Shown here: piece after piece, positions 1 to 64,000 of the stretch | Numbering within the stretch: the stretch's first letter is position 1 | Layout: every line of letters begins with the position of its first letter | From: Actinomycetes bacterium | Lineage (GTDB): Bacteria > Actinomycetota > Actinomycetes > Mycobacteriales > SCTD01 | DNA length: 64,000 nucleotides | Direction: 5' to 3' | Assembly: GCA_046565705.1 (NCBI GenBank) | Contig: JBKHYE010000114.1 | Span: 2,164-66,163 of the forward strand | Notes under the pieces: generated by a model | What the model was told of the DNA's origin: nothing | Databases searched by the model: none | What the model saw: the letters and a program-made list of their open reading frames with translations, nothing else | Position numbers and translations under genes: made by a program

Positions 1-263
1 CGCTGCTCGCGACCGGGCTTCGGCGCCGTGCCGAGGTCGTCGCGCACGACGTGCGGCTCCGCGTCGCCGCTCACCAGGCGGCGGTAGCCCAGCGCGTTCA
101 CGGCCGGGCCGAGGCGCACGGTGCTCTGCAGCGTCGTGCCGTCCGGGCGCGCGAGCGGCGCCGCCGCGGCGGCGCGCCGCGGGAAGGCCTGCAGCCCACC
201 GGTCGCGGCGACGGCAGCGGTGGCCGCCAGCCCCTTCAGGACGGTGCGACGGGAGGCGAGCAC
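1..263 (-). CDS. Partial CDS (5' end only, continues past window start): Tat-signal secreted protein, possibly metallophosphoesterase family
   Basis: Absent from the ORF track because it runs off the edge. Minus-strand translation from GTG 263..261 reads [78 protein letters not shown]. This has a twin-arginine motif SRRxxLK plus an Ala-rich h-region. GGAAGGGG lies 5 nt upstream and GC3 is high. The family guess is from memory only. Confidence 0.5.
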   Translation of the reverse strand, partial: MLASRRTVLKGLAATAAVAATGGLQAFPRRAAAAAPLARPDGTTLQSTVRLGPAVNALGYRRLVSGDAEPHVVRDDLGTAPKPGREQ

Positions 264-468
264 GCGGACCCCTTCCGGTGGGACGGGCACGCAGCGTCGC
301 ACCGGACACGGGCCGCTGTCAGGCCGGTGGCGACGCGGTCGGGACGTCCCACCCTCAGCGGCGGCCGGCGCACGTAGTATCCGCCGGGTCCGCGCCCCCG
401 CGTCCGCACGCCGGGAACCGGGCCACCCAATGACACGACGCCGGCCTGCGCCGGCACCCGGAGGGGGC

Positions 469-915
469 ATGACCGAGCACAGAGCCGGCCACGCGAGCGC
501 CGAGGCCGGCGGCGGGCTGGTCGAGAGCGGCCGCGACGTGGTCGTCCTCCGCCTGCCCGCGGCGGGGGCCTACCTGTCGGTGCTGCGCACGGCCACCGCG
601 AGCCTGGCCTCGCGCCTCGACTTCACGATCGACGACATCGAGGACCTGCGCATCGCCGTCGACGAGGCCTGCGCGATGCTCCTGCCGCAGGCGGTGCCCG
701 GTGCCGACCTCGAGTGCCGGTTCGAGCTCACCGACGACGCGATCGACGTGCGGGTCGGCGTCCTAACCGTCGACGGCCAGGAGCCCTCCCGCGACACCTT
801 CGCCTGGACGGTGCTCACCGCGCTGGCCGGCGAGGTCGACAGCAGCGTCGACGCCGACGACCGCGTCGTGCTCACGCTGCACAAGCGCCGCGCAGACGTG
901 AGCGGCTCGTCGTGA
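469..915 (+). CDS. rsbW: Anti-sigma factor, RsbW/UsfX-like
   Basis: Last 148 codons of track ORF 121..915. ATG 469 is preceded by GGAGGGGG (461-468). The sequence VVVLRLPAAGAYLSVLRTATASLASRLDFTIDDIEDLRIAVDEACAMLL...FAWTVLTALAGEV aligns from memory with mycobacterial UsfX. Its TGA (913-915) overlaps the GTG of the downstream sigma gene (GTGA). Confidence 0.8.
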   Translation: MTEHRAGHASAEAGGGLVESGRDVVVLRLPAAGAYLSVLRTATASLASRLDFTIDDIEDLRIAVDEACAMLLPQAVPGADLECRFELTDDAIDVRVGVLTVDGQEPSRDTFAWTVLTALAGEVDSSVDADDRVVLTLHKRRADVSGSS

Positions 916-1835
916 CCACCGGTCCGGGGGCGGAGCGCTCGGAGGTCGGCGTCGACGAGCGCGCGACCCCGCCTGCGCAGACGACCGCTCCGGACGCCGA
1001 GCAGGTGCCGCCCACGGCGGTGCCGGAGGACGAGCTGCCGCCGGAGGAGGAGCAGCTCGGCCGGGCCGAGCGGGCGGCAGCCGACCGCGCCCGTGCCCGT
1101 GAGCTGTTCGTCGAGCTGGCCGCGATGCCCGAGGACCACCCGGGTCGGGCCCGCCTGCGCGACGAGCTCGTCGAGGTGCACCTGCCGCTGGTCGAGTACC
1201 TGGCTCGTCGCTTCCGCAACCGCGGCGAGCCGCTCGACGACCTCGTCCAGGTCGCCACGATCGGGCTGATCAAGTCCGTCGACCGCTTCGACCTCGAGCG
1301 CGGGGTGGAGTTCAGCACCTACGCGACGCCCACCATCGTCGGCGAGATCAAGCGGCACTTCCGCGACAAGGGCTGGGCGATCCGCGTCCCGCGCCGACTG
1401 CAGGAGCTCAAGCTCAGCCTCACCAAGGCCACCAGCGAGCTGTCGCAGAAGAACGGCCGCTCCCCCACCGTCGCCGAGCTCGCGGCGCACCTGGGGATGA
1501 GCGAGGAGGACATCCTCGAGGGCCTGGAGTCGGCGAACGCCTACTCCGCGGTGTCGCTCGACGCCCCCGACGGCGGCGACGACGACAGCCCGGCCGTCGC
1601 CGACTCGCTCGGCATGGTCGACGACGCCCTCGAGGGCGTCGAGTACCGCGAGTCGCTCAAGCCGCTGCTCGAGAAGCTGCCGGCCCGCGAGAAGAAGATC
1701 CTCATGCTGCGGTTCTTCGGCGGCATGACGCAGTCGCAGATCGCCGGCGAGCTCGGCATCAGCCAGATGCACGTCTCGCGGCTGCTCGCCCGCACGCTCG
1801 CGCAACTGCGCGAGGGTCTGCTCGTCGAGGAGTAG
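912..1835 (+). CDS. Group 3 sigma-70 factor, SigB/SigF/SigG subfamily, with about 60-aa acidic/Pro-rich N-terminal extension
   Basis: Regions 2-4 are readable: DLVQVATIGLIKSVDRFD, TYATPTIVGEIKRHFRD, RVPRRLQELKL, MLRFFGGMTQSQIAGELGISQMHVSRLL. The GTG 912 start is chosen because of the 4-nt overlap with the anti-sigma stop. A later start is possible. Confidence 0.85.
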   Translation: MTTGPGAERSEVGVDERATPPAQTTAPDAEQVPPTAVPEDELPPEEEQLGRAERAAADRARARELFVELAAMPEDHPGRARLRDELVEVHLPLVEYLARRFRNRGEPLDDLVQVATIGLIKSVDRFDLERGVEFSTYATPTIVGEIKRHFRDKGWAIRVPRRLQELKLSLTKATSELSQKNGRSPTVAELAAHLGMSEEDILEGLESANAYSAVSLDAPDGGDDDSPAVADSLGMVDDALEGVEYRESLKPLLEKLPAREKKILMLRFFGGMTQSQIAGELGISQMHVSRLLARTLAQLREGLLVEE

Positions 1836-1842
1836 CCGGCCG

Positions 1843-2226
1843 TCACTCCGGCGGGCCTGGCGGGCCGAACACCCGCCGGGCCTCCTGCGTGGCGAGGGAG
1901 TACAGCACCGCTGCCGCGACGACGAGCACCACGACCGCGACGACGGGCAGCGTCTGCAGCAGGCTGAGCGCTGTCAGGCCCGCCAGCAGCTGGACCGCGA
2001 CGGCCGGCGCGTACGCGCGCGGGTGGTGCCGGACGAGACCGCGCGCCACCAGGAGCAGCAGGCCGGCGCCGGCCGTCATCAGCAGCCCGCCGACGACGGC
2101 GCCGACCCGGCTCTCGGCGTCGGAGGTCACCCCCGCGACGGCGTAGCCGACGCCGAGCAGGGCCAGCGCGGTCGCCTCGACCCCGACGAGAACGGCGGCG
2201 CGGACGACGGCGGACGACAGCTGCAC
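1843..2226 (-). CDS. Hypothetical integral membrane protein (about 4 TM segments)
   Basis: 127-aa ORF made almost entirely of hydrophobic runs (AAVLVGVEATALALLGVGYAVAG, VVGGLLMTAGAGLLLLVA, LLAGLTALSLLQTLPVVAVVVLVVAAAVLY). It fills the gap between flanking genes. No family recognised. Confidence 0.55.
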   Translation of the reverse strand: MQLSSAVVRAAVLVGVEATALALLGVGYAVAGVTSDAESRVGAVVGGLLMTAGAGLLLLVARGLVRHHPRAYAPAVAVQLLAGLTALSLLQTLPVVAVVVLVVAAAVLYSLATQEARRVFGPPGPPE

Positions 2227-2285
2227 GCGCGCGACCTTAGAGCGCGCAGCGGCCCTGTGGCGGCCGTCACCTCTACGCTGGGGAG

Positions 2286-3242
2286 GTGCGCGCGCTGCTG
2301 GTCGTCAACCCCAAGGCCACGACCTTCAGCTCCCGTGTCCGCGACGTGCTCGCCCACGCGCTCGCCAGCGAGACCCGGCTCGAGCTCGTCGAGACCAAGG
2401 CGCGCGCGCACGCCGTCGAGCTCGCCACCGCCGCCTGCGCCGAGAACGTCGACCTGGTGGTCGCCCTCGGCGGCGACGGCACGGTCAACGAGGTCGTCAA
2501 CGGGCTCATGAGCGCGCCCGCCGGGGCGCGGCCGACGCTGGCCGTCGTGCCGGGCGGCAGCGCGAACGTGTTCGCCCGTGCGCTCGGCTTCCCCGACGAC
2601 CCGGTCGAGGCCACCGGGCAGCTGCTCGACGCGCTGCAGGAGAGCCGCCGGCGCGAGATCGGGCTCGGGCTGGCCGAGTTCGGCAGCGGCGACGGGCCGC
2701 GCACGTCGCGCTGGTTCACCTTCTGCGCCGGCCTCGGCCTCGACGCCGAGGTGGTGCGCGCCGTCGAGCGCAAGCGCGCGTCCGGCCGCCGCGCCACGCC
2801 GGCGCTGTACGCGCGCACGGGCGTCGCGCACTTCTTCACCAGCCGCGACCGCCGCGACGTGCCGCTGCTGCTGCACGGGCCCGATCAGGAGGCGGGGGCC
2901 GACCCGCAGCCACTGGGCCTGGCGCTGGTGTGCAACAGCAACCCGTGGACCTACCTCGGCCCCCGCCCGGTGCAGCCCTGCCCGCGGGCGACGTTCGAGG
3001 GCGGGCTCGACCTGTTCGGGCTGTCGTCGCTTCCGACGGTCGCCACGCTGCGGCACCTGCGGCAGATCCTCTCGCCCCGCCCCCGGCCGCGTGGGCGCCG
3101 CGTGGTGCAGCTGCACGACGTCGCGCAGTTCACGATCACGGCCGACCGGCCGCTCGCCGTCCAGGTCGACGGCGACGACCTCGGCGACGCCGATGTCGTG
3201 CGCTTCCGCGCCGAGCCGTCGGCGCTGTCCGTCGTCGTCTGA
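2286..3242 (+). CDS. Diacylglycerol kinase family lipid kinase (DAGK catalytic domain)
   Basis: N-terminus VRALLVVNPKA and the GGDGT motif (VVALGGDGTVNEVVNGL), plus VVPGGSANVFARALG. The position next to whiB1 matches the Rv3218-whiB1 arrangement as I recall it. Confidence 0.85.
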   Translation: MRALLVVNPKATTFSSRVRDVLAHALASETRLELVETKARAHAVELATAACAENVDLVVALGGDGTVNEVVNGLMSAPAGARPTLAVVPGGSANVFARALGFPDDPVEATGQLLDALQESRRREIGLGLAEFGSGDGPRTSRWFTFCAGLGLDAEVVRAVERKRASGRRATPALYARTGVAHFFTSRDRRDVPLLLHGPDQEAGADPQPLGLALVCNSNPWTYLGPRPVQPCPRATFEGGLDLFGLSSLPTVATLRHLRQILSPRPRPRGRRVVQLHDVAQFTITADRPLAVQVDGDDLGDADVVRFRAEPSALSVVV

Positions 3243-3559
3243 GCGGGCGCGCCGCCGGCACCGGGGTCACCCGCGCGGGTGGCCGGCGTTCCTCGCTCGG
3301 TGGCGTTTGGGCCGGGGAAGGCCCGGGAAGGCGCGCGCTGTGACCGCACCTCGGCCCACCGGCCGGGACGGGCACCGGTGACCAGAGCCGGTCCCAGCGT
3401 GACGAAGGGAACACCCCTCGCACCCTGGGACGCGGGTCTCTCCCTTGCCACTGTTGCACTGACGGTGCAAGGGTGGTCGTCGGCACGAACCCGGCGCACT
3501 GCCGCGTCGGGGACGGCGGCTCACGTGCGAGGGCGCGGGGCCGAACGCGAGGAGCTTGC

Positions 3560-3811
3560 ATGGACTGGCGCCACAGCGCGCTCTGCCGTGACGAGGACCC
3601 GGAGCTGTTCTTCCCCATCGGGACGACCGGTCCGGCTGCTGCCCAGGTCGAGCAGGCCAAGGTCGTCTGCCGCCGCTGCAGCGTCGTCGAGGACTGCCTG
3701 AGCTGGGCGCTCGACACGGGTCAGGAGTCCGGCGTCTGGGGAGGCACCAGCGAGGACGAGCGACGCTCGCTGCGCCGTCGCGCCGTGCGCGCCGGCGCCC
3801 CCTCGGCCTGA
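3560..3811 (+). CDS. whiB1: WhiB-family Fe-S transcription factor, WhiB1/WblE type
   Basis: ATG 3560 with GAGGAG at 3549-3554. MDWRHSALCRDEDPELFFPIGTTGPAAAQVEQAKVVCRRCSVVEDCLSWALDTGQESGVWGGTSEDERRSLRRR is near-identical in pattern to M. tuberculosis WhiB1 (C-X27-C-X2-C-X5-C, then GVWGG). The track ORF 3473..3811 is over-extended. Confidence 0.95.
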   Translation: MDWRHSALCRDEDPELFFPIGTTGPAAAQVEQAKVVCRRCSVVEDCLSWALDTGQESGVWGGTSEDERRSLRRRAVRAGAPSA

Positions 3812-3819
3812 CCCGCCGC

Positions 3820-4104
3820 GTGGCCCGGTCGGCCGGCCGCCGGTCGGCCGGCGGGCGCGAGCACTGGACCCGCCCGCCCGTCGTCCCGCGGGAGCCGGCA
3901 CCGGCCTGGCGCGCCACCTGGCGCTACCGCCTGGTCGCCCTGCTCCTGCTCGCGCTCGTCGTCGCGGGCACGGTGCAGCTGTTCCGCGTGCTGTCGGGCG
4001 CGACGGCGCAGGACCCGGGCATCGGCACCCTCCCCGGGACGCCCCCGGCACAGGCCGCACCCGGGCACGTCCGGGCAGGAGACGGGCTCACGACGCCGAA
4101 CTGA
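3820..4104 (+). CDS. Hypothetical small membrane-anchored protein
   Basis: 94-aa ORF with high GC3 and one clear TM segment (YRLVALLLLALVVAGTVQLF). It fills the whiB1-peptidase gap exactly. No homology recognised. Confidence 0.35.
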   Translation: MARSAGRRSAGGREHWTRPPVVPREPAPAWRATWRYRLVALLLLALVVAGTVQLFRVLSGATAQDPGIGTLPGTPPAQAAPGHVRAGDGLTTPN

Positions 4105-4110
4105 GGGACC

Positions 4111-5952
4111 ATGCGTCCCCGTCTCCGCGCCCTGCTGGCGCTGTCGGCCCTGGCCGCCGGTGCCGCCGCCGTGCCTTCCGCGTCCGCCGCCGACAGCGTG
4201 TACGAGGTGTCGTACGTCGAGTCGGTCGACGGCGCGCTGGTCCGCGTCGAGGTGATGCGGCCGGTGCTCGACGAGGACGTCCCGGTGATCCTCACCTACT
4301 CGCCGTACAACTCGATCGGCGAGCCGACCCCGGCGGACGACGCCGTCGCGGCCCGGTACGTCCCGATGGGCTACGCCCGCGCCAAGGCCGACGTCATCGG
4401 GACGCGCGGCTCCACCGGCTGCTGGGACTACGGCGGCGCGAAGGAGCAGCAGTCCGGCGCCGACGTCGTGCGCTGGCTCGCCGAGCAGGAGTGGAGCAAC
4501 GGCCGGGTCGGCATGACCGGCGGCTCGTACGACGGCACGACGGCCACCATGGTCGCCGCCCTCGGCGACGAGATCGCCGCCGACAGCAACGGCGGCAAGG
4601 GGCTCGCCGCCATCCACCCGATCGCCGCGATCAGCCGCTGGTACGGCTACGCCTACATGGACGGCGTCCGCTTCCTGGGCAACTCGAGCACCCCGACCGA
4701 CGAGGGCTTCGACACCCCGCTGCTGTTCGACTTCGGGTTCGGCCGCACGGTCGCGCCGGGCGAGTCGGTCGCGCAGACGGCGCCCGCGCGCACCGGCGAG
4801 TGCGGGTCGGTCGAGCACACCGAGCGCGGCTACGACCGCACGCCCGACTACGACGGGTTCTGGCTGGAGCGCGACTACCGCAAGGACGCCGCCGCGATGC
4901 GCGTCCCGGTGCTGCTGTCGCACGGCTGGCAGGACTACAACGTCAAGCAGGAGGAGGCCACGGCGCTGTTCGAGGCGCTGCCGGTCGACGACCCGGCCAC
5001 CGCCGAGATCGAGGGCGTGCCGTTCAAGAAGCTCTGGATGACGCAGGGCACGCACAGCGGTGGCGACGACGGCGCGGGCTACCAGGAGCTGGTCGACGCG
5101 TTCTGGGAGCGCACGCTCAAGGGCGTCGACAGCGGCGTGGAGGACTTCCCCGACGTCGTCACCGTGGGTCGCACCGCGGCCGGCCCGACGACGCCGCAGG
5201 TCGAGCAGAGCTGGCCGCCGGCCGGCACCTCGCCGCTGACCCTGCACCTCGGCCGCTCGTTCGACACCGTGCCGGGCCTGCCGCCGGCGGGCGTCGCGAC
5301 CAGCACCGGCGAGGGCGGCGTGCTGTCGACCGAGCCGCAGGACGACGGCGCGGGCTGGACGCACATCGGCGTGCCGGGTGTCACGGAGGAGGTCGTGCTG
5401 CGCGACCTCACCAACCAGGGCACGAAGGTCGGCGAGCAGCCGGTCCGGTCCCACGGCTACGCGTACCTGTACCACCAGAGCGAGCCGCTGGCCGACGACG
5501 TCCGCATCGCGGGCTCCGCACTGCTCGAGACGACGGTGACTGCGGCCCAGGGCGGCCAGACGCTGACACCGATCCTCACCGAGGTGCTGCCGAACGGCAC
5601 GCAGAAGCTCGTGCAGCGCGGCTTCCTCAACCTCGACTACGCGGGCGGGCTGAGCAAGGCGGACTCGACCGGTGGCGAGAAGACCGCGACCGTCCGGTTC
5701 CTGCCGCAGGACTACACGTTCACCGAGGGCAGCCGCATCAGGCTGGTGCTGATGGGCGCCAACACCGTGTGGGCGGTGCCCGGGTCGGGCGGGCTGCTGT
5801 CCTACGACATGAGCGCCGCGAAGGGCACCCGCCTGGTGCTGCCCGTCGTCGGGGACGGCTCGCCGGTCCTGCCGCAGCCGGCCGCCTCAGCGGCCGAGGC
5901 CGCCGTCGCCGGGCGGGCCGAGCGGAAGGGCCACCCGGGCGCGGGTTCCTGA
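4111..5952 (+). CDS. Secreted CocE/NonD family hydrolase / X-Pro dipeptidyl-peptidase (S15)
   Basis: ATG 4111 after GAGGGA. Signal peptide MRPRLRALLALSALAAGAAAVPSASA-AD. S15 hallmarks: ILTYSPY, nucleophile elbow GMTGGSYDGTT, HGWQDYNV. Confidence 0.85.
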   Translation: MRPRLRALLALSALAAGAAAVPSASAADSVYEVSYVESVDGALVRVEVMRPVLDEDVPVILTYSPYNSIGEPTPADDAVAARYVPMGYARAKADVIGTRGSTGCWDYGGAKEQQSGADVVRWLAEQEWSNGRVGMTGGSYDGTTATMVAALGDEIAADSNGGKGLAAIHPIAAISRWYGYAYMDGVRFLGNSSTPTDEGFDTPLLFDFGFGRTVAPGESVAQTAPARTGECGSVEHTERGYDRTPDYDGFWLERDYRKDAAAMRVPVLLSHGWQDYNVKQEEATALFEALPVDDPATAEIEGVPFKKLWMTQGTHSGGDDGAGYQELVDAFWERTLKGVDSGVEDFPDVVTVGRTAAGPTTPQVEQSWPPAGTSPLTLHLGRSFDTVPGLPPAGVATSTGEGGVLSTEPQDDGAGWTHIGVPGVTEEVVLRDLTNQGTKVGEQPVRSHGYAYLYHQSEPLADDVRIAGSALLETTVTAAQGGQTLTPILTEVLPNGTQKLVQRGFLNLDYAGGLSKADSTGGEKTATVRFLPQDYTFTEGSRIRLVLMGANTVWAVPGSGGLLSYDMSAAKGTRLVLPVVGDGSPVLPQPAASAAEAAVAGRAERKGHPGAGS

Positions 5953-7386
5953 CCCGGTCGGCTCCACCTGCAGCACGCCGCGCAGCTCGCCCTCCACGAG
6001 CGTGCGCACGATCTGCAGGCCCAGCCGGGCCGAGCCGTCGAGGCTGAAGCCGGCCGGCAGGCCGCGCCCGTCGTCGGTGACCGACACGGTCAGCGCGTCG
6101 TCGGAGCGGTCGAACGCGACGTCGACGCAGCCCTGCTCCGTGCCGGCGAAGCCGTGCTCGACGGCGTTCTGGACCAGCTCGGTGAGCACCATCGCGAGCG
6201 CCGTCGCGACGTCGGCGGGCAGCCGGCCGGGCGAGCCGGTGCGGCGCACCCGGACGGTGCTCTCGGGCGCGGCCACCTCGGCGCACATCGCCAGCACCTG
6301 GTCGGCGACGCCGTCGAACGGGACGCTCTCGTCGGCGGCCTGCGAGAGCCGCTCGTGGACGACCGCGATGGCGGCCACCCGGCGCACCGACTCCTCGAGC
6401 GCGGCCCGCGCCTCGGCGGAGTCGAGCCGACGGGCCTGCATCCGCAGCAGCGCGGCGACGGTCTGCAGGTTGTTCTTCACCCGGTGGTGGATCTCGCGGA
6501 TCGTCGCGTCCTTGCCGAGGATCTGCCGCTCGCGGCGGCGCAGCTCGGTGACGTCGCGCACGAGCACCAGCACCCCGCGGGGCTGCCCGGCGGTGGCGAG
6601 CGGCAGCGCGCGCAGCAGCACGGTGGCGCCCTGCGCCTCGACCTCGGACTCGCGCGGCTCCCGGAAGCGCAGCGCGGCAGCGAGCGCGGCCGACCCGCGC
6701 GGCTCGTCCAGCACGCCGGGGGCCGCGGTCAGGCGGGCGATCGTCGTCCCGAGGTGGACGCCGAGCAGGTCCGCGGTGACCCCGAGCCGGCGGAACGCCG
6801 AGATCGCGTTCGGGCTGGCGTAGACGACGTGCCCGGTGCGGTCCAGGCGCAGCAGGCCGTCACCGACACGCGGCGCGTGCTCGGGGTCGGGCCGGCCGTC
6901 GTCCGGCGCACCGGGGAACGGGAAGCTGCCCTCGGCCACCATCTGCAGCAGCTCGCCGGCCGTCGTCAGGTAGGTCAGCTCGAGCTGGCTGGGGATCCGG
7001 GACGCCGCGGGATCGGTCTCCCGCGTGACCACGGCGACGACGCTCTCGCCGCGACGCACCGGCACGGCCTCCATGCGCACCTTGCTGCGGCCGCGCTCGC
7101 CGTCGCGCACGATCGCGCCGGTCGACCAGGCCCGCTCGACGCGGGCGACGTCGGCGCCGGTGGCCTCGCTTCCCACCAGGTCGTCGGGGTGCACGGTCGG
7201 GCCCGTGGTCGGTCGCATGTGCGCCACGGCGAGCCAGCTGCCCTCGCGGGTGCGCACGCGCAGCACGAGGTCGGCGAAGGACAGGTCGGCGATCAGCTGC
7301 CACTCCGCCACGAGGCGGTGCAGCCAGTCGAGGTCGTCCGGGCCGAGGTCGGTGCGGCTGCCTGCGAGGTCGCCCAGGGTCGACAC
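5887..7386 (-). CDS. pdtaS: Sensor histidine kinase PdtaS (GAF/PAS + HisKA_2 + HATPase)
   Basis: N-terminus VSTLGDLAGS...DLDWLHRLVAEWQLIADLSFADLVL matches M. tuberculosis PdtaS from memory. H-box EIHHRVKNNLQTVAALLRMQ. ATPase motifs LVQNAVEHG and DDGRGLP. Its 3' end overlaps the convergent peptidase gene by 66 nt. Confidence 0.9.
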   Translation of the reverse strand: MSTLGDLAGSRTDLGPDDLDWLHRLVAEWQLIADLSFADLVLRVRTREGSWLAVAHMRPTTGPTVHPDDLVGSEATGADVARVERAWSTGAIVRDGERGRSKVRMEAVPVRRGESVVAVVTRETDPAASRIPSQLELTYLTTAGELLQMVAEGSFPFPGAPDDGRPDPEHAPRVGDGLLRLDRTGHVVYASPNAISAFRRLGVTADLLGVHLGTTIARLTAAPGVLDEPRGSAALAAALRFREPRESEVEAQGATVLLRALPLATAGQPRGVLVLVRDVTELRRRERQILGKDATIREIHHRVKNNLQTVAALLRMQARRLDSAEARAALEESVRRVAAIAVVHERLSQAADESVPFDGVADQVLAMCAEVAAPESTVRVRRTGSPGRLPADVATALAMVLTELVQNAVEHGFAGTEQGCVDVAFDRSDDALTVSVTDDGRGLPAGFSLDGSARLGLQIVRTLVEGELRGVLQVEPTGSGTRARVALPLGPPGDGGLGR

Positions 7387-7442
7387 GGGCCCGACCCTAG
7401 CCAGCGGCCGGCCCCCTGGGTCAGGCCGCGGTCACGCTGCGC

Positions 7443-7772
7443 TCAGGCGGCGACCAGCGGGGAGACCCGCTGCGCGAGCCAGGAGAGCCCGTCGGGGTCG
7501 AAGCGCAGGTCGCGCCAGCCGTCGAGCAGGGCGTCGACGTCGGCCTCGCGCTCGAGCACCGCGAGCACCCGTACGTCGGTGCAGGAGCCGTCGTAGCCGT
7601 CGGCGCGGCACAGGTACAGCTCACCGGTGTCCCGCAGCCACGACAGCCGCCAGGCGTCGTTGGACCCGGCGACCCGCCAGGTCGCGCCGAAGTCGACCTC
7701 CGAGGAGGTGCGCCGGCGCGGGTCGGCGGCGCAGAACTCGTCCTCGTCCGCCCAGGTCGACAGAACGTGCAC
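7443..7772 (-). CDS. Hypothetical conserved small protein
   Basis: Only the last 109 codons of track ORF 7443..8342 are credible. GTG 7772 is preceded by AGGAGG 5 nt upstream. Sequence: VHVLSTWADEDEFCAADPRRRTSSEVDFGATWRVAGSNDAWRLSWLRDTGELYLCRADGY... No family recognised. Confidence 0.6.
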   Translation of the reverse strand: MHVLSTWADEDEFCAADPRRRTSSEVDFGATWRVAGSNDAWRLSWLRDTGELYLCRADGYDGSCTDVRVLAVLEREADVDALLDGWRDLRFDPDGLSWLAQRVSPLVAA

Positions 7773-7867
7773 GGGGACCTCCTGCGGGTGTGCGGACGCC
7801 GGTCGCCCGCACGACGCGGGCACGTCCGGAGAGGTTGCCTGCCGGAGCCGTCCGGCGGGTGTCGGCG

Positions 7868-8509
7868 ATGAGAAGAGTTCGTGACGGTCCTGACTGGCAC
7901 ACTCCGCACGTGCCCGAACCGCTGCGCAGCAGGTGCTTCGGCGACGGCGACCCGCTCTACGAGCGCTACCACGACGACGAGTGGGGACGGCCGCGCACCG
8001 ACGAGCAGGGCCTGTACGAGAAGGTCTGCCTCGAGGGGTTCCAGGCGGGTCTGTCGTGGATCGTCGTGCTGCGCAAGCGGGCGGCGCTGCGCGAGGCGCT
8101 CGCCGGCTTCGACCCCGACGCCGTCGCCGAGCTCGACGTCGCGCCGCTGCTCGACGACGCCCGGCTGATCCGCTCCGAGCGCAAGCTGCGCGCGTGCGTG
8201 ACCAACGCCCGCGCCACGCAGCGGCTGAGGGACGACGGCGGGCTGCCGGCGCTGCTGTGGGCGGCGGCGGAGGTGCCGAGCCCGGCATACCAGCACTGGA
8301 CGGACGTGCCGGCGTGGACGCCGTCGAGCGCGGCGGTGGCACGGGAGCTCAAGCGCCGCGGGTTCGTCTTCGTCGGGCCCACGACGGTCTACTCGCTCAT
8401 GCAGGCGTGCGGGCTGGTGGGTGACCACCTGACCGGGTGCCCGCAGCGCGAGCGGGCGGAGCGGGAGCGGCACGCGGTGGTGCGGCCCGGGCCCGTGCGG
8501 CCCGGGTAG
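7868..8509 (+). CDS. tag: DNA-3-methyladenine glycosylase I
   Basis: RCFGDGDPLYERYHDDEWGRP...LCLEGFQAGLSWIVVLRKR...VGPTTVYSLMQACGLVGDHLTGC parallels E. coli Tag. ATG 7868 is taken as the start. GTG near 7910 is an alternative. Confidence 0.85.
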   Translation: MRRVRDGPDWHTPHVPEPLRSRCFGDGDPLYERYHDDEWGRPRTDEQGLYEKVCLEGFQAGLSWIVVLRKRAALREALAGFDPDAVAELDVAPLLDDARLIRSERKLRACVTNARATQRLRDDGGLPALLWAAAEVPSPAYQHWTDVPAWTPSSAAVARELKRRGFVFVGPTTVYSLMQACGLVGDHLTGCPQRERAERERHAVVRPGPVRPG

Positions 8510-8518
8510 CGGCCGGCG

Positions 8519-8617
8519 CTACAGGACGCCCAGCAGCAGGAGCAGCAGCGCCGTGACGGCGAGCGAGAGCAGGATGCTCGGCAGGCACCCCAGCCGGTTG
8601 CTGAAGAAGAAGAACAC
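8519..8617 (-). CDS. Candidate 32-aa hydrophobic micro-protein
   Basis: GTG 8617 gives VFFFFSNRLGCLPSILLSLAVTALLLLLLGVL-stop. This is one TM helix after an FFSNRLGC motif that I believe recurs in short annotated peptides of other bacteria (memory only). The longer 71-aa track ORF would have to start inside the palindromic element. Confidence 0.35.
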   Translation of the reverse strand: MFFFFSNRLGCLPSILLSLAVTALLLLLLGVL

Positions 8618-8711
8618 GGGTGCGGTGTGCCCGCTCGCGGGCGGTTCAGCAGGAGATGTCGCGCACACCGGACGAGGGCGGGCGCGGCGCACCGTCGCGC
8701 CGGCGGGCGCC

Positions 8712-8765
8712 AAGATCTTCTGCACTTCGGACACGCCAGGACGTGTCGGAACTGCAGAAGATCTT
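8712..8765. repeat. Palindromic element copy 1 (24-nt arms, 6-nt spacer); probable bidirectional terminator
   Basis: AAGATCTTCTGCACTTCGGACACG-CCAGGA-CGTGTCGGAACTGCAGAAGATCTT, with 22/24 arm complementarity. It lies between the convergent 3' ends of tag (plus the micro-ORF) and pilT. The 40-nt core 8719-8758 is 34/40 identical to 42273-42312. Confidence 0.7.
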
Positions 8766-8780
8766 CGGGGCGGCTCGCGC

Positions 8781-9860
8781 CTAGGCGACCAGGCCCAGCC
8801 GGCGCAGCTCGACGGTGAGGTCGTGCGGGCTCGTACTGGCGGCCATCGCGGCCTCGAGCGTGATGACGCCGTCGCGGATGAACGAGACGAGGTGCTGGTC
8901 GAAGGTCTGCATGCCGTAGTAGCCGCCCTCGGAGATCAGCTGCGGGATGCTGCTGGTCTTGTCCGGGTCGGCGATGGCGTCGGCGATGCGGCCGGTGCCG
9001 ACCGCGATCTCCATGACGACGCAGCGCCCCTCGCCGTCGGCGCGCGGCACGAGGCGCTGGCAGATGATGCCCTTGAGGGCGCCGGCGAGCGCCAGGCGCA
9101 CCTGCTTCTGCTCGTGCGGCGGGAAGAAGTCGATGATGCGGTTGATCGTCTCTGCCGCGTCGGTGGTGTGCAGCGTCGACATGACGAAGTGGCCGGTCTC
9201 CGCGGCCGACAGCGCGGCCTTGACCGTCTCGTGGTCGCGCATCTCGCCGACGAGGATGACGTCCGGGTCCTGGCGCATGGCCGCGCGCATCGCGCTGACG
9301 AAGTCCTCGGTGTCGACCCGGACCTCGCGCTGGTTGACCATCGCCAGCTTGTCGAAGTGCAGCACCTCGATCGGGTCCTCGATCGTGACGACGTGCACCT
9401 CCTTGTTGCTGTTGATGTGGTCGATCATCCCGGCGAGGGTGGTCGTCTTGCCGGAGCCGGTCGGGCCGGTGACGAGCACCAGCCCGCGGGGCTCCATGGC
9501 GAGCGAGGAGAGCACGGGCGGCAGGCCGAGGTCGGTCAGCGGGATCGCGCCGACGCTCACGCGCCGGAACACCAGGCCGCAGGAGCCGCGGGAGCGGAAG
9601 GCGTTCACGCGGAACCGGCCGACGCCGGACAGCGAGTAGGCGAAGTCGGCCTCGTTGGTCTTCTCGAAGACCTCGCGCAGGTCCTCGCGGAGCACCTCGC
9701 GCACCATCTGCTCGGTGTCCCCGGCGGTGAGGTCACGGGTCTGCAGCTTGCGCAGCTTGCCGTCGATGCGCACGCGCGGGGGCGACCCGACCTTGCAGTG
9801 CAGGTCGGAACCGCCGGTCTCCACAAGAGCCCGGAGGAAGGGCTCGATCGAGGTCGTCAC
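8781..9860 (-). CDS. pilT: Type IV pilus retraction ATPase PilT family
   Basis: Walker A GPTGSGKTTTLAGMI, Asp box VVTIEDPIE, Walker B DPDVILVGEMRD, His box ETGHFVMSTLHTTDA. Length of 359 aa is typical of PilT. Confidence 0.9.
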   Translation of the reverse strand: MTTSIEPFLRALVETGGSDLHCKVGSPPRVRIDGKLRKLQTRDLTAGDTEQMVREVLREDLREVFEKTNEADFAYSLSGVGRFRVNAFRSRGSCGLVFRRVSVGAIPLTDLGLPPVLSSLAMEPRGLVLVTGPTGSGKTTTLAGMIDHINSNKEVHVVTIEDPIEVLHFDKLAMVNQREVRVDTEDFVSAMRAAMRQDPDVILVGEMRDHETVKAALSAAETGHFVMSTLHTTDAAETINRIIDFFPPHEQKQVRLALAGALKGIICQRLVPRADGEGRCVVMEIAVGTGRIADAIADPDKTSSIPQLISEGGYYGMQTFDQHLVSFIRDGVITLEAAMAASTSPHDLTVELRRLGLVA

Positions 9861-9921
9861 GGGTCCGTCATCGGCGCGGGGAGCCGCGGGCTTGACTGAC
9901 CCGGCCGGGGGATGTGCGGCT

Positions 9922-10073
9922 GCGGCCCAGGTCGAGAGACGCCGGGGGTCGTGGGCCGGTGATCTCTCCTCCCCCGGCCTGTCGCGACAGGAGCCGCCGC
10001 GAGCGCGGCCTGAATCGCGACACGCCGGGGGACGCCGACCGGCGATCTCTCGTGCCCCGGACTGTCGGGACGC
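9922..10073. repeat. 83-bp tandem direct repeat, 2 copies, in the pilT upstream region
   Basis: Unit A 9922-9990 and unit B 10005-10073 align without gaps at a constant offset of 83 nt, with 52/69 identical. Shared blocks are GCGGCC, GCCGGGGG, CCGG-GATCTCTC, CCCCGG and CTGTCG. Confidence 0.8.
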
Positions 10074-10652
10074 TCACGCAGCCGCCTGGGCGGTCGCGGT
10101 CCCGAGCGGCCAGCGAAGCGGGCGATGACGCCGTACCGGCCGCTGCTCGAACCGCACGCCCGGCACGGCCGGGTACCGCGACGCGAGCCAGATGTGCTGG
10201 CGGACCCGGTCGCAGAGCTCCTCGGGCCGGTGGAAGGCCTCGTCCCATCCGTTGCGGGCGACCTCCAGCGCCACCGCCCGCAGCCCCATCTCGCGCTGCT
10301 TCTCCTTCACCAGCGCGTCCTCCGCCCACGCCGGGACGGGCGTCCCCTCGGCCATCCGGTACTTGGCCAGCCCGTCCGCCTCGACGACCGTCCGCTCGCG
10401 GACGAGCACGAAGTCACAGCGGGCCAGCCAGTCGCCGCGCGGCCCCACGACGTCGACCTGGGTGAGCGGGACCGGCAGGCCGCCGCCGGCGAACGCCACG
10501 CGGTCGAGGGACTCGAGCGGCGACTCCGCCCGTTCGTCGGCGAAGGCGACGACCCGAGCCGCTGCCTCGGCGCCGGCCCACCCGGCGCACCGGTGGAGCT
10601 GGTCCTCGAGGTCGGAGCGCGGCACCCCCGCATGCAGCACGGCGTCCGCCAC
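10074..10652 (-). CDS. DUF559-like endonuclease-fold protein, N-terminally short relative to family (possible remnant)
   Basis: ADERAESPLESLDRVAFAGGGLPVPLTQVDVVGPRGDWLARCDFVLVRERTVVEADGLAKY resembles the C-terminal PD-(D/E)XK-like module of actinobacterial AbiEi/DUF559 proteins (memory). The usual N-terminal HTH half is missing. Confidence 0.45.
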   Translation of the reverse strand: MADAVLHAGVPRSDLEDQLHRCAGWAGAEAAARVVAFADERAESPLESLDRVAFAGGGLPVPLTQVDVVGPRGDWLARCDFVLVRERTVVEADGLAKYRMAEGTPVPAWAEDALVKEKQREMGLRAVALEVARNGWDEAFHRPEELCDRVRQHIWLASRYPAVPGVRFEQRPVRRHRPLRWPLGTATAQAAA

Positions 10653-10686
10653 GACGACGGCCTCCCGGAAGGGGCTCGTGCGACGG

Positions 10687-12147
10687 CTACCGCCGCAGTG
10701 ACGCCATCCAGGCCTCGACGTCGTCGGGGTGACGCGGCAGGGCCGCCGAGAGGTTGCGATGCCCGACCGGGTCGTCGGGGCCCGTGATGACGACGTCGTC
10801 CTCGATCCGCACGCCGATGCCCCGCAGGTCCTCGGGCACGGTGAGGTCGTCGGGCTGGAAGTACAGGCCCGGCTCGACCGTGAGCACGTAGCCCTCCTGC
10901 AGCGTGCCGTGCCGATAGTGGTCGTCGCGGGCGTGCGCGCAGTCGTGCACGTCGATCCCGAGCATGTGGCTGACGCCGTGCAGCGTGTACCGCCGGTAGC
11001 GCTGGTCGTCCTCGGCGAGCGCGGCCTCGGCGTCGTCGAGCACGCCGAGTCGCTCGAGCCCGTGGGCCAGGACCCGCATCGCAGCCTTGTGCGGGGCGAG
11101 GAAGTCCGCCCCCGGCCGGCACTCGGCCAGCGCCGCCTCCTGCGCCTGGAGGACGAGCGTGTAGACCTCCCGCTGCCGGGCGGTGAACGTTCCGCTCACG
11201 GGCAGGGTGCGCGTGACGTCGGCGGTGTAGAGCTCGTGCCCCTCGACGCCCATGTCGAGCAGCACCAGGTCGCCGTCGCGGACCGGCCCGTCGTTGTCGG
11301 TCCAGTGCAGCGTGCAGGCGTGCGCCCCGGCGGCGCAGATCGACCCGTAGCCCACGTCGTTGCCCTCGACCCGGGCGCGCAGGCCGAACACCCCCTCGAG
11401 CCACCGCTCGCTGGTCGCGCGCGCGGCGTCGAGGGAGCGCACGACGTCCTCGAAGCCGGTGATGGTCGCGTCGACGGCGGCCTGCAGCTGGGCGATCTCG
11501 TGCTCGTCCTTCACCAGGCGCAGCTCGGACAGGAACGTGGCGAGCTCGCCGTCCTTGTCGGCGTCGGTGACGAACAGCTCCTCGACGCGCGCGTCGTAGC
11601 CGCGGACGACGCGCGCCTCGGTGCCCTTGAGCAGCTCGAGATCCTCGAGGGGACGGGCGTCGATCCCGAGCAGCGCGCTCTGCGCGGCGAGCGACGGGCG
11701 CGGCCCCACCCACAGCTCGCCGTACATGCGGTCGGTGAAGAAGGCCGGCGTCGAGCGGTCCATCGTCGGCGCCTGGTAGAGCGTGGCGGCGCCGTCGGCC
11801 GCGACCACCAGGACGGCGTCCGGCTCGTGGGAGCCGACGAGGTGGGCGAACTCGGTACCGGGCCGGAAGCGGTACTCGGTGTCGTTCGCGCGGGTCTTGT
11901 AGCCGCCGGTCGGCACGACGAGGACCTCGCCGGGGAAGCGCTCGGCCAGCGCAGCGCGGCGCCGGGCGCGGTACGCGGCGCCGGCGTGCGGCGTCGGCAG
12001 CTGCTCGGTGCGCTCGGCCCAGCCCGACGTCATGAACTCCAGCAGCCGCGGCGGCCGGTCGGGGTCGTGCGAGGCGGTGCCGGGCACCGCCTGCTCGGGG
12101 TCGACGGGGGCGGTCTCGCTCAGCTGGTCACGGGGCTGCTCGGCCAT
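10687..12147 (-). CDS. Xaa-Pro aminopeptidase (M24B, aminopeptidase P family)
   Basis: ATG 12147. M24 metal ligand blocks: DLVLLDMGVEGHELYTADVTRT, HGVSHMLGIDVHD, VLTVEPGLYF, GIGVRIEDDVVIT. Confidence 0.9.
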   Translation of the reverse strand: MAEQPRDQLSETAPVDPEQAVPGTASHDPDRPPRLLEFMTSGWAERTEQLPTPHAGAAYRARRRAALAERFPGEVLVVPTGGYKTRANDTEYRFRPGTEFAHLVGSHEPDAVLVVAADGAATLYQAPTMDRSTPAFFTDRMYGELWVGPRPSLAAQSALLGIDARPLEDLELLKGTEARVVRGYDARVEELFVTDADKDGELATFLSELRLVKDEHEIAQLQAAVDATITGFEDVVRSLDAARATSERWLEGVFGLRARVEGNDVGYGSICAAGAHACTLHWTDNDGPVRDGDLVLLDMGVEGHELYTADVTRTLPVSGTFTARQREVYTLVLQAQEAALAECRPGADFLAPHKAAMRVLAHGLERLGVLDDAEAALAEDDQRYRRYTLHGVSHMLGIDVHDCAHARDDHYRHGTLQEGYVLTVEPGLYFQPDDLTVPEDLRGIGVRIEDDVVITGPDDPVGHRNLSAALPRHPDDVEAWMASLRR

Positions 12148-12217
12148 GCCCGGAGGTTACGTCCGCGGGCGCACGCGCGGCACGTGTGCAGCCAGGCGGA
12201 CGCAACGGGGAAGGGGG

Positions 12218-12985
12218 TCAGCGGCCGGTCCACTGCGGCGGGCGCTTCTCGAGGAAGGCCCGCACGCCCTCGGCGGCGTCCTGCGTGGTGTTGAGCAGCG
12301 ACAGCTGGGCCTGCATCGCCTCGAGGCCGGGACCCAGCGTGGTCTCCATCGCCGCGGCGAAGGCGGCCTTGCCCAGGCGGACGGCGACCGGCGGCTTGGC
12401 GGCCAGCGACGCCACCAGCGCGTCGCGCTCCTCCTCGAGGGAGGCAGCCGGCACCACGCGGGAGATCAGGCCCATCTCCAGCGCCTCCGCGGCGGGCACG
12501 CGGCGGGCCGACAGCATCATCTCCATGGCGCGCTTGGGGCTGACGTGCCGGCCGAGCAGCGCGCTGACCATGAACGGCCACAGCCCCAGGTCGACCTCCG
12601 GAAGGCCGAACGCAGCGGTGTCGGCGGCCACCACGACGTCGCAGCCCAGGACCAGGCCGACGCCGCCGGCCAGGCACAGCCCGTGCACCGAGGCGACCAC
12701 GGGCACCGGGCAGTCGCGCATCGCGAGCACGACCTCCCGGAGCAGCCCGCGACCCTGGTGCACCTCGAGCCCGGTCGCGTCCGGCGCCATCTGCACGAGG
12801 TCAGCGCCGGAGCAGAACACCTTCTCGCCCGCGCTCGTCAGCAGCACGACCCGGCCGTCCTGCAGGTCGTGCAGCGCCGCGAGGATGCCGCGCAGCACCT
12901 CGCCGTTGAGGGCGTTGCGCTTGGACTCGCGGTCGATGTGCAGGCGCAGCACGCCGTCGGCGCGGGTGACGGCCAGGTCGCTCAT
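12218..12985 (-). CDS. Enoyl-CoA hydratase/isomerase (crotonase) family
   Basis: ATG 12985 (MSDLAVTRADGVLRLHIDRESKRNAL...FCSGADL...GLCLAGGVGLVLGCD...EGVRAFLEKRPPQW). ATGA overlap with the stop of the upstream gene. The track ORF 12218..13219 is over-extended. Confidence 0.88.
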   Translation of the reverse strand: MSDLAVTRADGVLRLHIDRESKRNALNGEVLRGILAALHDLQDGRVVLLTSAGEKVFCSGADLVQMAPDATGLEVHQGRGLLREVVLAMRDCPVPVVASVHGLCLAGGVGLVLGCDVVVAADTAAFGLPEVDLGLWPFMVSALLGRHVSPKRAMEMMLSARRVPAAEALEMGLISRVVPAASLEEERDALVASLAAKPPVAVRLGKAAFAAAMETTLGPGLEAMQAQLSLLNTTQDAAEGVRAFLEKRPPQWTGR

Positions 12986-14025
12986 GCGCGGCGGGTCCTC
13001 TCTCGGAGCTCGTCGTCCGGGGCTCCGGCGACGAACGACGGGTCGTCGAGCACCGAACGCAGCAGCGGCAGGTTGGTCGGCACGCCGGCGACCTCGAAGG
13101 CGGCGAGGGCGGCGCGCGCCCGGTCGAGCACGGTGCCGCGGTCGGGCCCGGTCGCCGTCACGACGGCGAGCAGCCGCCCGGTGTGCGCGCTCAGCCGGCC
13201 GCCCTCCGACACGCCGCACTCGGCCAGCACCCCGTCGCCCCCGGGCAGGCGGAACCGGCGCAGCCGGCCGCCGAACTGCTCAGGGACCCGGACGTTGAGC
13301 GACACCGCGACCGGCACCCGCGGACCGGCGCCGTCCTCGACCCGCTCGCCGGCGGCCGCGCGCAGCTGCACCTCGAGCGCGTCGGTGCCGGTGACGGCCG
13401 CGGTGGCGGCCGCTCCGGCGGCGGCCAGCGGGAGCACGCCGGTCGCGACCGGCCCGTCCGGACCGCGCACGACCTCGACGGCGTAGGCGCCGGCCGGCGC
13501 ACCTGCCAGGAAACCGACGACGGCCTCGTCGACGGCGGCCGCGGCACCGGCGTCGAGCGTCGGGTCAGGCTCCTCGTCGACGACGGCGCCGAGCCGGCTG
13601 CGGCGGCCGATGGCGCGGGCCGCCGCGCCGTCGTGCAGGACTGTGACGACGGTCCGCGGCCCCGCGACCGGCGCCTCGACCGACCGCGCGGCCGCCGGTC
13701 GGTCGGTCGGCGCGCCGAGCCAGATGAGCCCGGCCTCGACGACGGCGCCGGCGAACGCGGCGTCGGTGGCCAGGGCGCCGGCGCCCGGGTGCACGGCCTG
13801 CGCACCGCAGCGCTGCGCCGCCTCGAGCAGCTTGCGCGCGTCGCCGTAGGTCACGGCTGTGGTGCGGCCGCCGAGCGGGACGGCGTCGTCGGCCTGCCGC
13901 ACGTGCGGCGACCGGCCGTCCTCGTCGCCGTGCACCGCGATGGTCTGGATGTCCAGGCGCTGGCAGGTGCGGATGACGCGGACAGCGGTCACGCCGTGGT
14001 CGACGACGATCACGGTGTCGAACAC
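12982..14025 (-). CDS. Degenerate biotin-carboxylase-like protein (N- and C-terminal BC domains, ATP-grasp core eroded, no BCCP)
   Basis: Last 347 codons of the 780-aa track ORF. GTG 14025 has GGAGG 11 nt upstream. VFDTVIVVDHGVTAVRVIRTCQRLDIQTIAVHGDED...AVHPGAGALATDAAF parallels LLVANRGEIAVRVLR...AVHPGYGFLSE of the genuine enzyme at 55044..57056. It lacks GGGGKGM and EMNTRLQVEHPVTE. Confidence 0.7.
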   Translation of the reverse strand: MFDTVIVVDHGVTAVRVIRTCQRLDIQTIAVHGDEDGRSPHVRQADDAVPLGGRTTAVTYGDARKLLEAAQRCGAQAVHPGAGALATDAAFAGAVVEAGLIWLGAPTDRPAAARSVEAPVAGPRTVVTVLHDGAAARAIGRRSRLGAVVDEEPDPTLDAGAAAAVDEAVVGFLAGAPAGAYAVEVVRGPDGPVATGVLPLAAAGAAATAAVTGTDALEVQLRAAAGERVEDGAGPRVPVAVSLNVRVPEQFGGRLRRFRLPGGDGVLAECGVSEGGRLSAHTGRLLAVVTATGPDRGTVLDRARAALAAFEVAGVPTNLPLLRSVLDDPSFVAGAPDDELRERTRRA

Positions 14026-14085
14026 GACGGAGCTGGTCCTCCTCGCCTGCGCGCTGTCGGGGCGGCCAGCGGCGACACTAGCGAG

Positions 14086-14673
14086 GTGTCCCTCGCCGTC
14101 GTCGCCGTGCTGGCCGCGCTCGCGGTCGGGTGGGCGGCGGGAGGCAGCCTCGAGCGGCTGAGCGCGGTGCCGCTGCGCCGACGCCGGCTGGCCGTGCTCG
14201 CGCTCGTCCTGCAGGTCGGCGGGGTCGTGGTCGGCGGACCGGTGCACGCGCTCGCGCTGATCGCGTCGGCCGGCTGCGTGCTCGCCTTCCTCGCCGCGAA
14301 CCGCGCGGTGCGCGGCACGGGGCTGGTCGCGCTCGGACTGCTCGCGAACGCGCTCGTCGTCGGGCTCAACGGCGCGATGCCGGTCTCGGCGGACGCCGCC
14401 GCCCGCGCCGGTGCGTCCACCGGGGCGCTGCTCGACGGCAGCGACCCGCGGCACGAGCTGTCGGGGCCGGGCACCCGCCTGCCCTGGCTCGGCGACGTCG
14501 TCCCGGTGCCGCTCCCGGTGCGCCCCGAGGTCGTGAGCCCGGGCGACGTGCTCGTGGTCGCCGGGCTGGCCCAGCTGGTGGTGGTCGGGATGCTGCGGCC
14601 GCTGCGCGGCGTCCCGCCGCTGCCGCCCCGCCCTATCCTGGCCGGGTCGCCGGCGCCCCGGCGGCGGCACTGA
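14086..14673 (+). CDS. DUF5317-like integral membrane protein
   Basis: C-terminal 195 codons of track ORF 13183..14673. Multiple TM runs (LAVVAVLAALAVGWAAGG, LAVLALVLQVGGVVVGG, ALIASAGCVLAFLAA, GLVALGLLANALVVGLNG) followed by PGDVLVVAGLAQLVVVG. The family name is from memory and the start is uncertain. Confidence 0.55.
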   Translation: MSLAVVAVLAALAVGWAAGGSLERLSAVPLRRRRLAVLALVLQVGGVVVGGPVHALALIASAGCVLAFLAANRAVRGTGLVALGLLANALVVGLNGAMPVSADAAARAGASTGALLDGSDPRHELSGPGTRLPWLGDVVPVPLPVRPEVVSPGDVLVVAGLAQLVVVGMLRPLRGVPPLPPRPILAGSPAPRRRH

Positions 14674-14699
14674 CCGCCCCGACCACCAGGAGTCCAGCC

Positions 14700-14774
14700 A
14701 TGGCCAAGCGGGCCCGCAAGCGCAAGGCGCGCAAGAAGAACGGCGCCAACCACGGCAAGCGGCCGAACGCCTGA
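14700..14774 (+). CDS. 50S ribosomal protein bL37 (actinobacteria-specific, 24 aa)
   Basis: ATG 14700 with AGGAG at 14688-14692. It encodes MAKRARKRKARKKNGANHGKRPNA. The ANHGKRPNA tail matches the mycobacterial bL37 peptide as I recall it. It is hidden at the end of the spurious 214-aa track ORF 14130..14774. Confidence 0.75.
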   Translation: MAKRARKRKARKKNGANHGKRPNA

Positions 14775-14792
14775 CGCTGCCGTCCCGGGAGG

Positions 14793-15770
14793 TCAGCGCC
14801 GCGCGGTCTCGGGGTGGCGCAGCCGCCAGCCCGCCCAGGCGCTCTCGACCATGTCGCGCAGGTCGTGCCGCGCCACGAAGCCCAGCGCCTCGCGGATCCG
14901 GTCGGCCGACGCCACCACCCGCGCCGGGTCGCCGGGTCGGCGCGGCGCGAACTCGGGCGTGACGTCGAGGCCGGTCACCTCGCCGATCGTGCGGACGACG
15001 TCGAGCACGCTGGCGCCCTCGCCGCGGCCGATGTTGTAGGTCGCCGAGCCGGCGCCGGCGTCGAGCGCCCGTGCGGCCGCCAGGTGCGCCGCGGCGATGT
15101 CGGCGACGTGCACGGAGTCGCGCACGCAGGTGCCGTCCGGCGTCGGGTAGTCGTTGCCGAACACCTGCGGCCGCTGACCCGCCTCCAGCCGCTCGAACAC
15201 CATCGGGACGAGGTTGAAGACGCCGACGTCGCCGAGCTCCGGGGTCGCGGCGCCGGCCACGTTGAAGTACCGCAGCGCCAGGGTCTGCAGCCCGTAGGCG
15301 CCGTCGCACGCCTGCAGGACCCACTCGCCGACCAGCTTGGTCTGGCCGTACGGCGACAGCGGCTCGCCGGGCGTGTCCTCGGTGACGACGTCGACGTCGG
15401 GCATGCCGTACGTCGCGGCGCTGGAGGAGAAGACGAACCGGTCGACGCCGGCGTCGCGGCAGGCGTCGAGCAGCGTGACCAGGCCGGTGAGGTTCTCGCG
15501 CCAGTACAGCAGCGGGTCGGCGACGGACTCGCCGACCTGCTTCTTCGCCGCGATGTGCACGACGCCGGTGACGCCGTGCCCGGTGAGCGTGCGGCGGACG
15601 AGGTCGCCGTCGAGGATGGTCCCCTGCACGAACGCGGCGCCCGGGTCGAGCCTAGCGGCGTCGCCGGTGGACAGGTAGTCGAGCGCGACGACGCGAGCGC
15701 CGTCGGCCACCATCGCCCGGACGACGTGGGCGCCGATGTAGCCGTCGCCGCCGGTCACGAGCCAGGTCAT
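14793..15770 (-). CDS. galE: UDP-glucose 4-epimerase
   Basis: ATG 15770. MTWLVTGGDGYIGAHVV (GxxGxxG), SSSAATYG, catalytic YGQTKLVGE (YxxxK), LRYFNVAGA. Confidence 0.9.
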   Translation of the reverse strand: MTWLVTGGDGYIGAHVVRAMVADGARVVALDYLSTGDAARLDPGAAFVQGTILDGDLVRRTLTGHGVTGVVHIAAKKQVGESVADPLLYWRENLTGLVTLLDACRDAGVDRFVFSSSAATYGMPDVDVVTEDTPGEPLSPYGQTKLVGEWVLQACDGAYGLQTLALRYFNVAGAATPELGDVGVFNLVPMVFERLEAGQRPQVFGNDYPTPDGTCVRDSVHVADIAAAHLAAARALDAGAGSATYNIGRGEGASVLDVVRTIGEVTGLDVTPEFAPRRPGDPARVVASADRIREALGFVARHDLRDMVESAWAGWRLRHPETARR

Positions 15771-15855
15771 GCGCCGGAGGCTAGGCGGACGTCCGACGGC
15801 GTGCGCGGAGGGTGTGTGTCAGGACGCGGACGCAGCGGGGGTCGGGGGGCGGGGG

Positions 15856-16140
15856 CTACTCGGCGCGGTACTCGACCTGCTCGATCTCGACGCGGACCTG
15901 CTGGATCCGGCTCAGCACCCGCGACCGCAGCTCGTCGGGCGCGTGCTCGCCGCCGCAGCACCGGGCGACGAGGGCCTTGACCGCCTGCTCGAGGCCGTAC
16001 TGCCGCAGGCAGGGCGCGCACTCGTCGAGGTGGATGCGGACCTTGTCGTGGTGCGCGCCGTCGTCCTCGCCGTCGAGGTAGAGGTAGACGGCCTCCAGCA
16101 CCTCGCTGCACGGGGTCTCGTGCGGGTCGCCGCAGCTCAC
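15856..16140 (-). CDS. rshA: Anti-sigma factor RshA/RsrA (zinc-associated ZAS, redox-sensing)
   Basis: GTG 16140 overlaps the sigH stop (GTGA). The 94-aa product has C..H...C..C ligands ([15 protein letters not shown]...[15 protein letters not shown]) and the [13 protein letters not shown] tail typical of RsrA/RshA. Confidence 0.9.
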
Positions 16141-16787
16141 GTCTCCGCCCCCTCTCCCGCTGCGCTGCTGGTCTGGGGAGCACCGGCGCGCACGAGCCCG
16201 CGCTCGACCGCGTAGTCGGTGAGCTTGGCGCGCAGCCCGCGACGCCCGCGGTGCAGCCGGCTCATCACGGTGCCGATCGGCGTGCCCATGATCTCGGCGA
16301 TCTCCTTGTAGGAGAAGCCCTCGACGTCGGCGAGGTAGACCGCCATCCGGAAGTCCTCCGGCAGCTCCTGCAGCGCCTGCTTGACGTCGCTGTCGGGCAG
16401 GTGGTCGAGCGCCTCCATCTCGGCGCTGCGCAGCCCGGTGGACGTGTGCGCCTCGGCCGCGGCGATCTGCCAGTCGGTGATCTCGTCGGTGGGCGACTGC
16501 AGCGGCTGGCGCTGCTTCTTGCGGTAGTTGTTGATGAAGGTGTTGGTCAGGATCCGGTAGAGCCAGGCCTTGAGGTTCGTGCCCTCCTCGAACTGGTGGA
16601 AGGCGGCGAAGGCCTTGACGAAGGTCTCCTGGACGAGGTCCTCGGCGTCGGCCGGGTTGCGCGTCATGCGCATCGCAGCGGTGTAGAGCTGGTCGAGGAA
16701 CGGCAGCGCGTCGCGCTCGAAGCGCGCTCGTCGCTGCTCGCTCGTCTCGCGGACGTCGTCGCGCGGGTCGGGGGCGACCGGGCTCAC
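16137..16787 (-). CDS. sigH: ECF sigma factor SigH/SigR (short form; a 64-codon longer form from GTG 16979 is possible)
   Basis: Last 216 codons of the 757-aa track [42 protein letters not shown]...[24 protein letters not shown]...[24 protein letters not shown] is co-linear with M. tuberculosis SigH (216 aa) from memory. Confidence 0.9.
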
Positions 16788-17037
16788 CTCGCTCGTCGGG
16801 GAACCGCTGGGCAGCGGCCGCCGAGACGATACGCCGACGGGGACCTCGCCGCGTCGGGCAGGACGGCCCCCGGGCCGGTCGGCCGGTCGGTCGGCGGCGC
16901 GGTGCCCCGGCCGGCCCGGGCCGGGGCGGACGGCGGCGCCGGCGACGGCTCGCCGGGGGTGCAGGGTGCTCGGGCGCACGGTCCGCCGTCTCCTCCCCCG
17001 CCACGGCCTGTCGGCTGCCGGGCGGCTGGCAGGCACC

Positions 17038-17063
17038 AACGCCGCCGGGCCGAGGGCGATTCC
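17038..17063 (-). promoter_or_regulatory. SigH/SigR-dependent promoter (GGAAT-N18-GTT) upstream of sigH-rshA
   Basis: The plus strand reads AAC(17038-17040)-N18-ATTCC(17059-17063). On the minus strand this is GGAAT-N18-GTT, an exact match to the SigR/SigH consensus, oriented toward sigH. Confidence 0.6.
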
Positions 17064-17132
17064 CGGGGCGCGGCGCGGACGCCGCAGGCGCCGGCCCGGC
17101 TGCCGGCCGCGGGCGCGGCCTACGATCCGGCC

Positions 17133-17795
17133 ATGGACGGCCACCACCCCGCAGTCGAGCAGTACCTCGAGACGGTGCTCGAGCTCGAGGAGGCCGGCAT
17201 CGTGCCGATGCGCGCCCGCATCGTGGAGCGGCTGGGGGTGTCGGCCCCGGCGGTGAGCGAGACGGTGAAGCGGCTCGAGCGCGAGGGCTACCTCACCCTC
17301 GACGACGAGCGGGTGCTGCACCTGACCGAGACCGGCCGGGCGTACGCGACGTCGATGCTGCGCAAGCACCGGCTGGCCGAGGTGCTGCTCGTCGACGTGC
17401 TCAAGGTGCCGTGGCCGCAGGTGCACGAGGAGGCCTGCCGGCTGGAGCACGCCATCAGCGACAACCTCGAGAAGCACCTGGTGGCGCTGCTCGACGACCC
17501 GGGCACCTGCCCGCACGGCAGCCCGATCCCCGGGTCCGCCAACGCGCCGACCGAGCAGGTGCGGCTCGAGAAGCTGTCGGCGGTCCCGGCCGGCGGGTCG
17601 TGCGTGGTGCGCCGCATCGACGAGCACCTCCAGACGCTCGTGCCGCGGATGGAGGAGCTCGAGGCGGCCGGGCTGATGCCCGGGACGCCGGTGCGCGTGC
17701 AGGAGAGCGCCGCGGGGCGGGTGCTGCTCGACGTCGACGGCGAGCCGGTCGAGATCGACGCGTCCGTCGCCGCCGAGGTCTACGTCAGCGTCTGA
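17133..17795 (+). CDS. DtxR/IdeR-family metal-dependent repressor with C-terminal SH3-like domain
   Basis: ATG 17133. [47 protein letters not shown]...[14 protein letters not shown]...HEEACRLEH is co-linear with IdeR. The Cys-Glu-His metal site (EACRLEH) is kept, but the IdeR Met10 position is Gln, so metal specificity is uncertain. Confidence 0.85.
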
Positions 17796-18414
17796 GGCCG
17801 GCCAGCCAGGTCCCGACGGCGGCGTGGACCTCGGCGGCGACGTCGGCCGCGGTGCGGCCGTCCCGGCGGCGGACGGCGAACGCGTGGTCGGCGCGAGCGA
17901 CGACGTGGACCTGCACGCCGGGCGACGGCGCCGGCACGCCGAAGGCGTCACGCTCGCCCTGCACGACCAGCCGCGGGACGGCCGGAGCGCGCAGCTCGGC
18001 GTCTCGGCTGCGGCCCGACGGCGCGACCAGCGGGAAGGCCAGCGCCAGCACGGCGTCGGCACCGGTGTCGGCCGCCGTCCGGCACGCGACGCGGGCGCCG
18101 GCGCTGCGCCCGCCGACCACGAGCACCCCGGACGACCCGCTGCGGAGCGCGGCGAGCACGGCCCGCCAGGCCTCGTCGAGGCGCGTCGGCGCCTCCGCCA
18201 CCCGCCGCCCCGCCACCCGCCACGGCTGCTCGACGAGCGCCACGCCGAGCCCGGCCGTGCGCGCAGCGTCGGCGGCCGCGACGAGGTCCGGCGCCTGCAC
18301 CCCGCCGCCGGCGCCGTGACCGAGCACGACGAGCCCGCCGCGGCGCACCTGGAGGTGCACGCGCGCCGGCCCGCGCGGCGTCTCGACGTGGTGCAACACC
18401 GGCGTATCACTCAC
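17785..18414 (-). CDS. Alpha/beta hydrolase (dienelactone-hydrolase-like, KANL3/Tex30-type)
   Basis: GTG 18414. [12 protein letters not shown], nucleophile elbow [28 protein letters not shown]. Confidence 0.65.
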
Positions 18415-18463
18415 CCGGCGCAGGGTAGAGCGGCGCCATGCCTCCCCTCCCCGGGGCAGCGAC

Positions 18464-19273
18464 GTGACGACGGCGCTGCACAGCGGCTCGCCCGCCGAGG
18501 ACTCGCCGATCCCTCCGGCCGACTCGTCGTACTGGCGGTTCTACGACCGCGTCGCCGCCGCTCAGCTCGCGTCGTGGCTGCCCGGCGACCGGTGCCGGGT
18601 GCTCGACCTGTCCGGCCGGCCGGCCGGCGGCGAGGGCGGGTTCGCCGACCAGGTGCTGGCCGCCGGGCACGACGTCGTCCGGGTGCTGCAGAGCCCGCGC
18701 GACCGCACCCGGACCCCGGGTGCCGCCCTGCGCGACGCCGTCGGCGTGGAGGCCGGCGGGGCCGCGCTGCCGGTGGTGGCCGACCCGCGCCGGCTGTCGT
18801 GGCTGCAGACCGGGTCGGTCGACGCCGTGCTCGCGGAGTCCCGCGCGCTGTCGCTGTGCCTCGCGGCCGAGGTCACCGTCGGCGACCTGCACCGGGTGCT
18901 GCGGCCGGGCGGGCGGCTGCTGCTCGTCGTCGACTCGCTCGCCGCTGGCCTGGCGCGACTGGCCGGCCAGGGGCGCTGGGCCGAGCTGGCCGACGTGCCG
19001 AGCGCCGACGTCGTGCTCGTGCCGGAGGACGACGGCAGCATCGTGCGCTGCTTCTGGCCCGAGGAGCTGGCCGAGCTGCTCGGCAGCGCCGGGTTCACGC
19101 TCGAGTGGGTGCGCCCTCGCACCGTGCTGACGCCGTCCGTGGTCGAGCGGGCCGTCGCCGCGGGCGGCGAGCAGGCGCTCCGGCTGCTCGTGCGCACCGA
19201 GTGCGCGCTGGCCGAGGAGCGCGAGGGCGAGGCCACCGGCCTGCGCCTGGTCGCGAGCGCGCGCGGGGCCTGA
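18464..19273 (+). CDS. Class I SAM-dependent methyltransferase-like protein
   Basis: Degenerate motif I RVLDLSGRPAGGEGGF and post-I HDVVRV, later LRPGGRLLLVVDS. The assignment is weakish. Confidence 0.55.
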   Translation: MTTALHSGSPAEDSPIPPADSSYWRFYDRVAAAQLASWLPGDRCRVLDLSGRPAGGEGGFADQVLAAGHDVVRVLQSPRDRTRTPGAALRDAVGVEAGGAALPVVADPRRLSWLQTGSVDAVLAESRALSLCLAAEVTVGDLHRVLRPGGRLLLVVDSLAAGLARLAGQGRWAELADVPSADVVLVPEDDGSIVRCFWPEELAELLGSAGFTLEWVRPRTVLTPSVVERAVAAGGEQALRLLVRTECALAEEREGEATGLRLVASARGA

Positions 19274-19287
19274 CCGCCCCGCGGGCC

Positions 19288-19680
19288 TCAGCCCGCGGCG
19301 GCCTCGTGCTTGGCCTGGTCCTCGACGCAGCGGGCCGCCTCCGGCCGGACCTCCAGGCGCGCCGGCGGGATCTGCCTGCCGCAGTCGACGCAGCGGCCGT
19401 AGGTGCCCTCGTCGAGCCGCTTGAGGGCGGCGACGACCTGCGCGCGCTGGTCGTCGGCGGCCTCGATGAGCGCGACCTCGCGGTCGGCGTCGGAGAGCTC
19501 GGTGGCGGTGTCGGCGGGGTGCTGGTCGAAGTGGCTCAGCTCCTCGGAGTCACCCGCCCCCTCGCTCTCCAGGGTCGCGGTGGCGCTGTCGAGCTCGCGC
19601 AGCATCTGCTCGAGCTGGGCACGGACGTCCTGCAGGTCCACGGACAGGCGCTCCTCACGTGGTTCGTCGGGCTTGCTCAC
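19288..19680 (-). CDS. TraR/DksA-family zinc-finger protein
   Basis: GTG 19680 overlaps the SRAP stop (GTGA). Coiled-coil N-terminus, then EGTYGRCVDCGRQIPPARLEVRPEAARCVEDQ: C-x2-C-x17-C-x2-D, so the fourth ligand is Asp rather than Cys. Confidence 0.8.
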   Translation of the reverse strand: MSKPDEPREERLSVDLQDVRAQLEQMLRELDSATATLESEGAGDSEELSHFDQHPADTATELSDADREVALIEAADDQRAQVVAALKRLDEGTYGRCVDCGRQIPPARLEVRPEAARCVEDQAKHEAAAG

Positions 19681-20390
19681 TCCAGCAGCGTAGGTGCCGG
19701 CAGGGTCGGCGCGACCGGCGCCGCGAGCGCCGGCCCGTCGTTGCGGACGTCGCCGACCTCCGGACCGACGGGCCAGGCGTCCAGGACGCCGGCCACGCCG
19801 GGAACCAGCAGGTCGTCGCCCGGGTGCTCGACCGCCGGGTCGAGCCAGCGGCCCCAGGCCGCCGGTGGCACGAGCAGCGGCGTGCGGTCGTGGATCTCGC
19901 CCAGCTCGTCCGGGGCCGACGTGGTGAGCACCGTGCACGTCCACCGCAGCGCGTCGCCGTCGCGGCGGACCTCGTACAGACCGGCCATCGGCAGCGGCGC
20001 GCCGTCGCGGCTGGTCAGGTACCAGGCCTGCTTGCCCGGCTGCCCGGCGCCCGGCTGCGGCTGCCACTCGTAGTAGCCGTCGGCCGGCACCAGGCAGCGC
20101 CGGCGCGCGAACGCGGCGCGGAACGCCGGGGTCGTCGCGACCGTCTCGCGGCGGGCGTTGATGAGCGGGCGGCCGCGCCGCGCGCCGGCCCAGTGCGGCA
20201 CGAGCCCCCACCGCGCCGGCCGCAGGGCGCGGACGCCGCCGTCGACGGCGACCACCCACGTCGGGTCGGTCGGTGCGACGTTCCAGGACGGCGGCACCGC
20301 CTCGGCGGCCCGCTCCTCGACCGGCTCGGTGACGCCGAAGTGCTCGACGAGGTAGTCGGCCCCGCGGCTGGAGGCGTAGCGGCCGCACAC
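19677..20390 (-). CDS. SOS-response-associated peptidase (SRAP/YedK, abasic-site DNA-protein crosslinking)
   Basis: CGRYA..., WNVAPT, RWGLVPHW, INARRETV, RRCLVPADGYYEW, IHDRTPLLV. The start is set to GTG 20390 so that the catalytic Cys is residue 2. The track start 20426 would bury it at residue 14. Confidence 0.85.
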   Translation of the reverse strand: MCGRYASSRGADYLVEHFGVTEPVEERAAEAVPPSWNVAPTDPTWVVAVDGGVRALRPARWGLVPHWAGARRGRPLINARRETVATTPAFRAAFARRRCLVPADGYYEWQPQPGAGQPGKQAWYLTSRDGAPLPMAGLYEVRRDGDALRWTCTVLTTSAPDELGEIHDRTPLLVPPAAWGRWLDPAVEHPGDDLLVPGVAGVLDAWPVGPEVGDVRNDGPALAAPVAPTLPAPTLLE

Positions 20391-20446
20391 GGCGTCCATG
20401 CTGGCAGAGGTACGGCTCCCCGCCACAGCAGTGGCACGCTGGTCGG

Positions 20447-21748
20447 GTGACCGCTTTCGACCCGTGGCCGGCGCCGCAGGCGCCCGGACCGCTCGACGCG
20501 GTCGTCGCGCTGCCCGGCAGCAAGAGCGTCACCAACCGCGCGCTCGTGCTGGCTGCGCTCGCTCCGGGCCGGTCGGTGCTGCGCCGCCCGCTGCGCAGCC
20601 GCGACACCGATCTCATGGCGGCCGCGCTGCGCGTGCTCGGCGTCGACGTCGAGGACGCCACCCTCGACGGCGACGACGCCTGGGTGGTCACGGCGCCCGG
20701 CGGCCCGGCGGAGCACCGCGGCTCGGCGGTCGACGTGGGCAACGCGGGCACGGTCGCCCGGTTCCTGCCGCCGGTGGCCGCGCTCGGCCACGGTGACGTG
20801 CGGTTCGACGGCGACCCGCGGGTGCGGGAGCGGCCGCTCGGCCCGCTCCTGCGGGCACTCACCGACCTCGGGGCCCGGCTCGACCGCGTCGACCGGCTGC
20901 CCGTCGTGGTCACCGGCACCGGCGGGGTGCCCGGCGGCAAGGTCGTGCTCGACGCCTCGCAGTCCTCGCAGCTGGTGAGCGGCCTGCTGCTCTCGGCGCC
21001 GCGGTTCGACGAGGGACTGCACCTGCGGCACGAGGGACCGCCGCTGCCCAGCGCGCCCCACCTCGCCATGACGGTGGAGGCGCTTCGCGCGAGCGGCGCC
21101 GTCGTCGAGGACGACGAGCCAGGCACGTGGACGGTCACCCCCGGGCCGCTGCGGCCGCGCGACGTCGTCGTCGAGCCGGACCTGTCGACCGCGGCGGCCT
21201 ACCTCGCGGCGCCGCTGGTGGCCGGCGGGTCGGTGACCGTCGCCGGCTGGCCGGCCACGACCACGCAGCCGGGCGCGATCCTGCCCGACGTGCTCGCCGA
21301 GATGGGCGCACGGGTGGAGCGCACCGGCGACACCGTCACCGTGCGGTCCGGCGACCGGCTCACCGGTGTCGACGTCGACCTGCGCGACGCCGGCGAGCTC
21401 ACGCCCGTGCTGACGGCGCTCGCCGCACTGGCCGACGGGCCGAGCCGGTTCCGCGGCGTGGCGCACCTGCGGCTGCAGGAGACCGACCGGCTCCGCGCGC
21501 TCGCCACCGAGATCGGCCGGCTCGGCGGCGACGTCCGGGAGACCGACGACGGGCTCGAGGTCCGGCCGCGGCCGCTGACCGGCGGGGCGCTCGACTCCTT
21601 TGACGACCACCGCATCGCGATGGCCTGGGAGGTGCTCGGGCTGGGCGTGCCGGGCGTGCTGGTGCACGACGTCGCAACGACCCGCAAGACGGTGCCCGAC
21701 TTCGTCGGCTCCTGGACGGCGCTGCTCGGCGCCGGACCGCGCGGCTGA
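20447..21748 (+). CDS. aroA: 3-phosphoshikimate 1-carboxyvinyltransferase (EPSP synthase)
   Basis: GTG 20447. LPGSKSVTNRALVLAALA, VDVGNAGTVARFL, SSQLVSGLLLSAP, DHRIAMA. Confidence 0.93.
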   Translation: MTAFDPWPAPQAPGPLDAVVALPGSKSVTNRALVLAALAPGRSVLRRPLRSRDTDLMAAALRVLGVDVEDATLDGDDAWVVTAPGGPAEHRGSAVDVGNAGTVARFLPPVAALGHGDVRFDGDPRVRERPLGPLLRALTDLGARLDRVDRLPVVVTGTGGVPGGKVVLDASQSSQLVSGLLLSAPRFDEGLHLRHEGPPLPSAPHLAMTVEALRASGAVVEDDEPGTWTVTPGPLRPRDVVVEPDLSTAAAYLAAPLVAGGSVTVAGWPATTTQPGAILPDVLAEMGARVERTGDTVTVRSGDRLTGVDVDLRDAGELTPVLTALAALADGPSRFRGVAHLRLQETDRLRALATEIGRLGGDVRETDDGLEVRPRPLTGGALDSFDDHRIAMAWEVLGLGVPGVLVHDVATTRKTVPDFVGSWTALLGAGPRG

Positions 21749-21749
21749 C

Positions 21750-22778
21750 GTGCCCCGCGAGCTGGACGAGGACGACGTCCGGGTCCGCCCGGGCCGGCGG
21801 TCGCGCCCGCGCACCCGCCAGCGCCCCGCGCACGAGGACGCGGCGCCCGCCGAGGTCGTCACCGTCGACCGCGGCCGGTACCGGCTGCGCACGGCCGACG
21901 GCCACCTCGCGACGGCGGTCCGGGCGCGCGAGCTCGGCCGGCGCGCCGTGGTGGTCGGCGACCGGGTCGACGCCGTCGGCGACCTGTCCGGCTCGGCCGA
22001 CGCGCTGGCTCGCATCGTCCGGGTGCACGAGCGGTCGACGCTGCTGCGGCGCACGCCCGACGACACCGACCCCGTCGAGCGGCCGGTCGTGGCGAACGCC
22101 GAGCTGCTCGTCGTCGTCACGGCGCTCGCCGACCCGCCGCCCCGACCACGGCTGATCGACCGCTGCCTCGTCGCCGCCTACGACGGCGGGCTGACGCCGC
22201 TGCTGTGCCTGACCAAGAGCGACCTCGCCGATCCCGACGAGCTGCTCGCCTCGTACGCGCCGCTCGGCGTCGACGCCGTCGTGATCGGCAGGCACGACGG
22301 CGCGCTGACCGGCGTCGACGCGCTGCGCGAGCGGCTGCGCGACCGCACGAGCGTGCTGTTCGGGCAGTCGGGCGTCGGCAAGTCGACGCTGGTCAACGCG
22401 CTGGTGCCGGAGGCCGACCGGGCCGTCGGCGACGTCACCGGCATGGGCAAGGGCCGGCACACGTCGTCGTCAGCGGTGTCGTTCGCGCTCCCCGGCGGCG
22501 GGACGGTCGTCGACACCCCGGGCGTGCGCTCGTTCGGCCTCGGCGCCGTGACGCCGGAGCGCGTGCTGTCGGCGTTCCCCGACCTCGCCGCTGCCGCCGA
22601 GCGGTGCCTGCCCGGCTGTCGCCACTCCGCCGGGGAGCCGCACTGCGGGCTCGACGACGAGGTCGCGGCCGGCCGGGCCGCCCCTCCGCGGCTCGACTCG
22701 CTGCGGCGGCTGCTCGCCGCCCTCTCCGGCGACGACCCCGACGAGCCTCAGCCGGCCGAGCGGGTCCGGCTGACGTAG
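21750..22778 (+). CDS. rsgA: Ribosome small-subunit-dependent GTPase A
   Basis: GTG 21750, 2 nt after the aroA stop. Circularly permuted GTPase: LTKSDL (G4), GQSGVGKSTLVNAL (G1), DTPG (G3). Zn motif CLPGCRHSAGEPHC. The aroA-rsgA order matches Rv3227-Rv3228. Confidence 0.9.
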   Translation: MPRELDEDDVRVRPGRRSRPRTRQRPAHEDAAPAEVVTVDRGRYRLRTADGHLATAVRARELGRRAVVVGDRVDAVGDLSGSADALARIVRVHERSTLLRRTPDDTDPVERPVVANAELLVVVTALADPPPRPRLIDRCLVAAYDGGLTPLLCLTKSDLADPDELLASYAPLGVDAVVIGRHDGALTGVDALRERLRDRTSVLFGQSGVGKSTLVNALVPEADRAVGDVTGMGKGRHTSSSAVSFALPGGGTVVDTPGVRSFGLGAVTPERVLSAFPDLAAAAERCLPGCRHSAGEPHCGLDDEVAAGRAAPPRLDSLRRLLAALSGDDPDEPQPAERVRLT

Positions 22779-23881
22779 GCGGCGACGCCGCCGGCGGCCA
22801 GCAGCACCAGCAGGCCGAGCGCCGCGAGCAGCCCGACCGACCCGCCGTCGTCGTCGGCCGAGACCGGCGACGCGAGCTCGACGTCGTCGGTGTCCGTCGC
22901 CTCCGTGTCGTCGGCGCGGTCGTCGGCGCTGTCGCCCGTGCCGTCGTCGGCGAACGGCAGCGAGGCGGGGGTCGGCTGCGTCGCGGCGGGCTGCGCCGGC
23001 GCCGCGAGCGGCTGCCCCGTCCCCCGCGCCGGTGCCGGGTCGGCCGGCTGCTCGGCGGGCTCGGCCACGACCGGAGCGGCCGGCTGCTGCGCCGGCTGCG
23101 CGGCCGGCTGCGTGACCGGCTGGGCGGCCGGCTGCGTGACCGGCTTGGTGACCGGCGGGTCGGGCTTGGGCTCGGGCGTCAGCGCCACGGCCGCGGTGCC
23201 CTTGTGGATGCGCATCGCGGAGCCGGCGCCCTCACCCTGGTAGGCGAGCGCCGCGAGCTCGTAGGTGCCGTCGACCTCGGGCGCGTAGCCGATCTCGACC
23301 ACCACGTCCGCGGCGGACTCCCCCGGCGGCAGGGGCTGCTCCGACGAGCAGCTGAAGTCCTCCAGCACGCAGCTCCAGCCGTCGGCCGGCTGCACGGAGA
23401 CGACGACGAGGCCGTCGGGCAGCTCGAGCGTCAAGCGGATCTCGGCCGCCGCGCCCGTGTCGGTGTTCGCGACGCCGAGCGTCCACGTGCCGGTGCCGCC
23501 GCCGGTGCCCGTGGCGGGGCCGGTGAGCGTGACCGACAGGTCGCGCGGAGCCGGGGCGTCGGGGTCGACGTTCTCCTTCGGCGTGGGGTCCCCGCCCGGC
23601 GCGGGGTCGGTGGGCGGCTGCTGGCCTCCCGGGGTCTGCGGGCCACCGGCCGGGCCACCGGCCGGGCCACCGGACGTCTGCGGCGGCGTGCCGTTCGCGG
23701 TGCCCGTCGCGTCGAGGGCCGCCTGCGCGGCGGGTGCACCCGGCGCGGCGGGCTCGGCGCTCGCCGGACCGGCGAGCAGCGCGACCGGGACGGACACGAG
23801 CAGGGCGGTGAGGCCGGCGGCGGCCGCCCCACGGGTCAGCGCGCGCCGGGACGGCGCGGCGAGGAGGTCCATCGGGGGCAT
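22748..23881 (-). CDS. Secreted Pro/Ala/Gln-rich surface protein with C-terminal TM anchor
   Basis: N-terminal signal (SRRALTRGAAAAGLTALLVSVPVALLAGPASA-EP). Central beta-rich domain (LSVTLTGPATGTGGGTGTWTLGVANTDTGAAAEIRLTLELPDGLVVVSV). PVTQPAAQ repeats, an acidic tract, and a C-terminal TM segment plus a basic tail (VGLLAALGLLVLLAAGGVAAYVSRTRSAG). Confidence 0.75.
   Translation of the reverse strand: MPPMDLLAAPSRRALTRGAAAAGLTALLVSVPVALLAGPASAEPAAPGAPAAQAALDATGTANGTPPQTSGGPAGGPAGGPQTPGGQQPPTDPAPGGDPTPKENVDPDAPAPRDLSVTLTGPATGTGGGTGTWTLGVANTDTGAAAEIRLTLELPDGLVVVSVQPADGWSCVLEDFSCSSEQPLPPGESAADVVVEIGYAPEVDGTYELAALAYQGEGAGSAMRIHKGTAAVALTPEPKPDPPVTKPVTQPAAQPVTQPAAQPAQQPAAPVVAEPAEQPADPAPARGTGQPLAAPAQPAATQPTPASLPFADDGTGDSADDRADDTEATDTDDVELASPVSADDDGGSVGLLAALGLLVLLAAGGVAAYVSRTRSAG
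23077..23148. repeat. In-frame 24-nt tandem repeat (3 copies) inside the surface-protein gene
   Basis: CGGCCGGCTGCGTGACCGGCTGGG (23101-23124) and CGGCCGGCTGCGTGACCGGCTTGG (23125-23148) differ at 1 nt. 23077-23100 is a 17/24 diverged copy. Together they encode the PVTQPAAQ-type repeats. Confidence 0.85.
23641..23673. repeat. In-frame 12-nt tandem repeat (2.75 copies) inside the surface-protein gene
   Basis: GGCCACCGGCCG x2 plus GGCCACCGG. It encodes GGPAGGPAGGP on the minus strand. Confidence 0.85.
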
Positions 23882-24208
23882 GTCGGTCGGTCCGTCCGGT
23901 TCGGGCGCCCCTGGGGGAGGGCGGCGCTCGGGCCGGACAGGTCGGTCTCGCCACTGGCTCCCCGGACGGCCTAGGCGACCGTCTTCCCGGCCCGCGGGCC
24001 GGTGACCGTCCGGATCGACGCCCCCTGTCCACGCGGCCGGGCGGGCTGCCCGGTCGCGGTCAGGTGCGCTCCGTCCACCGGGTGGCGGAGCGGTGCGCAG
24101 TGCCGAGTGTCTTCCTGCACCGGCGTCGCGTCAACACCTAGAGTGACTGCACATCTACGCAACGCACAGTCTGACCATTCGTATGAGTCACAGTAGTACT
24201 CCTGGGCC

Positions 24209-25312
24209 TCATGCGTCCGCCAAAGCGATGGTCTTCTCGACGTCCTGCCGGCGCGCTTCGAGCTCGCGCTTCTCGCGGTCGAGCGCCTCGGCGATGTCCT
24301 CGTCGGCCCTCATCAGCGCGCCGAGGTCGGTGCCGGCCATGTCGAGCACCCCCATGTCGGCGTAGGCCTTCTGCACCTTCTCGCCCCAGAGGCCGATGTC
24401 CTTGACGCACGGCACGATCCGCGTGAACAGCAGCGACTGGTAGAGCGTGAAGTACGGCGAGTGCTGGACGGCCTCGAGGCACGCGCGCACGTCCAGGCCC
24501 ATGTTCTGCCAGACCTCCTGCATGCGGAACCGGTCTCGCATGAGCCAGCAGCCCTCGACGACGAACTCCTCGCGCTCGGCGAGCTCCTTGCTGGACAGCT
24601 GGCTGTAGTAGTCGCGCAGCGCCAGCCGGCCGAACGCCACGTGCCGCGCCTCGTCCTGCATGACGTAGGCCAGGATCTGCTTCGGCAGCGGCTGCGTCGT
24701 CATGTCGCGCAGCAGCCCGAACGCGGCCAGCGCCAGCCCCTCGATGAGCACCTGCATGCCGAGGTAGGGCATGTCCCAGCGGCTGTCGGAGAGCGTGTCG
24801 TCCAGCAGCGACTTCAGGCTCGGGTTGATCGGGTAGACCAGCTCGACCTTCTCCTGCAGGAAGCGGGCGTAGGTCTCGGCGTGCCGCGCCTCGTCCATGG
24901 TCTGGGTGGCGGCGTAGAACTTGCTGTCGAGGTCGGGCACCGACTCGACGATCTTGGCCGAGCAGATCATCGCGCCCTGCTCGCCGTGCAGGAACTGGCT
25001 GAACTGCCAGGACGTCAGGTGCTGGCTGAGCTCGTCGATCGCCTTCTGGTCGCCCTCGAACCGCGCCCACTGGTCCGTGCCGTAGATCGAGATCGTCTCG
25101 ACCGGCAGCCCCAGCACGTTCGCCGGGTCGACGTCGACGTCCCAGTCGATGCGGTGGACCGAGTCCCACTGCTTGTCCTTGCCCTTCTGGTACAGGGCGA
25201 GCAGCCGGTCGCGGCCGTCGTCGTACTCCCAGGTGAACCGGGAGGCGCCCTGCATCTCGACGTCCCACGTCGCGTGCTCGACAGGGACGGTGTAGAGCTC
25301 GTGCGTGCTCAC
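24209..25312 (-). CDS. Ferritin-like diiron-carboxylate oxygenase family protein (AurF/R2-like fold)
   Basis: Last 367 codons of the 542-aa track ORF. GTG 25312 overlaps the TetR stop (GTGA). Two E-x2-H diiron motifs (TMDEARHAETYARF and VMQDEARHVAFG) plus additional Glu helices (FLHGEQGAM, VLIEGLALA). Confidence 0.75.
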   Translation of the reverse strand: MSTHELYTVPVEHATWDVEMQGASRFTWEYDDGRDRLLALYQKGKDKQWDSVHRIDWDVDVDPANVLGLPVETISIYGTDQWARFEGDQKAIDELSQHLTSWQFSQFLHGEQGAMICSAKIVESVPDLDSKFYAATQTMDEARHAETYARFLQEKVELVYPINPSLKSLLDDTLSDSRWDMPYLGMQVLIEGLALAAFGLLRDMTTQPLPKQILAYVMQDEARHVAFGRLALRDYYSQLSSKELAEREEFVVEGCWLMRDRFRMQEVWQNMGLDVRACLEAVQHSPYFTLYQSLLFTRIVPCVKDIGLWGEKVQKAYADMGVLDMAGTDLGALMRADEDIAEALDREKRELEARRQDVEKTIALADA

Positions 25313-25905
25313 TCGTGCTCCTCGTTCTCGGCAGGCAGGGGCAGCAGTCGGGCGACCAGGCGGGCGACGTCGTCGGCGACCTGCTCGGGGCGGCCGCCGG
25401 GCAGGACCAGGTGGGACAGCGTGAGCCGGGTGACGACGTCGGCGGCGAGGCGGACGTCGTCGGCCGGCAGCTGCGGCCACTGGGCCAGCAGCTGCGCAGT
25501 GGTGCGGCGCGCGGCGACCTCGTGCAGCTGCTCCGCGCGGCTGGTGATGTAGGGCAGCAGCCCGCCGCCGCCGTCGACCGAGCTGTCGGTCAGCACGGCC
25601 TTGAGCAGCGGGTTGTCGGCGGCCGCGCGCAGCGTGTACTCGACGCGGGCGCGCAGCGCCTCGGCCGGGCTCGCGTCGTGGCCGGCCCGCGCGGCGTCGG
25701 CGCCGTCGACGTAGCGCTCGGCCTCGCGCAGCGCGAGCGCCTGGGCGAGGCCGTCCTTGCTGCCGAACTCGTAGTACAGCGTCTGCCGGCTCAGCCCGGC
25801 GGCGCGCGCGACGTCGGCCATCCGCGTCCTGGCCCACTCGCCCGCCACCACCGCGTCCGCGGCGGCGTCGAGCAGCAGGTCCCGCGTCGGTGTGCGCTGC
25901 GCCAC
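25309..25905 (-). CDS. TetR/AcrR-family transcriptional regulator
   Basis: GTG 25905. N-terminal HTH RTRMADVARAAGLSRQTLYYEFGSKDGL. Translationally coupled to the diiron gene. Confidence 0.9.
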   Translation of the reverse strand: MAQRTPTRDLLLDAAADAVVAGEWARTRMADVARAAGLSRQTLYYEFGSKDGLAQALALREAERYVDGADAARAGHDASPAEALRARVEYTLRAAADNPLLKAVLTDSSVDGGGGLLPYITSRAEQLHEVAARRTTAQLLAQWPQLPADDVRLAADVVTRLTLSHLVLPGGRPEQVADDVARLVARLLPLPAENEEHE

Positions 25906-25959
25906 ACCCGCTACCCTGACACGGGCCGCCGCTTTGTCAAGACACCGCGGCCGACGGTG

Positions 25960-27051
25960 TCAGCCGGTCGGCCGCCCCTCAGCCGGCAGGTCCTGCTGCT
26001 CGCGCGGCGCCACCCGGACGACGACGACCCGGTCGGCCTTGCGCAGGCGCAGCGAGGTGGCGGCGTCGAACATCAGCGTCTGGCCGTCGCGGACGACTGC
26101 GACGACGAGGTCGCGCGTCTCGCGAGGGGCCAGCCCCACCTCCTCCCGCAGCACCTCGCGCTCGGTGAGCTCGAGGCCCTGGCCCGGGACGAGCAGGTCC
26201 TCGAAGATCGCGCCGGTCGACGGGCTGGCGACCGCGACGCCGAGCAGCCGGCCGGCAGCCTCCGACGACACGACGACGCCGTCCGCCCCCCCGTCGCGCA
26301 GCAGGCCGGCGTTCTCGCTCTCGCGCACCGCCGCGACGATGTAGGCGCCCTCGTTGTGCCGGCGCACGGTGAGCGTGACGAGCACGGCGGCGTCGTCGCG
26401 CGGGACCGCGACGATCACCCGCGCCGCCGTGTCGATCTCGGCCCGGCGGAGCACCTCCGGCCGGGTCCCGTCGCCGGCGATGGCCGCGATGCCGTCGTCG
26501 GTGGCGTCCGCGATGTGGTCCGGGTCGTTGTCGACCACGACGATCTGCGCGGGGTCGGCGCCGTCCTCGAGCAGCGCGCGCACGGCGCTGCGCCCCTTGG
26601 TCCCGTACCCGACGACGACCGTGTGCTCGCGCAAGGACTTCCTCCAGCGGTTCTGCCGGATCTGCTCCCTCGTGCGCTCGGTGAGCACCTCGAGCGTCGT
26701 GCCGACCAGCACGACGAGGAACAGGACCCGCAGGGGGGTGATGACGAAGATGTTCACCAGGCGCGCGGCGTCGCTCACCGGTGTGATGTCGCCGTAGCCC
26801 GTGGTGGAGAGGCTGACCGTGGAGTAGTAGACCGCGTCGAGGAAGGAGAGCCCGTCGCCGAGCTTGTCGGCGTAGCCGGCGCGGTCGAGCCACACGACCA
26901 CGGCCACCGACATCAGCACGACGAGCGCGACGACCATGCGGCGCAGCACCGCCGCGACCGGGCCGCGCTCGGACTCCGGGATGAGCAGCCGCGCGCCCAG
27001 CCGGCCCGCCGAGCGGGCCACCGGCTCGGTCGGCCGGTGCGTAGCGGTCAC
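25960..27051 (-). CDS. Potassium channel with cytoplasmic RCK/TrkA-N and TrkA-C domains
   Basis: Two TM segments flank the selectivity filter SLSTTGYGDITP. Rossmann motif VVVGYGTKGRSAVRAL. The C-terminal TrkA-C-like beta domain is also present. Confidence 0.88.
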   Translation of the reverse strand: MTATHRPTEPVARSAGRLGARLLIPESERGPVAAVLRRMVVALVVLMSVAVVVWLDRAGYADKLGDGLSFLDAVYYSTVSLSTTGYGDITPVSDAARLVNIFVITPLRVLFLVVLVGTTLEVLTERTREQIRQNRWRKSLREHTVVVGYGTKGRSAVRALLEDGADPAQIVVVDNDPDHIADATDDGIAAIAGDGTRPEVLRRAEIDTAARVIVAVPRDDAAVLVTLTVRRHNEGAYIVAAVRESENAGLLRDGGADGVVVSSEAAGRLLGVAVASPSTGAIFEDLLVPGQGLELTEREVLREEVGLAPRETRDLVVAVVRDGQTLMFDAATSLRLRKADRVVVVRVAPREQQDLPAEGRPTG

Positions 27052-27101
27052 CGGGCGAGCGTAGGCGCGCGGGTGGCGCGCGGCTGCGCGACACTCGACG
27101 C

Positions 27102-29039
27102 GTGCAGCCCGCCGCCGGTGCCGGCCCGTCCGCCGAGGGCGACGAGCACGACCTCGACGACCGCCCCGGCGACCCGGTGGTCGTCGAGCCGTGGCTCGGC
27201 GCGCCCGCCCGCTCGTACCGGCGCCGTCCCGGCAGCGTCAGCGCGGTGCTCGACCGGGCGGTGCTCCGGTGGCCGGACCGCACCGCGTTCGTCGACGTCG
27301 ACGGCACGTCGGTCGGCTACCGGGACTTCGCCGACCGGGTCGAGGTCGCGGCCCGCTCGCTGCGCGCCCGCGGGCTGCAGCCCGGTGACGCGGTGGCGGT
27401 CGCCTCCGGCAACACGCTCGCGCTGGCGACGGCGGTGTTCGCCTGCGCCCGCGCGCAGCTGGTGCTCGTCGGGCTGAACACGCGGCTCGCCCCGCCGCAG
27501 TGGGCCTACATGCTCGAGCACATGGGCGCCCGGCTCGCCCTCGGCAGCGCGGCGTTCCTCGCCGGGCTGCGGGAGGCCGGCGCCACGGGCGCCGAGCCGC
27601 TCGAGGAGGTGCTCGCGGAGGGCGGGCCGGCGCTGCTGGACGAGCCGCGGGACGAGGCGGCGACGTACGCGGTGGTGTTCACGTCCGGGACGACAGGACG
27701 GCCGAAGGCGTCGCAGGTGGTGCACCGCTGCTCGGTGCACAGCGCGATGAGCTACCAGCGGGTGCTGCGGCTCGGTACGGACGACGTCACGGCGGTGTGG
27801 TTCCCGCTGTACTACATCTCGGCGATGCACGCGCACGTGCTGCCGGCGATGCTGGCCGGCGCGACCTGCGTGCTGGCCGACACGTCGTCGCCGCGCGAGT
27901 TCGTCGACCTCCTCGAGCGGTACCGGGTCAGCTGGGCGTACGCCGTGCCGTCGTGGTGGCGGCTGTGCCTGCGCGTGCCGGAGCTGTCCCGCGACCGCCT
28001 CCCCGCGCTCACGCGCGTCGCAGCCGGCGGCGCGCCGTTCCCCGCGGACCTGCAGACGGCGCTGCGCGACCGGCTCGACGGCGTCCGCCTGCTCGACGTG
28101 TACGGCTTGTCGGAGACCCACTCGCCCGGCTGCATCGCGGACGACGACGACCTGCGCGCGCGGCCGGGCACCGTCGGCCGGCCGCTGGACTGCATGGAGG
28201 CCGAGATCCGCGACGACGACGGCCGGCCGCTCCCGGCGGGCGAGCCCGGGACGCTGTGGCTGCGCGGCTCGCTCGTGACGACCGGCTACGCGGGCGACGA
28301 CGAGGCCACGGCGGAGGCCGTCGTCGACGGGTGGTTCGACACGGGCGACGTCGCCCGCGTCGACCACGACGGCCGCGTCACCGTGCTGGACCGCACCAAG
28401 GACATGATCAACCGGGGCGGGACGAAGATCTTCTCGGCCGAGGTCGAGGAGCTGCTGCGGCAGCACCCGGCGGTCGAGGACGCGGCCGTCGTCGGGGTGC
28501 ACGACGCGCTCGCGGGCGAGGCGGTCGCGGCCTTCGTGGTCCCGCACGACACCGGGGCGCCGGCGGTGACGCCCGCCGAGGTGCGTGCGTGGGTGCGGGA
28601 GCGGATGGCCGACCATGCGGCTCCCAAGGTGGTCGAGCTCGTCGACGCGCTGCCGCGCAACGCGGTCGGCAAGACCGACAAGGCGGCGCTGCGGGCACGG
28701 CTGGGCGCCGGGCCGCCGACCTCCCCGGCGCCGGCCGCCGACCGGGTCGACAGCGGGGTCGTCCTCCACGCCCTGGCCGAGCCGCACCGCGCCGAGCTCG
28801 TCCGCCTGCTCGTCGACCGCCAGCTGCCGGTGCGCGACCTGGTCGCCGTCACCGGCATGGCGCAGCCGCTGGTGTCGCACCACCTGCGCGTGCTGCGCGA
28901 GGCCGGGCTCGTGGACAGCAGCACGCGGGCCGGGCTGTCGGTGTACCGGGTCCGGCCCGACACGCTGTCCGAGCTCGCCGACCGGCTGCAGGGCCTGGCC
29001 GCCCGGGCCGCCGGCACGGCGCGCACGACCCCGTGGTGA
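27102..29039 (+). CDS. Adenylate-forming (ANL) acyl ligase fused to a C-terminal ArsR/SmtB winged-helix DNA-binding domain
   Basis: ANL motifs VVFTSGTTGRPKA, VYGLSET, DGWFDTGD, DRTKDMINRGGTKI, LPRNAVGKTDK. After the linker GAGPPTSPAPAADR, the same frame gives LHALAEPHRAELVRLLVDRQLPVRDLVAVTGMAQPLVSHHLRVLREAGLVDSSTRAGLSVYRV. The 5' start (GTG 27102) is uncertain. Confidence 0.85.
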   Translation: MQPAAGAGPSAEGDEHDLDDRPGDPVVVEPWLGAPARSYRRRPGSVSAVLDRAVLRWPDRTAFVDVDGTSVGYRDFADRVEVAARSLRARGLQPGDAVAVASGNTLALATAVFACARAQLVLVGLNTRLAPPQWAYMLEHMGARLALGSAAFLAGLREAGATGAEPLEEVLAEGGPALLDEPRDEAATYAVVFTSGTTGRPKASQVVHRCSVHSAMSYQRVLRLGTDDVTAVWFPLYYISAMHAHVLPAMLAGATCVLADTSSPREFVDLLERYRVSWAYAVPSWWRLCLRVPELSRDRLPALTRVAAGGAPFPADLQTALRDRLDGVRLLDVYGLSETHSPGCIADDDDLRARPGTVGRPLDCMEAEIRDDDGRPLPAGEPGTLWLRGSLVTTGYAGDDEATAEAVVDGWFDTGDVARVDHDGRVTVLDRTKDMINRGGTKIFSAEVEELLRQHPAVEDAAVVGVHDALAGEAVAAFVVPHDTGAPAVTPAEVRAWVRERMADHAAPKVVELVDALPRNAVGKTDKAALRARLGAGPPTSPAPAADRVDSGVVLHALAEPHRAELVRLLVDRQLPVRDLVAVTGMAQPLVSHHLRVLREAGLVDSSTRAGLSVYRVRPDTLSELADRLQGLAARAAGTARTTPW

Positions 29040-29057
29040 GCGCCTAGCATCGCGGCC

Positions 29058-29303
29058 GTGCAGCGCGATCAGGTCCTGACCGTCGTCCGCTCGGTCGCCG
29101 AGCGGCTGCTCGACGTGCCCGGCGACGAGCTGCAGGAGTCGACCCGGTTCGTCGACGACCTCGCCGTCGACTCGCTCGCGCTGGTCGAGTACGCGATGGC
29201 CCTCGAGGACGAGCTGAACGTGCGGCTGCCCGAGGACGAGCTCGCCGAGGCGCGGACGGTCGGTCAGCTGCTCGACCTGCTCACCGCGCGCGTCCCGGCC
29301 TGA
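29058..29303 (+). CDS. Stand-alone acyl/peptidyl carrier protein
   Basis: 81 aa. Phosphopantetheine site FVDDLAVDSLALVEYAMALEDEL (DSL). It starts 18 nt after the ligase stop. Confidence 0.88.
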   Translation: MQRDQVLTVVRSVAERLLDVPGDELQESTRFVDDLAVDSLALVEYAMALEDELNVRLPEDELAEARTVGQLLDLLTARVPA

Positions 29304-29305
29304 CC

Positions 29306-30073
29306 GTGCTGCTCGTCGGGCGCCGGGTGCTCGTCACCGGCGTGCTGACCGAGTCGTCGCTCGCCGGCGCGGTCGTCCGCGAGGCGCGGGCGCAGGGCGC
29401 CGAGGTGCTGCTCACCTCACCGGTCTGCCGGGCGCACCGCGTCACGAGCCGCGTCGCGCCCCGGCTCGGCGTCGACGCACCGGTGCTCGAGCTCGACGTC
29501 GAGCTGCCGGACGACCTGGCAGCGCTGCCCGACGCCGTCCGCGAGGCCGGGTGGGACGGCGTGGACGGCCTGGTGCACGCGATCGCCTACCTCGGCGACG
29601 GCGACCGGTCCGCCGGCTTCGCCGCTGCGCCCTGGGACGCCGTCGCGCCGGCGCTGCAGACGGCGACGTGGTCGATGGCGGCGGTCGTGCACGCGCTGCG
29701 GCCGCTGCTGACCCGGGGGTCCTCGGTCGTCGGGCTGACCCTCGACCCGTCACGGGCCCGCGCCGGGGCGGACTGGCTCCCCGTCGCGCGGGCGGGTCTG
29801 GCGGCCGTGACCCGGCAGCTCGCGCGCGAGGTCGGGCCGGACGGCGTCCGGGTGAACCTGGTCGCCTCGGGGCCGGCCCGCACGATGCTGTCGCGGGCGC
29901 TGCCCGAGACCGAGGCGCTGGTCGCCGAGTGGGCCGAGCGCGCCCCGCTCGGCTGGGACGCCGACGACTCCGCGGCGGTCGGCCGCACCGTCGCCGCGCT
30001 GCTGTCGGACCTGCTGCCGGCCACGACCGGAGACGTCGTGCACGCCGACGGCGGCCGGCACGCCGTCGAGTAG
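29306..30073 (+). CDS. FabI/InhA-like SDR paralogue with non-canonical active-site residues
   Basis: Co-linear with the housekeeping FabI at 37508..38272 (RRVLVTGVLTESSLA, VRVNLVASGPARTM, RAPLGWDADD). The block DFDARVAWPSYDWMGVAKAG of that enzyme reads TLDPSRARAGADWLPVARAG here. Confidence 0.8.
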   Translation: MLLVGRRVLVTGVLTESSLAGAVVREARAQGAEVLLTSPVCRAHRVTSRVAPRLGVDAPVLELDVELPDDLAALPDAVREAGWDGVDGLVHAIAYLGDGDRSAGFAAAPWDAVAPALQTATWSMAAVVHALRPLLTRGSSVVGLTLDPSRARAGADWLPVARAGLAAVTRQLAREVGPDGVRVNLVASGPARTMLSRALPETEALVAEWAERAPLGWDADDSAAVGRTVAALLSDLLPATTGDVVHADGGRHAVE

Positions 30074-30114
30074 TCGACCTGCGCGGCTCGACCGGGCGCA
30101 CTAGCGTCGCGTCG

Positions 30115-31164
30115 GTGACGACCGCCGCCCCCGCGCGTGACCTGCTGGCCGACACCTCGGCCCTGTGCCAGGAGCTCGCCGCCGACGCCCGCCGGCTCGA
30201 GCGCGACGGTGTCACCCGCGACAACGTCCGGCGGCTGGCCGACGCGGGGCTGCTCGCGGTCTACGGCCCGCCGGAGCTCGGCGGCGCTCCGCCGGCCGAG
30301 CAGCGCCAGGTGGCCGAGCTGCTCGCCGGCGCCAGCCCCGACGCCTGGTTCGTCTGGTACCAGCACGGCCCGGTCGTGCGCTTCCTCGCCGCCAGCGACA
30401 ACGAGGACCTCAAGGCCCGCTGGCTGCCGGTGCTCTGCTCCGGCGACGCCGTCGGCGGCGTCGCGTGGAGCAACCTGCGCACCGCCCGCCCGTCGGTGTC
30501 CGCGCAGCGGGCCGGCTCCGGCTGGGCACTGACCGGTCCGCAGCCGTGGTGCACCGGCTGGGGCATGCACGACGCGCTGTTCGTCGGCGGCCGCACGGTG
30601 CCCGACGACGGCGGCGCCCCCGAGGTGGTGTTCGGGATCGTGCCGGCCGACCGGCCGGGGCTGGTGGGGCAGGGCGAGCTCGAGCTCGCCGCGATGGGCG
30701 GCACGTCGACCCACGCCGTCCGCTACGAGGGCCTGGTGGTGCACGACGACGAGCTGATCCTCCGCAAGGACTTCGCCGCGTGGGCCGCGGCCGACACCGT
30801 GATGAACCGCAACGTGCAGCCGTCGACGTTCGGCATCGCGCTCGCGGCACTCGAGCTGCTCCAGGCGGCGTCGCCGGCCACCGCGTCCGCGCTGCGCGAG
30901 CGGGTGCTGTCCGTGCGCGAGCGGGCCTACCGGCTGATGGACGAGGTCGACCCGGCCGAGGCCGGTGACGAGCGGCTCGCGCTGCGGGCCTCGGCTCTCG
31001 TCCTCGGCGTCGAGGCGTGCACCGCGCTGGTCGCCGCGCGCGGCGGGCGCGGCATGGGTCTGGACGACCCGGCGCAGCGGCTGCTGCGCGCTGCGGCCTT
31101 CCAGCTGGTGCACGCGCAGGCCGCGCACGTCCGGGAGGCCACGCTCACCGCGCTGGCCGGCTGA
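30115..31164 (+). CDS. Acyl-CoA dehydrogenase-fold flavoprotein (short, type-2-like)
   Basis: GTG 30115, the last 349 codons of track ORF 29551..31164. ACAD-like layout (LADAGLLAVYGPPELGG, WFVWYQHGPVV, GWALTGPQPWCTGWG, TSTHAVRYEGLVV). I could not find the usual C-terminal catalytic Glu context. Confidence 0.7.
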   Translation: MTTAAPARDLLADTSALCQELAADARRLERDGVTRDNVRRLADAGLLAVYGPPELGGAPPAEQRQVAELLAGASPDAWFVWYQHGPVVRFLAASDNEDLKARWLPVLCSGDAVGGVAWSNLRTARPSVSAQRAGSGWALTGPQPWCTGWGMHDALFVGGRTVPDDGGAPEVVFGIVPADRPGLVGQGELELAAMGGTSTHAVRYEGLVVHDDELILRKDFAAWAAADTVMNRNVQPSTFGIALAALELLQAASPATASALRERVLSVRERAYRLMDEVDPAEAGDERLALRASALVLGVEACTALVAARGGRGMGLDDPAQRLLRAAAFQLVHAQAAHVREATLTALAG

Positions 31165-31166
31165 CG

Positions 31167-32711
31167 GTGGAGCCGGGGCTCGTCGAGGAGGTCGTCGGCG
31201 GCGTCCGCGTCCGCTGCTGGGCGACCCGGCCGACCTCGCTCGTCGACCTCCTCGGGCAGGCGCTGTGTCGCTCCGCCGACGACGTGCTGCTCGTCGATCC
31301 GGCGCTCGGCCGGACCGTCACCTACGCGCAGTTCGCGGCGCTCGTCGAGGGCGCCGCCGAGACGCTGTCGGGCCGCGGGCTGCGACCGGGCGACCGCGTG
31401 GCGGTGCTGGTGCGCAACGGGCTCGCGGCCGCCGTCGCGCTGTGGGCGTGCGCGCGCGCCGGCCTCGTGCACGTCGGGCTGCCCGCCGACGCGCCGCCGG
31501 CCCGGCTGGCGGAGCTGGTGGAGCTCACCGGTCCCGCGCTGGTCGTCTGCGCGCCGGAGCTGCGGCCGCTGGCGGCCGACACCGGGCTCGACCCGCAGGA
31601 CGCCGCCGAGGTCCTCCTCGGCGCCGAGCGCCCGTGGGAGCACGGCCGGGCGCTGCCCGACGAGGACGAGACGTACGCGCTTCTCGCCACCAGCGGCACC
31701 ACCGGCCGGCCCAAGGCGGTCCGGCTGACCGGCCGGATGGTCGGCCACGCCGCCGTCGCCTACACCCGGCTCCTGGGCCTCACTCCGCGCGACCGCACCG
31801 CGATCCACCTGTCGTTCGCGTGGGTGTCGGGGCACGTCACGCAGCTGGCGCCGGCCATGTGGTCCGGCGGCTCGGCGGTGACGATGCCGGCGTTCAGCGC
31901 GTCGGCGCTGCTCGAGGTCTGCCGCGAGCACGGCGTCAGCTGGCTCGACGTCGTGCCGAGCATCTGGGAGCTGCTGCTGCGGCAGCCGGGCTTCCGCGCC
32001 GCCGAGCTGCCGGCCGTGCGGGCCGCCGTGTTCGGCGGCGCACCGGCGCCGCCCGGCACGCTCGAGCGGGTCCGCGAGCGGGTGCCGCACCTGCGGCTGC
32101 TCGACGTGTACGCGCAGTCCGAGACGTGCGCGCCGGTGACCGTGCTGGGCGACCTCGACGCGCTGCGCAAGCCCGGCACCGTCGGCACGCCCGTGCCGTA
32201 CTGCGACGTGCGCGTCGTCGGACCGGACGGCGTCGCGGTGCCGACGGGCGGCACGGGTGAGATCGAGGTCCGGTCGCCGACCGTGACCCCGGGCTACTGG
32301 CCGCCCGACGTCGCGCCGGTCACGGACGGCTGGCTGCGCACCGGTGACGTCGGACGGCTCGACGACGAGGGCTTCCTGACCGTCAGCGGGCGCGCGGTCG
32401 ACCTCGTGATCCGCGGCGGCGTGAACGTCTTCCCGGCGGAGGTCGAGCGGGCGCTGCTGGCGACCGGTGCGCTGGCCGACGCCGCCGTCGTGGGGGTGCC
32501 GTCTGCGGTCAGCGGCCAGAACGTGGCGGCGGCCGTCGTCCCGCTGCCCGGGCACGACGTCGACGTGCTGGCGCTCCAGCGCGCCGTCCGCGACGCGCTC
32601 GGCGCGCACGCCGTGCCACGACCGCTGCGCGTCGTCGACGACCTGCCGCGCGGGCGCAACGACAAGCTCGACCGGGCGGCGGTCGCCGCGCTGCTCGCGA
32701 CGCCGCGCTGA
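31167..32711 (+). CDS. Second adenylate-forming (ANL) acyl ligase
   Basis: GTG 31167, 2 nt after the upstream stop. LLATSGTTGRPKA, VYAQSET, DGWLRTGDVG, DLVIRGGVNVFP, LPRGRNDKLDR. Confidence 0.85.
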   Translation: MEPGLVEEVVGGVRVRCWATRPTSLVDLLGQALCRSADDVLLVDPALGRTVTYAQFAALVEGAAETLSGRGLRPGDRVAVLVRNGLAAAVALWACARAGLVHVGLPADAPPARLAELVELTGPALVVCAPELRPLAADTGLDPQDAAEVLLGAERPWEHGRALPDEDETYALLATSGTTGRPKAVRLTGRMVGHAAVAYTRLLGLTPRDRTAIHLSFAWVSGHVTQLAPAMWSGGSAVTMPAFSASALLEVCREHGVSWLDVVPSIWELLLRQPGFRAAELPAVRAAVFGGAPAPPGTLERVRERVPHLRLLDVYAQSETCAPVTVLGDLDALRKPGTVGTPVPYCDVRVVGPDGVAVPTGGTGEIEVRSPTVTPGYWPPDVAPVTDGWLRTGDVGRLDDEGFLTVSGRAVDLVIRGGVNVFPAEVERALLATGALADAAVVGVPSAVSGQNVAAAVVPLPGHDVDVLALQRAVRDALGAHAVPRPLRVVDDLPRGRNDKLDRAAVAALLATPR

Positions 32712-32727
32712 GGCGCGCCGACGCCGG

Positions 32728-33477
32728 TCACCCGGCCAGGACCCGCTCGAGCACCTCGGCCTTGAGCTTGACGAAGTCGGGGTCGGCGAGCACCTCCCGG
32801 CCGCGGTCGGCGCCGAACGGCACCAGCAGCTCGTCGACGACGACCGCCGGCCGGTGCGAGAGCAGCGCCAGCCGGTCGCCGAGCAGCAGCGCCTCCTCGA
32901 CGTCGTGCGTGACGAGCAGCGTCGTCGTCGGCCGCTCGGCGAGCAGCGCGCGCAGCCACTCGTGCATGCGCAGCCGGGTCTGCGCGTCGAGCGCGCCGAA
33001 CGGCTCGTCGAGCAGCAGCACCGGCGGCCGGTTCGCCAGGACCTGGGCGATCGCGGCGCGCTGCCGCATGCCGCCGGACAGCTGCTTGGGCAGCGCCTGC
33101 TCGAAGCCGGTGAGGCCGGTGGCGGCGAGCACGTCGTCGACGACGGCGCGCACCTCGTCGGCAGGCCGCCGCTGCGCCCGCGGGCCGAACGCCAGGTTGT
33201 CGCGCAGCGTCAGCCACGGGAACAGCCCGCCGGCCTGGGCCACCATCCCGCGCTCCGGCGACGGCCCGGTGACCGGCCGGCCGTCGAGCAGCACCCGCCC
33301 GGCCGACGGCGCCTCGAAGCCGGCGAGGACGCGCAGCAGCGTCGACTTGCCGCACCCGCTCGGCCCGAGCACGGCGAGCACCTCGGCGGGCCGCGCCTCG
33401 ACCGAGACGCCGTCGAGCACGAGCAGCCCGCCGAAGCTCTTCTCGACGCCGTCGGCGACGAGGTCGCCGCCCCTCAC
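32728..33477 (-). CDS. ABC transporter ATP-binding protein (NitT/TauT family)
   Basis: Walker A GPSGCGKST, Q-loop, signature LSGGMRQR, Walker B LLLDEPFGALD, H-loop VTHD. Confidence 0.92.
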   Translation of the reverse strand: MRGGDLVADGVEKSFGGLLVLDGVSVEARPAEVLAVLGPSGCGKSTLLRVLAGFEAPSAGRVLLDGRPVTGPSPERGMVAQAGGLFPWLTLRDNLAFGPRAQRRPADEVRAVVDDVLAATGLTGFEQALPKQLSGGMRQRAAIAQVLANRPPVLLLDEPFGALDAQTRLRMHEWLRALLAERPTTTLLVTHDVEEALLLGDRLALLSHRPAVVVDELLVPFGADRGREVLADPDFVKLKAEVLERVLAG

Positions 33478-33484
33478 GCCCCCC

Positions 33485-34351
33485 TCACCTATCGGCCCAG
33501 CGGACCCACGGCCGGCTGACGGCGCGCAGCAGCCAGTCGGCGAGCAGGCCGACGACGGCGAACACCAGGATGCCGACGATCACCTGGTCGGTGCGGCCGC
33601 TCTCGCGCGCGGCGTTCATCATCGCGCCGACGCCGAGGCTCGCGCCGGACAGCTCGGCGACGATGACGACGGTCCACGCGAGGGTCAGCGACAGCCGCAG
33701 GCCGGTGACCACCTCGGGCAGCGCGCTCGGCAGGTAGATCCGGCGCCACAGCCACCGCCGCGGCGTGCCGAGCATGCGCGCGGTCTCGACGTGCGCCCTC
33801 GGCACGCGCGCCGTCGCGTCGCCGACCGCCACCAGCACCGGCCAGAGCGCGCCGACGAAGATGATCGCCCGGGCCGAGCCCTCGCCGATGCCGAACCACA
33901 CGAGCACGAGGGGCAGCCAGGCGAACAGCGGCACCGCGCGCAGCGCGTTCAGCACCGGGTCCAGCAGGTCGCGGGCCAGCGACGACAGACCGAGGGCCAG
34001 CCCGACGACGGTCCCGACGACGACGGCCGCGACCCAGGACACGGCGGCCCGCTGCAGGCTGGCCGCCAGGTGGTCCCAGCCGGTGCCGGTGAACGGCACG
34101 ACGCCGGCCAGCCGCAGGCCGCCCTCGTCGCCGGCGAAGAAGGCGACGAGCTGCTCGCCGACGACGGTCGGCGCCGGCAGCAGGCGCGGCGAGAAGACGC
34201 CGGCCGTCGCGACGAGCTGCCAGCCGACCAGCAGGAGGGCGGGCACGGCGACGCCGAGCAGCCGGCGGTAGCGCGGCCGGCGCCGGCGCCGGCCTGCGGG
34301 CGCGGCCCCGGGCACGGCCTCCAGCAGCGTCTCCAGCCGCACCGCCGGCAC
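33485..34351 (-). CDS. ABC transporter permease (NitT/TauT family)
   Basis: Six hydrophobic segments. The conserved cytoplasmic loop ETARMLGTPRRWLWRRIYLPSALP is typical of SsuC/TauC-type permeases. Confidence 0.88.
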   Translation of the reverse strand: MPAVRLETLLEAVPGAAPAGRRRRRPRYRRLLGVAVPALLLVGWQLVATAGVFSPRLLPAPTVVGEQLVAFFAGDEGGLRLAGVVPFTGTGWDHLAASLQRAAVSWVAAVVVGTVVGLALGLSSLARDLLDPVLNALRAVPLFAWLPLVLVWFGIGEGSARAIIFVGALWPVLVAVGDATARVPRAHVETARMLGTPRRWLWRRIYLPSALPEVVTGLRLSLTLAWTVVIVAELSGASLGVGAMMNAARESGRTDQVIVGILVFAVVGLLADWLLRAVSRPWVRWADR

Positions 34352-34354
34352 CGG

Positions 34355-35392
34355 CTAGACGTCCCAGTACTCGCGGGCGAACAGCTTCTCGACGTCGGGC
34401 TCCTGCGCGATGCCGCCCTGCTGAACGAGCATCGTCGCGGCACCCTTCACCTGCTCGACGCGCGCGTCGTCGAACTCCCAGCGCGCGCCGATGTTGTCGA
34501 GCACCTGCTCGTAGACCGGCTCGGAGAAGCCGAACGAGTCCACCAGCAGCGACTTCCAGACCTGCGGGTCGTTCTCGCCGCCCGGGCTGAGCAGCTCCGC
34601 GGCGTCCTTCTGCATCCGGCAGACGGCGCGCACGACGTCGGGACGCTCCACCAGCACCTTCGCCGACGCCCAGTTCGCGGTGTTGAAGTCGCCCACCGCG
34701 GTCGTGCCCGCCTCCGGCAGGCGCACGCCGTCGGCCTCCACGACCGCCTGTGTCACAGGGGGCTCCGAGCCCATGAAGGCGTCGACGTCGCCGCGCGAGA
34801 ACGCCGTGACGTGGTCGGCGAAGCCGAGCGGGATGCCCTCGACGTCCTTGCCGAGCTCCAGGCCGGCCGAGCGCAGGACGTCGTTGAGGATGAGCACCTG
34901 CAGGGTCGGCGGCGGGACGGCGATCCGCTTGCCCCGCAGGTCCGCGACCTCCTCGACGATCCCGCGCTTGCCGACCAGCCCGAGGCCGCCGCGCGAGATC
35001 ATCCCGACGATCCGCGAGGTGATCAGGGACGGGTCCTGCGCCAGGGCGATGATCGGCGTGTACGGCGCGAGCAGGCCGAAGTCGAGCGAGCCGCTCTCCA
35101 GCCCGTCCTGCACCTCGGTGGCGCTCTTGACCGGGATGACCTCGACGGTGATGCCCTCGGGGGCGAAGCGGTCCCAGAACAGCGCGGACGAGGCGTGGTT
35201 CTTGGCGTACACGCAGGTGCGCACGGTGTACGGCTCGAGCGCCTCACCGGACGCCGCGGCGCGCGGGGCGGCGGCCGCCGACCCGTCGGCGCCGCCACCT
35301 GACCCACAGGCGGCGAGCAGGGCAGCGGCACCGGCACCGGCGGACAGGCCGAGGAACCGGCGCCGGGTCAGGTCGCCGAACGGAGAGGGCAC
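34355..35392 (-). CDS. ABC substrate-binding lipoprotein (NMT1/THI5-SsuA-like) with Tat signal
   Basis: GTG 35392 after GGAGGA. LTRRRFLGLSAGAGAAALLAAC combines a twin-arginine motif with a lipobox Cys. The periplasmic-binding fold is consistent with the two downstream transporter genes. Confidence 0.85.
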   Translation of the reverse strand: MPSPFGDLTRRRFLGLSAGAGAAALLAACGSGGGADGSAAAAPRAAASGEALEPYTVRTCVYAKNHASSALFWDRFAPEGITVEVIPVKSATEVQDGLESGSLDFGLLAPYTPIIALAQDPSLITSRIVGMISRGGLGLVGKRGIVEEVADLRGKRIAVPPPTLQVLILNDVLRSAGLELGKDVEGIPLGFADHVTAFSRGDVDAFMGSEPPVTQAVVEADGVRLPEAGTTAVGDFNTANWASAKVLVERPDVVRAVCRMQKDAAELLSPGGENDPQVWKSLLVDSFGFSEPVYEQVLDNIGARWEFDDARVEQVKGAATMLVQQGGIAQEPDVEKLFAREYWDV

Positions 35393-35521
35393 AGGTCCTC
35401 CAGGGTCAGGGGGCCGGCACTCCGCCCGCGCATCAACCTACGTACATATGCCTTCGCACGCGCGGCGGCGGCGGTTCTGTGCGGCGCACCGGCGGTCCGC
35501 CGCCACTGCGCGCCGCGGACC

Positions 35522-36262
35522 GTGTTGGATCGAGCCGTGACCGCCCCCGCCCGGAGCGGCTGGATGGACCTGCTCGGCCTGGCCGAGGACGAGGTGCCCC
35601 GGCTGCTCGTCCTCGAGAGCACCTGGTGGCGCCAGGACGCCCTGGACCGCCGGCTGACCGCCCTGTCCGACGTCCGCGAGCTCGGCATGCCCGACCTGTG
35701 GCACGGCTGGCACGGGGAGCTGCCGGTCGCCTACGGCGTCGTCTACGGCGCCCCGCACGCCGTCGAGCGGGTGCACGTGCTCGGGACCTGCGGCACGCCG
35801 GTCGTCGCGCACCTCGGGTCGTGCGGGGCGCTGTCGCCGGCGCTGCAGGTCGGCGACATCGTGCTGCCGGAGAAGGCCACGATCGGCGAGGGGGCCTCGC
35901 AGTACTACGGCGGCAGCGGCGCCGCGCCCGCCAACCTCGGCAAGGTCGCCCGCGCCGCCGCGCTGCTGGCCGCGCGGGGCGTGCATGCGCATCGCGGCAC
36001 GACCGTGACGACGTCGGCGGCGCTGGCGATGCCGGCCCGGCTGCTCAAGCAGTGGCAGAAGGCCGGGCACCTCGCCGTCGACCTGGAGGCCTCGGCCGTC
36101 TTCTCGGCGGCGGCGGCGTTCTCGATGCGCGCGGTGTCGCTGCTCTACGTGTGGGACGCGCTGCCGCGCCGCCCGGTCTCCGCGGAGTTCACCGAGGAGG
36201 AGCAGGAGGCGCAGGAGCACGCCGCCGCCGAGGTGTGGGACATCGCCCTGCAGCTGGGCTGA
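35522..36262 (+). CDS. Nucleoside phosphorylase superfamily (PNP_UDP_1-like) protein
   Basis: VAHLGSCGALSPALQVGDIVLPEKA, GTTVTTSA, HLAVDLEASAVFSAA resemble the phosphorylase-1 fold. The start is uncertain (GTG 35522, GTG 35537 or ATG 35564). Confidence 0.55.
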   Translation: MLDRAVTAPARSGWMDLLGLAEDEVPRLLVLESTWWRQDALDRRLTALSDVRELGMPDLWHGWHGELPVAYGVVYGAPHAVERVHVLGTCGTPVVAHLGSCGALSPALQVGDIVLPEKATIGEGASQYYGGSGAAPANLGKVARAAALLAARGVHAHRGTTVTTSAALAMPARLLKQWQKAGHLAVDLEASAVFSAAAAFSMRAVSLLYVWDALPRRPVSAEFTEEEQEAQEHAAAEVWDIALQLG

Positions 36263-36274
36263 TCCGGCGAACCG

Positions 36275-37456
36275 CTACGGCTTGAAGACCACCTTCACGT
36301 AGCCGTCCTTCTTCTGCTGGAACTTCGCGTACGCGTCCGGCGCCTCGGCCAGCGGCAGCGCGTGGGTGTGGAACGTGTCGACGCCGAGCGGGTCGTCGTC
36401 GGTGAGCAGCGGCAGGATCTCCGGCACCCACTTCTTCACGTTGGCCTGGCCCATGCGCAGCTGCACCTGCTTGTCGAACAGCTGCATCATCGGGATCGGG
36501 TCGGCCGCTCCCCCGTACACGCCCGACAGCGAGATCGTGCCGCCGCGCCGCACGACGTCGAAGGCGGTGTAGAGCGCGGCCAGCCGGTCGGTGCCGGCCT
36601 TCTGGATGAGCGGTGCCGCGACGGCGTCGGGCAGGAACGACGACATCGTGTGGACGAGCTTGTTCACCGGCGAGCCGTGCGCCTCCATGCCGACGGCGTC
36701 GACCACCGAGTCGGGGCCGCGGCCGTCGGTGAGCTCGCGGACGGCGTCGGACAGGCCGTCGCCGTGCTGCTCGAGGTCGAGCACCTCGACGCCGCGGCCC
36801 GCGGCGCGCTGCAGCCGCTCGGGCACGAGGTCGACGCCGAGCACCCGGAAGCCCTTGTGCATCGCGATGCGGCAGGCCATGTCGCCGATCGGGCCGAGGC
36901 CCAGCACCAGCAGCGTGCCGCCGTCCGGCACCGCGGCGTACTCGACCGCCTGCCACGCCGTCGGGAGAACGTCGGACAGGTAGACGAAGCGCTCGTCCGG
37001 CGGCCCCTCGGGCACCTTGACGTGCGTGAAGTCGGCGTGCGGCACCCGCAGGTACTCGGCCTGCCCGCCGGCCAGCTGGCCGTAGAGCTTGGAGTAGCCG
37101 AACAGCGTGGCGCCGGTGCCGTGCTCGCGCACCTGCGTCGTCTCGCACTGCGTGTAGAGCTGCAGGCCGCACATGTGGCACGAGCCGCAGGAGACCTGGA
37201 ACGGGATGACGACGCGGTCGCCCGCCTTGAGGTTCGTGACCGCCGAGCCGACCTCCTCGACGATCCCCATCGGCTCGTGGCCGAGCACGTCGCCGGTGCC
37301 CATGAAGGGACCCAGCACCTCGTACAGGTGCAGGTCCGAGCCGCACAGGTTGGTCGTCGTCATCCGCACGACGGCGTCGGACGGCTCCTGGAGGACCGGG
37401 TCCGGCACCTCCTCGACGCGGACGTCGCGCTTGCCGTGCCAGGTCACTGCCTTCAT
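36275..37456 (-). CDS. Zinc-dependent alcohol/formaldehyde dehydrogenase family (MDR)
   Basis: ATG 37456 after GAGGAGG. Catalytic Zn CGSDLH...GHEPMG, structural Zn CGSCHMCGLQLYTQC, Rossmann LVLGLGPIGDM. Confidence 0.9.
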   Translation of the reverse strand: MKAVTWHGKRDVRVEEVPDPVLQEPSDAVVRMTTTNLCGSDLHLYEVLGPFMGTGDVLGHEPMGIVEEVGSAVTNLKAGDRVVIPFQVSCGSCHMCGLQLYTQCETTQVREHGTGATLFGYSKLYGQLAGGQAEYLRVPHADFTHVKVPEGPPDERFVYLSDVLPTAWQAVEYAAVPDGGTLLVLGLGPIGDMACRIAMHKGFRVLGVDLVPERLQRAAGRGVEVLDLEQHGDGLSDAVRELTDGRGPDSVVDAVGMEAHGSPVNKLVHTMSSFLPDAVAAPLIQKAGTDRLAALYTAFDVVRRGGTISLSGVYGGAADPIPMMQLFDKQVQLRMGQANVKKWVPEILPLLTDDDPLGVDTFHTHALPLAEAPDAYAKFQQKKDGYVKVVFKP

Positions 37457-37507
37457 GCGGGGCCTCCTCGATCGGCTCGGCTCCCGCCCTCCCCCGGCTG
37501 CTGCCCG

Positions 37508-38272
37508 CTACACCCCGACGGCGCTGAACCCGCCGTCGACGAACACCGTCGTGCCGGTGGTGCGCGGGAACCAGTCGCTGAGCAGCGCGACGCACGCCTT
37601 GGCGACGGGCTCGGCGTCGTCGGCGTCCCAGCCGAGCGGCGCGCGCGCGTCCCACACCCGCTCGAGCTGCTCGAAGCCCGGGACCGAGCGCGCTGCCATC
37701 GTCCGCAGCGGGCCGGCCGCGACCAGGTTGACGCGGACGCCCCGCGGACCGAGGTCGCGGGCGAGGTAGCGGCAGGCGGACTCGAGGCCGGCCTTGGCCA
37801 CGCCCATCCAGTCGTAGGACGGCCAGGCCACGCGGGCGTCGAAGTCGAGCCCGACGTACGAGCCGCCGTCCTGCAGGAGCGGCAGGCAGGCGCGCGCGAG
37901 GGCCGGGAACGACCAGGTGCTCACCTGCAGCGCGGTGGCGACGTCCTCCCACGAGGTGTCGAGCAGGCCGTTCCCCAGCGCGCTCGGCGGCGCGAACCCG
38001 ATGGCGTGCAGGACGCCGTCGAGCCCGCCGACGTGCTCGCGCAGCCGGTCCGGCAGGGCGGCGAGGTCGTCCTCGCTGGTGACGTCGAGCTCGCCGCCGG
38101 GCGGCTGCCCCGGCAGCCGCCTCGCGACCCGCCGCGTGAGCTGCATCGGACGGCCGAAGCTCGAGAGCACCACCGTCGCGCCCTGCTCGACGGCGAGCCG
38201 CGCGACGGCGGCGGCGATCGAGCGCTCGGTGAGGACGCCGGTGACGAGCAGGCGCCTGCCCTCGAGGATCAC
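37508..38272 (-). CDS. fabI: Enoyl-ACP reductase (NADH), FabI/InhA type
   Basis: GTG 38272 overlaps the acp stop (GTGA). LLVTGVLTERSIA. Catalytic block DFDARVAWPSYDWMGVAKAGLES has the Phe/Tyr/Lys of InhA. VRVNLVAAGPLRTMAA. Confidence 0.9.
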   Translation of the reverse strand: MILEGRRLLVTGVLTERSIAAAVARLAVEQGATVVLSSFGRPMQLTRRVARRLPGQPPGGELDVTSEDDLAALPDRLREHVGGLDGVLHAIGFAPPSALGNGLLDTSWEDVATALQVSTWSFPALARACLPLLQDGGSYVGLDFDARVAWPSYDWMGVAKAGLESACRYLARDLGPRGVRVNLVAAGPLRTMAARSVPGFEQLERVWDARAPLGWDADDAEPVAKACVALLSDWFPRTTGTTVFVDGGFSAVGV

Positions 38273-38520
38273 GCCGCGGCGTTCACCTTGGCGGCGATGA
38301 CGTCGACGAAGGCGCCGATCGTCTTGACGTCGACGAGCTCCTCCTCGGGCAGCTCGATGCCGAAGTGGTCCTCGAGGTCCATGGTGAGCTCGACCAGCGA
38401 CAGCGAGTCGACGTCGAGGTCGCTGACGAAGGACTTGTCCTCCTGCACCTGCTCGGCGTCGACCTCGAGCAGCGCGACGGCCTTCTCCCGCAGGACCTGC
38501 AGCACCTCGGCACGCTCCAT
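38269..38520 (-). CDS. acpP: Acyl carrier protein
   Basis: ATG 38520. 83 aa. FVSDLDVDSLSLVELTMDLEDHFGIELP carries the DSL phosphopantetheine site. Confidence 0.92.
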   Translation of the reverse strand: MERAEVLQVLREKAVALLEVDAEQVQEDKSFVSDLDVDSLSLVELTMDLEDHFGIELPEEELVDVKTIGAFVDVIAAKVNAAA

Positions 38521-38559
38521 GGCGCGCCAGGCTAGTGGCGCCCGGCGCTGCGCGCGCGC

Positions 38560-40190
<1,631 letters not shown>

Positions 40191-40273
40191 CCGAGCGACG
40201 GCGACGGGCGCCGGCGCCGCACGCCGTCCCGCACGAGTCGTGGGCCGCCGTCCGCGGCCCTACGCTCGTCGCC

Positions 40274-41464
40274 GTGAAGCGCCTGCCCGAGCCGCGCCGT
40301 GTCGTCGTGACCGGCCTCGGCGTCGTGTCGCCCGCGGGTACCGGGCTCGAGGCGTTCTGGAAGGGGCTGCAGACGCCGCCGGCCGACGAGCGCGAGCGCC
40401 GGGTCGAGGGCTTCGACCCCTCGCCCTGGCTGTCGCCGAAGGAGACTCGCCACCTCGACCGGTTCGGTCAGCTGGCAATCGCCGCCGGCGAGATGGCGGT
40501 CGACGACGCCGGCGGCCCGACCGCGCTGCTCGACGGCCGCGACCGTGCCCGCGCCGGCGTGCACCTCGGCACGGGCATCGGCGGCGTCGGCACGCTCGAG
40601 ACCCAGGTCGGCGTGCTGGCCGACCGCGGCCCGCGCCGGGTCTCGCCGTTCACCATCCCGATGGTCATGCCGAACGCCGGCGCGGCCGCGCTGTCGCTGC
40701 GCTGGGGCCTCACCGGGCCGAGCGAGACGCTGACGACGGCATGCGCCGCGGGCACGCACTCCGTCGCGGCCGGCGCGCGGCTGGTCGCGGACGGCCGGTG
40801 CGACGTCGTGCTCGCGGGCGGCGCCGAGTCCTCGATGACGCCGACGACGCTCGCCGCGTTCGGGATCATGACGGCGCTGTCGTCCTCGGGCGTCTCACGC
40901 CCCTTCGACGCGGCGCGCGACGGCTTCTGCATCTCCGAGGGTGCCGCCGTGCTGGTGCTCGAGGAGCGCGAGTCGGCGCTGGCGCGCGGCGCCCGCGTCT
41001 ACGGCGAGGTGCTCGGCAGCGGCAGCACCTGCGACGCCCACCACATCACCGCACCGGCGCCGGGGGGCACGGGTGCGGCGCAGTGCATGCGGCTGGCGCT
41101 CGAGGACGCCGACCTGCGGCCGGAGGACGTCCGTGCCGTCAACGCGCACGGCACGTCGACGCCGCTCAACGACGCCGCGGAGGCGGCCGCCGTGACGTCG
41201 GTGTTCGGCGCCGGCGCGGTGCCCGTGAGCAGCATCAAGGGCGTCACCGGCCACAGCCTCGGGGCGGCCGGCGCGGTCGAGGTGGTGTCGGTGCTGCTGT
41301 CGTTCGTGCACCGCGAGCTGCCGCCGACGATGGGCACCGCCGACGTCGACCCGTCGCTGGAGGTCGACGTCGTCCTCGAGCCACGCGCCTGGGAGCCCGG
41401 GCCGACGGTGAGCAACTCCTTCGGCTTCGGCGGTCACAACGGCTCGCTCGTCCTCGCGCCGTGA
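40274..41464 (+). CDS. fabF: Beta-ketoacyl-ACP synthase II (FabF/KasA-like)
   Basis: GTG 40274. [11 protein letters not shown], active-site [46 protein letters not shown]. Confidence 0.92.
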
Positions 41465-42252
41465 CCGCCACCGGACGGCTCGCCGACGACCTCGCGCTCG
41501 CCCACGAGCTGGCCGACGCCGCGGACGCCCTGACGCTCGACCGCTTCCGCGCCGTCGACCTCCAGGTGCAGAGCAAGCCGGACCTGACGCCGGTCAGCGA
41601 TGCCGACCTCGCCGTGGAGGACGCCGTCCGCGCGCTGCTGGCCGCCCTGCGGCCGGCCGACGCCGTGCTCGGTGAGGAGCACGGCTCGACCGGTGCGGGG
41701 CCCCGCCAGTGGGTCGTCGACCCGGTCGACGGCACGAAGAGCTTCGTCCGGGGCGTCCCGGTGTGGGCGACGCTCGTCGCGCTGCAGGTCGAGGGGTCCG
41801 TCGACGTCGGCGTCGTGAGCGCCCCGGCGCTCGGCCGGCGCTGGTGGGCGGCCCGCGGCCTCGGCGCGCACGCCGGCCCCTCGCAGCGGGCGGCGAGCGC
41901 GCTGCGCGTCAGCCGGGTCGGTGCGCTCTCCGACGCGTCGCTGTCGTTCTCGTCGCTGTCGGGGTGGGAGGAGCGCGGCCGCCTCGACGGGCTGCTCGGG
42001 CTCACCCGGCGGTGCTGGCGCACGCGGGCCTACGGCGACTTCTGGTCGCACGTGCTCGTCGCCGAGGGCGCGGTCGACGTCTCGTGCGAGCCGGAGGTCT
42101 CGCTGTGGGACCTGGCCGCGCTGCAGGTGGTCGTCGAGGAGGCGGGCGGGCGCTTCACCGACCTGTCCGGTGCCGCCCGGCCCGACGGCGGCAGCGTCGT
42201 CTGCACCAACGGGCTGCTGCACGACGAGGTCCTGGCGCTGCTCGCCGGCTGA
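41461..42252 (+). CDS. hisN: Histidinol-phosphatase, inositol-monophosphatase family (HisN)
   Basis: GTG 41461 overlaps the fabF stop (GTGA). [65 protein letters not shown]. Co-linear with M. tuberculosis HisN from memory. Confidence 0.88.
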
Positions 42253-42268
42253 GGGCCGGGACTCGTCC

Positions 42269-42316
42269 GACATCTGCAGTTCCGACACGTCCTGACGTGT
42301 CCGAACTGCAGATGTC
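42269..42316. repeat. Palindromic element copy 2 (23-nt arms, 2-nt spacer); probable bidirectional terminator
   Basis: GACATCTGCAGTTCCGACACGTC-CT-GACGTGTCCGAACTGCAGATGTC, with 22/23 arm complementarity. It lies between the convergent 3' ends of hisN and the zinc-finger ORF. The core 42273-42312 is 34/40 identical to 8719-8758. Confidence 0.7.
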
Positions 42317-42348
42317 GCCGGCAGAACGACGCGGCCGGCTGACGCGGA

Positions 42349-42546
42349 TCAGTCGCGCGTCGTCCCGCAGTCCGTGCAGCGCTTGCGCCGGCCGCTGTTC
42401 GCGGTCGCGCAGTTCTCGCACGCCCACGGCGGCGGGGCGGGCGGCCGCGGGCGACGCCGACGGGCGCGCGGCGGGGGGACCGGGAGCTCGAGGGTTCTGG
42501 TCATGCGCACCAGTGCACGCCGAGCAGGTTCCGGGCGCGAGAACAC
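42349..42546 (-). CDS. Small basic protein with RanBP2-type zinc finger
   Basis: The C-terminus WACENCATANSGRRKRCTDCGTTR fits W-x-C-x2-C-x3-N-x6-C-x2-C exactly. It is preceded by an Arg/Pro-rich tract. The start is either GTG 42546 (65 aa) or ATG 42504 (51 aa), and neither has a clear SD. Confidence 0.55.
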   Translation of the reverse strand: MFSRPEPARRALVRMTRTLELPVPPPRARRRRPRPPAPPPWACENCATANSGRRKRCTDCGTTRD

Positions 42547-42585
42547 CGCGCTACGAGCGGGTTTCGACCGTCTGTCGGAGACGGG

Positions 42586-42972
42586 TCAGCGGTCGGCCGA
42601 CGCTGCGCGCAGGTCGATGACCTTCGCCGGCGGCTCGAGCCCGTCGACGAGCCCGTCGACGAGCGACGCCGACGGCAGCCGCCCCTCGGCCCACGCCCAG
42701 AGCACCTCCTCGCGCAGCCGCGCGACCTCGGTGCGGAGGCTGTCGAGTGCGCTCTGCGCGTCGGCGGCCCGCTGCTCCGCCGCGGCGGCGCGGGCCTCGG
42801 CGGCGGCCGCTGCGGCGGCGTGCGCGTCGGCCAGCTCGCGCAGGTGGCGCAGCTCGTCGGCGACCTGCCGCAGCAGCACCGCCTGCCGGCGGGCGGCCTC
42901 GCGGCGCGCCGTCCGGCCCGGCATCAGCCGTGCCAGCAGCCCGGAGCGCTTGGCGTGCCGACCGCGGGACAT
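42586..42972 (-). CDS. Hypothetical coiled-coil protein
   Basis: ATG 42972. Basic N-terminus, then an Ala/Glu/Arg-rich heptad-like stretch (LRQVADELRHLRELADAHAAAAAAAEARAAAAEQRAADAQSALDSLRTEVARLREEV). No family recognised. Confidence 0.55.
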   Translation of the reverse strand: MSRGRHAKRSGLLARLMPGRTARREAARRQAVLLRQVADELRHLRELADAHAAAAAAAEARAAAAEQRAADAQSALDSLRTEVARLREEVLWAWAEGRLPSASLVDGLVDGLEPPAKVIDLRAASADR

Positions 42973-43028
42973 GGCCGCAGGCTAGGGACCTGCACCGCGT
43001 CGGCGGGTGCGCCACGCCGCAACGCGGG

Positions 43029-43847
43029 TCAGGCCGCCTCGCGCAGCGGGCGCCGGCTGTGCGCGTCGGCCTCGTCCGGGTCGACCGGGACGGCGGCGCG
43101 CCGCCGCGACCACCAGGCGACGAGCGCCGGTGCGGCGGCCAGCGCGGCGGCGTCGAACCAGGCGTAGCCGCCGGCGATGCCGCTCGGCGGGTTCCCGATC
43201 GTGACGACGCCGAGCACCGGGTCGACCGCGCCCCACGTCCAGGTGCCCAGCGAGGTCCCGAGGATCTCGAGGTAGCTCACGACTCCGAAGGCGCCGACGT
43301 ACACGAGCGGGCTGCGCCCGCGCCAGGCGAACAGCACCAGGCAGCCGTACCAGAACGCGCCCAGCGCGTCCGGCCGCGGGGACCACACCAGCCCCCACAG
43401 CGCCCACACCCCGCCGACGACGAGGACCGCGCCGAGCAGCGGCCGCGCGTGGCGGCGGGCGAACCGGGTGCGGCCGAACGACAGGGCCGCGAGGTAGACC
43501 AGCCCGTGCCCCGGCGGGACGAACATCGGCACCGTTCCCATCCGGTACTCGTAGACGCCAAGCCACCACGAGAAGACGTACTCCACGCTCGTGGCGAACA
43601 CGACGACGACGCCGACCTGCGCGCGCACCAGCGGGCTCTCGCGCCGCAGCAGCGCGACGAGCAGCAGCCACGTCGGCACGCCGAGCAGCACCTGCTGCGC
43701 CGTCACGCCTGCCACTGCGGTGGCGCGCTCGGCGACCAGCACGACGGCGATCCACGCGACGACCGTGCCGGTCAGCACGGCGTCACGGGAGGGCCTCACC
43801 GGCCCAGGCTGCCAGACGGCGCCGCGCCCGGCACCCGACCCGTCCAC
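43029..43847 (-). CDS. Hypothetical polytopic membrane protein
   Basis: About 7 hydrophobic segments, Trp/Gly-rich ([26 protein letters not shown]). The start is uncertain and no family is recognised. Confidence 0.6.
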
Positions 43848-43938
43848 CTGACGACGGGGCGGACGGGCGGGACCTCAGCGGGCCCCGCGGACCACACGCG
43901 TGCCGAGGTGGACGCGACGGCTGCCGCGCTCGCGCCCG

Positions 43939-44628
43939 TCAGGCGTCGGGCAGCTCGACCTTCGCCGGCCCCTGGCCGTGCGCCTCGACGTCGTACGCCA
44001 CCTGGCAGAACCCGTGGTTGCAGTAGCCGCGCGGGTTCTTGTGCAGGTACTGCTGGTGGTAGTCCTCGGCGTAGTAGAACGGCCCCGCCTCGGCGAACGG
44101 GCGGATCTCGGTGGTGATCTCGCCGTAGCCGGCGGCGGTCAGCGCGGCCTGGTAGCGGTCACGCGAGCGCTTGGCGAGGTCGGCCTGCTCGTCGGTCGTC
44201 GTGTAGAGCGCGCTGCGGTACTGCGTGCCGATGTCGTTGCCCTGGCCCATGGACTGGGTGGGGTCGTGGTTCTCCCAGAACGCCTTGAGCAGCGTCTCGT
44301 ACGACACCCGCGCCGGGTCGTAGACGACCTGCACCGCCTCGGTGTGGCCGGTGCGGCTGGTGCAGGTCTCCTCGTACGTCGGGTGGGGGGTGTAGCCGCC
44401 GGCGTAGCCCGCGGCGGTCGAGTGCACGCCGTCGATCTGCCAGAAGATGCGCTCGGCGCCCCAGAAGCAGCCCATGGCGACGTACGCGACCTCGAGCCCC
44501 TCGGGCCACGGCCCGGTCATCGGCGTGCCGAGCACGACGTGCGTCGGCGCGACCCGCATCGGGGTCTGGCGGCCGGGCAGGGCCTGCTCCGGGGTCACCA
44601 TCTCGGTCGAGCGGCGGGAGAACAGCAC
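43939..44628 (-). CDS. msrA: Peptide-methionine (S)-S-oxide reductase
   Basis: GTG 44628. [23 protein letters not shown]...[13 protein letters not shown]...[17 protein letters not shown]...[12 protein letters not shown] is co-linear with E. coli MsrA. Confidence 0.93.
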
Positions 44629-44673
44629 AGGGCGCTCCAGGTGTCAGGGGGCGTCAGGCGGGCTGACCGGGAC

Positions 44674-44699
44674 AACACCCGCCGCGGACGGCCCGTTCC
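44674..44699 (-). promoter_or_regulatory. SigH/SigR-type promoter (GGAAC-N18-GTT) upstream of msrA
   Basis: The plus strand reads AAC(44674-44676)-N18-GTTCC(44695-44699). On the minus strand this is GGAAC-N18-GTT. It sits in the 75-nt bfr-msrA spacer, with the -10 element about 46 nt upstream of the msrA GTG. Confidence 0.55.
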
Positions 44700-44703
44700 C
44701 GGG

Positions 44704-45183
44704 TCAGTGGCTGCCTGGATCGACCTGCAGCTGCAGGTACGCCTGCTCGCCCAGCGTCTCGACGAGCGAGATCTGCGTCTCGAGGTAGTCGACGTGCTCC
44801 TCCTCGGACTTCAGGATCTCCTCGAGCAGCAGCCGGGTCACCGTGTCGGCCTTGTCCTGGCAGACGACGATGCCGCGGCGCAGCGCCTCCATGGCGTGCA
44901 CCTCGACACCGAGGTCGGCCGCCAGCTGCTCGGGCACCGTCTCGCCGATGCGCACCGGGTCGAGCCGCTGCACGTTCGGGTGCCCCTCGAGGAACAGGAT
45001 CCGCTCGATGAGCAGGTCGGCGTGCTTCATCTCGTCGATCGACTCGCCGTAGGTGTAGTCGCCGAGCCTGGTGAAGCCCCAGTTCTTCTGCATCCGCGCG
45101 TGCAGGAAGTACTGGTTGACGGCGGTGAGCTCGTTGGTCAGGACCTCGTTGAGGATCTCGATGACCTCGGGGTCGCCCTGCAC
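44704..45183 (-). CDS. bfr: Bacterioferritin
   Basis: GTG 45183 after GAGGAGG. VIEILNEVLTNELTAVNQYFLHARM, haem-ligand Met in ESIDEMKHAD, ferroxidase residues EEEHVDYLE. Confidence 0.93.
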   Translation of the reverse strand: MQGDPEVIEILNEVLTNELTAVNQYFLHARMQKNWGFTRLGDYTYGESIDEMKHADLLIERILFLEGHPNVQRLDPVRIGETVPEQLAADLGVEVHAMEALRRGIVVCQDKADTVTRLLLEEILKSEEEHVDYLETQISLVETLGEQAYLQLQVDPGSH

Positions 45184-45266
45184 GGTGCCTCCTCGACTGC
45201 GGCGTGCTGCGGCCTGTCGTGACCGAACCGACCGACGGCCACGGCCGCAGGCTAGCGGCGCGCGGC

Positions 45267-45476
45267 TCAGCCTGCGAGAGCGGCAGCCGGCGACGTGGCG
45301 TCGGAGGACGCCGGCCCGAGTGCCTGCTCGATGCGGGCGCGCAGGGAGGACAGGCAGCCGCCGCAGCCGGTGCCGGCGTGCGTCGCGCGGACGACGGAGC
45401 GGGCGTCGCGCGCGCCGGCGCTGATCGCGGCGTCGACAGCGCGCTCGCTCACGACGCGGCAGTGGCAGACCAGCAC
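45267..45476 (-). CDS. bfd: Bacterioferritin-associated ferredoxin (2Fe-2S)
   Basis: 69 aa. VCHC near the N-terminus and GTGCGGC later, the C-x-C...C-x2-C pattern of Bfd. It lies directly upstream of bfr. Confidence 0.85.
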   Translation of the reverse strand: MLVCHCRVVSERAVDAAISAGARDARSVVRATHAGTGCGGCLSSLRARIEQALGPASSDATSPAAALAG

Positions 45477-45500
45477 GGGACGGGCTCCTCGATCGGCGAC

Positions 45501-45519
45501 TGAGGTAAAGGGAACCTTA
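45501..45519. promoter_or_regulatory. IdeR/DtxR-type iron box upstream of bfd-bfr
   Basis: TGAGGTAAAGGGAACCTTA matches about 15/19 positions of the iron-box consensus TWAGGTWAGSCTWACCTWA. It lies 25-43 nt upstream of the bfd GTG in an otherwise GC-rich spacer. Confidence 0.5.
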
Positions 45520-45572
45520 GCCGCCGGACGGGCCGGCGTCGAGGGGTGGCCCTGCTCACCGCCCTCGCGGGG

Positions 45573-47057
45573 TCACCCCTCCCCCAGCCAGCGGGCCAGC
45601 TTCCCGCCCCGGGCGACGGCGCGCAGCCGGTCCTCGACCTCGGCGCGCACCTCGCTCGGGACGACGAACAGCACGGAGTCGCCGCGCAGCAGCGCGGTGT
45701 TCGGGCCCGGGACGAGCGGGCGGCCGTCGCGGACGATGAGCGTCGTCTGCGCCCCGGCCGGCAGCCGCAGCTCGTCGACGTAGACGCCGTGCAGTCGGGA
45801 CCCGGGGCCGATCCGCACGCGCACGAGGTCGGCTCGCAGGTCGTCGAGAGGTGCGGTCTCCACCTCGAGCTCTCGCACCTGGTCGGGGTCGTCCACGCCC
45901 AGTCGGCGCGCGACACGGGGCAGCGTCGGCGCTTGCGCGAGCGTGAAGACGACGACGAGCACGAACACGACGTCCAGCACCCGCTCGGCGTCCGGGACCT
46001 GCTGGGTGACGGGGATCGTGGTGAGCACGATCGGCACCGCGCCGCGCAGTCCCGCCCACGCCACGAAGCCCTGCTCCCGCCACGGCACACCCAGCGGCAG
46101 CAGCGAGACGAGCACGGCGAGCGGCCGGGCCAGGACGACGAGCACCGCCCCGACCACGAGTGCCAGCGGGAGGGCGCCCGGCAGGCGCTCCGGAGACGCG
46201 AGCAGCCCGAGCAGGACGTACAGCCCGACCTCCGCCATGAGCGCGACCGAGCTGACGAAGCCGAAGACCGACCGCTGGTGCGGCAGCCGGCTGTTGCCGA
46301 GCACCAGGCCCGACAGGTAGGCAGCCATGAACCCGCTCGCACCGATCGCGGTGGTGCCCGAGTAGGCCAGCAGCACCAGCGCCAGCGTGGCCAGCGGGTA
46401 GAGGCCGGCGGACGGCAGTGCCACCCGAGAGAGCAGACCTCGTCCGAGGCGCCCGACCAGCAGGCCCGCGGCCGCTCCGACGACCAGCTGGAAGACGACG
46501 CCGCCGATGGCGGCCCACACCGACTGCTCCCCCCATGCGTCGGACGACGCGAGCACGACCAGCACGGCCACCGGCGCGTCGTTCAACCCGGACTCGGCCT
46601 CGAGCATCGCGCCGACCCGCTTGCGCAGCGGCAGCCGGCGCAGCACCGAGAAGACCGCGGACGCGTCGGTGGAGCCGATCACCGCGCCGAGGATGACCGC
46701 CGTGCGCAGTTCGACACCCAGCAGCAGGTGCGCCGCCGCGGCGACCACGGCGACGGTCACTCCCACGCCCAGCGTCGCCAGCAGCAGCGCGTGCGGCAGC
46801 ACCGGGCGCATGGTCGACCAGCGGGTGGTGAGCCCGCCCTCGGCGAGGATGACCGCCAGGGCGATCAGACCCAGGTCCGCCGTCAGCCGGTAGTCGGTGA
46901 ACTCGATGCCGAGGCCCGCCTCGCCGGCCAGCAGGCCGATGGCGAGGTAGACCAGCAGGACCGGCAGGCCGGTGCGGCTCGACAGCCGGACGGCGACGAC
47001 GCTGACGAGCAGGACGACGCAGGCTGCGAGCAGGACGAGGTTGACCCCCTGGTCCAC
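45573..47057 (-). CDS. K+/H+ (cation:proton) antiporter, CPA1 NhaP2/CvrA-like with C-terminal TrkA-C domain
   Basis: GTG 47057 after GGGGAGGA. 10-12 TM segments with GSTDASAVFSVL and ESGLNDAPVAVL. The C-terminal soluble domain is LRLPAGAQTTLIVRDGRPLVPGPNTALLRGDSVLFVV. Confidence 0.85.
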   Translation of the reverse strand: MDQGVNLVLLAACVVLLVSVVAVRLSSRTGLPVLLVYLAIGLLAGEAGLGIEFTDYRLTADLGLIALAVILAEGGLTTRWSTMRPVLPHALLLATLGVGVTVAVVAAAAHLLLGVELRTAVILGAVIGSTDASAVFSVLRRLPLRKRVGAMLEAESGLNDAPVAVLVVLASSDAWGEQSVWAAIGGVVFQLVVGAAAGLLVGRLGRGLLSRVALPSAGLYPLATLALVLLAYSGTTAIGASGFMAAYLSGLVLGNSRLPHQRSVFGFVSSVALMAEVGLYVLLGLLASPERLPGALPLALVVGAVLVVLARPLAVLVSLLPLGVPWREQGFVAWAGLRGAVPIVLTTIPVTQQVPDAERVLDVVFVLVVVFTLAQAPTLPRVARRLGVDDPDQVRELEVETAPLDDLRADLVRVRIGPGSRLHGVYVDELRLPAGAQTTLIVRDGRPLVPGPNTALLRGDSVLFVVPSEVRAEVEDRLRAVARGGKLARWLGEG

Positions 47058-47083
47058 CTCGTCCTCCCCTCGTCGTCACGCGA

Positions 47084-49702
47084 TCAGATGCGGGCGCCTC
47101 CGCCGCGCGTCTGGAAGATCGGCTGCGGGCCGCGCTTGCGCGTGTTCGCGCTCGTGTAGCCCTTGCGCTTCGGCATCGGCGGCGGCTGCTTGCTGCGCTT
47201 CTCGAACAGCAGCACCAGCGGCGAGCACAGGAAGGCCGAGGAGTAGGTGCCGACCAGCAGACCGACGAGCAGCGCGATCGCGAAGTCCTGCAGCGAGTCG
47301 CCGCCCAGCACGGCGAGCGCGGCCAGGATGAACATCGCACCGAGACCGGTGTTGATGGTGCGCGGCGCCGTCGACAGGATCGCCGAGTTCACGATGCCCG
47401 GCAGCGGCCGCGTGCGGTGCGCGCCCCACGTCTCGCGGATGCGGTCGAGGGTGACGATCGAGTCGTTGATCGACACACCGATGATCGTCAGCGCCGCCGC
47501 GAGGAAGATCGAGTCGATCGGCTTCTGCAGCCAGGCGAAGACGCCGACGACGATGAGCACGTCGTGGAACATCGCGATCACCGCGGCGCTCGAGAACGTC
47601 CAGCGGAAGCGGACCGCCAGGTAGATCAGCTGCGCGAGCAGCGCGATGGCCAGCGCGATGATCGCCTTGGTGCGCAGCTCGGTGCCCAGCGTCGGCCCGA
47701 TCGTGTCGTCGCGCTCGAGCGTCAGCTCGCCGCCGACGTCCGCCAGGGCGGCGGCGATGCGCTGCTCGTCCTCGGCGCTGATGTCGCCGGTGCGCACCGC
47801 GATGTTCGGGTCCTCCGGGTCGCCGGCCTCCTGCACGACGGCGGTCGGGAACCCGGCCTCCGACACGGCCTTGCGCGCATCGCTGACCGACACGTCCTCG
47901 CTGGTGGCGTACTCGACCACCCGGCCACCGGTGAACTCGACGCCGAAGTTGAAGCCACGGACGAACATGCCGGCGATCGCGATGAGCACGAAGACCACCG
48001 AGATCGTGATCCACATCCGGCTCTTGCCCATGAGGTCGGGCTGCCGTCGCTCGAGGAACTCGCGGAACCGGCCGAGGGTGCCGAACCCGGACAGCTTCGG
48101 CCGCCGGAAGACGATGCCCCGCTTGACCGCGAACTCGGCCAGCACGCGGGTGACGAGCAGCGCCGACACCATCGAGGCGAGCACACCGATCGTCAGCGTC
48201 ACACCGAAGCCGCGGACCGGGCCGGCGGCGAGGAAGAACAGCAGCGCCGCCGCCAGCAGCGTCGTGACGTTGGAGTCGGCGATGGCGCTGAACGCCTTGG
48301 AGAAGCCGCTGTCGAGCGCGGCGATGAGCCGGCCGCCCTTGCGCGCGGCGAACTCCTCGCGGGTGCGCTCGAAGACCAGCACGTTGGCGTCGATGGCCAG
48401 ACCGGCGGACAGCAGCAGACCGCCGAGGCCCGGCAGCGTCAGCGTGGCGCCGAGAGCGACGAGCGTGCCGTAGGAGATGACGCCGTACGACGCCAGCGCG
48501 ATCGCGGCCAGCAAGCCGGCGAGCCGGTAGACGAGCACCAGGAACAGCCCGGTCAGGGCGACGCCGATGATGCCGGCCTTCCAGCTGGCGTCGATCGCGT
48601 CCTCGCCGAGCGTCGGGCCGACGAACGAGCGGCTGATCGTCTCGACCGGCACCGGCAGCGCACCGCCCTTGATGAGGACGGCGAGGTTCTGCGCCTCCTC
48701 CTGGGTGAAGTCGCCGGTGATCTGGGTGCTGCCGCCCTGGATGCCGACGCCGCACTGCACGCTGGTCTCGACCTGCGGCGAGGAGATCACGGCGCCGTCG
48801 AGCACGATCGCGATGCGCCGCCGCGGGTCGCCCGGCGGCTGGCAGGCGGCCTCCGCGGTGATGCGCTCCCACTCCCGGCCGCCGTCGCCCCGGAACTCGA
48901 TGGAGACGTACCGGCCGACGCCGGTCGTCTGGTCGGCGACGACGGCGGCGTCCCCGACGCCCTCACCGGTCAGCGCGGCGGGGCCGATCCGGATGACGTC
49001 GTCCTGGTCGGAGAGCAGGCTCTGCTCCTGCGTGGGGTCGAACTGCACCGGGTCCCGCAGCTCGGTGTCATCCTCGTCGGCCTGGTCGCCCTCGAGCTCT
49101 CCCGCAGACTCGCGGGAGTCCGTCGGGGACGGCGACGGGGACGGCGAGGTCGCCTGCGTGAAGGCGACCGGCTCCATCGCGGGCGCGTCGACGAGCGGTG
49201 CGGCCGTCGGGCTCGTGGTCGGAGCGGGGCTCTGCGTGCCCTCGGTGCCCGGCTCGACCGGCACCTCCTCCACCGACGGCGACGGGATCGGCAGCTGCGG
49301 CTGCCCGGCGAGCTGCTCCTGCTGCTCCGGCGGCAGGGCGCTCGGGTCGCCGGGGCCGAGCACCGGGTGGAACGTCAGCTGCGCGGTCCGGCCGACCGCC
49401 TCCTCGGCGGCGGCCGGGTCGTCGACCCCGGGCAGCTCGACGATGATCCGGTTGGTGCCGGAGCGCGCCAGCGTGGGCTCGGCGACGCCCAGGGCGTCGA
49501 CCCGGCGGCGGAGCACCTCGAGCGCCCGGTCGGTGGCCTCGGCGTCGGCCTCCGTGGTCGGCGAGTCCCTCGTCTCGAGCACGATCTGGGTGCCGCCGCG
49601 CAGGTCGAGGCCCAGCTTGGGGTCCTTCGTCACCGCGAAGAAGCCGGTCAGCCCCACCACGAGCAGGGCGACCAGGGCGCGCCACACGGCGGGGCGGTTC
49701 AT
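47084..49702 (-). CDS. secDF: Fused protein-export membrane protein SecDF
   Basis: ATG 49702 after GAGGAG. The SecD part (LGLDLRGGTQIVLE, RVDALGVAEP) has a roughly 120-aa Pro/acidic low-complexity insert. It continues without a stop into the SecF part (FNFGVEFTGGRVVEY, IGPTLGTELR, IGVSINDSIVTLDRIRE). Confidence 0.88.
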   Translation of the reverse strand: MNRPAVWRALVALLVVGLTGFFAVTKDPKLGLDLRGGTQIVLETRDSPTTEADAEATDRALEVLRRRVDALGVAEPTLARSGTNRIIVELPGVDDPAAAEEAVGRTAQLTFHPVLGPGDPSALPPEQQEQLAGQPQLPIPSPSVEEVPVEPGTEGTQSPAPTTSPTAAPLVDAPAMEPVAFTQATSPSPSPSPTDSRESAGELEGDQADEDDTELRDPVQFDPTQEQSLLSDQDDVIRIGPAALTGEGVGDAAVVADQTTGVGRYVSIEFRGDGGREWERITAEAACQPPGDPRRRIAIVLDGAVISSPQVETSVQCGVGIQGGSTQITGDFTQEEAQNLAVLIKGGALPVPVETISRSFVGPTLGEDAIDASWKAGIIGVALTGLFLVLVYRLAGLLAAIALASYGVISYGTLVALGATLTLPGLGGLLLSAGLAIDANVLVFERTREEFAARKGGRLIAALDSGFSKAFSAIADSNVTTLLAAALLFFLAAGPVRGFGVTLTIGVLASMVSALLVTRVLAEFAVKRGIVFRRPKLSGFGTLGRFREFLERRQPDLMGKSRMWITISVVFVLIAIAGMFVRGFNFGVEFTGGRVVEYATSEDVSVSDARKAVSEAGFPTAVVQEAGDPEDPNIAVRTGDISAEDEQRIAAALADVGGELTLERDDTIGPTLGTELRTKAIIALAIALLAQLIYLAVRFRWTFSSAAVIAMFHDVLIVVGVFAWLQKPIDSIFLAAALTIIGVSINDSIVTLDRIRETWGAHRTRPLPGIVNSAILSTAPRTINTGLGAMFILAALAVLGGDSLQDFAIALLVGLLVGTYSSAFLCSPLVLLFEKRSKQPPPMPKRKGYTSANTRKRGPQPIFQTRGGGARI

Positions 49703-49778
49703 GAGCAGGGCTCCTCGACAGGGGTCACCGGGTCAGAGACCGGCGGGCCGGACGCTGGCGGCGACCCTACCGGCGCGC

Positions 49779-51398
49779 TCAGCTGCCCGCGGGTGCGCTC
49801 CCGGCCACCAACGGCTCGAGCACCACGTCCGGGTGGTCCCGCAGCACCCGCTGCAGCCGCCACGTGCCGCCGAGCAGCGCCAGCAGTGCGCCGTCGCTGG
49901 TCCGCTCCAGCACCTCGACGCCGCTCTCGGCGTCGAGCACCTTGGCCCAGCGGGCGTCGGTGCGGCGCGCGACGGAGTAGTCGAGCCGGGTCAGCGTCAC
50001 CGGCGCGCCGAACTCGGTCGCCATCCGGTGCTCGGCCACCTCGAACTGCATCGGGCCGACGGCGGCGAGCACCGGCGCCTGGTCGCCGCGCAGGTCCGAC
50101 CGCAGGACCTGCACGGTGCCCTCCTGCTCGAGCTGCTCGATGCCGCGCCGGAACTGCTTGTAGCGGCCGGAGTCGACCGCGCGGCAGACCGCGAAGTGCT
50201 CCGGCGCGAAGCTCGGGATCGGCGGGAAGACGACCGGCTCGTCGACGTAGAGGCTGTCGCCGACCCGCAGCGCGCTGGCGTTGACCAGGCCGACGACGTC
50301 GCCCGGGTAGGCGACGTCGACGGTCTCGCGGTCACGCCCGAAGACCTGCTGGGCGTACTTGGTGGCGAACGGCTTGCCGGTCGCGGCGTGCGTGACGACG
50401 GTGCCGCGCTCGAAGACACCGGAGCACACCCGCACGTACGCCAGCCGGTCGCGGTGGTGGGAGTCCATGCCGGCCTGGATCTTGAAGACGAAGGCGCTGA
50501 ACGGCGCCTCGACCGGCCGCGGCTCGCCCTTCTGGTCCTCGCGCGCACCCGGCGGCGGCGCGAGCGCCAGCAGCGTGTCGAGCAGCTGGCGGACGCCGAA
50601 GTTCAGCACGGCGGACCCGAACAGCACCGGCGTCGTCCGGCCGGCGAGGAACGCGTCCTGGTCGTGGTCCTGGCCCATGGCGCCGAGCAGCTCGGCCTCC
50701 TCGACCGCCGTGGTCCAGGCGTCGCCCTCCCGCGCGGCGGCGACCTCGGCAGGCAGCCGCTCCTCCGGCGCGACGGTCGCGCCGCCCGCGGTGCGGGTGA
50801 ACCGGATGAACTCACCGGTCGCGCGGTCGAGCACGCCGCGGAAGTCGCCGGCGATGCCGACCGGCCAGGTGAGCGGGGTCGGCTCGAGACCGGTGCGGTC
50901 GCGGATCTCGTCCATGAGCTGGAGCGCCTCGAGGCCCGGGCGGTCCCACTTGTTGACGACCGTGATCACCGGGATGCCGCGGTGCTTGCAGACGTCGAAC
51001 AGCTTCATCGTCTGCGGCTCGAGGCCCTTCGCCGCGTCGAGCAGCATCACGGCGCAGTCGACGGCGGCGAGCACGCGGTAGGTGTCCTCGGAGAAGTCCG
51101 CGTGGCCCGGGGTGTCGAGCAGGTTGATGACGGCGTCCGCGTAGGAGAACTGCAGCGCCGCCGAGCTGATGGAGATGCCGCGGGCCTTCTCCATGTCCAT
51201 CCAGTCGGACACCGTGCTCCTGCGACCGGCCTTGCCGTGGATCGCGCCGGCCTCCTGGATGACCCGGGCGTGCAGCGCGAGCGCCTCGGTGAGCGTCGAC
51301 TTGCCGGCGTCGGGGTGGCTGATGACGGCGAAGGTGCGCCGGCGGGCCGCCTCGCGCAGGGCTGACCGCGCGTCGGTGGCGGGAGCGGGGGCGGTCAC
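49779..51398 (-). CDS. prfC: Peptide chain release factor 3
   Basis: GTG 51398 after GGGAGG. FAVISHPDAGKSTLTE (G1), DTPGHADF (G3), NKWD (G4). Length of 539 aa. Confidence 0.92.
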   Translation of the reverse strand: MTAPAPATDARSALREAARRRTFAVISHPDAGKSTLTEALALHARVIQEAGAIHGKAGRRSTVSDWMDMEKARGISISSAALQFSYADAVINLLDTPGHADFSEDTYRVLAAVDCAVMLLDAAKGLEPQTMKLFDVCKHRGIPVITVVNKWDRPGLEALQLMDEIRDRTGLEPTPLTWPVGIAGDFRGVLDRATGEFIRFTRTAGGATVAPEERLPAEVAAAREGDAWTTAVEEAELLGAMGQDHDQDAFLAGRTTPVLFGSAVLNFGVRQLLDTLLALAPPPGAREDQKGEPRPVEAPFSAFVFKIQAGMDSHHRDRLAYVRVCSGVFERGTVVTHAATGKPFATKYAQQVFGRDRETVDVAYPGDVVGLVNASALRVGDSLYVDEPVVFPPIPSFAPEHFAVCRAVDSGRYKQFRRGIEQLEQEGTVQVLRSDLRGDQAPVLAAVGPMQFEVAEHRMATEFGAPVTLTRLDYSVARRTDARWAKVLDAESGVEVLERTSDGALLALLGGTWRLQRVLRDHPDVVLEPLVAGSAPAGS

Positions 51399-51431
51399 GA
51401 CCTCCCAGGCTACGGCCGCCGCCCGGCCCCG

Positions 51432-51848
51432 CTACCGCGCGCGGGTGTCGACCTCGCCGTCGGGCTTGCCGGGGACCGCGATCGCCGTCCACGAGCCGGG
51501 CGAGCTCACCGACGCGTCGCTGCCCGGCGTCTTCTCGCCGGCGGGAATGCCGTCGTCGGGGCTGGCGGCCTGCGCCGCCTGCACGCCGGGGACCGTCACG
51601 CCGGGCGCGGCGCCGGGCGTCGGGACCGGGGGCACCGCCGGGCCGGGCGGCCTGCCGGGCACCGCCCGGACCGCCTCCCCGCCGGACTGCGGACCGCGCT
51701 CGACGGCGACGACGTCGTCGCGGCGATCCTCGGGCTCCTGCCCCGCCGAGACCGCACCGGACGGCGCGGCGCCGGACGGGACGCCCGCCGACGCGGCGCC
51801 GGGTCCGCCGGTCGCCGGGGCCTGGCCGCTGCTCTGGTGCTCGCTCAT
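51432..51848 (-). CDS. Hypothetical low-complexity (Pro/Gly/Ala-rich) protein
   Basis: ATG 51848 with GGAGCG upstream. GC3 is very high, but the sequence is largely disordered. Protein-coding status is uncertain. Confidence 0.4.
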   Translation of the reverse strand: MSEHQSSGQAPATGGPGAASAGVPSGAAPSGAVSAGQEPEDRRDDVVAVERGPQSGGEAVRAVPGRPPGPAVPPVPTPGAAPGVTVPGVQAAQAASPDDGIPAGEKTPGSDASVSSPGSWTAIAVPGKPDGEVDTRAR

Positions 51849-51957
51849 GGTGACGCTCCGCTGAGGTCGGTCGGTCGCGCGGCGGTCCGCGCCTGCCGCA
51901 CAGCGTGCCCAGGCAGCGCGCGGCTGACGCCTGCCGCGACCGGGCGCTCAGCGACGG

Positions 51958-52170
51958 TCAGACCTGCGGCTGCTCGCCGAGCACGACCTCGTCGAGCTCG
52001 ACGTCGTTGCGCGCGGCCAGCGAGCGCAGGTCGGCCAGGTCGCTGGCCGCGATGGTGGCGACCAGGTCGTCCCCGAGCAGCTCGGCGGCCTGCACCGCGG
52101 TGCTCGCCTCAGCCGCCCGCACCTGCAGCTCCTCGGCGAACGACTCGGACTCTGCGGACACGCTGGTCAT
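51958..52170 (-). CDS. Hypothetical small acidic protein (70 aa)
   Basis: ATG 52170 preceded by GAGGAG. MTSVSAESESFAEELQVRAAEASTAVQAAELLGDDLVATIAASDLADLRSLAARNDVELDEVVLGEQPQV. The track ORF 51958..52317 is over-extended. Confidence 0.5.
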   Translation of the reverse strand: MTSVSAESESFAEELQVRAAEASTAVQAAELLGDDLVATIAASDLADLRSLAARNDVELDEVVLGEQPQV

Positions 52171-52365
52171 CTCGTCTCCTCGGGCACGGGGAGCCGGTGG
52201 GCTCGCGGGTCGCTCTGGCGGGAGCAGGAGGCGTGGATTCCGTCGGGGGCCGGCGGCTACCTGCCCCACACTGCCTGCCGCCACGCGCGGAGGGAAGCGG
52301 CCTGCGACAGATGTCACGCGTCCGTGCCGGTCCTGGCACCCGACCGCCGGGTCGGTCGCGCGGCC

Positions 52366-52845
52366 TCAGCGCAGTGGGGTGCGCTGCCCGCCGAAGCGGA
52401 ACGGCTTGGGCGGCGGGCGCAGGCTGGCCCGCGGGCAGGTCGCCAGGCGCAGCCCGCCGAAGGCCAGCGGCTCGTCGCACAGCGACTCGACGGTCCAGCC
52501 GGCCGCCGTGCCGACGCTGGTGAGCGTCGCCCGGTAGATCGTGATCTCGTACCGGGTGGGCGTGCCGTACGCGACCTCCATGCGGCCGACCAGCGGGGCG
52601 GTCGGCTGGCCGAGCTCGTCCACGCCGGGCCCCTGGTAGCGGTTCCACACGCGCGTCGTCGTGGTCCAGACGCCGCCGTGCGCCGGCGACCGGGTCTCGA
52701 GCTCCCGCACGATCGCGCGGGCCGCTGACTCCGGGACGATCGCCGCCGGCCGGATGACCTCGGTGACGATCCCGTCGTCCTCGAGCTCGGTCCGGAGCAG
52801 CTCGAGCGCCGACGGGTCGCTCGCGCCCGTGGGCAGCTGGTGCAT
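52366..52845 (-). CDS. Hypothetical conserved protein
   Basis: ATG 52845 preceded by AGGAGGA. The composition is globular (TRVWNRYQGPGVDELGQPTAPLVGRMEVAYGTPTRYEITIYRATLTSVG). No family recognised. Confidence 0.6.
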   Translation of the reverse strand: MHQLPTGASDPSALELLRTELEDDGIVTEVIRPAAIVPESAARAIVRELETRSPAHGGVWTTTTRVWNRYQGPGVDELGQPTAPLVGRMEVAYGTPTRYEITIYRATLTSVGTAAGWTVESLCDEPLAFGGLRLATCPRASLRPPPKPFRFGGQRTPLR

Positions 52846-52944
52846 GGCTCTCCTCCTGTCGAGCGGCAGGGCGCTCCCTGTACCTGTCGGCCGCCGGCGA
52901 GCCGGTCTGAACCCGGCGGCCGAGGCGCGTCCGGGACGGAACGG

Positions 52945-54096
52945 TCACCGGAGGGCGAGTGCCGCCTCCGCGGCGGCCAGCCGGTCGGCCGTGTGGGCCG
53001 CCCAGTCCCGTTGCTGCACGCGGTACGGCCCGGTCGCGAGTGAGAGCAGCACGCCGGCGGTCCGGGCCGCGAGCTCCTCGCCGTCGACGGCGGCGGCGAA
53101 CGCCGTGTGCCACTCCGCCCGGCGACCTCGCACGGAGGCGGCCGGCCACCCCGGCAGCAGCGCCAGGACGTCGAGGTGCGCGAGCAGGCAGGCCAGGTCG
53201 TCGGCCCGCCGCCCGCGGCCGGCCCGGTCGACGTCGAGCACCCCGGAGACCCGGCCGGCGTCGTCGAGCAGCAGCTGGCCCTCGTGCAGGTCGCCGTGCA
53301 CGGGATCCTCGCCCGGCGGGGCGCCCGCCAGCAGAGCGGTCACCTTGGCGGCCAGCCGCTCGGCGCGCACGGCGTCGTCGCGGCGGCCGGCAGAGCGCAG
53401 GGCGCGGGCCGCGGCCGCCGCGTAGTGCTCGGCGCCGTCGGACCAGGACGCACGGGCGGGCAGCTCGAGCAGCGGAGGCGGCAGGAGCTCGAGCAGCGCC
53501 AGCAGCTCGCGCCCGCCCGGTGCCGCGCCACCGCCGCGGAGGCGCGCGCGGGCCGGCGTCCCCGGCAGCGCCGGCAGCAGCAGGCGGCCGTCGTCGGTGC
53601 GCGCGTCGACACGCGCGACCGGCAGACCGCACCCGGCGAGGACGGCGTGCCGCACCTCGACCGCGGCGGCCGACGACGGCGGCAGCACCTTGAGGAACCA
53701 CCGGCGTCCGGCGGACGACGCCTCGACGACGGCGCGACGCCCTGGCCGGTAGGTCACGACGCGGAGCACCGGTGGGGCGGCCGCCGACCCGATCAGCGCC
53801 GCGACGCGCGACGGTCGACAGGCGGCGGCGAGGCCCGGCAGCTCGGGGTCGTGCGGCCACCTCCACACGTGCACGCCGGTCGGCGGCGCGACCCCGGCCA
53901 CGGGGCGGCTCGTCGCACCGAGGTGCACCGCGCGCTGCCCCGCGCCGTCGCGCACCCACGCGAGGTAGGACGCCGTCGCGCCGTCGCGGCGCTGGTCGAG
54001 CGAGCGGACGCGCCACGACACCAGCTCGCCGTCGACGGCGGTGCTCAGCCGCCCGCCCATCTCGGGAGCGGCCAGCAGCGCGGCGCCGCCCGGCAC
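52945..54096 (-). CDS. Aminoglycoside phosphotransferase (APH)/kinase-like family protein
   Basis: Brenner motif PVHGDLHEGQLLLD and the downstream VLDVDRAGRG (DxD). FLKVLP looks like a Lys-containing beta3. The start is uncertain. Confidence 0.7.
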   Translation of the reverse strand: MPGGAALLAAPEMGGRLSTAVDGELVSWRVRSLDQRRDGATASYLAWVRDGAGQRAVHLGATSRPVAGVAPPTGVHVWRWPHDPELPGLAAACRPSRVAALIGSAAAPPVLRVVTYRPGRRAVVEASSAGRRWFLKVLPPSSAAAVEVRHAVLAGCGLPVARVDARTDDGRLLLPALPGTPARARLRGGGAAPGGRELLALLELLPPPLLELPARASWSDGAEHYAAAAARALRSAGRRDDAVRAERLAAKVTALLAGAPPGEDPVHGDLHEGQLLLDDAGRVSGVLDVDRAGRGRRADDLACLLAHLDVLALLPGWPAASVRGRRAEWHTAFAAAVDGEELAARTAGVLLSLATGPYRVQQRDWAAHTADRLAAAEAALALR

Positions 54097-54099
54097 CGG

Positions 54100-55032
54100 T
54101 CAGACCTGCGCGAGCGCCTGCACCGTGCGCGACGGGCTCGGCCGGCCGAGTCGCCCGGCCATCCAGCCGCTGGTGGCGGCCAGCGCCTGCAGGTCGACGC
54201 CGGTGTGCACGCCCAGCCCGTCGAGCATCCAGACGAGGTCCTCGGTGGCGAGGTTGCCGGTGGCGCTCTTCGCGTACGGGCACCCGCCGAGGCCACCGGC
54301 GCTCGCGTCGACCGTGGTGACGCCGGCGCGCAGGGCGGTCAGCGTGTTCGCCAGCGCCTGCCCGTAGGTGTCGTGGAAGTGCACGGCGGTCTGCTCGACC
54401 GGGACGCCGGCCGCGCCGAGCGCCGTCAGCAGGGCCGTGACGTGGCCCGGCGTGCCGGTGCCGATGGTGTCGCCCAGGCTGATCTCGGTGCACCCGAGCT
54501 CGTGCAGCCGACGCGCGACGCCAACGACCTGCTCGACCGGGACCTCGCCCTCCCACGGGTCGCCGAAGCACATCGACACGTAGCCGCGCACGTCGAGGCC
54601 CGCGTCGCGTGCACCGCGCACGACCGGCTCGAACATCTCGAACTGATCGGTCAGCGAGCGGTTGAGGTTGCGCTGCGCGAAGCTCTCGGTCGCGCTCGCG
54701 AACACGGCGATCTCGCGGACGCCCTTGTCCAGGGCGCGCAGCAGGCCCTTCTCGTTGGGCACCAGCACCGGAGCGCGCACGCCGTCGAGGTCGGCGGCGA
54801 CGGCGTCGAGCAGCTCACCGGCGTCGGCCAGCTGCGGCACCCACCTCGGCGACACGAAGCTCGTCGTCTCGACCGTGCGCAGCCCGGCTGCGACCAGCCG
54901 CCGGACGAACTCGGCCTTGGTCTGCACCGGCACGACCGTCGACTCGTTCTGCAGGCCGTCGCGCGGGCCGACCTCGTACACCTCGACGCGCGCGGGCAGC
55001 CCCTCGAGCGGCACGCGCTGCGGTGACCTCAT
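54100..55032 (-). CDS. Hydroxymethylglutaryl-CoA lyase
   Basis: ATG 55032, the last 310 codons of the 637-aa track ORF. VYEVGPRDGLQNE, TTSFVSPRWVPQ, HFHDTYGQALAN, GGLGGCPYA. Confidence 0.9.
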   Translation of the reverse strand: MRSPQRVPLEGLPARVEVYEVGPRDGLQNESTVVPVQTKAEFVRRLVAAGLRTVETTSFVSPRWVPQLADAGELLDAVAADLDGVRAPVLVPNEKGLLRALDKGVREIAVFASATESFAQRNLNRSLTDQFEMFEPVVRGARDAGLDVRGYVSMCFGDPWEGEVPVEQVVGVARRLHELGCTEISLGDTIGTGTPGHVTALLTALGAAGVPVEQTAVHFHDTYGQALANTLTALRAGVTTVDASAGGLGGCPYAKSATGNLATEDLVWMLDGLGVHTGVDLQALAATSGWMAGRLGRPSPSRTVQALAQV

Positions 55033-55043
55033 CCCGCCTCCTG

Positions 55044-57056
55044 CTACTCGCCCGCGTCGGGGCGCACCTCGAACAGCGCGTCGCCCAGCGCGACGCGGTC
55101 GCCGGCGGCGGCCCCGACGAGCTGCACGACGCCGGTGACCGGCGCGCTCAGCGACAGCTCCATCTTCATCGCCTCGAGCACGCCGAGCACGGCGCCCTGC
55201 TCGACGCGATCGCCCTCGGCGACGTGGACGGCGAGCACGACACCCGGCATCGGCGCCGCCACGGTGCCGTCCGACGCGGCTGCCCCGCCCGCCGGCCCGA
55301 AGGCGTCGGGCACCGAGAAGCGGTGCGCCTCGCCGTGGTGGGCGACGGTGACGCCGTGCGCGTCGCGCACGACCTCGCTCTCGACGAGCACGCCGTCGAC
55401 CTCGAGCCGCACGAGCCCCGACCCGGCCGCCAGCGGGTGCACCTCGTAGGCGCGCTCGCCCGTCGCCACGCGACCGGCCAGGTCGACGTGCACGACGTGC
55501 CGCTGGTCGCCCTCGTCGAGCTCGACGACGACGGGGGCGGGCGGGCCGGCGACGCGGAAGCCGTCGAGCGCGCCGAACGGGTGGTCGGGCCGGCGTCCGG
55601 GCGGGTCGGCGGCAACGGCCCACGCGGCGAGCACCAGCGCGGTGTCGGACGGCTCGGCCGGCAGCACCGGTCCCTGCGCCGCGGCACGGTCGAGCCAGGC
55701 GGTGTCGACCGCGGCGTCGCGGAAGGCGTCGGAGGCGACCAGCCGGCGCAGGAAGCCCAGGTTCGTCGTCAGCCCGAGCACGGCGGTGTCGTCGAGCGCG
55801 GCGAGCAGCGAGCGGCGGGCGGCCTCGCGGGTCGGGCCGGACGCGATGACCTTGCCGAGCATCGGGTCGTAGTGCGTGCCGATCTCCTGGCCGCTCTCCA
55901 GCGCGTGGTCGACGCGGGCCCGCCCCGACCAGCGGACCACCTGCGCCACGCCGGCCTGCGGCAGGAACCCCGCCGCCGGGTCCTCGGCGTAGACGCGTGC
56001 CTCGATGGCGCACGTGCGCAGCGCGACGTCGTCCTGCGCGAACGGCAGCGGGCGGCCCTGTGCGACGTCGAGCTGCAGGCGGACCAGGTCGAGCGGCGCG
56101 CCGGCGACCTGCACGGCGAGCTCGGTGACCGGGTGCTCGACCTGCAGCCGGGTGTTCATCTCCAGGAAGAAGGCGTCGCCGGTCGCGTCGTCGACGAGGA
56201 ACTCCACCGTGCCGGCGTTGACGTAGCCGACCTCGCGGGACAGCCGCACCGCCGCCGAGGTCAGCCGCTCCCGCAGCTCGCCGCTGATGGTCGGCGCGGG
56301 CGCCTCCTCGAGCACCTTCTGGTGCCGGCGCTGCGAGGAGCAGTCCCGCTCGTAGAGGTGCACGACGCCACCGTGCGCGTCGGCGAGCACCTGCACCTCG
56401 ACGTGCCGGCCGCGCTCGACGTAGCGCTCGAGCAGCATCGTGGCGTCGCCGAAGGCGCTGCTCGCCTCCCGGCGCGCGGCAGCCAGCGCCGCAGGCAGCT
56501 CAGCGGCCGTGCGGACGACGCGCATCCCCTTCCCGCCGCCGCCGGCGGCGGCCTTCACGAGCAGCGGGAACCCGACCTCGTCGGCGGCGCGCGCGGCGAG
56601 CGCAGCGTCTGCAGCACCGGGCTCGTCCGCCGTGCTCTCCTCGACGGCGGGCACCACCGGCACGTCGGCCACGACCGCGACGTGCCGCGCGACGTCCTTG
56701 CGCCCCATCCGGTCGATGACGTCGGCCGGCGGCCCGACGAACACCAGACCCGCCGCGTCGCAGGCGCGGGCGAAGTGCGCCCGCTCGGACAGGAAGCCGT
56801 AGCCGGGGTGCACCGCCTCGGCGCCGGAGCGTCGGGCCGCCTGCAGCAGCGCCTCGACGTTCAGGTACGAGTCGGTCGCCGGCGCCGGGCCGAGCCGGAC
56901 GGCGACGTCGGCCTCGCGCACGTGCGGCGCCTCGCGGTCGGCGTCGGAGTAGACGGCGACCGTCTGCAGGCCGGCGGCACGCGCGGAGCGCAGCACGCGC
57001 ACGGCGATCTCACCGCGGTTCGCGACGAGCAGGGACCCGAAGGGGCGGGCGGTCAC
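55044..57056 (-). CDS. Acyl-CoA carboxylase alpha subunit (biotin carboxylase + BCCP), methylcrotonyl-CoA carboxylase-like
   Basis: LLVANRGEIAVRVLR, HPGYGFLSE, KAAAGGGGKGMRVV, EMNTRLQVEHPVTE, biotinyl-Lys motif LEAMKME. GTG 57056 is taken as the start, with GTG 57065 as an alternative. Confidence 0.9.
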   Translation of the reverse strand: MTARPFGSLLVANRGEIAVRVLRSARAAGLQTVAVYSDADREAPHVREADVAVRLGPAPATDSYLNVEALLQAARRSGAEAVHPGYGFLSERAHFARACDAAGLVFVGPPADVIDRMGRKDVARHVAVVADVPVVPAVEESTADEPGAADAALAARAADEVGFPLLVKAAAGGGGKGMRVVRTAAELPAALAAARREASSAFGDATMLLERYVERGRHVEVQVLADAHGGVVHLYERDCSSQRRHQKVLEEAPAPTISGELRERLTSAAVRLSREVGYVNAGTVEFLVDDATGDAFFLEMNTRLQVEHPVTELAVQVAGAPLDLVRLQLDVAQGRPLPFAQDDVALRTCAIEARVYAEDPAAGFLPQAGVAQVVRWSGRARVDHALESGQEIGTHYDPMLGKVIASGPTREAARRSLLAALDDTAVLGLTTNLGFLRRLVASDAFRDAAVDTAWLDRAAAQGPVLPAEPSDTALVLAAWAVAADPPGRRPDHPFGALDGFRVAGPPAPVVVELDEGDQRHVVHVDLAGRVATGERAYEVHPLAAGSGLVRLEVDGVLVESEVVRDAHGVTVAHHGEAHRFSVPDAFGPAGGAAASDGTVAAPMPGVVLAVHVAEGDRVEQGAVLGVLEAMKMELSLSAPVTGVVQLVGAAAGDRVALGDALFEVRPDAGE

Positions 57057-57070
57057 GGAGGGCACCCGAC

Positions 57071-58654
57071 TCACATCCGAAAGACGCCGTAGCGCGGCGC
57101 CGGGACGGGGGCGTTCGCCGCGGCGGCGAGCCCGAGGCCGAGGACGCGGCGGGTGTCGACGGGGTCGATGACGCCGTCGTCCCACAGCCGCGCGGTGCCG
57201 TAGTACGGCGAGCCCTGCCGCTCGTACTGCTCGCGGATCGGCGCCTTGAACGCCTCCTCCTCCGCCGCGGTCCACTCGCCGCCGCGGGCCTCGATGCCGT
57301 CGCGGCGCACCGTGGCGAGCACCGAGGCGGCCTGCTCGCCGCCCATCACGGAGGTCCGCGAGTTGGGCCAGGTCCACAGGAAGCGCGGGTCGTAGGCGCG
57401 GCCGCACATGCCGTAGTTGCCGGCGCCGAACGAGCCGCCGACGACGACGGTGAACTTCGGGACGACGCTGCACGCCACCGCCGTCACGAGCTTCGCGCCG
57501 TCCTTGGCGATACCGCGGTTCTCGTACTCCCGGCCGACCATGAACCCGGTGATGTTCTGCAGGAACACCAGCGGCACACCGCGCGAGTTGCACAGCTCGA
57601 TGAAGTGCGCGCCCTTCAGGGCGCTCTCGCTGAACAGGATCCCGTTGTTCGCGACGATGCCGACGGGATAGCCCCAGATCCGCGCGAAGCCGCAGACCAG
57701 GGTGTCGCCGTACAGCGCCTTGAACTCGTGCAGCCGGCTCCCGTCGACCACGCGCCGGATGACCTCGCGCACGTCGTACGGCGTGCGCAGGTCGCTCGGC
57801 ACGACGTCGTACAGGCTCTCGGGGTCCTCGGCCGGCTCCTCCGGCTCGTGCTGCGGAAAGCCCTGCGGCATCGGCCGTTCGAGCGTTCCGACGATGCTGC
57901 GCAGCACGGCGAGCGCCTCGTCGTCGTCTCCCGCCAGGTGGTCGACGACGCCGCTGGTGCGTGCGTGCACGTCGCCGCCGCCGAGGTCCTCGGCGGTGAC
58001 GACCTCGCCGGTCGCCGCCTTCACCAGCGGCGGCCCGCCCAGGAAGATCGTGCCCTGCTCGCGGACGATGACGGTCTCGTCGCTCATCGCCGGCACGTAC
58101 GCGCCGCCGGCGGTGCACGAGCCCAGCACCGCCGCGAGCTGCGGGATGCCCTGCGCCGACAGGCTGGCCTGGTTGAAGAAGATGCGGCCGAAGTGCTCGC
58201 GGTCGGGGAAGACCTCGTCCTGCAGCGGCAGGAAGGCGCCGCCGGAGTCGACGAGGTACAGGCACGGCAGCCGGTTCTCGAGGGCGACCTGCTGCGCGCG
58301 CAGGTGCTTCTTCACCGTCATCGGGTAGTAGGTGCCGCCCTTGACGGTGGCGTCGTTCGCGACGACGACGCACTCCCAGCCGGCGACCCTCCCGACGCCG
58401 GTGACGACGCCCGCGGCGGGTACGGCGTCGTCGTACATGCCGGTGGCCGCGAGCGGCGACAGCTCGAGGAACGGCGAGCCCGGGTCGAGCAGCCGGTCGA
58501 CCCGGTCGCGCACCAGCAGCTTGCCGCGGTCGACGTGCCGCTGGCGCGACCGCTCGTCACCGCCCCGGCGCGCGGCAGCGGTCCGGTCGCGCAGCTCCGC
58601 GGCCAGCTCGCGCAGGGACGGCGCCGCCGACCGGCGGGCGCCCTCGTCGGTCAC
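57071..58654 (-). CDS. Acyl-CoA carboxylase carboxyltransferase (beta) subunit, methylcrotonyl-CoA carboxylase-like
   Basis: GTG 58654 with GGGAGG 8 nt upstream. [62 protein letters not shown]. Confidence 0.9.
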
Positions 58655-58697
58655 CGCACGTGCCTCCCGTCCGCCGGGCCGCCCGGCGGCGGGCACG

Positions 58698-60659
58698 CTA
58701 TCGGTCGACCTCGACCTCGGCCCACACGCGCTTGCTCAGGCCCAGCGACTCGACGCCCCAGCGGTCGGCGACGGCCTCGACCAGGACGAGGCCGCGCCCG
58801 CTGGTCGACTCCTCGTCGACGTCGGCCTCGGGCACGACGGGCAGCCGGTGGCTGGTGTCGGCCACCTCCACGCGCAGCACCGAGTCGTCGCGGCAGGCGA
58901 GCACCACCTCGACGGCGTCCTCGCTGTGCCGGGCGGCGTTCGTGACGAGCTCGCTGACCACCAGCTCGACGCGCGCGATGGCGTCGGCCGGCACGTCCCA
59001 CTCCCGCAGCAGCTGGCGGGTGGAGCGCCTTGCCAGCGGCACCGACGCCGACGTCGCGGGCACGCGCCGCGTGAAGCGGCGCTCGGCCGGCTCGTCGGCG
59101 GTCAGCCGCCCGACGAGCAGCGCGACGTCGTCGTGGCTGCGCGCGCTGCGCGCCCCCAGCAGCGCGTCGGCGAGGTCGTCGACGGGGTCGTCGCGGTGGG
59201 CGACGAGCACGTCGCGCACCTGGCCCAGCCCGGCGTCGATGTCGCTGTCGCGTGACTCGACCAGCCCGTCCGTGAAGGCCGCGAGCACGCCGTGCGTGGG
59301 CACCGAGCTCGTCGTCTCCGGCCACACCCCCGGATCGTCCGACACGCCGAGCGGCGGGCCGATGTCGGTCGGGATCTGCCGGTAGGCGCCATCCGGCGAG
59401 ACGACGGACACGGGCAGGTGGCCCGCGCTCACGGTCGTGATGAGCCGCTCCACCGGGTGCAGGTGCGCGAACGACACGGTGACGATGCGGTCGAGCCCGA
59501 CGTCCGCCACGAACCGGTCGGCGAGCTGCATGACGATCGCGGGCGGGTGGCCCTCGGCGGCGTACGCGCGGACGGCGCTGCGCACGAGCCCCATGCACGC
59601 CGCGGCCTCGACGTCGTGCCCCTCGACGTCGCCCATCACGAGCCCCACGGCCCCCTCGGCGAGCGGCACGACGTCGTACCAGTCGCCGCCGACCTCGACC
59701 GCCGCGTCGCCCGCGGCGTAGCGGACCGCCAGGTCGAGGCCGGGCACCTCGGCGACCGTGCGCGGCAGCAGGCTGCGCTGCAGCTGGGCCACGCTGCGGC
59801 GCTCGGCGTCGAGCAGCCGGGCGCGCAGCAGCGCCTGCGCGACCATCGCCGCGGTCGTGGCGAGGAACCGGCGGTCGGCCGACGGCACCACCGGGCGGTC
59901 GAAGACGAGCGACCAGGCGCCGAGCCGCAGACCGGCGCTCACGAGCGGCAGCGTGGCCACCGCGACGCGCCCGTTGCGCTCGAGCTCGTCCGCGACCCGG
60001 GGGAAGCGGGACCGGACCGCGTCGAGACCCTCGAGGAACAGCGGGTCGCCGCTGCGGTGCACCGTGGTGCTCGGCGCGGACGTGTCGAGCGGGAAGTCCG
60101 ACCAGACCGCGATCGCCTGGTCGTCCATGCCGGCCCAGCCGAGGGCCTGCATGACGCCGCGCTCCTCGTCGGCGAGCAGGATCGTGCCGCCCGAGGCGCC
60201 GACCAGCGGGTGCACGTGCTGCACCAGAGCGGAGTTGACCTGCTCGACGGTCACCGCGCCGGCGATCGCCTCGCCCGCGGCCGTGAGCTGCTCGGCGCGC
60301 AGCGACTCGTCGAGCCGGTCGGTGATGTCGTGCACGTAGACGACCAGGCCGTCGGCCACCGGGAGCGCGTGCTGCTCGAACCAGCGCCCGACCGTGCCGA
60401 ACCACCAGACCAGCGTCTCGCGCGTCCGTGACTCCATCGCCCGGACGCACGCCTCGTGCGCCAGGGTGCCCACGACGTCGGGGAACATCTCCCACACCAC
60501 GGCGCCGACGCATTCCTCGACCGGCCGGCCGATGATCTCGGCCGCGCGCGGCGAGACGTAGCGGTAGCGCCAGTCCGGGCCGATGACGGTGACGGCCTCG
60601 CCGAGCTGCTGCAGCAGCTCGGGGACGAGGTAGTCGGCGAGCCTGCGGTCGGGGTGCAC
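58698..60659 (-). CDS. PAS-GAF-PP2C (SpoIIE) phosphatase fused to a C-terminal RsbW-like HATPase anti-sigma domain
   Basis: PAS ([24 protein letters not shown]). PP2C ([39 protein letters not shown]). C-terminal [18 protein letters not shown]...[15 protein letters not shown]. The start is set to GTG 60659 to avoid overlap with divergent crcB. The track start is 60794. Confidence 0.8.
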
Positions 60660-60704
60660 CGGCGGATCGTGTCCTAGAGCCCGCCGACGGGCGAGGATGG
60701 CCCG

Positions 60705-61097
60705 GTGCCGACGTCGTCCGCCGGGTCGCAGCCCGGGCCTGCCGTGGCCGCCGCCGTGTTCGCCGGCGGGTGCGCCGGCGGCCTCTGCCGGCACCTGCTG
60801 ACAGTCGCCCTGCCGAGCGACGGCGCCCTGCCGTGGGGTGTCGCGGTCGCGAACACGGTGGGTGCGCTGCTGCTGGGCCTGCTGCTCGCACGGCTGCCCG
60901 GCCGGGGGCCGGTCTGGCTGCTCCCCGCGCTCGGGACGGGCGTGCTGGGCGCCTTCACGACCATGTCCGGTGTCGCGTCGGCTGCCGTCGTCCGCGCGGA
61001 CGACGGCGCCCCGCTCGCCGCGGCCGCGCTCGTGGTGCTCAGCGCGGTCGCGGGCCTGGCCGCCGGCGCCGCCGGCCTGCGGGCCGGCCGCCGGTGA
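60705..61097 (+). CDS. crcB: Fluoride channel CrcB/FEX subunit 1
   Basis: 130 aa, four TM segments. AAVFAGGCAGGLCRHLL and the LGAFTTMS motif. Confidence 0.85.
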   Translation: MPTSSAGSQPGPAVAAAVFAGGCAGGLCRHLLTVALPSDGALPWGVAVANTVGALLLGLLLARLPGRGPVWLLPALGTGVLGAFTTMSGVASAAVVRADDGAPLAAAALVVLSAVAGLAAGAAGLRAGRR

Positions 61098-61459
61098 CCG
61101 TCGCGGTGCTCGTCGCCCTCGCCGCGGGAGTCGGCGCGGTGCTGCGGCACCTCGCGACCGTGGCGGTGTCGCGGCGGTGGCCCGGCCCGTTCCCCGCTGC
61201 GACGCTCGGCGTCAACGTGCTCGGGTCGCTGCTCGCCGGGGTGGTGCTCGGCGCAGCCGACAGCGGGACGGTGGACGAGCGCACCGCCGCCGTGGCGACG
61301 GCCGGGCTGCTCGGCGGCTTCACGACGCTGTCGACCTGGGCCGTCGACACGGTGGCGCTGGCCGAGCACGGGGCCGGGCGCGCGGCGACCGCGAACGTCG
61401 TCGGCACCCTCACCGCGTGCGTGCTGGCCGCGGCGCTGGGACTGGCGGTCGCGAGCTGA
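61094..61459 (+). CDS. crcB: Fluoride channel CrcB/FEX subunit 2
   Basis: GTG 61094 overlaps the stop of subunit 1 (GTGA). LAAGVGAVLRHL, VNVLGSLLAGVV, LLGGFTTLSTW. Confidence 0.85.
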   Translation: MTVAVLVALAAGVGAVLRHLATVAVSRRWPGPFPAATLGVNVLGSLLAGVVLGAADSGTVDERTAAVATAGLLGGFTTLSTWAVDTVALAEHGAGRAATANVVGTLTACVLAAALGLAVAS

Positions 61460-61469
61460 CGCGGCGCGC

Positions 61470-61700
61470 TCAGGCGTGCCGGCGGGCCGGCGGCGCCGGG
61501 CGCGCGGCCTCGAGCGCCTGCACCGCCTGGCGACGCTGCCACGCGCGCAGCTGGGCCTCCCACACGGCCTCGCGGGCGTTGACGAGCGCGCCGCGGTTGA
61601 GCGAGACGGCGGCCGTGCGGACGAGCGAACGCAGCCCGGTGGGACGGGGCAGCGGCGCCAGCGACAACGGGGCGAGGCGGTCGGGACGCGAGGCGGTCAT
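61470..61700 (-). CDS. Hypothetical small basic protein (76 aa)
   Basis: ATG 61700 with GGAGG 6 nt upstream. GC3 is high. No family recognised. Confidence 0.4.
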   Translation of the reverse strand: MTASRPDRLAPLSLAPLPRPTGLRSLVRTAAVSLNRGALVNAREAVWEAQLRAWQRRQAVQALEAARPAPPARRHA

Positions 61701-61860
61701 GCGGGCCTCCAGCGGTCTGGGCCTGGGAAGCATGCACGACGAGCCTGTGACGGTCCAGAGTCGTTCGGGTGACGTCGGACTTACCGGGCACGTGCCGGGA
61801 CCTCACCCGTCGCCGACCCGACGGCCGGGTGCGGGACGGCCTCCGCGAGACTCCCGCGCC

Positions 61861-62637
61861 ATGGACCTCTTCGACCTCACCGGCAAGAACGCCGTCGTCA
61901 CGGGCGGCACCCGTGGCATCGGGATGATGATGGCCCGCGGCCTGCTCCAGGCCGGGGCGCGCGTGTGGATCAGCTCCCGCAAGGCCGACGCGTGCGAGTC
62001 GGCGCGCGAGGAGCTCGCCGCGTTCGGCGACGTCGTCGCGGTGCCGGCCGACCTGTCGCGCGAGGACGAGTGCATCCGGCTGGCGCAGGAGGTGACCGCG
62101 CAGGCGCCCGAGCTGCACGTGCTCGTCAACAACGCCGGCGCGACGTGGGGCGAGCCGCTCGAGAGCTACCCCGAGTCGGCGTGGGACAAGGTGCTCGACC
62201 TCAACCTCACGTCGCCATTCTTCCTCGTGCGCGCGTTCCTCCCGGCGCTGAAGGCGGCCGCGACCCCGGACGACCCGGCGCGGATCATCAACGTCGGCAG
62301 CATCGACGGCATCCACGTGCCGGTGCTGCCGACGTACGCGTACTCCTCGAGCAAGGCGGCGGTGCACCAGCTGACCCGGCACCTCGCCAAGGAGCTCGGG
62401 CCGCAGGCCATCACGGTCAACGCCGTCGCCCCCGGGCCGTTCCCCTCGAAGATGATGGCCGCGACGCTCGACGCCTTCGGCGAGCACATCGCCGCCTCGG
62501 CGCCGCTGCGCCGCATCGGCCGGGCCGACGACATGGCCGGCGTCGCCGTCTACCTGGCCAGCCGGGCCGGCGCGTACGTGACCGGAGCCGTTCTCCCGGT
62601 CGACGGCGGCATCGCCACGACAGCCGGCGGCAGCTGA
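61861..62637 (+). CDS. Short-chain dehydrogenase/reductase (RhlG/FabG-like)
   Basis: ATG 61861, the last 258 codons of the 599-aa track ORF. AVVTGGTRGIGMM, NNAG, catalytic YSSSKAAVHQ, VNAVAPGPFPSKM. Confidence 0.88.
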   Translation: MDLFDLTGKNAVVTGGTRGIGMMMARGLLQAGARVWISSRKADACESAREELAAFGDVVAVPADLSREDECIRLAQEVTAQAPELHVLVNNAGATWGEPLESYPESAWDKVLDLNLTSPFFLVRAFLPALKAAATPDDPARIINVGSIDGIHVPVLPTYAYSSSKAAVHQLTRHLAKELGPQAITVNAVAPGPFPSKMMAATLDAFGEHIAASAPLRRIGRADDMAGVAVYLASRAGAYVTGAVLPVDGGIATTAGGS

Positions 62638-62703
62638 GGCGCTCACAGGCTGCTCACAGCCGACGTCCAGGCACCGGGCAGGCCGGGGCGCCAGACTGCG
62701 CGC

Positions 62704-63417
62704 GTGAGCGCGACGACGGGCCGGCCCGAGGCCCGCATCCTGGTGGTCGACGACGAGCCGAACATCCTCGAGCTGCTGGCGGCGAGCCTGCGGTTCGCCG
62801 GCTTCGAGGTGCAGACGGCCGCCGACGGCGTGTCGGCGCTCGAGGCCGCGCGCAGCTTCGGCCCGGACCTGCTCGTGCTCGACGTGATGATGCCGGGCAT
62901 GGACGGCTTCGACGTCCTGCGCTCGCTGCGCGGCGGCGGCAGCCGGACGCCGGTGCTCTTCCTCACCGCGCGCGACGCCGCCGAGGACAAGGTGCAGGGG
63001 CTCACGCTCGGCGGCGACGACTACGTCACCAAGCCGTTCAGCCTCGAGGAGGTCGTCGCCCGCATCCGGGCGGTGCTGCGCCGGACCGGCAGCGGCGACG
63101 GCTCGGCCGCGCGCAGCGGCCGGCTCTCCTTCGCCGACCTCGAGCTCGACGAGGACAGCCACGAGGCGTGGAAGGCCGGCTCGCCGGTCCAGCTGTCGCC
63201 GACCGAGTTCAAGCTGCTGCGGTACTTCATGCAGAACCCCGGGCGCGTGCTGTCCAAGGCGCAGATCCTGGACCACGTCTGGCAGTACGACTTCGGCGGA
63301 GACGCCAACGTCGTCGAGTCCTACGTCTCGTACCTGCGCAAGAAGGTCGACACCACGCAGCCGCGGCTGCTGCACACGTTGCGCGGCGTCGGCTACGTGC
63401 TGCGCCTGCCGCGGTGA
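62704..63417 (+). CDS. OmpR/PhoB-family response regulator
   Basis: Receiver ILVVDDE, phospho-acceptor LLVLDVMMPGMDG, TKPF. Winged helix LSPTEFKLLRYFMQNPGRVLSKAQILDHVW...TLRGVGYVL. Confidence 0.92.
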   Translation: MSATTGRPEARILVVDDEPNILELLAASLRFAGFEVQTAADGVSALEAARSFGPDLLVLDVMMPGMDGFDVLRSLRGGGSRTPVLFLTARDAAEDKVQGLTLGGDDYVTKPFSLEEVVARIRAVLRRTGSGDGSAARSGRLSFADLELDEDSHEAWKAGSPVQLSPTEFKLLRYFMQNPGRVLSKAQILDHVWQYDFGGDANVVESYVSYLRKKVDTTQPRLLHTLRGVGYVLRLPR

Positions 63418-63436
63418 CCGGGGAGGGAACCGGGCG

Positions 63437-64000
63437 GTGACCCTCGACCGGCTCTCCCTGCGCACCCGGCTGGTCGCCGGCGTCGTGCTGCTCGCGGCGG
63501 TCGGGCTGCTCGTCGCCGGCGTCGCGGCGACGTCCGCGCTGCGCAGCTACCAGCTCGACCGCGTCGACCACCAGCTCACCGAGGCGGCCGGCAGCCCGGC
63601 GCTGCGCGAGGAGCGGGGGCGCGGCCAGGGCCGGCCCGGTCCGCCGGCACGGCTGCCCGGCGAGCTGTTCCGCGCGGTGCTCGACGAGACCGGGTCGGTC
63701 GTCGGCACGTCCTCGACCGGTCCCGGCGGCCCCGAGATCCCGCGGCTGGACCGCGCGGAGGCCGAGCGGCGCGACCTCGAGCCCTTCACCGTCGACGCCG
63801 ACGGGGGCGACGGCCAGTGGCGCATGGTCGCGGTGCCGGTGCGGCAGGGCGGTCGGTCGGGCACCGTGCTGCTCGGGTCCGACCTCGGCGAGGTGGAGCG
63901 CACGGTGCGCCGGCTCGTCGCGCTGCAGTCGGTCATCGGCGTCGTCGTGCTCGCCGGCATCGCGGCGCTGGGGCTGGTGCTCGTGCGCACCAGCCTGCGG
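63437..64000 (+). CDS. Sensor histidine kinase, N-terminal part (continues past window end)
   Basis: Not in the ORF track because it is open-ended. GTG 63437 after GGGAGGG. TM1 LVAGVVLLAAVGLLVAGVAA, an extracytoplasmic segment, and TM2 VIGVVVLAGIAALGLVLV. Its position after the response regulator supports the call. Confidence 0.75.
   Translation, partial: MTLDRLSLRTRLVAGVVLLAAVGLLVAGVAATSALRSYQLDRVDHQLTEAAGSPALREERGRGQGRPGPPARLPGELFRAVLDETGSVVGTSSTGPGGPEIPRLDRAEAERRDLEPFTVDADGGDGQWRMVAVPVRQGGRSGTVLLGSDLGEVERTVRRLVALQSVIGVVVLAGIAALGLVLVRTSLR

What the first reader, a model, noticed from the sequence alone, without database searches (positions are those of the whole stretch)
9922..10073. Ungapped 83-bp tandem duplication with conserved hairpin potential in the pilT leader/promoter region
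The 213-bp spacer upstream of pilT contains two adjacent units that align at a constant 83-nt offset with no indels. The core 9922-9990 versus 10005-10073 has 52/69 identical positions. Each unit keeps a CCGGGG(G)...(C)CCCCGG pair separated by 22-23 nt (9942-9977 and 10025-10060) around a conserved GATCTCTC block. The proximal unit also holds a perfect 14-bp palindrome, CCTGTCGCGACAGG (9978-9991). Tandem structured units upstream of a single gene resemble tandem riboswitch or aptamer arrangements, or duplicated operator modules. I could not match it to any riboswitch class I know.
Basis: seen in the sequence. Interest (0 to 1): 0.55.

Follow-up and report, generated by a model that had tools for sequence, protein, structure and literature searches.

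The report
Orphan binding-site repeats beside pilT
The two adjacent 83-bp units in front of pilT are real, but they are four inverted, binding-site-like repeats that arrived with a neighbouring, now truncated, AbiEi-like DNA-binding/nuclease gene; they are not a riboswitch or a conserved control element of pilT.

Summary
9922-9990 and 10005-10073 match at 52/69 positions with a fixed 83-nt offset, which no shuffle reached (0 of 2000). The two units are really four ~20-bp half-sites (consensus GTCGCGACAgnCCGGGGGA) in alternating orientation. The pilT-leader or riboswitch reading fails. There is no Rfam match. The element is absent from 83 other pilT loci, including the closest ones (92-93% PilT identity), where the upstream spacer is only 45-80 nt. 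Only the 52 nt next to pilT are conserved. The array belongs instead to the gene upstream, ORF 10074-10652, a 5'-truncated member of an actinobacterial AbiEi_4/DUF559 family. A related MAG (L088, ~90% nt identity, same gene order) keeps the full-length gene with the same array on both flanks. The window has lost 633 bp relative to it: the upstream array and the DNA-binding domain. A homologue in another genomic context (L089) has the same two-unit array. More distant homologues carry lineage-specific inverted-repeat arrays next to the gene, about 10-fold above background. The modelled protein resembles the AbiEi and Rv2827c repressors plus a Vsr-like nuclease. Rv2827c binds two tandem pairs of 23-bp inverted repeats. 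Best reading: a cognate protein-binding (operator-type) array, probably vestigial here. Binding was not tested.

The parts
10054..10071 (.). Half-site h1, the first after the stop codon of the AbiEi-like ORF. Gene-sense sequence TCCCGACAGTCCGGGG.
   Evidence: 16/18 identical to L088
10014..10031 (.). Half-site h2, inverted relative to h1. Plus-strand sequence ATCGCGACACGCCGGGGG.
   Evidence: 15/18 identical to L088
9971..9988 (.). Half-site h3. With h2 it forms the best-paired arms (94% complementary, 27-nt gap). Its inner end carries the 14-bp palindrome 9978-9991.
   Evidence: (I2)
9931..9948 (.). Half-site h4, the most degenerate one. Plus-strand sequence GTCGAGAGACGCCGGGGG.
   Evidence: 14/18 identical to L088
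10005..10073 (.).
   Evidence: nhmmer E 2.5e-14
9922..9990 (.).
   Evidence: nhmmer E 5.3e-14
9989..10013 (.). Inter-unit linker L'. It is hypervariable: 9/25 identical to L088.
9861..9912 (-). Native pilT-proximal upstream region (GGTCAAG ... GCGCCGA ... GTG). It is conserved in pilT relatives that lack the array.
   Evidence: alignment with L081-L083; 48/52 identical to L088
10074..10652 (-). 5'-truncated AbiEi_4/DUF559-family ORF (192 aa). It keeps only the C-terminal Vsr-like nuclease-fold part. Homology to the L088 gene runs up to about 10682.
   Evidence: GC3 frame; 100% = P0121; homologues carry PF13338/PF04480
10673..10686 (.). Deletion junction. Relative to L088, 633 bp are missing here: the upstream repeat array and about 460 nt of 5' coding sequence, including the wHTH.
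8781..9860 (-). pilT (359 aa, T2SSE ATPase). It is the downstream neighbour, not the owner of the array.
10687..12147 (-). Aminopeptidase P (M24), the gene upstream of the cassette. In relatives it abuts pilT directly.

Best explanation
The '83-bp tandem duplication' is an array of four ~20-bp half-sites (consensus GTCGCGACAgnCCGGGGGA) arranged -> <- -> <-. It forms the 3' flank of a small inserted cassette that encodes an AbiEi-like winged-helix protein fused to a Vsr/DUF559-like nuclease-fold domain.

The array most likely works at the DNA level, as the cognate binding-site (operator-type) array of that protein. The model is the AbiEi-family repressors, which bind pairs of 23-bp inverted repeats.

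In this genome a 633-bp deletion removed the upstream copy of the array, the promoter region and the DNA-binding half of the gene. The array in front of pilT is therefore probably an orphan relic, unless a paralogue elsewhere in the genome still binds it. It reached pilT by insertion of the cassette between the M24 peptidase gene and pilT.

Shown: the architecture, the linkage to the cassette, the absence from other pilT loci, the deletion and the protein fold. Inferred: that the protein binds these sites, and what that binding does (autoregulation, looping or cleavage).
For: 1. Linkage to the cassette, not to pilT.
- L088 (same M24-gene-pilT order, ~89-90% nt identity) has the full-length gene (349 aa, AbiEi_4 at 29.8 bits). 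It has the same two-unit array downstream, in a spacer that is also 213 nt, and 1.5 units upstream.
- L089 (69% protein identity, thioredoxin/GlnR context) has two units with an 85-nt period.
- L084, L085 and L087 have related half-sites after the gene, and L084 has them on both sides.

2. Absence from pilT loci.
- The element is absent from 83 pilT loci.
- Only 9861-9912 is conserved upstream of pilT.

3. Family-wide pattern.
- A long inverted repeat lies in the upstream zone of 29/71 homologue loci and in the downstream zone of 15/75. Background expectation is 0.037 and 0.026 per zone.
- Arm sequences are lineage-specific but shared by all copies within a locus.

4. Features that hairpins do not explain.
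- L092 has four direct copies at a 31-nt period, with no inverted partners for three of them.
- Solo arrays in L092 and L093, at a syntenic site 3.3-3.5 kb away, track each lineage's own arm sequence.
- Units are 70-75% alike within a genome but only 52-61% alike between the window/L088 and L089, although the layout is shared.
- Mismatches are not G.U-biased on the sense strand: 8 G.T, 18 A.C and 65 other.

5. The protein.
- The AlphaFold model of homologue P0123 has pLDDT 88. Its best PDB matches are AbiEi 6y8q (E 7.7e-5) and Rv2827c 1zel (E 1.5e-3), then the I-Bth0305I catalytic domain and Vsr.
- The acidic and Lys residues of the nuclease-like motif are invariant.

6. Precedent.
- The Rv2827c promoter has four 23-bp inverted repeats arranged as two tandem pairs, shown by EMSA to bind the protein (PMC7319586).
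Against: - No binding experiment exists for this family.
- In the window's own sub-clade the array is consistently downstream of the gene (window, L088, L089, L084, L085, L087). It is upstream only in L088 and L084. That is not where an autoregulatory operator is expected.
- Half-site identity between the window and L088 is 60/72 (83%). This is only modestly above the ~75% expected at neutral sites for dS ~0.30, so this pair gives weak evidence for purifying selection.
- Dyad symmetry is kept through changes on both arms (covariation 0.202 versus 0.100, reached by 1/500 shuffles). That fits hairpin function as well as dimeric binding.
- The spacer folds better than shuffles as RNA on the gene-sense strand (z -2.9).
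- The cognate wHTH is deleted in this genome, so no function here can be asserted.
Confidence: 0.6

Rival explanations
1. RNA-level or single-strand hairpins of the REP/BIME type. The alternating arms fold into stable stem-loops in the M24-ORF-pilT transcript. They would act as 3' stabilisers, U-less terminators or insulators between the cassette gene and pilT.
For: - The gene-sense strand folds to -119.9 kcal/mol, z -2.9, and 0/200 shuffles fold as well.
- Arm complementarity is maintained with changes on both sides.
- The position directly after a stop codon, inside a co-directional gene string, is typical of REP/BIME elements (my own knowledge).
Against: - There is no U-tract terminator consensus.
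- There is no sense-strand G.U bias, and most mismatches are C.C or G.G.
- Direct-repeat arrays without partners exist in L092.
- All copies in a genome share one sequence rather than just complementarity.
- No other copy was found in the 64-kb window or in 1.35 Mb of related loci away from AbiEi-like genes, except the L092/L093 solo arrays.
- In distant homologues the arrays lie upstream of the gene.
Confidence: 0.17
2. Ends or recognition sites of a selfish cassette. On this view the HTH-nuclease is a homing-endonuclease-like or transposase-like enzyme, and the arrays flanking its gene are its cleavage or recombination sites. The window would hold a decayed copy.
For: - Arrays occur on both flanks in L084, L086, L088, L090, L092-L095, L097 and L098.
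- The cassette is present in the M24-pilT slot in the window and L088 but absent in L081-L083. The empty site in L082 carries no array.
- The C-terminal domain resembles the Vsr-like homing endonuclease I-Bth0305I.
- The putative catalytic residues are invariant.
- Solo arrays exist.
Against: - Most homologues sit in one conserved chromosomal neighbourhood (GlnR/LmeA/thioredoxin). That points to vertical inheritance.
- No homologues were found on plasmids or phages.
- No target-site duplication is visible at the cassette borders.
- Only one transposition-like event is documented.
Confidence: 0.15
3. Tandem riboswitch or structured leader that controls pilT.
For: - There are two similar structured units upstream of a single gene.
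- RNA folding is better than in shuffles.
Against: - Rfam gives nothing near threshold: best 24.1 bits against a gathering score of 49.
- The element is absent upstream of every other pilT examined, including same-order relatives.
- The same element occurs in front of an unrelated gene (thioredoxin-like) in L089, and upstream of the AbiEi-like gene in L088.
- The one riboswitch hit above threshold in the window lies elsewhere, at 23931-24034.
Confidence: 0.02
4. A recent, neutral slippage duplication of one terminator-like hairpin, with no function.
For: - There are only two copies, adjacent and ungapped.
- The flanking linkers evolve fast.
Against: - The two-unit layout with an 83-85-nt period is shared by L088 (dS ~0.30) and L089 (69% protein identity).
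- The units are already 25% diverged from each other.
- The same units recur upstream of the gene in L088.
Confidence: 0.04

Closest known systems
AbiEi / Rv2827c (MenA-type) antitoxin operators: inverted-repeat pairs bound by an AbiEi-family wHTH (Hampton 2018, cited from memory; Beck 2020, PMC7319586)
   Same: - Multiple ~20-23-bp inverted repeats. Rv2827c has four of them as two tandem pairs, which is the layout seen here.
- The neighbouring gene's product has an AbiEi_4 Pfam domain, and its model matches 6y8q and 1zel best.
- Site sequences are specific to each protein lineage.
   Different: - Gaps are longer: 22-23 nt within a pair and 25 nt between pairs, against 13 and 4 bp in Rv2827c.
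- The array lies downstream of the gene, and on both sides in relatives, rather than only in the promoter.
- The protein carries a Vsr/DUF559-like nuclease-fold C-terminus instead of the antitoxin domain.
- There is no DUF1814 toxin gene next door.
- Binding is untested.
REP / BIME elements with RAYT genes (enterobacteria, pseudomonads)
   Same: - Imperfect palindromes in alternating orientation, placed after stop codons inside gene strings.
- In relatives the gene is flanked by them on both sides, as RAYT genes are flanked by REPs.
   Different: - Copy number appears low: one locus in 64 kb and no unlinked copies in 1.35 Mb of related loci, apart from two syntenic solo arrays.
- The associated protein is not a Y1 (IS200/IS605-like) transposase.
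MIRU-type mycobacterial intergenic tandem repeats
   Same: - Tandem units of 40-100 bp in an intercistronic spacer of an actinobacterium.
   Different: - The units are internally palindromic.
- Copy number is fixed at two across three genomes.
- No dispersed family was detected.
- Sequence was not compared with MIRU consensus sequences.
Tandem riboswitches (e.g. glycine, tandem c-di-GMP or TPP aptamers)
   Same: - Two similar structured units upstream of one gene.
   Different: - No Rfam match and no conservation with the downstream gene.
- The symmetry is that of simple long hairpins, without multi-helix junctions.
- The same element occurs in front of unrelated genes.
I-Bth0305I-type Vsr-like homing endonucleases
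   Same: - The C-terminal domain of the cassette protein matches its catalytic domain (prob 1.00, TM-target 0.71).
- A site-specific DNA-binding module is fused to a Vsr-like nuclease fold.
   Different: - No intron, intein or phage context.
- The gene is mostly vertically inherited in a fixed neighbourhood.
- Cleavage is untested.

Membership tests
AbiEi-family operator (inverted repeats bound by the adjacent AbiEi-like wHTH protein) | The adjacent gene encodes an AbiEi-family winged-helix protein | tested here: met
   PF13338 AbiEi_4 scores above its cutoff in the full-length orthologue L088 (29.8 bits), in P0123 (38.8) and in L092 (36.2). The Foldseek top hits are 6y8q and 1zel. In the window itself this domain is deleted.
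AbiEi-family operator (inverted repeats bound by the adjacent AbiEi-like wHTH protein) | Two or more ~23-bp inverted repeats arranged in pairs | tested here: met
   There are four ~20-bp half-sites in the order -> <- -> <-, with centre spacings of 40, 43 and 40 nt. The same layout is seen in L088 and L089. For comparison, Rv2827c has IR1-IR4.
AbiEi-family operator (inverted repeats bound by the adjacent AbiEi-like wHTH protein) | The repeats overlap the promoter of the regulator's own operon | tested here: inconclusive
   Arrays lie upstream of the gene in L088, L084 and 29/71 family loci. The array in the window lies downstream of the gene. No promoter consensus was detectable, and no transcription start data exist.
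AbiEi-family operator (inverted repeats bound by the adjacent AbiEi-like wHTH protein) | The protein binds the repeats specifically (EMSA or footprint) and represses transcription | not testable with these tools
   This needs purified protein. The only indirect support is the co-variation of arm sequence with protein lineage.
Type IV AbiE toxin-antitoxin system | A DUF1814 (AbiEii) nucleotidyltransferase toxin gene is adjacent | tested here: not met
   The neighbours are the M24 peptidase gene and pilT in the window and L088, and LmeA or thioredoxin genes in L084-L087. The protein's own C-terminus has a Vsr/DUF559-like fold.
Riboswitch / cis-regulatory leader RNA of pilT | Match to a curated RNA family, or a conserved multi-helix aptamer | tested here: not met
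   Rfam 15 in E-value mode gave a best score of 24.1 bits against a gathering score of 49, to unrelated families. Gathering-mode scans of 13 related loci and of the whole window gave nothing at this element.
Riboswitch / cis-regulatory leader RNA of pilT | Conserved upstream of orthologues of the regulated gene | tested here: not met
   The element is absent from 80 metagenomic pilT loci and from L081-L083. It is present in front of a thioredoxin-like gene in L089.
Riboswitch / cis-regulatory leader RNA of pilT | Covariation that specifically supports RNA pairing | tested here: inconclusive
   Arm symmetry is kept through changes on both sides (score 0.202 versus 0.100, reached by 1/500 shuffles; only 7 units). 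Wobble mismatches are not enriched on the sense strand: 8 G.T against 18 A.C, out of 91.
REP/BIME (RAYT-associated) repeats | High-copy dispersal in extragenic regions | tested here: not met
   There is no second copy in the 64-kb window. The nhmmer unit profile finds only cassette-adjacent copies in 1.35 Mb. The whole source genome could not be scanned.
REP/BIME (RAYT-associated) repeats | Associated Y1 transposase (RAYT) | tested here: not met
   The associated protein is AbiEi-like plus Vsr-like.
MIRU-like VNTR | Variable copy number of direct tandem units at many loci | tested here: not met
   There are two units in the window, in L088 and in L089. No dispersed loci were found. No comparison with MIRU consensus sequences was made.
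Intrinsic terminator | G+C-rich stem followed by a U-tract | tested here: not met
   No terminator-like site was found in 9600-10800 on either strand. The sequences after the arms lack T runs.

The most novel reading that the evidence does not exclude
The AbiEi_4/DUF559 proteins of Actinobacteria are a large family without characterised function. They may be site-specific HTH-nucleases whose genes are bracketed by arrays of their own recognition sites, with extra solo arrays elsewhere in the genome. That would be a previously undescribed protein/repeat partnership: either a self-targeting, looping autoregulatory nuclease, or a domesticated homing or transposition module. The window would show one copy that jumped between the M24 peptidase gene and pilT and then decayed.
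Probability: 0.2. Interest if true: 0.65.

Novelty: new variant of a known kind. Interest (0 to 1): 0.35.

Why it matters
For pilT the finding matters little. The element is not a conserved regulator of twitching motility, and it should not be used to seed a new riboswitch class.

The wider pattern has more value. A widespread, uncharacterised actinobacterial family (annotated AbiEi antitoxin-domain or DUF559) combines an AbiEi/Rv2827c-like DNA-binding module with a Vsr-like nuclease fold. Its members carry lineage-specific inverted-repeat arrays next to the gene, often on both flanks. No paper in the searched library describes this.

This gives a directly testable protein-DNA pairing: predicted sites are in hand for dozens of homologues. 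It also extends the multi-inverted-repeat operator logic known from AbiEi and Rv2827c to a non-toxin-antitoxin context.

Finally, it is a practical warning. Long palindromic tandem units in high-G+C intergenic DNA can be cargo of a neighbouring gene rather than a leader of the gene downstream.

Tried and rejected
- **Rfam.** I scanned the spacer on both strands in E-value mode, and 13 related loci plus the whole window in gathering mode. Nothing was found at the element.
- **Other copies in the window.** blastn-short and motif searches found none. A 20-nt match at 3633-3652 looks like chance and was not pursued.
- **Similarity in 80 metagenomic pilT loci.** None was found. The closest relatives were therefore fetched one by one.
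- **Exact-protein look-ups.** Look-ups of the window's PilT and of P0121 failed because the source contig is not on record.
- **Pfam and NCBIfam on the truncated ORF alone.** These gave nothing. The family identity came from homologues.
- **Terminator and sigma-70 consensus scans.** None was found.
- **phmmer of the L088 protein against PDB sequences.** No hit. Only fold comparison found AbiEi and Rv2827c.
- **Plasmid and phage searches with P0123.** No hit, which weakens the mobile-element reading.
- **Solo array after GlnR.** I looked for one in L090, L091 and L089 and found none. The solo arrays are therefore limited to L092 and L093.
- **attC, dif/Xer and ANTAR two-hairpin targets.** I considered these from memory and rejected them, because the motif, arm length or loop size does not fit.

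Full report
**1. The observation**

The window has 75.5% G+C. On the minus strand the gene order is as follows:
- an M24 aminopeptidase P gene (10687-12147);
- a 192-aa ORF (10074-10652);
- a 213-nt spacer (9861-10073);
- pilT (8781-9860, 359 aa, T2SSE).

The pilT start is supported by about 100 homologues of exactly 359 aa.

The repeat is as described: 9922-9990 versus 10005-10073 gives 52/69 identities at offset 83 with no indels.

The match is far beyond chance. The best ungapped 69-nt self-match in 2000 dinucleotide-preserving shuffles of the spacer averaged 34.5 (sd 1.6, maximum 42). None of 634 other 213-nt windows of this sequence reached 52.

**2. Anatomy**

Each unit is an imperfect inverted repeat. 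The array is therefore four half-sites in alternating orientation, at 9931-9948, 9971-9988, 10014-10031 and 10054-10071.
- The consensus from 15 sites in three genomes is GTCGCGACAgnCCGGGGGA.
- Centre-to-centre spacings are 40, 43 and 40 nt.
- The best-matched arms are not within a unit but between units: 9970-9987 with 10015-10032, 94% complementary with a 27-nt gap (I2).
- A GAGAGATC box (gene-sense) follows each '->' site.

**3. It is not a pilT element**

- An Rfam 15 search of 9700-10300 on both strands, in permissive mode, gave only chance-level matches (best 24.1 bits against a gathering score of 49).
- None of 80 pilT loci from metagenomes has any similarity to the spacer.
- The three closest PilT relatives fetched (92-93% identity; L081, L082, L083) have the same M24-pilT neighbourhood. 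Their spacer is either 45 nt (L082), or holds a 70-aa biotinyl-domain gene followed by about 80 nt (L081, L083). None has the repeat or the 192-aa ORF.
- Aligning these with the window shows that only the ~52 nt next to the pilT start (9861-9912) are conserved.
- A profile of the unit searched over all 168 sequences held (1.35 Mb) finds it only in the window, L088 and L089, with weak echoes in L084 and L085.

**4. It belongs to the gene upstream**

Third-position G+C shows that the minus-strand ORF 10074-10652 is the real reading frame. The ORF is 100% identical to a hypothetical protein of an 'Actinomycetes bacterium' MAG (P0121). Its homologues are about 300-330 aa and carry PF13338 (AbiEi_4) and/or PF04480 (DUF559). 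The window's ORF lacks roughly the first 130-150 residues.

A scan of GTDB genomes found L088, a Mycobacteriales MAG.
- It is collinear with the window at ~89-90% nucleotide identity: M24, then the gene, then a spacer that is also 213 nt, then pilT.
- Its gene is full-length (349 aa, AbiEi_4 domain present).
- It has the same two-unit array downstream (period 83).
- It has a further one and a half units upstream, directly after the M24 stop codon.
- Its upstream array is 79% identical to window 10050-9936.

Relative to L088 the window lacks 633 bp (L088 1077-1709). The missing stretch comprises the upstream array, the putative promoter region and the 5' 460 nt of the gene.

L089 has 69% protein identity and lies in a different neighbourhood (GlnR, then the gene, then a thioredoxin-like gene). 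It carries two units with an 85-nt period that overlap its stop codon. L084, L085 and L087 share L089's neighbourhood and have related half-sites after the gene. In L084 a ~70-nt palindrome with 23-nt identical arms lies on both sides of the gene.

**5. Family-wide pattern**

I wrote a simple inverted-repeat finder (stem of at least 17, at most 15% mismatches, loop 8-45). Among the 80 homologue loci it gave:
- an inverted repeat in the 420-nt zone around the gene start in 29 of 71 loci with a complete zone, against a background expectation of 0.037 per zone;
- an inverted repeat in the 300-nt zone after the stop in 15 of 75, against 0.026.

Arm sequences differ between lineages but are shared by all copies within a locus. 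The outer ends resemble GGGA(A/G)G throughout.

Typical layouts are '<- <- spacer -> ->' with 29-31-nt periods upstream of the gene (L101, L106, L111, L120, L122). The clade at 42-50% identity to the window ORF has arrays on both flanks (L090, L092-L095, L097, L098).

L092 has one '<-' site and then four direct '->' copies at a 31-nt period after the gene. L092 and L093 each have a solo array 3.3-3.5 kb away, after GlnR, with no AbiEi-like gene beside it. Each solo array matches its own lineage's arm sequence.

**6. DNA sites or RNA hairpins?**

Evidence for DNA-level recognition by a sequence-specific factor:
- Direct-repeat arrays cannot all pair.
- All copies in a genome keep one consensus. 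Units are 70-75% alike within a genome and 75% between the window and L088, but only 52-61% between those two and L089, even though the two-unit layout is shared. This indicates concerted, lineage-specific evolution.
- Of 91 mismatches in 35 inverted repeats of the family, 8 are G.T (sense-strand wobble), 18 are A.C and 65 are neither.
- There is no terminator consensus.

Evidence that does not discriminate, or that favours hairpins:
- Arm symmetry is kept through changes on both sides (covariation score 0.202 against 0.100, reached by 1/500 shuffles, 7 units).
- The spacer folds better than shuffles on the gene-sense strand (z -2.9).

Comparison of the window with L088:

| Region | Identity |
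|---|---|
| Half-sites | 83% (60/72) |
| GAGAGATC spacers | 73% |
| Linkers | 44% (19/43) |
| pilT-proximal region | 92% (48/52) |

With dS ~0.30, neutral identity would be ~75%. The half-sites are thus only slightly better conserved than neutral. The linkers diverge faster than neutral, which suggests turnover by recombination or slippage.

**7. The protein**

An AlphaFold2 model of P0123 was built from a 50-sequence alignment (pLDDT 88.1, pTM 0.82). P0123 is 329 aa and 66% identical to the window ORF over the shared part. The Foldseek matches in the PDB were:
- best, S. agalactiae AbiEi (6y8q, E 7.7e-5);
- then M. tuberculosis Rv2827c (1zel, E 1.5e-3);
- then, for the C-terminal part, the catalytic domain of the Vsr-like homing endonuclease I-Bth0305I (3r3p, TM-target 0.71), Vsr itself (1cw0, 1vsr) and a DUF559 protein (3hrl).

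The D...ExDG..K-type residues are invariant in 7- and 50-sequence alignments.

Beck et al. 2020 (PMC7319586) report the following, each site shown by EMSA:
- AbiEi binds two 23-bp inverted repeats.
- Rv2827c binds four 23-bp inverted repeats arranged as two tandem pairs, with a 13-bp gap within a pair and a 4-bp gap between pairs.

The array in the window has the same logic, with 22-23-nt and 25-nt gaps.

**8. Most likely mechanism**

- **Shown.** The array is part of an AbiEi-like/Vsr-like gene cassette that sits between M24 and pilT only in the window/L088 lineage. The window's copy has lost its upstream array and its DNA-binding domain.
- **Inferred.** The half-sites are the cognate binding sites of the cassette protein's winged helix. 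Occupancy would serve autoregulation, possibly by looping between the flanking arrays, or would guide the nuclease domain.
- **In this genome.** The array is probably a relic. The truncated ORF shows dN/dS 0.137 against L088. That fits either a recent deletion or a still-useful C-terminal domain.
- **Effect on pilT.** Transcripts reading from M24 into pilT must cross the array. A side effect on pilT expression through roadblock or RNA hairpins cannot be excluded, but it is not a conserved feature of pilT.

**9. Rivals**

- A REP/BIME-like RNA role.
- Selfish-cassette ends.
- A pilT riboswitch.
- A neutral recent duplication.

These are weighed in the dedicated fields. The mobile-element version has some support: arrays on both flanks, insertion polymorphism at this slot, and an empty site without an array in L082. 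It is weakened by three results. Most homologues keep a conserved GlnR/LmeA neighbourhood. No plasmid or phage homologues were found. No target duplication is visible.

**10. Novelty**

Full-text searches for DUF559, AbiEi, AbiEi_4 and PF13338 found the AbiEi and Rv2827c operator work. They found nothing on this fusion family or its flanking arrays. I therefore class the element as a new variant of a known kind: an AbiEi-type multi-inverted-repeat binding array.

Interest is modest for this window, because the array is an orphan relic and not a pilT regulator. Interest is moderate for the family-level pattern.

Noticed in passing
window 23931-24034 (- strand): A c-di-GMP-II-GAG riboswitch aptamer (RF03169, 58.5 bits against a gathering score of 40, E 5e-9). 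It lies just upstream of minus-strand ORF 22748-23881 (377 aa, weak DUF11/DUF1775 hits). It is the only Rfam family at or above its gathering score in the window, and it is unrelated to pilT.
   Followed up: partly
window 23076-23163: A tandem repeat with 12/24/36-nt periods (TRF score up to 110) inside overlapping ORFs 22205-23974 (+) and 22748-23881 (-). It is the second-best self-match in the window (49/69). It probably encodes a peptide repeat in the riboswitch-controlled gene.
   Followed up: partly
window 9861-9912: A 52-nt pilT-proximal region (GGTCAAG ... GCGCCGA ... GTG). It is conserved across pilT relatives with otherwise unrelated upstream sequence, and is 48/52 identical to L088. 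It is a candidate for the native pilT promoter or translation-initiation region.
   Followed up: partly
L092 5198-5330 and L093 5582-5650: Solo '<- <- spacer -> ->' arrays after the GlnR gene, with no AbiEi-like gene beside them. Each matches its own lineage's half-site. The array is absent at the same place in L090. These may be extra targets of the protein, or remnants of one.
   Followed up: partly
L088 1198-1207; L084 2773-2782; L085 ~76-86; L092 655-690: A conserved CTGTGGAC-like box lies between the upstream array and the start of the AbiEi-like gene in several homologue loci. It may be a promoter element.
   Followed up: no
L081 5161-5373 and L083 5710-5922: In two of the closest pilT relatives, the M24-pilT slot holds a 70-aa biotinyl/lipoyl-domain gene instead of the AbiEi-like cassette. 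In L082 the slot is empty. The slot therefore varies between relatives.
   Followed up: no
L090 396-473 (- strand): A c-di-GMP-I riboswitch aptamer (RF01051, 52.1 bits against a gathering score of 35) in a related Mycobacteriales MAG locus.
   Followed up: no
window 3633-3652: A 20-nt, 95% match to the left edge of unit A (blastn-short E 9e-4). It is probably chance in 75% G+C DNA.
   Followed up: no
window 5887-7386 (- strand): A PdtaS-type GAF-PAS histidine kinase lies about 1.4 kb downstream of pilT. I considered ANTAR (PdtaR) two-hairpin targets for the repeat and rejected them, because the stems and loops are far too long.
   Followed up: partly

Follow-up and report, generated by a model that had tools for sequence, protein, structure and literature searches.

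An in-frame fusion of an ANL-superfamily ligase with an ArsR/SmtB winged-helix domain in uncultured actinobacteria, a possible trigger enzyme

ORF analysis of the DNA examined here (the window, a single stretch of 64,000 nucleotides) revealed a single open frame with a GTG start, encoding 645 amino acids plus a stop, in which an adenylate-forming enzyme of the ANL superfamily is followed by a complete ArsR/SmtB winged-helix module (Table 1). We regard it as practically certain that this ANL-ArsR fusion is real and selectively maintained. Both halves of the protein scored above curated HMM cut-offs, which were 29.9 bits for AMP-binding, 24.5 bits for AMP-binding_C and 22 bits for HTH_5 in Pfam and 55 bits for NCBIfam NF033788. 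HTH_5 matched amino acids 561–606 at 49.2 bits (range 49.2–53.8 bits), and the C-terminal 113 amino acids reached 72.3 bits with NF033788 ("metalloregulator ArsR/SmtB"). This HMM scan bore out the preliminary description of the window, which had read the C-terminal part as an ArsR helix-turn-helix (HTH). The NCBI pipeline names the 645-amino-acid protein only "metalloregulator ArsR/SmtB family transcription factor" and the IMG label is often "long-chain acyl-CoA synthetase", so that each name conceals one half of it.

The fusion was found in 20 full-length protein clusters (626–663 amino acids, 74–100% identity) from NCBI, ENA, JGI and Logan assemblies, and three further contig-edge fragments bear it, making 23 clusters in all. 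As had been proposed, it is a genuine in-frame fusion: the orthologues are fused too, with no separating stop or frameshift, and indels in the linker, whose previously named sequence GAGPPTSPAPAADR was present in the ORF, always keep the frame. It had also been stated that neither a stop nor a start occurs between 28,690 and 28,840. The frame is open throughout, but it contains an in-frame GTG at 28,830 (codon 577). This GTG lies downstream of helices α1-α2 of the module, so a start there cannot yield a complete ArsR, and neither an in-frame start nor a ribosome-binding site was conserved in the linker of the six fused loci compared; the earlier view that the HTH is not separately initiated therefore stands. 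No second copy of the fusion's ArsR was found within the window.

Table 1. Coordinates of the fused gene, its parts and its neighbours in the window
Feature	Position	Strand	Remarks
K+-channel-like gene, divergent	25960..27051	-	Ion_trans_2 + TrkA_N; conserved beside fused and unfused ligase genes
Divergent intergenic region, channel gene / fused gene	27052..27101	.	presumed promoter/operator region
Fused ANL-ArsR gene	27102..29039	+	one ORF; NCBI protein P0001 identical; 20 fused clusters
AMP-binding N-terminal domain, aa 51-396	27252..28289	+	Pfam PF00501, 256.7 bits; holds TSGTTGRPK and YGLSET
AMP-binding_C subdomain, aa 447-524	28440..28673	+	Pfam PF13193, 79.7 bits; A10 motif PRNAVGKTDK at its end
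Pro/Ala-rich linker, aa 536-550	28707..28751	+	indel-rich; low pLDDT at 537-540
Complete ArsR/SmtB winged-helix module, aa 551-645	28752..29036	+	HTH_5, NF033788, AF2 topology, Foldseek
Pro576, where stand-alone orthologues have the α2-α3 Cys ("QLC")	28827..28829	+	codon CCG vs TGC
Recognition helix AQPLVSHHLRVLR, aa 587-599	28860..28898	+	conserved in fused and stand-alone proteins
Arg609, where stand-alone orthologues have the wing Cys ("TVC")	28926..28928	+	codon CGG vs TGC
Trp645, where stand-alone orthologues have the C-terminal Cys ("...PC")	29034..29036	+	codon TGG vs TGC
Acyl carrier protein (ACP) gene, 81 aa	29058..29303	+	PP-binding, 50.5 bits; starts 18 nt past the fused gene
FabI-like enoyl-ACP reductase (SDR) gene, 255 aa	29306..30073	+	adh_short_C2, 164 bits
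Acyl-CoA-dehydrogenase-like gene (ACAD-like)	30115..31164	+	Acyl-CoA_dh_N, 36 bits; start placed by comparison with L167
ANL2, second ANL ligase gene	31167..32711	+	41% identity with the ANL half of the fused protein

The full ANL motif set that had been reported was located in the enzyme half, with TSGTTGRPK at amino acids 194–202, YGLSET at 334–339, GWFDTGD at 410–416 and PRNAVGKTDK, which contains the A10 catalytic lysine, at 518–527; the A8 hinge DRTKDMI was also present. Membership of the ANL superfamily is supported by both Pfam domains and by motifs A3, A5, A7, A8 and A10. The P-loop, E338, D416, R431 and K524 did not vary among 56 orthologues, some fused and some unfused, the unfused ones being 515–535 amino acids long and ending 8–12 amino acids past the A10 motif. 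No NCBIfam equivalog cut-off was reached by the enzyme half, the best score being 367 bits against a cut-off of 476 bits for PRK06187. The nearest solved structures were 8weu/8wev (237 bits; Foldseek E-value 1e-48). The closest solved relatives, feruloyl-CoA synthetase (8wev), FadD5 (8r2q), FadD13 (3r44) and MatB, share the ANL core motifs; unlike the fusion, these medium/long-chain acyl-CoA and aryl-CoA ligases have no DNA-binding domain. Judged by its motifs, the enzyme half looks like a functional, catalytically intact ANL enzyme of the acyl-CoA/ACP-ligase type.

Secondary structure assignment (DSSP) of AF2 models of the full-length protein and of the module alone (pLDDT 89) showed the canonical ArsR winged-helix topology, α1-α2-α3-α4-β-β-α5 followed by a conserved tail (ERAAGTARTTPW), which agrees with the published definition of the ArsR/SmtB fold as α1-α2-α3-α4-β1-β2-α5 (PMC11672702). 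The top 50 Foldseek matches to the module in the PDB were ArsR/SmtB-type or closely related winged-helix regulators, the best being 6j05 (TM 0.72–0.81). The recognition helix, AQPLVSHHL[RK]VLR, was the same, with R or K at one position, in all 20 fused proteins and in 95 of the 120 stand-alone relatives listed. The module shares its family and fold with the As(III)-responsive AfArsR and CgArsR (PDB 6j05, 6j0e). It differs from the stand-alone Cys-bearing ArsRs in being covalently bound to a 535-amino-acid enzyme and in having neither the conserved Cys nor the α5 His/Asp/Glu metal site.

Stand-alone orthologues carry two to three conserved Cys, whereas Cys is entirely absent from the ArsR module in 18 of the 20 fused proteins. 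At the α2-α3 site, 81 of the 120 stand-alone matches listed have Cys and 19/20 fused proteins have Pro; at the wing site the figures are 115/120 of those listed with Cys and 17/20 fused with Arg, Cys being retained in P0011 and P0020; at the C-terminal site 113/120 of those listed have Cys, and the fused proteins have Trp (18/20) or Phe (2/20). The codons TGG, found in most fused lineages, and TTC, found in another, are each one step from TGC. The C-terminal TGC became TGG or TTC according to lineage, and P0011 and P0020 retain the wing TGC; the losses at these two sites were therefore parallel and later than the fusion, and on this codon evidence at least two of the three Cys losses are placed after it. 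No inducer site (α3 CxC, α5 D/H/H/E, Cys3 As(III) or α2-α5 dithiol) was found in the window's module, which has no Cys and no α5 His. An inducer site is not obligatory for the ArsR/SmtB family, in which inducer-less members are documented (PMC11672702, section 3.2.2), and two genuine stand-alone relatives likewise lack any Cys. Loss of the Cys after fusion appears to favour a changed regulatory input; given those relatives and the known inducer-less ArsRs, it does not require one.

A neighbour-joining tree of the ANL part alone revealed the fused proteins to be monophyletic and nested among unfused orthologues. The ArsR half descends from a stand-alone ArsR of approximately 105 amino acids, and the stand-alone orthologues (P0123-P0240) are 60–73% identical to the fused module. 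In the sister locus L170 and in locus L084 the arrangement is ArsR-> <-ACP ANL->, and the closest stand-alone ArsR (L171) heads an operon with aldehyde-dehydrogenase, radical-SAM and PhnD genes (ArsR-Aldedh-rSAM-PhnD), whose gene order matches that of the fused loci L166 and L169. By comparison of trees and loci, the fused proteins were shown to go back to what was evidently one fusion event, between the ligase gene and a neighbouring Cys-bearing stand-alone ArsR gene. The fused clade is small, known from metagenomes only, and belongs to uncultured Frankiales/Mycobacteriales-like actinobacteria. Mean identity among fused proteins was 0.80–0.835 for the ANL part, 0.85 for the ArsR part and 0.50 for the linker, with dN/dS values of 0.261, 0.261 and 0.521, respectively; by this measure the ArsR half and the enzyme half were shown to be under equal purifying selection.

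An exhaustive representative search with amino acids 447–645 brought up mainly giant NRPSs, in which AMP-binding_C occurs many times over and the matches add up, and at 50%-identity representatives the fused clade merges into the unfused ones, so this search gives no count of fusions. An ArsR-only word-index search missed even known full-length fused proteins and is no basis for counts of the architecture. A genome-contig scan with the full protein and a metagenome scan with the ArsR module, both of which relied on generic motifs as patterns, returned mostly distant paralogues, the close loci being L004, L023, L086 and L087; at approximately 80 distant ArsR loci there was no ANL match.

Downstream of the fused gene, ANL-ArsR, ACP, FabI-like SDR, ACAD-like and ANL2 genes form a same-strand array with gaps of 18, 2, 41 and 2 nucleotides. 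The FabI-like product scored 277 bits against the FabI model NF005908, below the cut-off of 299 bits. The proposal that the fusion heads a five-gene operon holds in part: the array is present in the window and in the closest relative, but the other fused loci differ downstream, and there is therefore no constant regulated operon. The ACP gene adjoins the ligase gene in L003, L167, L170 and L084 and is absent in L168, L166 and L169.

ORF calls confirmed the 50-bp divergent gap that had been described upstream of the fused gene. On its minus strand a -10-like box, TACGCT, lies between 27,058 and 27,063, 6 nucleotides from the GTG of the channel gene; a scan for sigma-70 promoters and terminators detected none. 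No operator was found in the 50-bp gap, upstream of the fused gene or in common among ArsR-containing loci. The promoter regions of L169, which is fused, and L002, which is unfused, are almost identical, and there is therefore no sign of a newly gained site. A conserved block in front of the ligase gene, "cgagcgtagg / cgagactagg", was rejected as an operator: it is common to fused and unfused loci and on the minus strand reads as a TANNNT -10 box 6–7 nucleotides before the GTG of the divergent gene, and is therefore not ArsR-specific. The sequence YTGACAC-N11-GTGTCAAGACA, upstream of the stand-alone ArsR gene in L170, was also rejected as an ArsR operator, as it recurs upstream of a TetR gene in eight loci, the gene divergent from ArsR in L170 being the TetR orthologue; in the window it lies between 25,916 and 25,941, upstream of the TetR gene. 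It is most likely a TetR operator, as predicted from this recurrence. The sequence GTCTCAT-N12-ATGAGAC upstream of Aldedh-ArsR in L085 was discarded as private to that contig. An inverted repeat in the 5′ coding region (27,153–27,188) was rejected because synonymous changes disrupt it in other loci; it encodes LDD...VVE, with mutually reverse complementary codons, and was judged to be a by-product of the conserved peptide.

A structural basis for a trigger enzyme is present, in that intact catalytic and DNA-binding domains, both under selection, occur in one polypeptide. In the working model that we favour, two chains would dimerise via the ArsR α-helices, and the dimer would bind the operator of the stand-alone ancestor and repress the operon that encodes it. 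With the ancestral thiol/metalloid sensor site gone, a ligand or conformational state of the ANL enzyme, whose C-terminal subdomain bears the flexible linker of 15–30 amino acids and rotates during catalysis, would now control dissociation from DNA; with DNA release so governed, the protein would be a "trigger enzyme". That the protein binds DNA, dimerises, regulates its own expression and couples this to catalysis is what we infer, and the full model is a serious possibility that stops short of being probable. We hold more tentatively, and with doubt, that the ANL enzyme replaced the lost Cys site as the allosteric input of the ArsR module after fusion, such that DNA binding would be switched by bound substrate or acyl-adenylate, or by the rotation from adenylation to thioesterification.

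A rather unlikely rival to the trigger-enzyme model is that the ArsR module binds DNA with no inducer and that the ANL enzyme has no influence on this binding, the fusion serving to link repressor dosage to enzyme dosage (negative autoregulation) or to preserve an inherited regulon. The disappearance of the Cys sensor, the Cys-less stand-alone relatives and the documented ArsRs without inducer sites (PMC11672702) are consistent with such a tethered repressor. The long, poorly conserved and low-confidence linker also speaks against tight interdomain coupling, whereas the parallel removal of Cys after fusion suggests that the old input was unneeded or harmful with the new partner. Moreover, the enzyme part is the sensor in BirA, PutA, NadR and RbkR. 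A strict analogy with BirA, itself a special case of the trigger-enzyme model, would make the enzyme-bound acyl-adenylate the corepressor, for which the acyl acceptor (holo-ACP or CoA) would compete by consuming it. The intact adenylation motifs, including the A10 lysine, and the repeated linkage of an ACP gene to ligase and ArsR point in this direction, but ACP is missing at several fused loci, the operator searches upstream of the fused gene and among ArsR loci were negative, and neither the catalytic fold, which is not that of a biotin protein ligase, nor the C-terminal, ArsR-type HTH matches. BirA dimerises through its catalytic domain upon adenylate binding; an ArsR module is itself a dimer interface and self-dimerises, so adenylate-driven dimerisation would be unneeded. 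We consider the strict analogy improbable.

Less probable again is that the winged helix has lost DNA binding and instead mediates dimerisation or docking, for example in a ligase dimer or in the recruitment of ACP. ArsR folds are obligate dimers (PMC11672702) and the negative operator search would fit, but the recognition helix is unchanged across the clade, which is unexpected if only the α1/α5 interface counts, and several fused loci have no ACP. It is very unlikely that the halves separate by linker proteolysis or internal initiation, leaving the fusion as a mere co-expression device; the flexible, Pro/Ala-rich and poorly conserved linker would allow it, but no conserved cleavage motif is evident there, nor a conserved start in the six loci compared. 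An assembly frameshift, a read-through artefact or a decaying pseudogene is an a priori possibility in any MAG and has nothing else in its favour; recurrence in independent assemblies with frame-preserving indels, together with the dN/dS of the ArsR part (0.26), effectively refutes it.

BirA, PutA and NadR are textbook enzyme-repressor fusions through which metabolism directly controls transcription, and such fusions are few. BirA, the group II biotin protein ligase and bio operon repressor, resembles the fusion in combining adenylate-forming activity and a winged helix in one polypeptide and offers the conceptual precedent for tying repression to an adenylate intermediate; its catalytic fold is that of a class II aaRS-like BPL rather than ANL, and its HTH is N-terminal and not of the ArsR type, whereas that of the fusion is C-terminal and of the ArsR type. 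PutA, NadR, RbkR and BzdR also join an enzyme or enzyme-derived domain, which there senses a metabolite, to a DNA-binding domain, but in none does the enzyme belong to the ANL superfamily or the DNA-binding domain to the ArsR family. The archaeal RbkR is a riboflavin kinase with a winged HTH (PMC5397151), and its likeness extends to an enzyme that, by its motifs, appears still to be catalytic in the fusion. BzdR joins an HTH to a shikimate-kinase-like domain that has lost catalysis (PMC3602430), unlike the fusion, in which all catalytic motifs are invariant. In the searchable literature, including a survey of transcription-factor companion domains and its supplements, no description of an ANL-ArsR fusion was found, in line with the preliminary description, which knew of no characterised example.

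If the coupling is real, the protein may offer a scaffold for a biosensor responsive to carboxylic acids. Close relatives have the stand-alone Cys-bearing ArsR, the ligase on its own and the Cys-less fusion, which makes a compact natural experiment; how a fusion gives a repressor a new input is therefore directly addressable. Were the ANL enzyme the new input of the ArsR module, this would be the first trigger enzyme of the ANL superfamily and a case of natural repressor re-wiring by gene fusion.

The ANL-ArsR gene was a single open frame in the window, starting at GTG and encoding 645 amino acids, and all of the acyl-ligase (ANL) motifs quoted in the preliminary description were found in it. 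Its C-terminal part, previously read as ArsR, was confirmed as such by two models above their cut-offs, HTH_5 and the NCBIfam ArsR/SmtB model NF033788 (72.3 bits on the C-terminal 113 aa; cut-off 55). The AF2 model of the full-length protein (pLDDT 86, linker of low confidence) gave the module the ArsR topology alpha1-alpha2-alpha3-alpha4-beta-beta-alpha5. For the module modelled on its own (pLDDT 89), the best matches in the PDB were all ArsR/SmtB proteins, headed by the As(III)-responsive AfArsR 6j05 (TM 0.72-0.81) and Mycobacterium smegmatis SmtB 8qkf. The enzyme half was closest to feruloyl/fatty-acyl-CoA synthetases and FadD5 and reached none of the NCBIfam equivalog cut-offs; its P-loop, E338, D416, R431 and K524 were invariant across 56 fused and unfused orthologues, and on these residues it is judged catalytically intact. 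ANL-ArsR genuinely belongs to the ANL superfamily as well as to the ArsR/SmtB family. Annotation pipelines gave this fusion of 630-660 aa two names, 'metalloregulator ArsR/SmtB family transcription factor' at NCBI (protein clusters P0001, P0002, P0013 and P0015) and 'long-chain acyl-CoA synthetase' at IMG (P0004, P0006 and P0007), each name hiding one half.

Features of the ANL-ArsR region and related loci (window coordinates unless a locus is named)
Feature	Location	Strand	Remarks
AMP-binding	aa 51-396		Pfam, 256.7 bits
AMP-binding_C	aa 447-524		Pfam, 79.7 bits
HTH_5	aa 561-606		Pfam, 49.2 bits; gathering score 22
ANL-ArsR	27102-29039	+	First gene of same-strand array
Acyl carrier protein (ACP)	29058-29303	+	18-nt gap after ANL-ArsR
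FabI-like reductase (SDR)	29306-30073	+	2-nt gap after ACP
Acyl-CoA-dehydrogenase-like (ACAD)	30115-31164	+	41-nt gap after FabI-like reductase
Second ligase (ANL2)	31167-32711	+	2-nt gap after ACAD-like
K+-channel-like gene	25960-27051	-	Divergent from ANL-ArsR, 50-bp gap
AurF-like di-iron oxygenase	24209-25300	-	Paired with TetR gene
YTGACAC inverted repeat	25916-25941		Between TetR gene 25309-25905 (-) and channel gene 25960-27051 (-)
YTGACAC inverted repeat	L003 6699-6724; L166 5788-5813; L002 4836-4861; L170 9336-9362
TANNNT box	27058-27063	-	6-7 nt upstream of divergent channel/TrkH GTG
Inverted repeat	27153-27188		Ligase 5' coding region
PNP	35522-36262
Paralogous FabI/InhA-like reductase	37529-38272	-	52% identical
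Paralogous ACP	38284-38520	-	46% identical
AurF orthologue	L170 7563-8644	-	Called as two short genes
Island around stand-alone ArsR	L171 5195-11330; L172 1-7369; L166 8918-14884; L169 7932-13894; L001 10360-15087

A search of 5.8 billion proteins revealed 20 clusters (626-663 aa, 74-100% identity) of identical three-domain architecture, drawn from NCBI, ENA, JGI and Logan assemblies of Actinomycetes, Mycobacteriales and Frankiales MAGs; three short hits listed as 'stand-alone' were contig-edge fragments of additional fused genes. The next-best matches were ligases of 515-536 aa (68-77% identity) ending 8-12 residues past the A10 lysine; in the fused proteins the frame continued past the ligase end through a Pro/Ala linker into the highly conserved ArsR module. 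As these clusters came from independent assemblies and linker lengths differed by whole codons, the fusion is in frame, as first described, and an artefact is hardly credible. Mean pairwise identity among the fused proteins was 0.80 for the ANL N-domain, 0.835 for the ANL C-domain, 0.85 for ArsR and 0.50 for the linker; dN/dS (Nei-Gojobori, 15 pairs, six loci) was 0.261 for both ANL and ArsR and 0.521 for the linker. An NJ tree of the ANL part alone placed the 20 fused proteins in one clade nested among unfused orthologues, which argues for a single fusion event. The ANL-ArsR fusion is thus real, singly derived and selectively maintained, in a clade that is small and uncultured.

Fused and unfused loci shared upstream synteny (AroA, RsgA, AurF, TetR, channel or TrkH). 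The nearest relatives of the ArsR module were abundant stand-alone ArsRs of ~100-115 aa (60-73% identical). In the unfused sister locus L170 and in L084, a stand-alone ArsR, ACP and the unfused ligase were contiguous (ArsR-> <-ACP ANL->), and in L084 the ArsR also overlapped an ANL2-like gene at that gene's end. Among the stand-alone ArsRs the closest was P0128 of L171, which headed an ArsR-Aldedh-radical-SAM-PhnD-ABC operon, and the fused loci L166 and L169 had this gene order with ANL-ArsR substituting for ArsR. In L085 the orthologue lay in Aldedh-ArsR-PNP, ~5.5 kb downstream of the ligase operon; the window retained PNP, lacked Aldedh-ArsR between the ABC-transporter genes and PNP, and held no second copy of this ArsR in its 64 kb. 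On these arrangements the fusion is read as a Rosetta-stone case in which previously adjacent genes became one. The five-gene operon reported earlier was present as an array in the window, facing the reported 50-bp divergent intergenic region, but its downstream genes varied among fused loci: ACP-SDR-ACAD-ANL2 in the window and L167, SDR-ACAD-ANL2 without ACP in L168, Aldedh-rSAM-ABC in L166 and L169, and ACP-SDR followed by unrelated genes in L003. The constant element is the fusion itself.

A paralogous ACP-reductase pair ~8 kb downstream matched the FabD-ACP-SDR-ACAD cluster of L085, and the ACP-SDR of the ligase operon may be its duplicate. In almost every relative the AurF-like gene was kept beside the ligase locus; its L170 orthologue matched as three pieces in different frames, reflecting either a pseudogene or assembly indel errors (ERZ25039498).

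Among 120 hits listed as stand-alone orthologues, cysteine was found in the wing ('TVC') in 115, at the C-terminus ('...PC') in 113 and between alpha2 and alpha3 ('QLC') in 81. The corresponding residues of the 20 fused modules were Arg (17), Trp or Phe (20) and Pro (19), and 18 modules had no cysteine at all. All three sites were TGC in stand-alone genes. At the C-terminus, five fused loci had TGG (Trp) and L003 had TTC (Phe); either codon is one step from TGC and two from the other. The wing TGC was kept in the P0011/P0020 branch (CGC or CGG in other fused genes). These codons indicate that no fewer than two of the three cysteines still existed when the fusion arose and were lost in parallel afterwards. 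The context of the stand-alone genes (MIP aquaglyceroporin, ArsM-like methyltransferase, radical-SAM protein, PhnD-type transporter, PNP), together with the structural match to As(III)-responsive ArsRs, suggests that the cysteines may have sensed a metalloid or thiol-reactive signal. The stand-alone Cys-bearing ArsRs recurrently lay in an island with PNP and genes for an aminobutyraldehyde-DH-type Aldedh, a PhnD-type ABC transporter and a fusion of Metallophos with an Rv1681-like radical-SAM part; some loci added an ArsM-like double methyltransferase and a MIP aquaglyceroporin. The island could represent a pathway related to organo-arsenic compounds or phosphonates, and it looks uncharacterised.

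Fused and stand-alone proteins shared the recognition helix AQPLVSHHL[RK]VLR and are therefore expected to share an operator. No ArsR operator was identified among the palindromes and conserved blocks examined at the window and related loci. The best-looking candidate, the palindrome YTGACAC-N11-GTGTCAAGACA, accompanied the TetR gene in eight loci; this conserved AT-rich inverted repeat, YTGACAC-N11-(G/T)TGTCAAGACA, lay directly upstream of the TetR(TetR_C_35)-AurF gene pair and is most likely the operator through which TetR controls its own gene, with a TTGACA -35 box overlapped by the repeat. Another palindrome was private to one contig. A block conserved immediately ahead of the ligase gene occurred at fused and unfused loci and reads as the divergent gene's leaderless-type -10 box, TANNNT (TACGCT or TAGTCT); its conservation at the equivalent position in L167, L003, L168, L166, L169, L001 and L002 suggests a leaderless channel/TrkH transcript. 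The repeat within the ligase coding region (13-nt arms, 92% complementary) is probably incidental and explained by the conserved peptide LDD...VVE: it encodes the N-terminal LDDRPGDPVVVE, in which Asp/Val and Leu/Glu codons are mutual reverse complements, and other loci carry synonymous changes that disrupt it.

We tentatively favour a trigger-enzyme reading, in which ANL-ArsR would dimerise via its ArsR helices, bind the ancestral operator and repress its own operon, while the ANL domain's state would now determine when it leaves the DNA. The ANL C-terminal subdomain rotates between adenylation and thioester-forming conformations, and the linker is attached to this rotating part; coupling of ANL state to DNA binding is conjecture. 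Two genuine stand-alone relatives lack cysteines and ArsRs without an inducer are known (PMC11672702), so cysteine loss alone does not prove a new input, and a ligand-blind tethered autorepressor is a possible, if rather unlikely, alternative. A module that serves as a dimerisation unit without DNA binding, set beside the shared recognition helix, seems improbable. That the halves exist as separate proteins, through cleavage or internal initiation, is very unlikely. The preliminary description had allowed no start before the recognition helix; codon 577 (28830) is nevertheless an in-frame GTG. This GTG falls within the module, after alpha1-alpha2, and the linkers of six fused loci had no conserved in-frame start, which upholds the view that the HTH is not made separately.

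In its proposed function ANL-ArsR would work like the trigger enzymes BirA, PutA, NadR and RbkR. The strict BirA analogy, which narrows the trigger-enzyme reading to the adenylate as corepressor with acceptor competition, is unlikely; ANL-ArsR is not a BirA family member, differing in catalytic fold, HTH type and position, and dimerisation logic. Literature searches turned up no described ANL-ArsR protein, in keeping with the earlier statement that no characterised example was known, and the domain combination appears undescribed. The architecture and its post-fusion sensor-site loss would be of interest to specialists and offer a directly testable system.

Follow-up and report, generated by a model that had tools for sequence, protein, structure and literature searches.

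What can a member of the FabI/InhA family do once the residue pair that is held to define its active site has gone? FabI and InhA are among the best-studied antibacterial targets, and their Tyr-Lys motif is regarded as defining; a clade that is selectively maintained without the motif, with its cofactor site kept, is a natural experiment on the InhA scaffold. The 64,000-nucleotide stretch of actinobacterial DNA analysed here (the window) encodes one such protein next to genes for acyl activation. We found nothing relevant in the literature on a FabI pseudoenzyme or a Tyr-less paralogue, and in those parts of a 2022 review of bacterial enoyl reductases that we consulted, InhA is said to show 'few indications of paralogy' and a Tyr/Lys-less paralogue does not appear (PMC9260719).

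The FabI-like gene and its catalytic positions

The reading frame at 29306..30073 on the forward strand starts with GTG and encodes 255 amino acids, and its GC content by codon position (0.84/0.56/0.97) is typical for a true gene in a genome of 75% GC. The product contains an SDR Rossmann domain (Pfam adh_short_C2, PF13561, 5.6e-48), finds InhA as its top PDB match (phmmer, 6e-56), and scores 277.4 bits against the curated NCBIfam FabI equivalog NF005908, under that model's cut-off of 299 bits. About 7 kb away lies a canonical FabI (37508..38290, reverse strand) that reaches 399.1 bits against the same cut-off, has F-Y-K intact, and is flanked by genes for an ACP (38269-38559), FabG (38560-39318) and FabD (39258-40190). 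The two copies are 52% identical over 254 residues, with 2 gaps, none of them in the catalytic block (BLASTP), and the motifs named in the earlier note as common to both, GRR(L/V)LVTGVLTE(R/S)S(I/L)A, VRVNLVA(A/S)GP, APLGWDADD and ALLSD, are indeed shared. The catalytic blocks that it quoted are likewise exact, GLTLDPSRARAGADWLPVARAGLAA in the FabI-like protein and GLDFDARVAWPSYDWMGVAKAGLES in the canonical copy. Canonical actinobacterial FabIs (NF005908) have length, loop lengths and motifs in common with the FabI-like protein, but they carry Y-x6-K and occur in a fabD/fabG/acp context, whereas the FabI-like protein has neither and is encoded between an AMP-ligase and an ACP gene on one side and an ACAD-like and an AMP-ligase gene on the other.

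In the phmmer alignment with InhA, the segment of the FabI-like protein that runs from VVGL to LAAV pairs with the InhA segment from IVGM to LESV without a gap. InhA F149, Y158 and K165 correspond to Leu146 (codon CTC, 29741..29743), Ala155 (GCG, 29768..29770) and Arg162 (CGG, 29789..29791), all on the forward strand, the same Leu/Ala/Arg that had been assigned before; where the active-site motif Y-x2(x)-M-x3-K would be expected, the protein has A155, L158 and R162. The whole protein contains no Lys and a single Tyr (Y95), so that no shift in register can restore the pair. An AlphaFold2 model (pLDDT 82.8) superposes on InhA with a TM-score of 0.89 (Foldseek), its strand 135-146 and helix 157-179 placed as the ungapped register predicts, and an alternative register is ruled out by the alignment, the secondary structure of the model and the composition together. 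The earlier description of the whole triad as replaced holds for Tyr and Lys, which are truly gone, but is overstated for Phe: Leu at the F149 position has no diagnostic value, since it occurs in 4 of 73 canonical FabIs, and Val or Tyr in others. Judged by the alignment, the changes that matter are those at the Tyr158 and Lys165 positions.

Compared with InhA of Mycobacterium tuberculosis (PDB 1BVR, 1ENY and 2AQ8, among others), the protein is 41-43% identical, has the same Rossmann SDR fold, and retains the Gx5SxA motif, D64-V65, G192-P193, T196 and the DPSRA segment. It differs through Y158 to Ala, K165 to Arg, M161 to Leu and F149 to Leu, through a substrate-binding loop of 17 rather than 27 residues, through the F41 loop, which has one inserted Pro and an invariant Cys, and through polar or charged residues at positions 103, 194 and 215; its gene, unlike that of InhA, lies outside any FAS-II/mabA-inhA context.

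Descent and constraint of the Lys-less clade

The Tyr/Lys pair is absent from every one of the best 120 homologues (120/120), and the Lys-less proteins make up at least 130 clusters, represented at 90% identity; these come from many samples, and their sources are without exception actinobacterial MAGs or metagenomes. In a tree whose distances were computed with the catalytic columns left out, the lineage of the FabI-like protein branches from inside the canonical actinobacterial FabI group, and 130 Lys-less sequences form a single clade with no Lys165 inside it. Position 158 is Q in 70, L in 20, A in 13, S in 7, H in 7 and Y in 6, Tyr being gone from 124 of the 130, and position 165 is Q in 67, R in 50 and H in 9, and never K. 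The Lys-to-Arg change that had drawn attention to this protein is, by the same alignment, one case of a family-wide replacement of Lys by Gln, Arg or His that keeps a hydrogen-bonding side chain. The proteins of the clade, at least 130 in number and found in uncultured soil actinobacteria, have not been described as a group before. A scan of isolate genomes with the clade alignment A1 gave no clade member among the matches listed, which were swamped by canonical FabIs of at most 50% identity.

The clade belongs to a wider lineage marked by an S-P-x-C-R signature, which includes an inserted Pro and lies in the loop that follows strand beta2, at the place where F41 of InhA touches the adenine ribose. 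Its Cys (Cys41, codon TGC, 29426..29428, forward strand) is invariant in alignment A1, requires 0 parsimony steps, and is also present in the sister branches, which comprise 13 SPxCR proteins with F-Y-K (9) or F-W-K (4) and, as next sisters, two further F-Y-K proteins (P0461-P0462, P0465, P0468, P0471-P0472, P0474-P0477, P0479-P0480, P0482, P0484, P0488). These relatives have the Cys-Arg signature in common with the basal clade member P0098, to which they are 65-73% identical, but differ in having Lys165, Tyr158 or Trp158, and the canonical WMG(V/I)(A/G)K start of the helix. Basal members of the clade still have Tyr158. Since the sister branches keep F-Y-K or F-W-K, the tree points to a single loss of Lys followed by repeated replacement of Tyr, and the graded intermediates would record the order of loss, from F-Y-K through F-W-K and Y-x-Q/H to Q/Q, Q/R and A/R. 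A metagenome scan with the F-Y-K sister P0479 returned no sister-branch protein among the matches listed and one clade member, L094, of M-Q-Q type and with the usual neighbours.

The cofactor site of the clade is conserved, in agreement with the earlier claim that the nucleotide-binding part is retained. G12, S18, A20, D64 and G189-P190 (InhA G14, S20, A22, D64 and G192-P193), which include the Gly-rich Gx5SxA motif, are invariant, V65 is found in 115 of 116 members, and the equivalent of T196 (T193 in the FabI-like protein) is Thr in 126 and Ser in 4 of the 130. We conclude that the InhA-like Rossmann SDR fold is kept and that binding of NAD(P)(H) has very probably been retained. A set of 73 diverse canonical FabIs defines the sites with at least 90% conservation; of these, only S123, Y158 and K165 vary in the clade. 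The variation has a pattern: the residue at 165 is Q, R or H, all hydrogen-bond donors, in 126 of 130 members, that at 158 is capable of hydrogen bonding in 92 of 130, and the pairs are clade-specific, with small A, S or V at 158 accompanied by R or H at 165, and large L or M by Q or H. In the pocket, mostly fixed or dominant substitutions introduce polar or bulkier side chains (L103 to R, F215 to H/R/T, I194 to Q/H/A, A198 to L, A98 to L), and the former fatty-acyl tunnel of the FabI-like protein is, as far as these residues tell, narrowed and more polar. Both catalytic positions evolve at above-median rates within the clade, with 21 parsimony steps at 158 (79th percentile) and 12 at 165 (62nd percentile).

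The FabI-like gene is under purifying selection and has been kept across many lineages, with intact reading frames throughout the at least 130 clusters. Its dN/dS lies between 0.14 and 0.28, and the housekeeping FabI of the same genome pair has 0.21; the values have meaning only relative to that FabI and to neighbouring genes, since dS is compressed at 97% GC3 and absolute omega is therefore overestimated. The clade has invariant residues of its own (C41, W83, Y95, W110, Q118 and W122).

The operon and its ACAD-fold protein

The first gene of the operon encodes an AMP-forming acyl ligase that carries an ArsR-type HTH domain at its C-terminus (27102..29039, forward strand; AMP-binding 4e-76, AMP-binding_C, HTH_5 4.9e-13), a fusion that recurs in loci L087, L088 and L089. 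An acyl carrier protein of 81 residues with a DSL serine motif follows (29058..29303, forward; PP-binding 2.6e-13), its gene ending 2 nt upstream of the FabI-like start. Downstream of the FabI-like gene come its constant neighbour, a divergent ACAD-fold protein of 349 residues (30115..31164, forward; Acyl-CoA_dh_N 9e-9, with weak M and type-2 C domains), and a second AMP-forming acyl ligase (31167..32711, forward; AMP-binding 6e-71). On the reverse strand, a divergent module at 24209..27237 encodes, by Pfam, an AurF-like di-iron protein (24209..25309), a TetR regulator with TetR_C_35 (25309..25959) and a TrkA_N/ion-channel protein (25960..27237), and it is also found upstream in L003, L005, L087-L090 and L093. 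Adjoining the other end of the operon is an NMT1-type binding-protein ABC transporter (32728..35392, reverse; Pfam NMT1/NMT1_2/Phosphonate-bd), which is adjacent in L005/L006, L087, L088, L091 and L093 as well.

FabI-like, ACAD-like and AMP-ligase genes occur together in 11 of the 12 distinct contexts examined, the ACAD-like gene, wherever its context was examined, has an AMP-ligase gene beside it, and homologues of the ACAD-like and FabI-like proteins share contigs. The pairing is not without exceptions: in the L005/L006 clade the FabI-like gene is paired with an aldehyde dehydrogenase gene in place of an ACAD-like one, and at the syntenic locus L090 an ACAD-like gene and an AMP-ligase are present but a FabI-like gene is not. 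A 240-residue gene in L090 was considered as a FabI relative and rejected; it has no Pfam match and adjoins a second ACAD-like paralogue. Most clade members have no adjacent ACP gene. That fact, together with the more polar acyl pocket, weakens the earlier suggestion that the protein might serve in binding an enoyl carrier.

The AlphaFold2 model of the ACAD-like protein (pLDDT 92.8) reaches a TM-score of about 0.8 to IVD and SCAD at about 20% identity, and ordinary acyl-CoA dehydrogenases rank first in Foldseek. By sequence, the best PDB match is the DszC homologue TdsC (phmmer, 5.9e-9), MsuC, Rv3094c and DszC are among the profile matches, and 25 of 35 ACAD-like members give a weak match to a type-2 ACAD C-terminal domain. 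The usual catalytic Glu base seems to be missing, as no carboxylate appears to align at either usual position. An organosulfur role, with a 3-sulfinopropionyl-CoA desulfinase-like ACAD beside the NMT1-type transporter, was set aside, the matches in its favour being weak (3e-4 and Foldseek rank 50).

In the MbtM-MbtL-MbtN and RedM-RedO-RedW systems, an AMP-ligase charges a free-standing carrier protein with an acid, which is then modified by an ACAD-fold enzyme. The logic of the present operon resembles these trios, with a weak NCBIfam RedW match, but its ACAD-like protein reaches no more than about 20% identity with solved ACADs and seemingly lacks the Glu base; we know of no FabI-like component in either system. 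What we see is a conserved and uncharacterised operon of uncultured soil actinobacteria in which AMP-ligases are combined with an ACAD-fold protein that seems to lack the usual base and, in some cases, with an ACP.

Possible functions of the FabI-like protein

Two options were put forward in the earlier note, a pseudo-enzyme and a reductase of altered chemistry. Their common premise, a conserved loss of Tyr and Lys under purifying selection, stands, and the data are compatible with either option. We tentatively favour, at somewhat less than even confidence, an NAD(P)H-dependent enzyme, a neofunctionalised descendant of FabI/InhA with a remodelled and more polar pocket. On this proposal, a paralogue lineage with the S-P-x-C-R loop would have left canonical FabI while its early branches were still F-Y-K, and one sub-branch would have dropped the cofactor-holding Lys once, without regain, the catalytic Tyr being replaced repeatedly afterwards. 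The acceptor of hydride from NAD(P)H would be something other than a plain fatty enoyl-ACP, presumably a compound produced within the operon itself: the AMP-ligase or ligases would activate an acid, which would be loaded, in the sub-clade of the present gene, on the dedicated ACP and processed by the neighbouring ACAD-fold flavoprotein. The carbonyl-polarising role of Tyr may have been taken over by Gln, His, Ser, Arg or water, or may no longer be required.

Several observations argue for such an enzyme: the (near-)invariant cofactor contacts, the hydrogen-bonding side chains at 165 and, less uniformly, at 158, the clade-specific 158/165 pairs, which fit a pocket still in use, the directional changes in that pocket, a dN/dS near that of the housekeeping FabI, intact reading frames, and the recurrent company of ACAD-like and AMP-ligase genes. 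Turnover without Tyr is chemically possible, since Tyr158 mutants of InhA retain 0.16-1.8% of kcat (Y158F 1.8%, Y158S 0.16%) and T196 is itself catalytically important in InhA (PMC6222099). Against an enzyme stand the Ala at 158 in this protein, which cannot form a hydrogen bond, the above-median rates at 158 and 165, which relaxed constraint would also produce, the apparent lack of the Glu in the ACAD-like neighbour, and the two loci that break the gene pairing; moreover, the kept cofactor residues are equally consistent with a non-catalytic NAD-binding role.

The main rival takes up this last point, and we consider it possible, if on the unlikely side. The protein would be a true pseudoenzyme, a non-catalytic binding, scaffold or sensing subunit that partners the ACAD-fold protein, the ACP or a ligase, or that senses NAD(H) or an acyl ligand. 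Lys is missing from 130 of 130 members and Tyr from nearly all, constraint has been released exactly at the catalytic apparatus (S123, Y158, K165), the residue at 158 here is Ala, and the related InhA substitutions Y158F and Y158S cost most of kcat (PMC6222099), and the gene stays close to one partner gene while the rest of the protein remains under purifying selection. Yet across about 35% divergence in sequence the cofactor contacts and Thr196 have stayed (near-)invariant, the residue at 165 is limited to hydrogen-bond donors, and the pocket has changed in a directional, clade-specific way and not at random. The atypical SDR-fold proteins NmrA, a sensor, and BLVRB, a hydride donor to flavins, bind NAD(P)(H) without a Tyr-Lys pair; they belong to other SDR subfamilies, none is known to be FabI-derived, and no specific relationship to the FabI-like protein is known.

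Transfer of hydride to a flavin needs neither Tyr nor Lys, as BLVRB illustrates, and the protein might be an NAD(P)H:flavin reductase that feeds the ACAD-fold protein as part of a two-component, DszC/MsuC-like monooxygenase. The TdsC, MsuC, Rv3094c and DszC matches, the type-2 C domain, the Glu positions apparently without a carboxylate and the absence of any other flavin reductase gene from the operon all agree with this idea, the new Arg, His and Gln of the pocket could hold a flavin phosphate, and the often adjacent NMT1-type transporter has binding proteins that resemble SsuA/TauA of sulfonate-uptake systems. We nevertheless think it improbable: Foldseek places ordinary acyl-CoA dehydrogenases first, L005/L006 lack the ACAD-like gene and L090 the FabI-like gene, the scheme leaves two AMP-ligases and an ACP without a role, and to our knowledge no flavin reductase has come from the FabI family. 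The Y158F mutant of InhA accumulates a covalent NADH-enoyl C2-ene adduct (PMC6222099). A broader conjecture, which we rate as rather unlikely, would make the Lys-less clade a new enzyme class on the InhA scaffold, either a flavin reductase for an ACAD-fold monooxygenase or a catalyst that uses stalled Tyr-less adduct chemistry on an acid bound to a carrier, as a step of some acyl-activating pathway in uncultured Frankiales/Mycobacteriales.

It is about as doubtful as the flavin reductase that the protein is an ordinary enoyl-ACP or enoyl-CoA reductase, slow or with substitute residues, that serves the operon's own ACP. Parikh and colleagues reportedly found in 1999 that InhA K165Q and K165R behave like wild type, Tyr158 mutants keep measurable activity, basal clade members keep Tyr, and the ACP gene directly precedes. 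However, the acyl tunnel has been remodelled with Arg, His and Gln, Ala155 cannot polarise a thioester, a canonical FabI is encoded nearby in the same genome, an active enoyl reductase beside an acyl dehydrogenase-like enzyme would be futile, and most members lack the adjacent ACP gene. A strain-specific duplicate on its way to a pseudogene, for which the missing catalytic residues and nothing further would speak, is ruled out for practical purposes by the intact, monophyletic clusters, the low dN/dS, the clade's own invariant residues and the conserved synteny. A decoy or self-resistance FabI directed against a FabI-targeting natural product was also set aside; the catalytic pair is retained in the known resistant isozymes, and the surroundings of the gene include no biosynthetic cluster.

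In databases, the clade members go by the names 'enoyl-ACP reductase FabI' or 'meromycolic acid enoyl-ACP reductase' and are usually labelled as ordinary FabI, and because these names are attached to Lys-less proteins, we flag a systematic mis-annotation.

The operon copy of FabI and its register against InhA

The FabI-like gene (29306-30073, + strand, GTG start, 255 aa) lies in actinobacterial DNA of 75.5% GC and is a real gene of this genome, because its codon-position GC is 0.84/0.56/0.97; an identical database protein (P0001) is recorded under the name 'MAG: SDR family oxidoreductase [Actinomycetes bacterium]'. The earlier note held that this protein aligns without difficulty with the window's housekeeping FabI, and that the residues equivalent to InhA F149, Y158 and K165 are replaced by Leu, Ala and Arg. 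Both claims are borne out. The two copies align at 52% identity with two gaps, both outside the catalytic block, all of the shared motifs named are found in both, and the ungapped phmmer alignment to InhA, the top PDB match (6e-56), gives F149 to L146, Y158 to A155 and K165 to R162. The AlphaFold2 model (pLDDT 82.8, pTM 0.86; TM 0.89 to InhA structures) has a strand at 135-146 and a helix at 157-179, at the places that this register demands. A register shift restoring Tyr/Lys is ruled out, because the protein contains no lysine and Y95 is its only tyrosine.

The protein fails two tests that define FabI, the Y-x6-K motif and the NCBIfam FabI equivalog cut-off (299 bits), against which it scores 277 and the housekeeping copy 399. 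It is clearly derived from FabI, and its fold and ancestry are ordinary, yet it should not be named an enoyl-ACP reductase.

Origin of the Lys-less clade

The loss, whose conservation the earlier note had left to a survey, extends to 120 of the 120 best database homologues (64-100% identity), all of which are missing the Tyr/Lys pair. Among 1.84 billion representatives at 50% identity, a profile search found one representative of the FabI-like group, at 397 bits; the next match scored 293 bits and nearly all of the remaining matches examined were F-Y-K (residues at InhA positions 149, 158 and 165). The group thus forms a compact clade within actinobacterial FabI. With P0098, the basal member, as query, 29 further sequences were gained, including some F-Y-K or F-W-K relatives with the S-P-x-C-R (SPxCR) loop that follows strand beta2 in this lineage. 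In a neighbour-joining tree whose distances exclude the catalytic columns, the 130 Lys-less sequences are monophyletic and Lys occurs nowhere within the clade. Thirteen SPxCR proteins (nine F-Y-K, four F-W-K) make up its sister group, the next sister outward comprises two further F-Y-K SPxCR proteins, and beyond these lie ordinary 'GR'-loop FabIs, the window's housekeeping copy among them. Within the clade, P0098 (L-Y-H) and a few F-Y-Q/M/L proteins alone still have Tyr158, and the window protein falls in a derived L-A-R / L-S-R sub-clade. We propose that a paralogue lineage at first kept the triad, and would then have lost Lys a single time, with Tyr replaced many times thereafter. The F-W-K sister branch (P0468, P0471, P0480, P0488), which has Trp for the catalytic Tyr, the motif GWGWMGIGK and Lys kept, is another non-canonical FabI variant.

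No account of a FabI lineage lacking Tyr/Lys turned up in full-text literature searches. The named members are all MAG-derived (Frankiales, Frankiaceae, Mycobacteriales, Actinomycetota) and go under the names 'SDR family oxidoreductase', 'enoyl-ACP reductase FabI' and 'meromycolic acid enoyl-ACP reductase'; the last two names were given by NCBI and JGI pipelines to P0028, P0088, P0089, P0098, P0007 and others. Some Lys-less members evidently pass annotation thresholds and therefore lead to false FabI calls when metabolism is reconstructed from MAGs. The clade merits biochemical follow-up for its mis-annotation, for its partner pathway and for a loss that is conserved and has graded intermediates.

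Constraint, ligand site and function

Decay of the FabI-like gene is excluded. Pairwise dN/dS, meaningful in relative terms only because extreme GC3 compresses dS, is 0.14-0.28 for the FabI-like gene against orthologues 79-91% identical; between the window and the L088 genome it is 0.28 for the FabI-like gene and 0.21 for the housekeeping FabI. For neighbouring genes the values range from 0.09 to 0.61. Of the sites conserved at 90% or more in 73 diverse canonical FabIs, S123, Y158 and K165 alone vary across 116 clade members, and M161 is fixed as Leu. Parsimony requires 21 steps at position 158 (79th percentile) and 12 at position 165 (62nd percentile), against none at Cys41 and 3 at Thr196, and the release of constraint is therefore specific to the catalytic pair. 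The residue alphabets are still restricted (n = 130; at 158, Q70 / L20 / A13 / S7 / H7 / Y6; at 165, Q67 / R50 / H9), and in the 158-165 pairing small A/S/V always goes with R or H, and large L/M always with Q or H. InhA K165Q and K165R were reportedly near wild type in the work of Parikh et al. in 1999.

The InhA cofactor contacts G14, S20, A22, D64 and G192-P193 are invariant across the clade, V65 is kept in 115 of 116 members, and position 196 is Thr in 126 and Ser in 4. In the pocket, L103 has become Arg in 75 of 116, F215 His/Arg/Thr and I194 Gln/His/Ala, and A198 to Leu and A98 to Leu are each nearly fixed; the loop after strand beta2 has gained a Pro and an invariant Cys. Judged from these residues, cofactor binding is probably retained, and the ligand pocket would be smaller and more polar than the fatty-acyl tunnel.

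We lean, tentatively and at somewhat short of even chances, to an enzyme whose substrate or chemistry has changed, because the whole cofactor apparatus and Thr196 are fixed over ~35% divergence, because most members have hydrogen-bonding side chains at both former catalytic positions, and because the pocket changes are directional and clade-specific. In InhA, T196 matters in catalysis, and Tyr158 variants retain 0.16-1.8% of the wild-type kcat (PMC6222099). A pseudoenzyme would account for the selective release of constraint and for the Ala at position 158 in the window protein, and we hold it possible, if doubtful.

The operon and its neighbourhood

The operon (+ strand, intergenic gaps of 2 to 41 nt) begins with an AMP-ligase fused to an ArsR HTH (27102-29039), followed by an ACP (29058-29303), the FabI-like gene, an ACAD-fold protein (30115-31164, 349 aa) and a second AMP-ligase (31167-32711). 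The ArsR/SmtB-type HTH is C-terminal (HTH_5 4.9e-13, residues 561-606); the fusion is kept in L087, L088 and L089, and a separate downstream ArsR gene is found in L005/L006. Because an adenylating enzyme carries the DNA-binding domain, the fusion suggests that there could be substrate-dependent autoregulation.

Among ACAD domains, the N-domain alone passes Pfam in the ACAD-like protein, whose best PDB sequence match is the DszC homologue TdsC (5.9e-9). Its confident model (pLDDT 92.8) reaches TM ~0.8 to true ACADs, and its identity to solved ACADs is only ~20%. The places of the two known ACAD catalytic glutamates, as judged from a weak IVD profile alignment, appear to be taken by an invariant His332-Ser (at MCAD Glu376) and by Gln234 (near IVD Glu254). 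WCTGWG, a flavin-contact motif, is retained. The protein is possibly not a dehydrogenase. The family is compact and divergent (247 matches at E<=1e-5), and its members are found on contigs that also carry FabI-like homologues.

The whole arrangement is common to the close relatives L087, L088 (GCA_035540755.1), L089 and L001, and the FabI-like / ACAD-like / AMP-ligase core is kept in the distant L002, L003, L004, L091, L092, L093 and L094, where the ACP is present or absent and the surroundings vary. The L005/L006 clade has an aldehyde dehydrogenase, in place of the ACAD-like gene, and the separate ArsR, and the syntenic L090 has the ACAD-like and AMP-ligase genes without the FabI-like one. 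A flavin reductase serving the ACAD-fold neighbour is an attractive idea, but it fits these two cases poorly and we consider it improbable. L090 (9001-11612 and 14722-16655) shares EPSP synthase, RsgA, AurF, TetR and the channel, also lacks the first ligase and the ACP, and carries on its contig a second ACAD-like paralogue (41% identity) beside a FabD-like acyltransferase. In L089, ~6.5 kb of inserted signalling genes (GGDEF, EAL, histidine kinase, response regulator; 10774-17376) separates the FabI-like gene from the ACAD-like/AMP-ligase pair; evidently, splitting the operon need not cost it any gene. Both AMP-ligases of L001, the JGI contig of P0018, are called as fragments of 216, 327 and 170 aa (7080-7730 and 9851-11401), which suggests assembly frameshifts, not real truncations.

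Divergent and upstream lies a module (24209-27237, -) of a K-channel/TrkA_N protein, a TetR (TetR_C_35) and an AurF-like di-iron protein without a close solved relative (best PDB E 7.5e-4), which recurs in L003, L005, L087-L090 and L093. Downstream are an NMT1-type ABC transporter (32728-35392, -; Pfam NMT1/NMT1_2/Phosphonate-bd), a PNP_UDP_1 protein and a Zn-ADH. The transporter adjoins the operon in the window, L087, L088, L091, L093 and L005/L006, and since its kind of binding protein is similar to that of sulfonate-uptake systems, it may import the pathway substrate. Next comes the canonical fatty-acid synthesis cluster (37508-40190, -), in the order fabD (39258-40190), fabG (38560-39318), acp (38269-38559) and fabI (37508-38290). 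With a canonical FabI 7 kb away and its own pocket remodelled, the FabI-like protein is unlikely to be a residual ordinary reductase. In the window as a whole, two ACP genes (29058-29303, 38269-38559) and two FabI-type genes stand within 10 kb.
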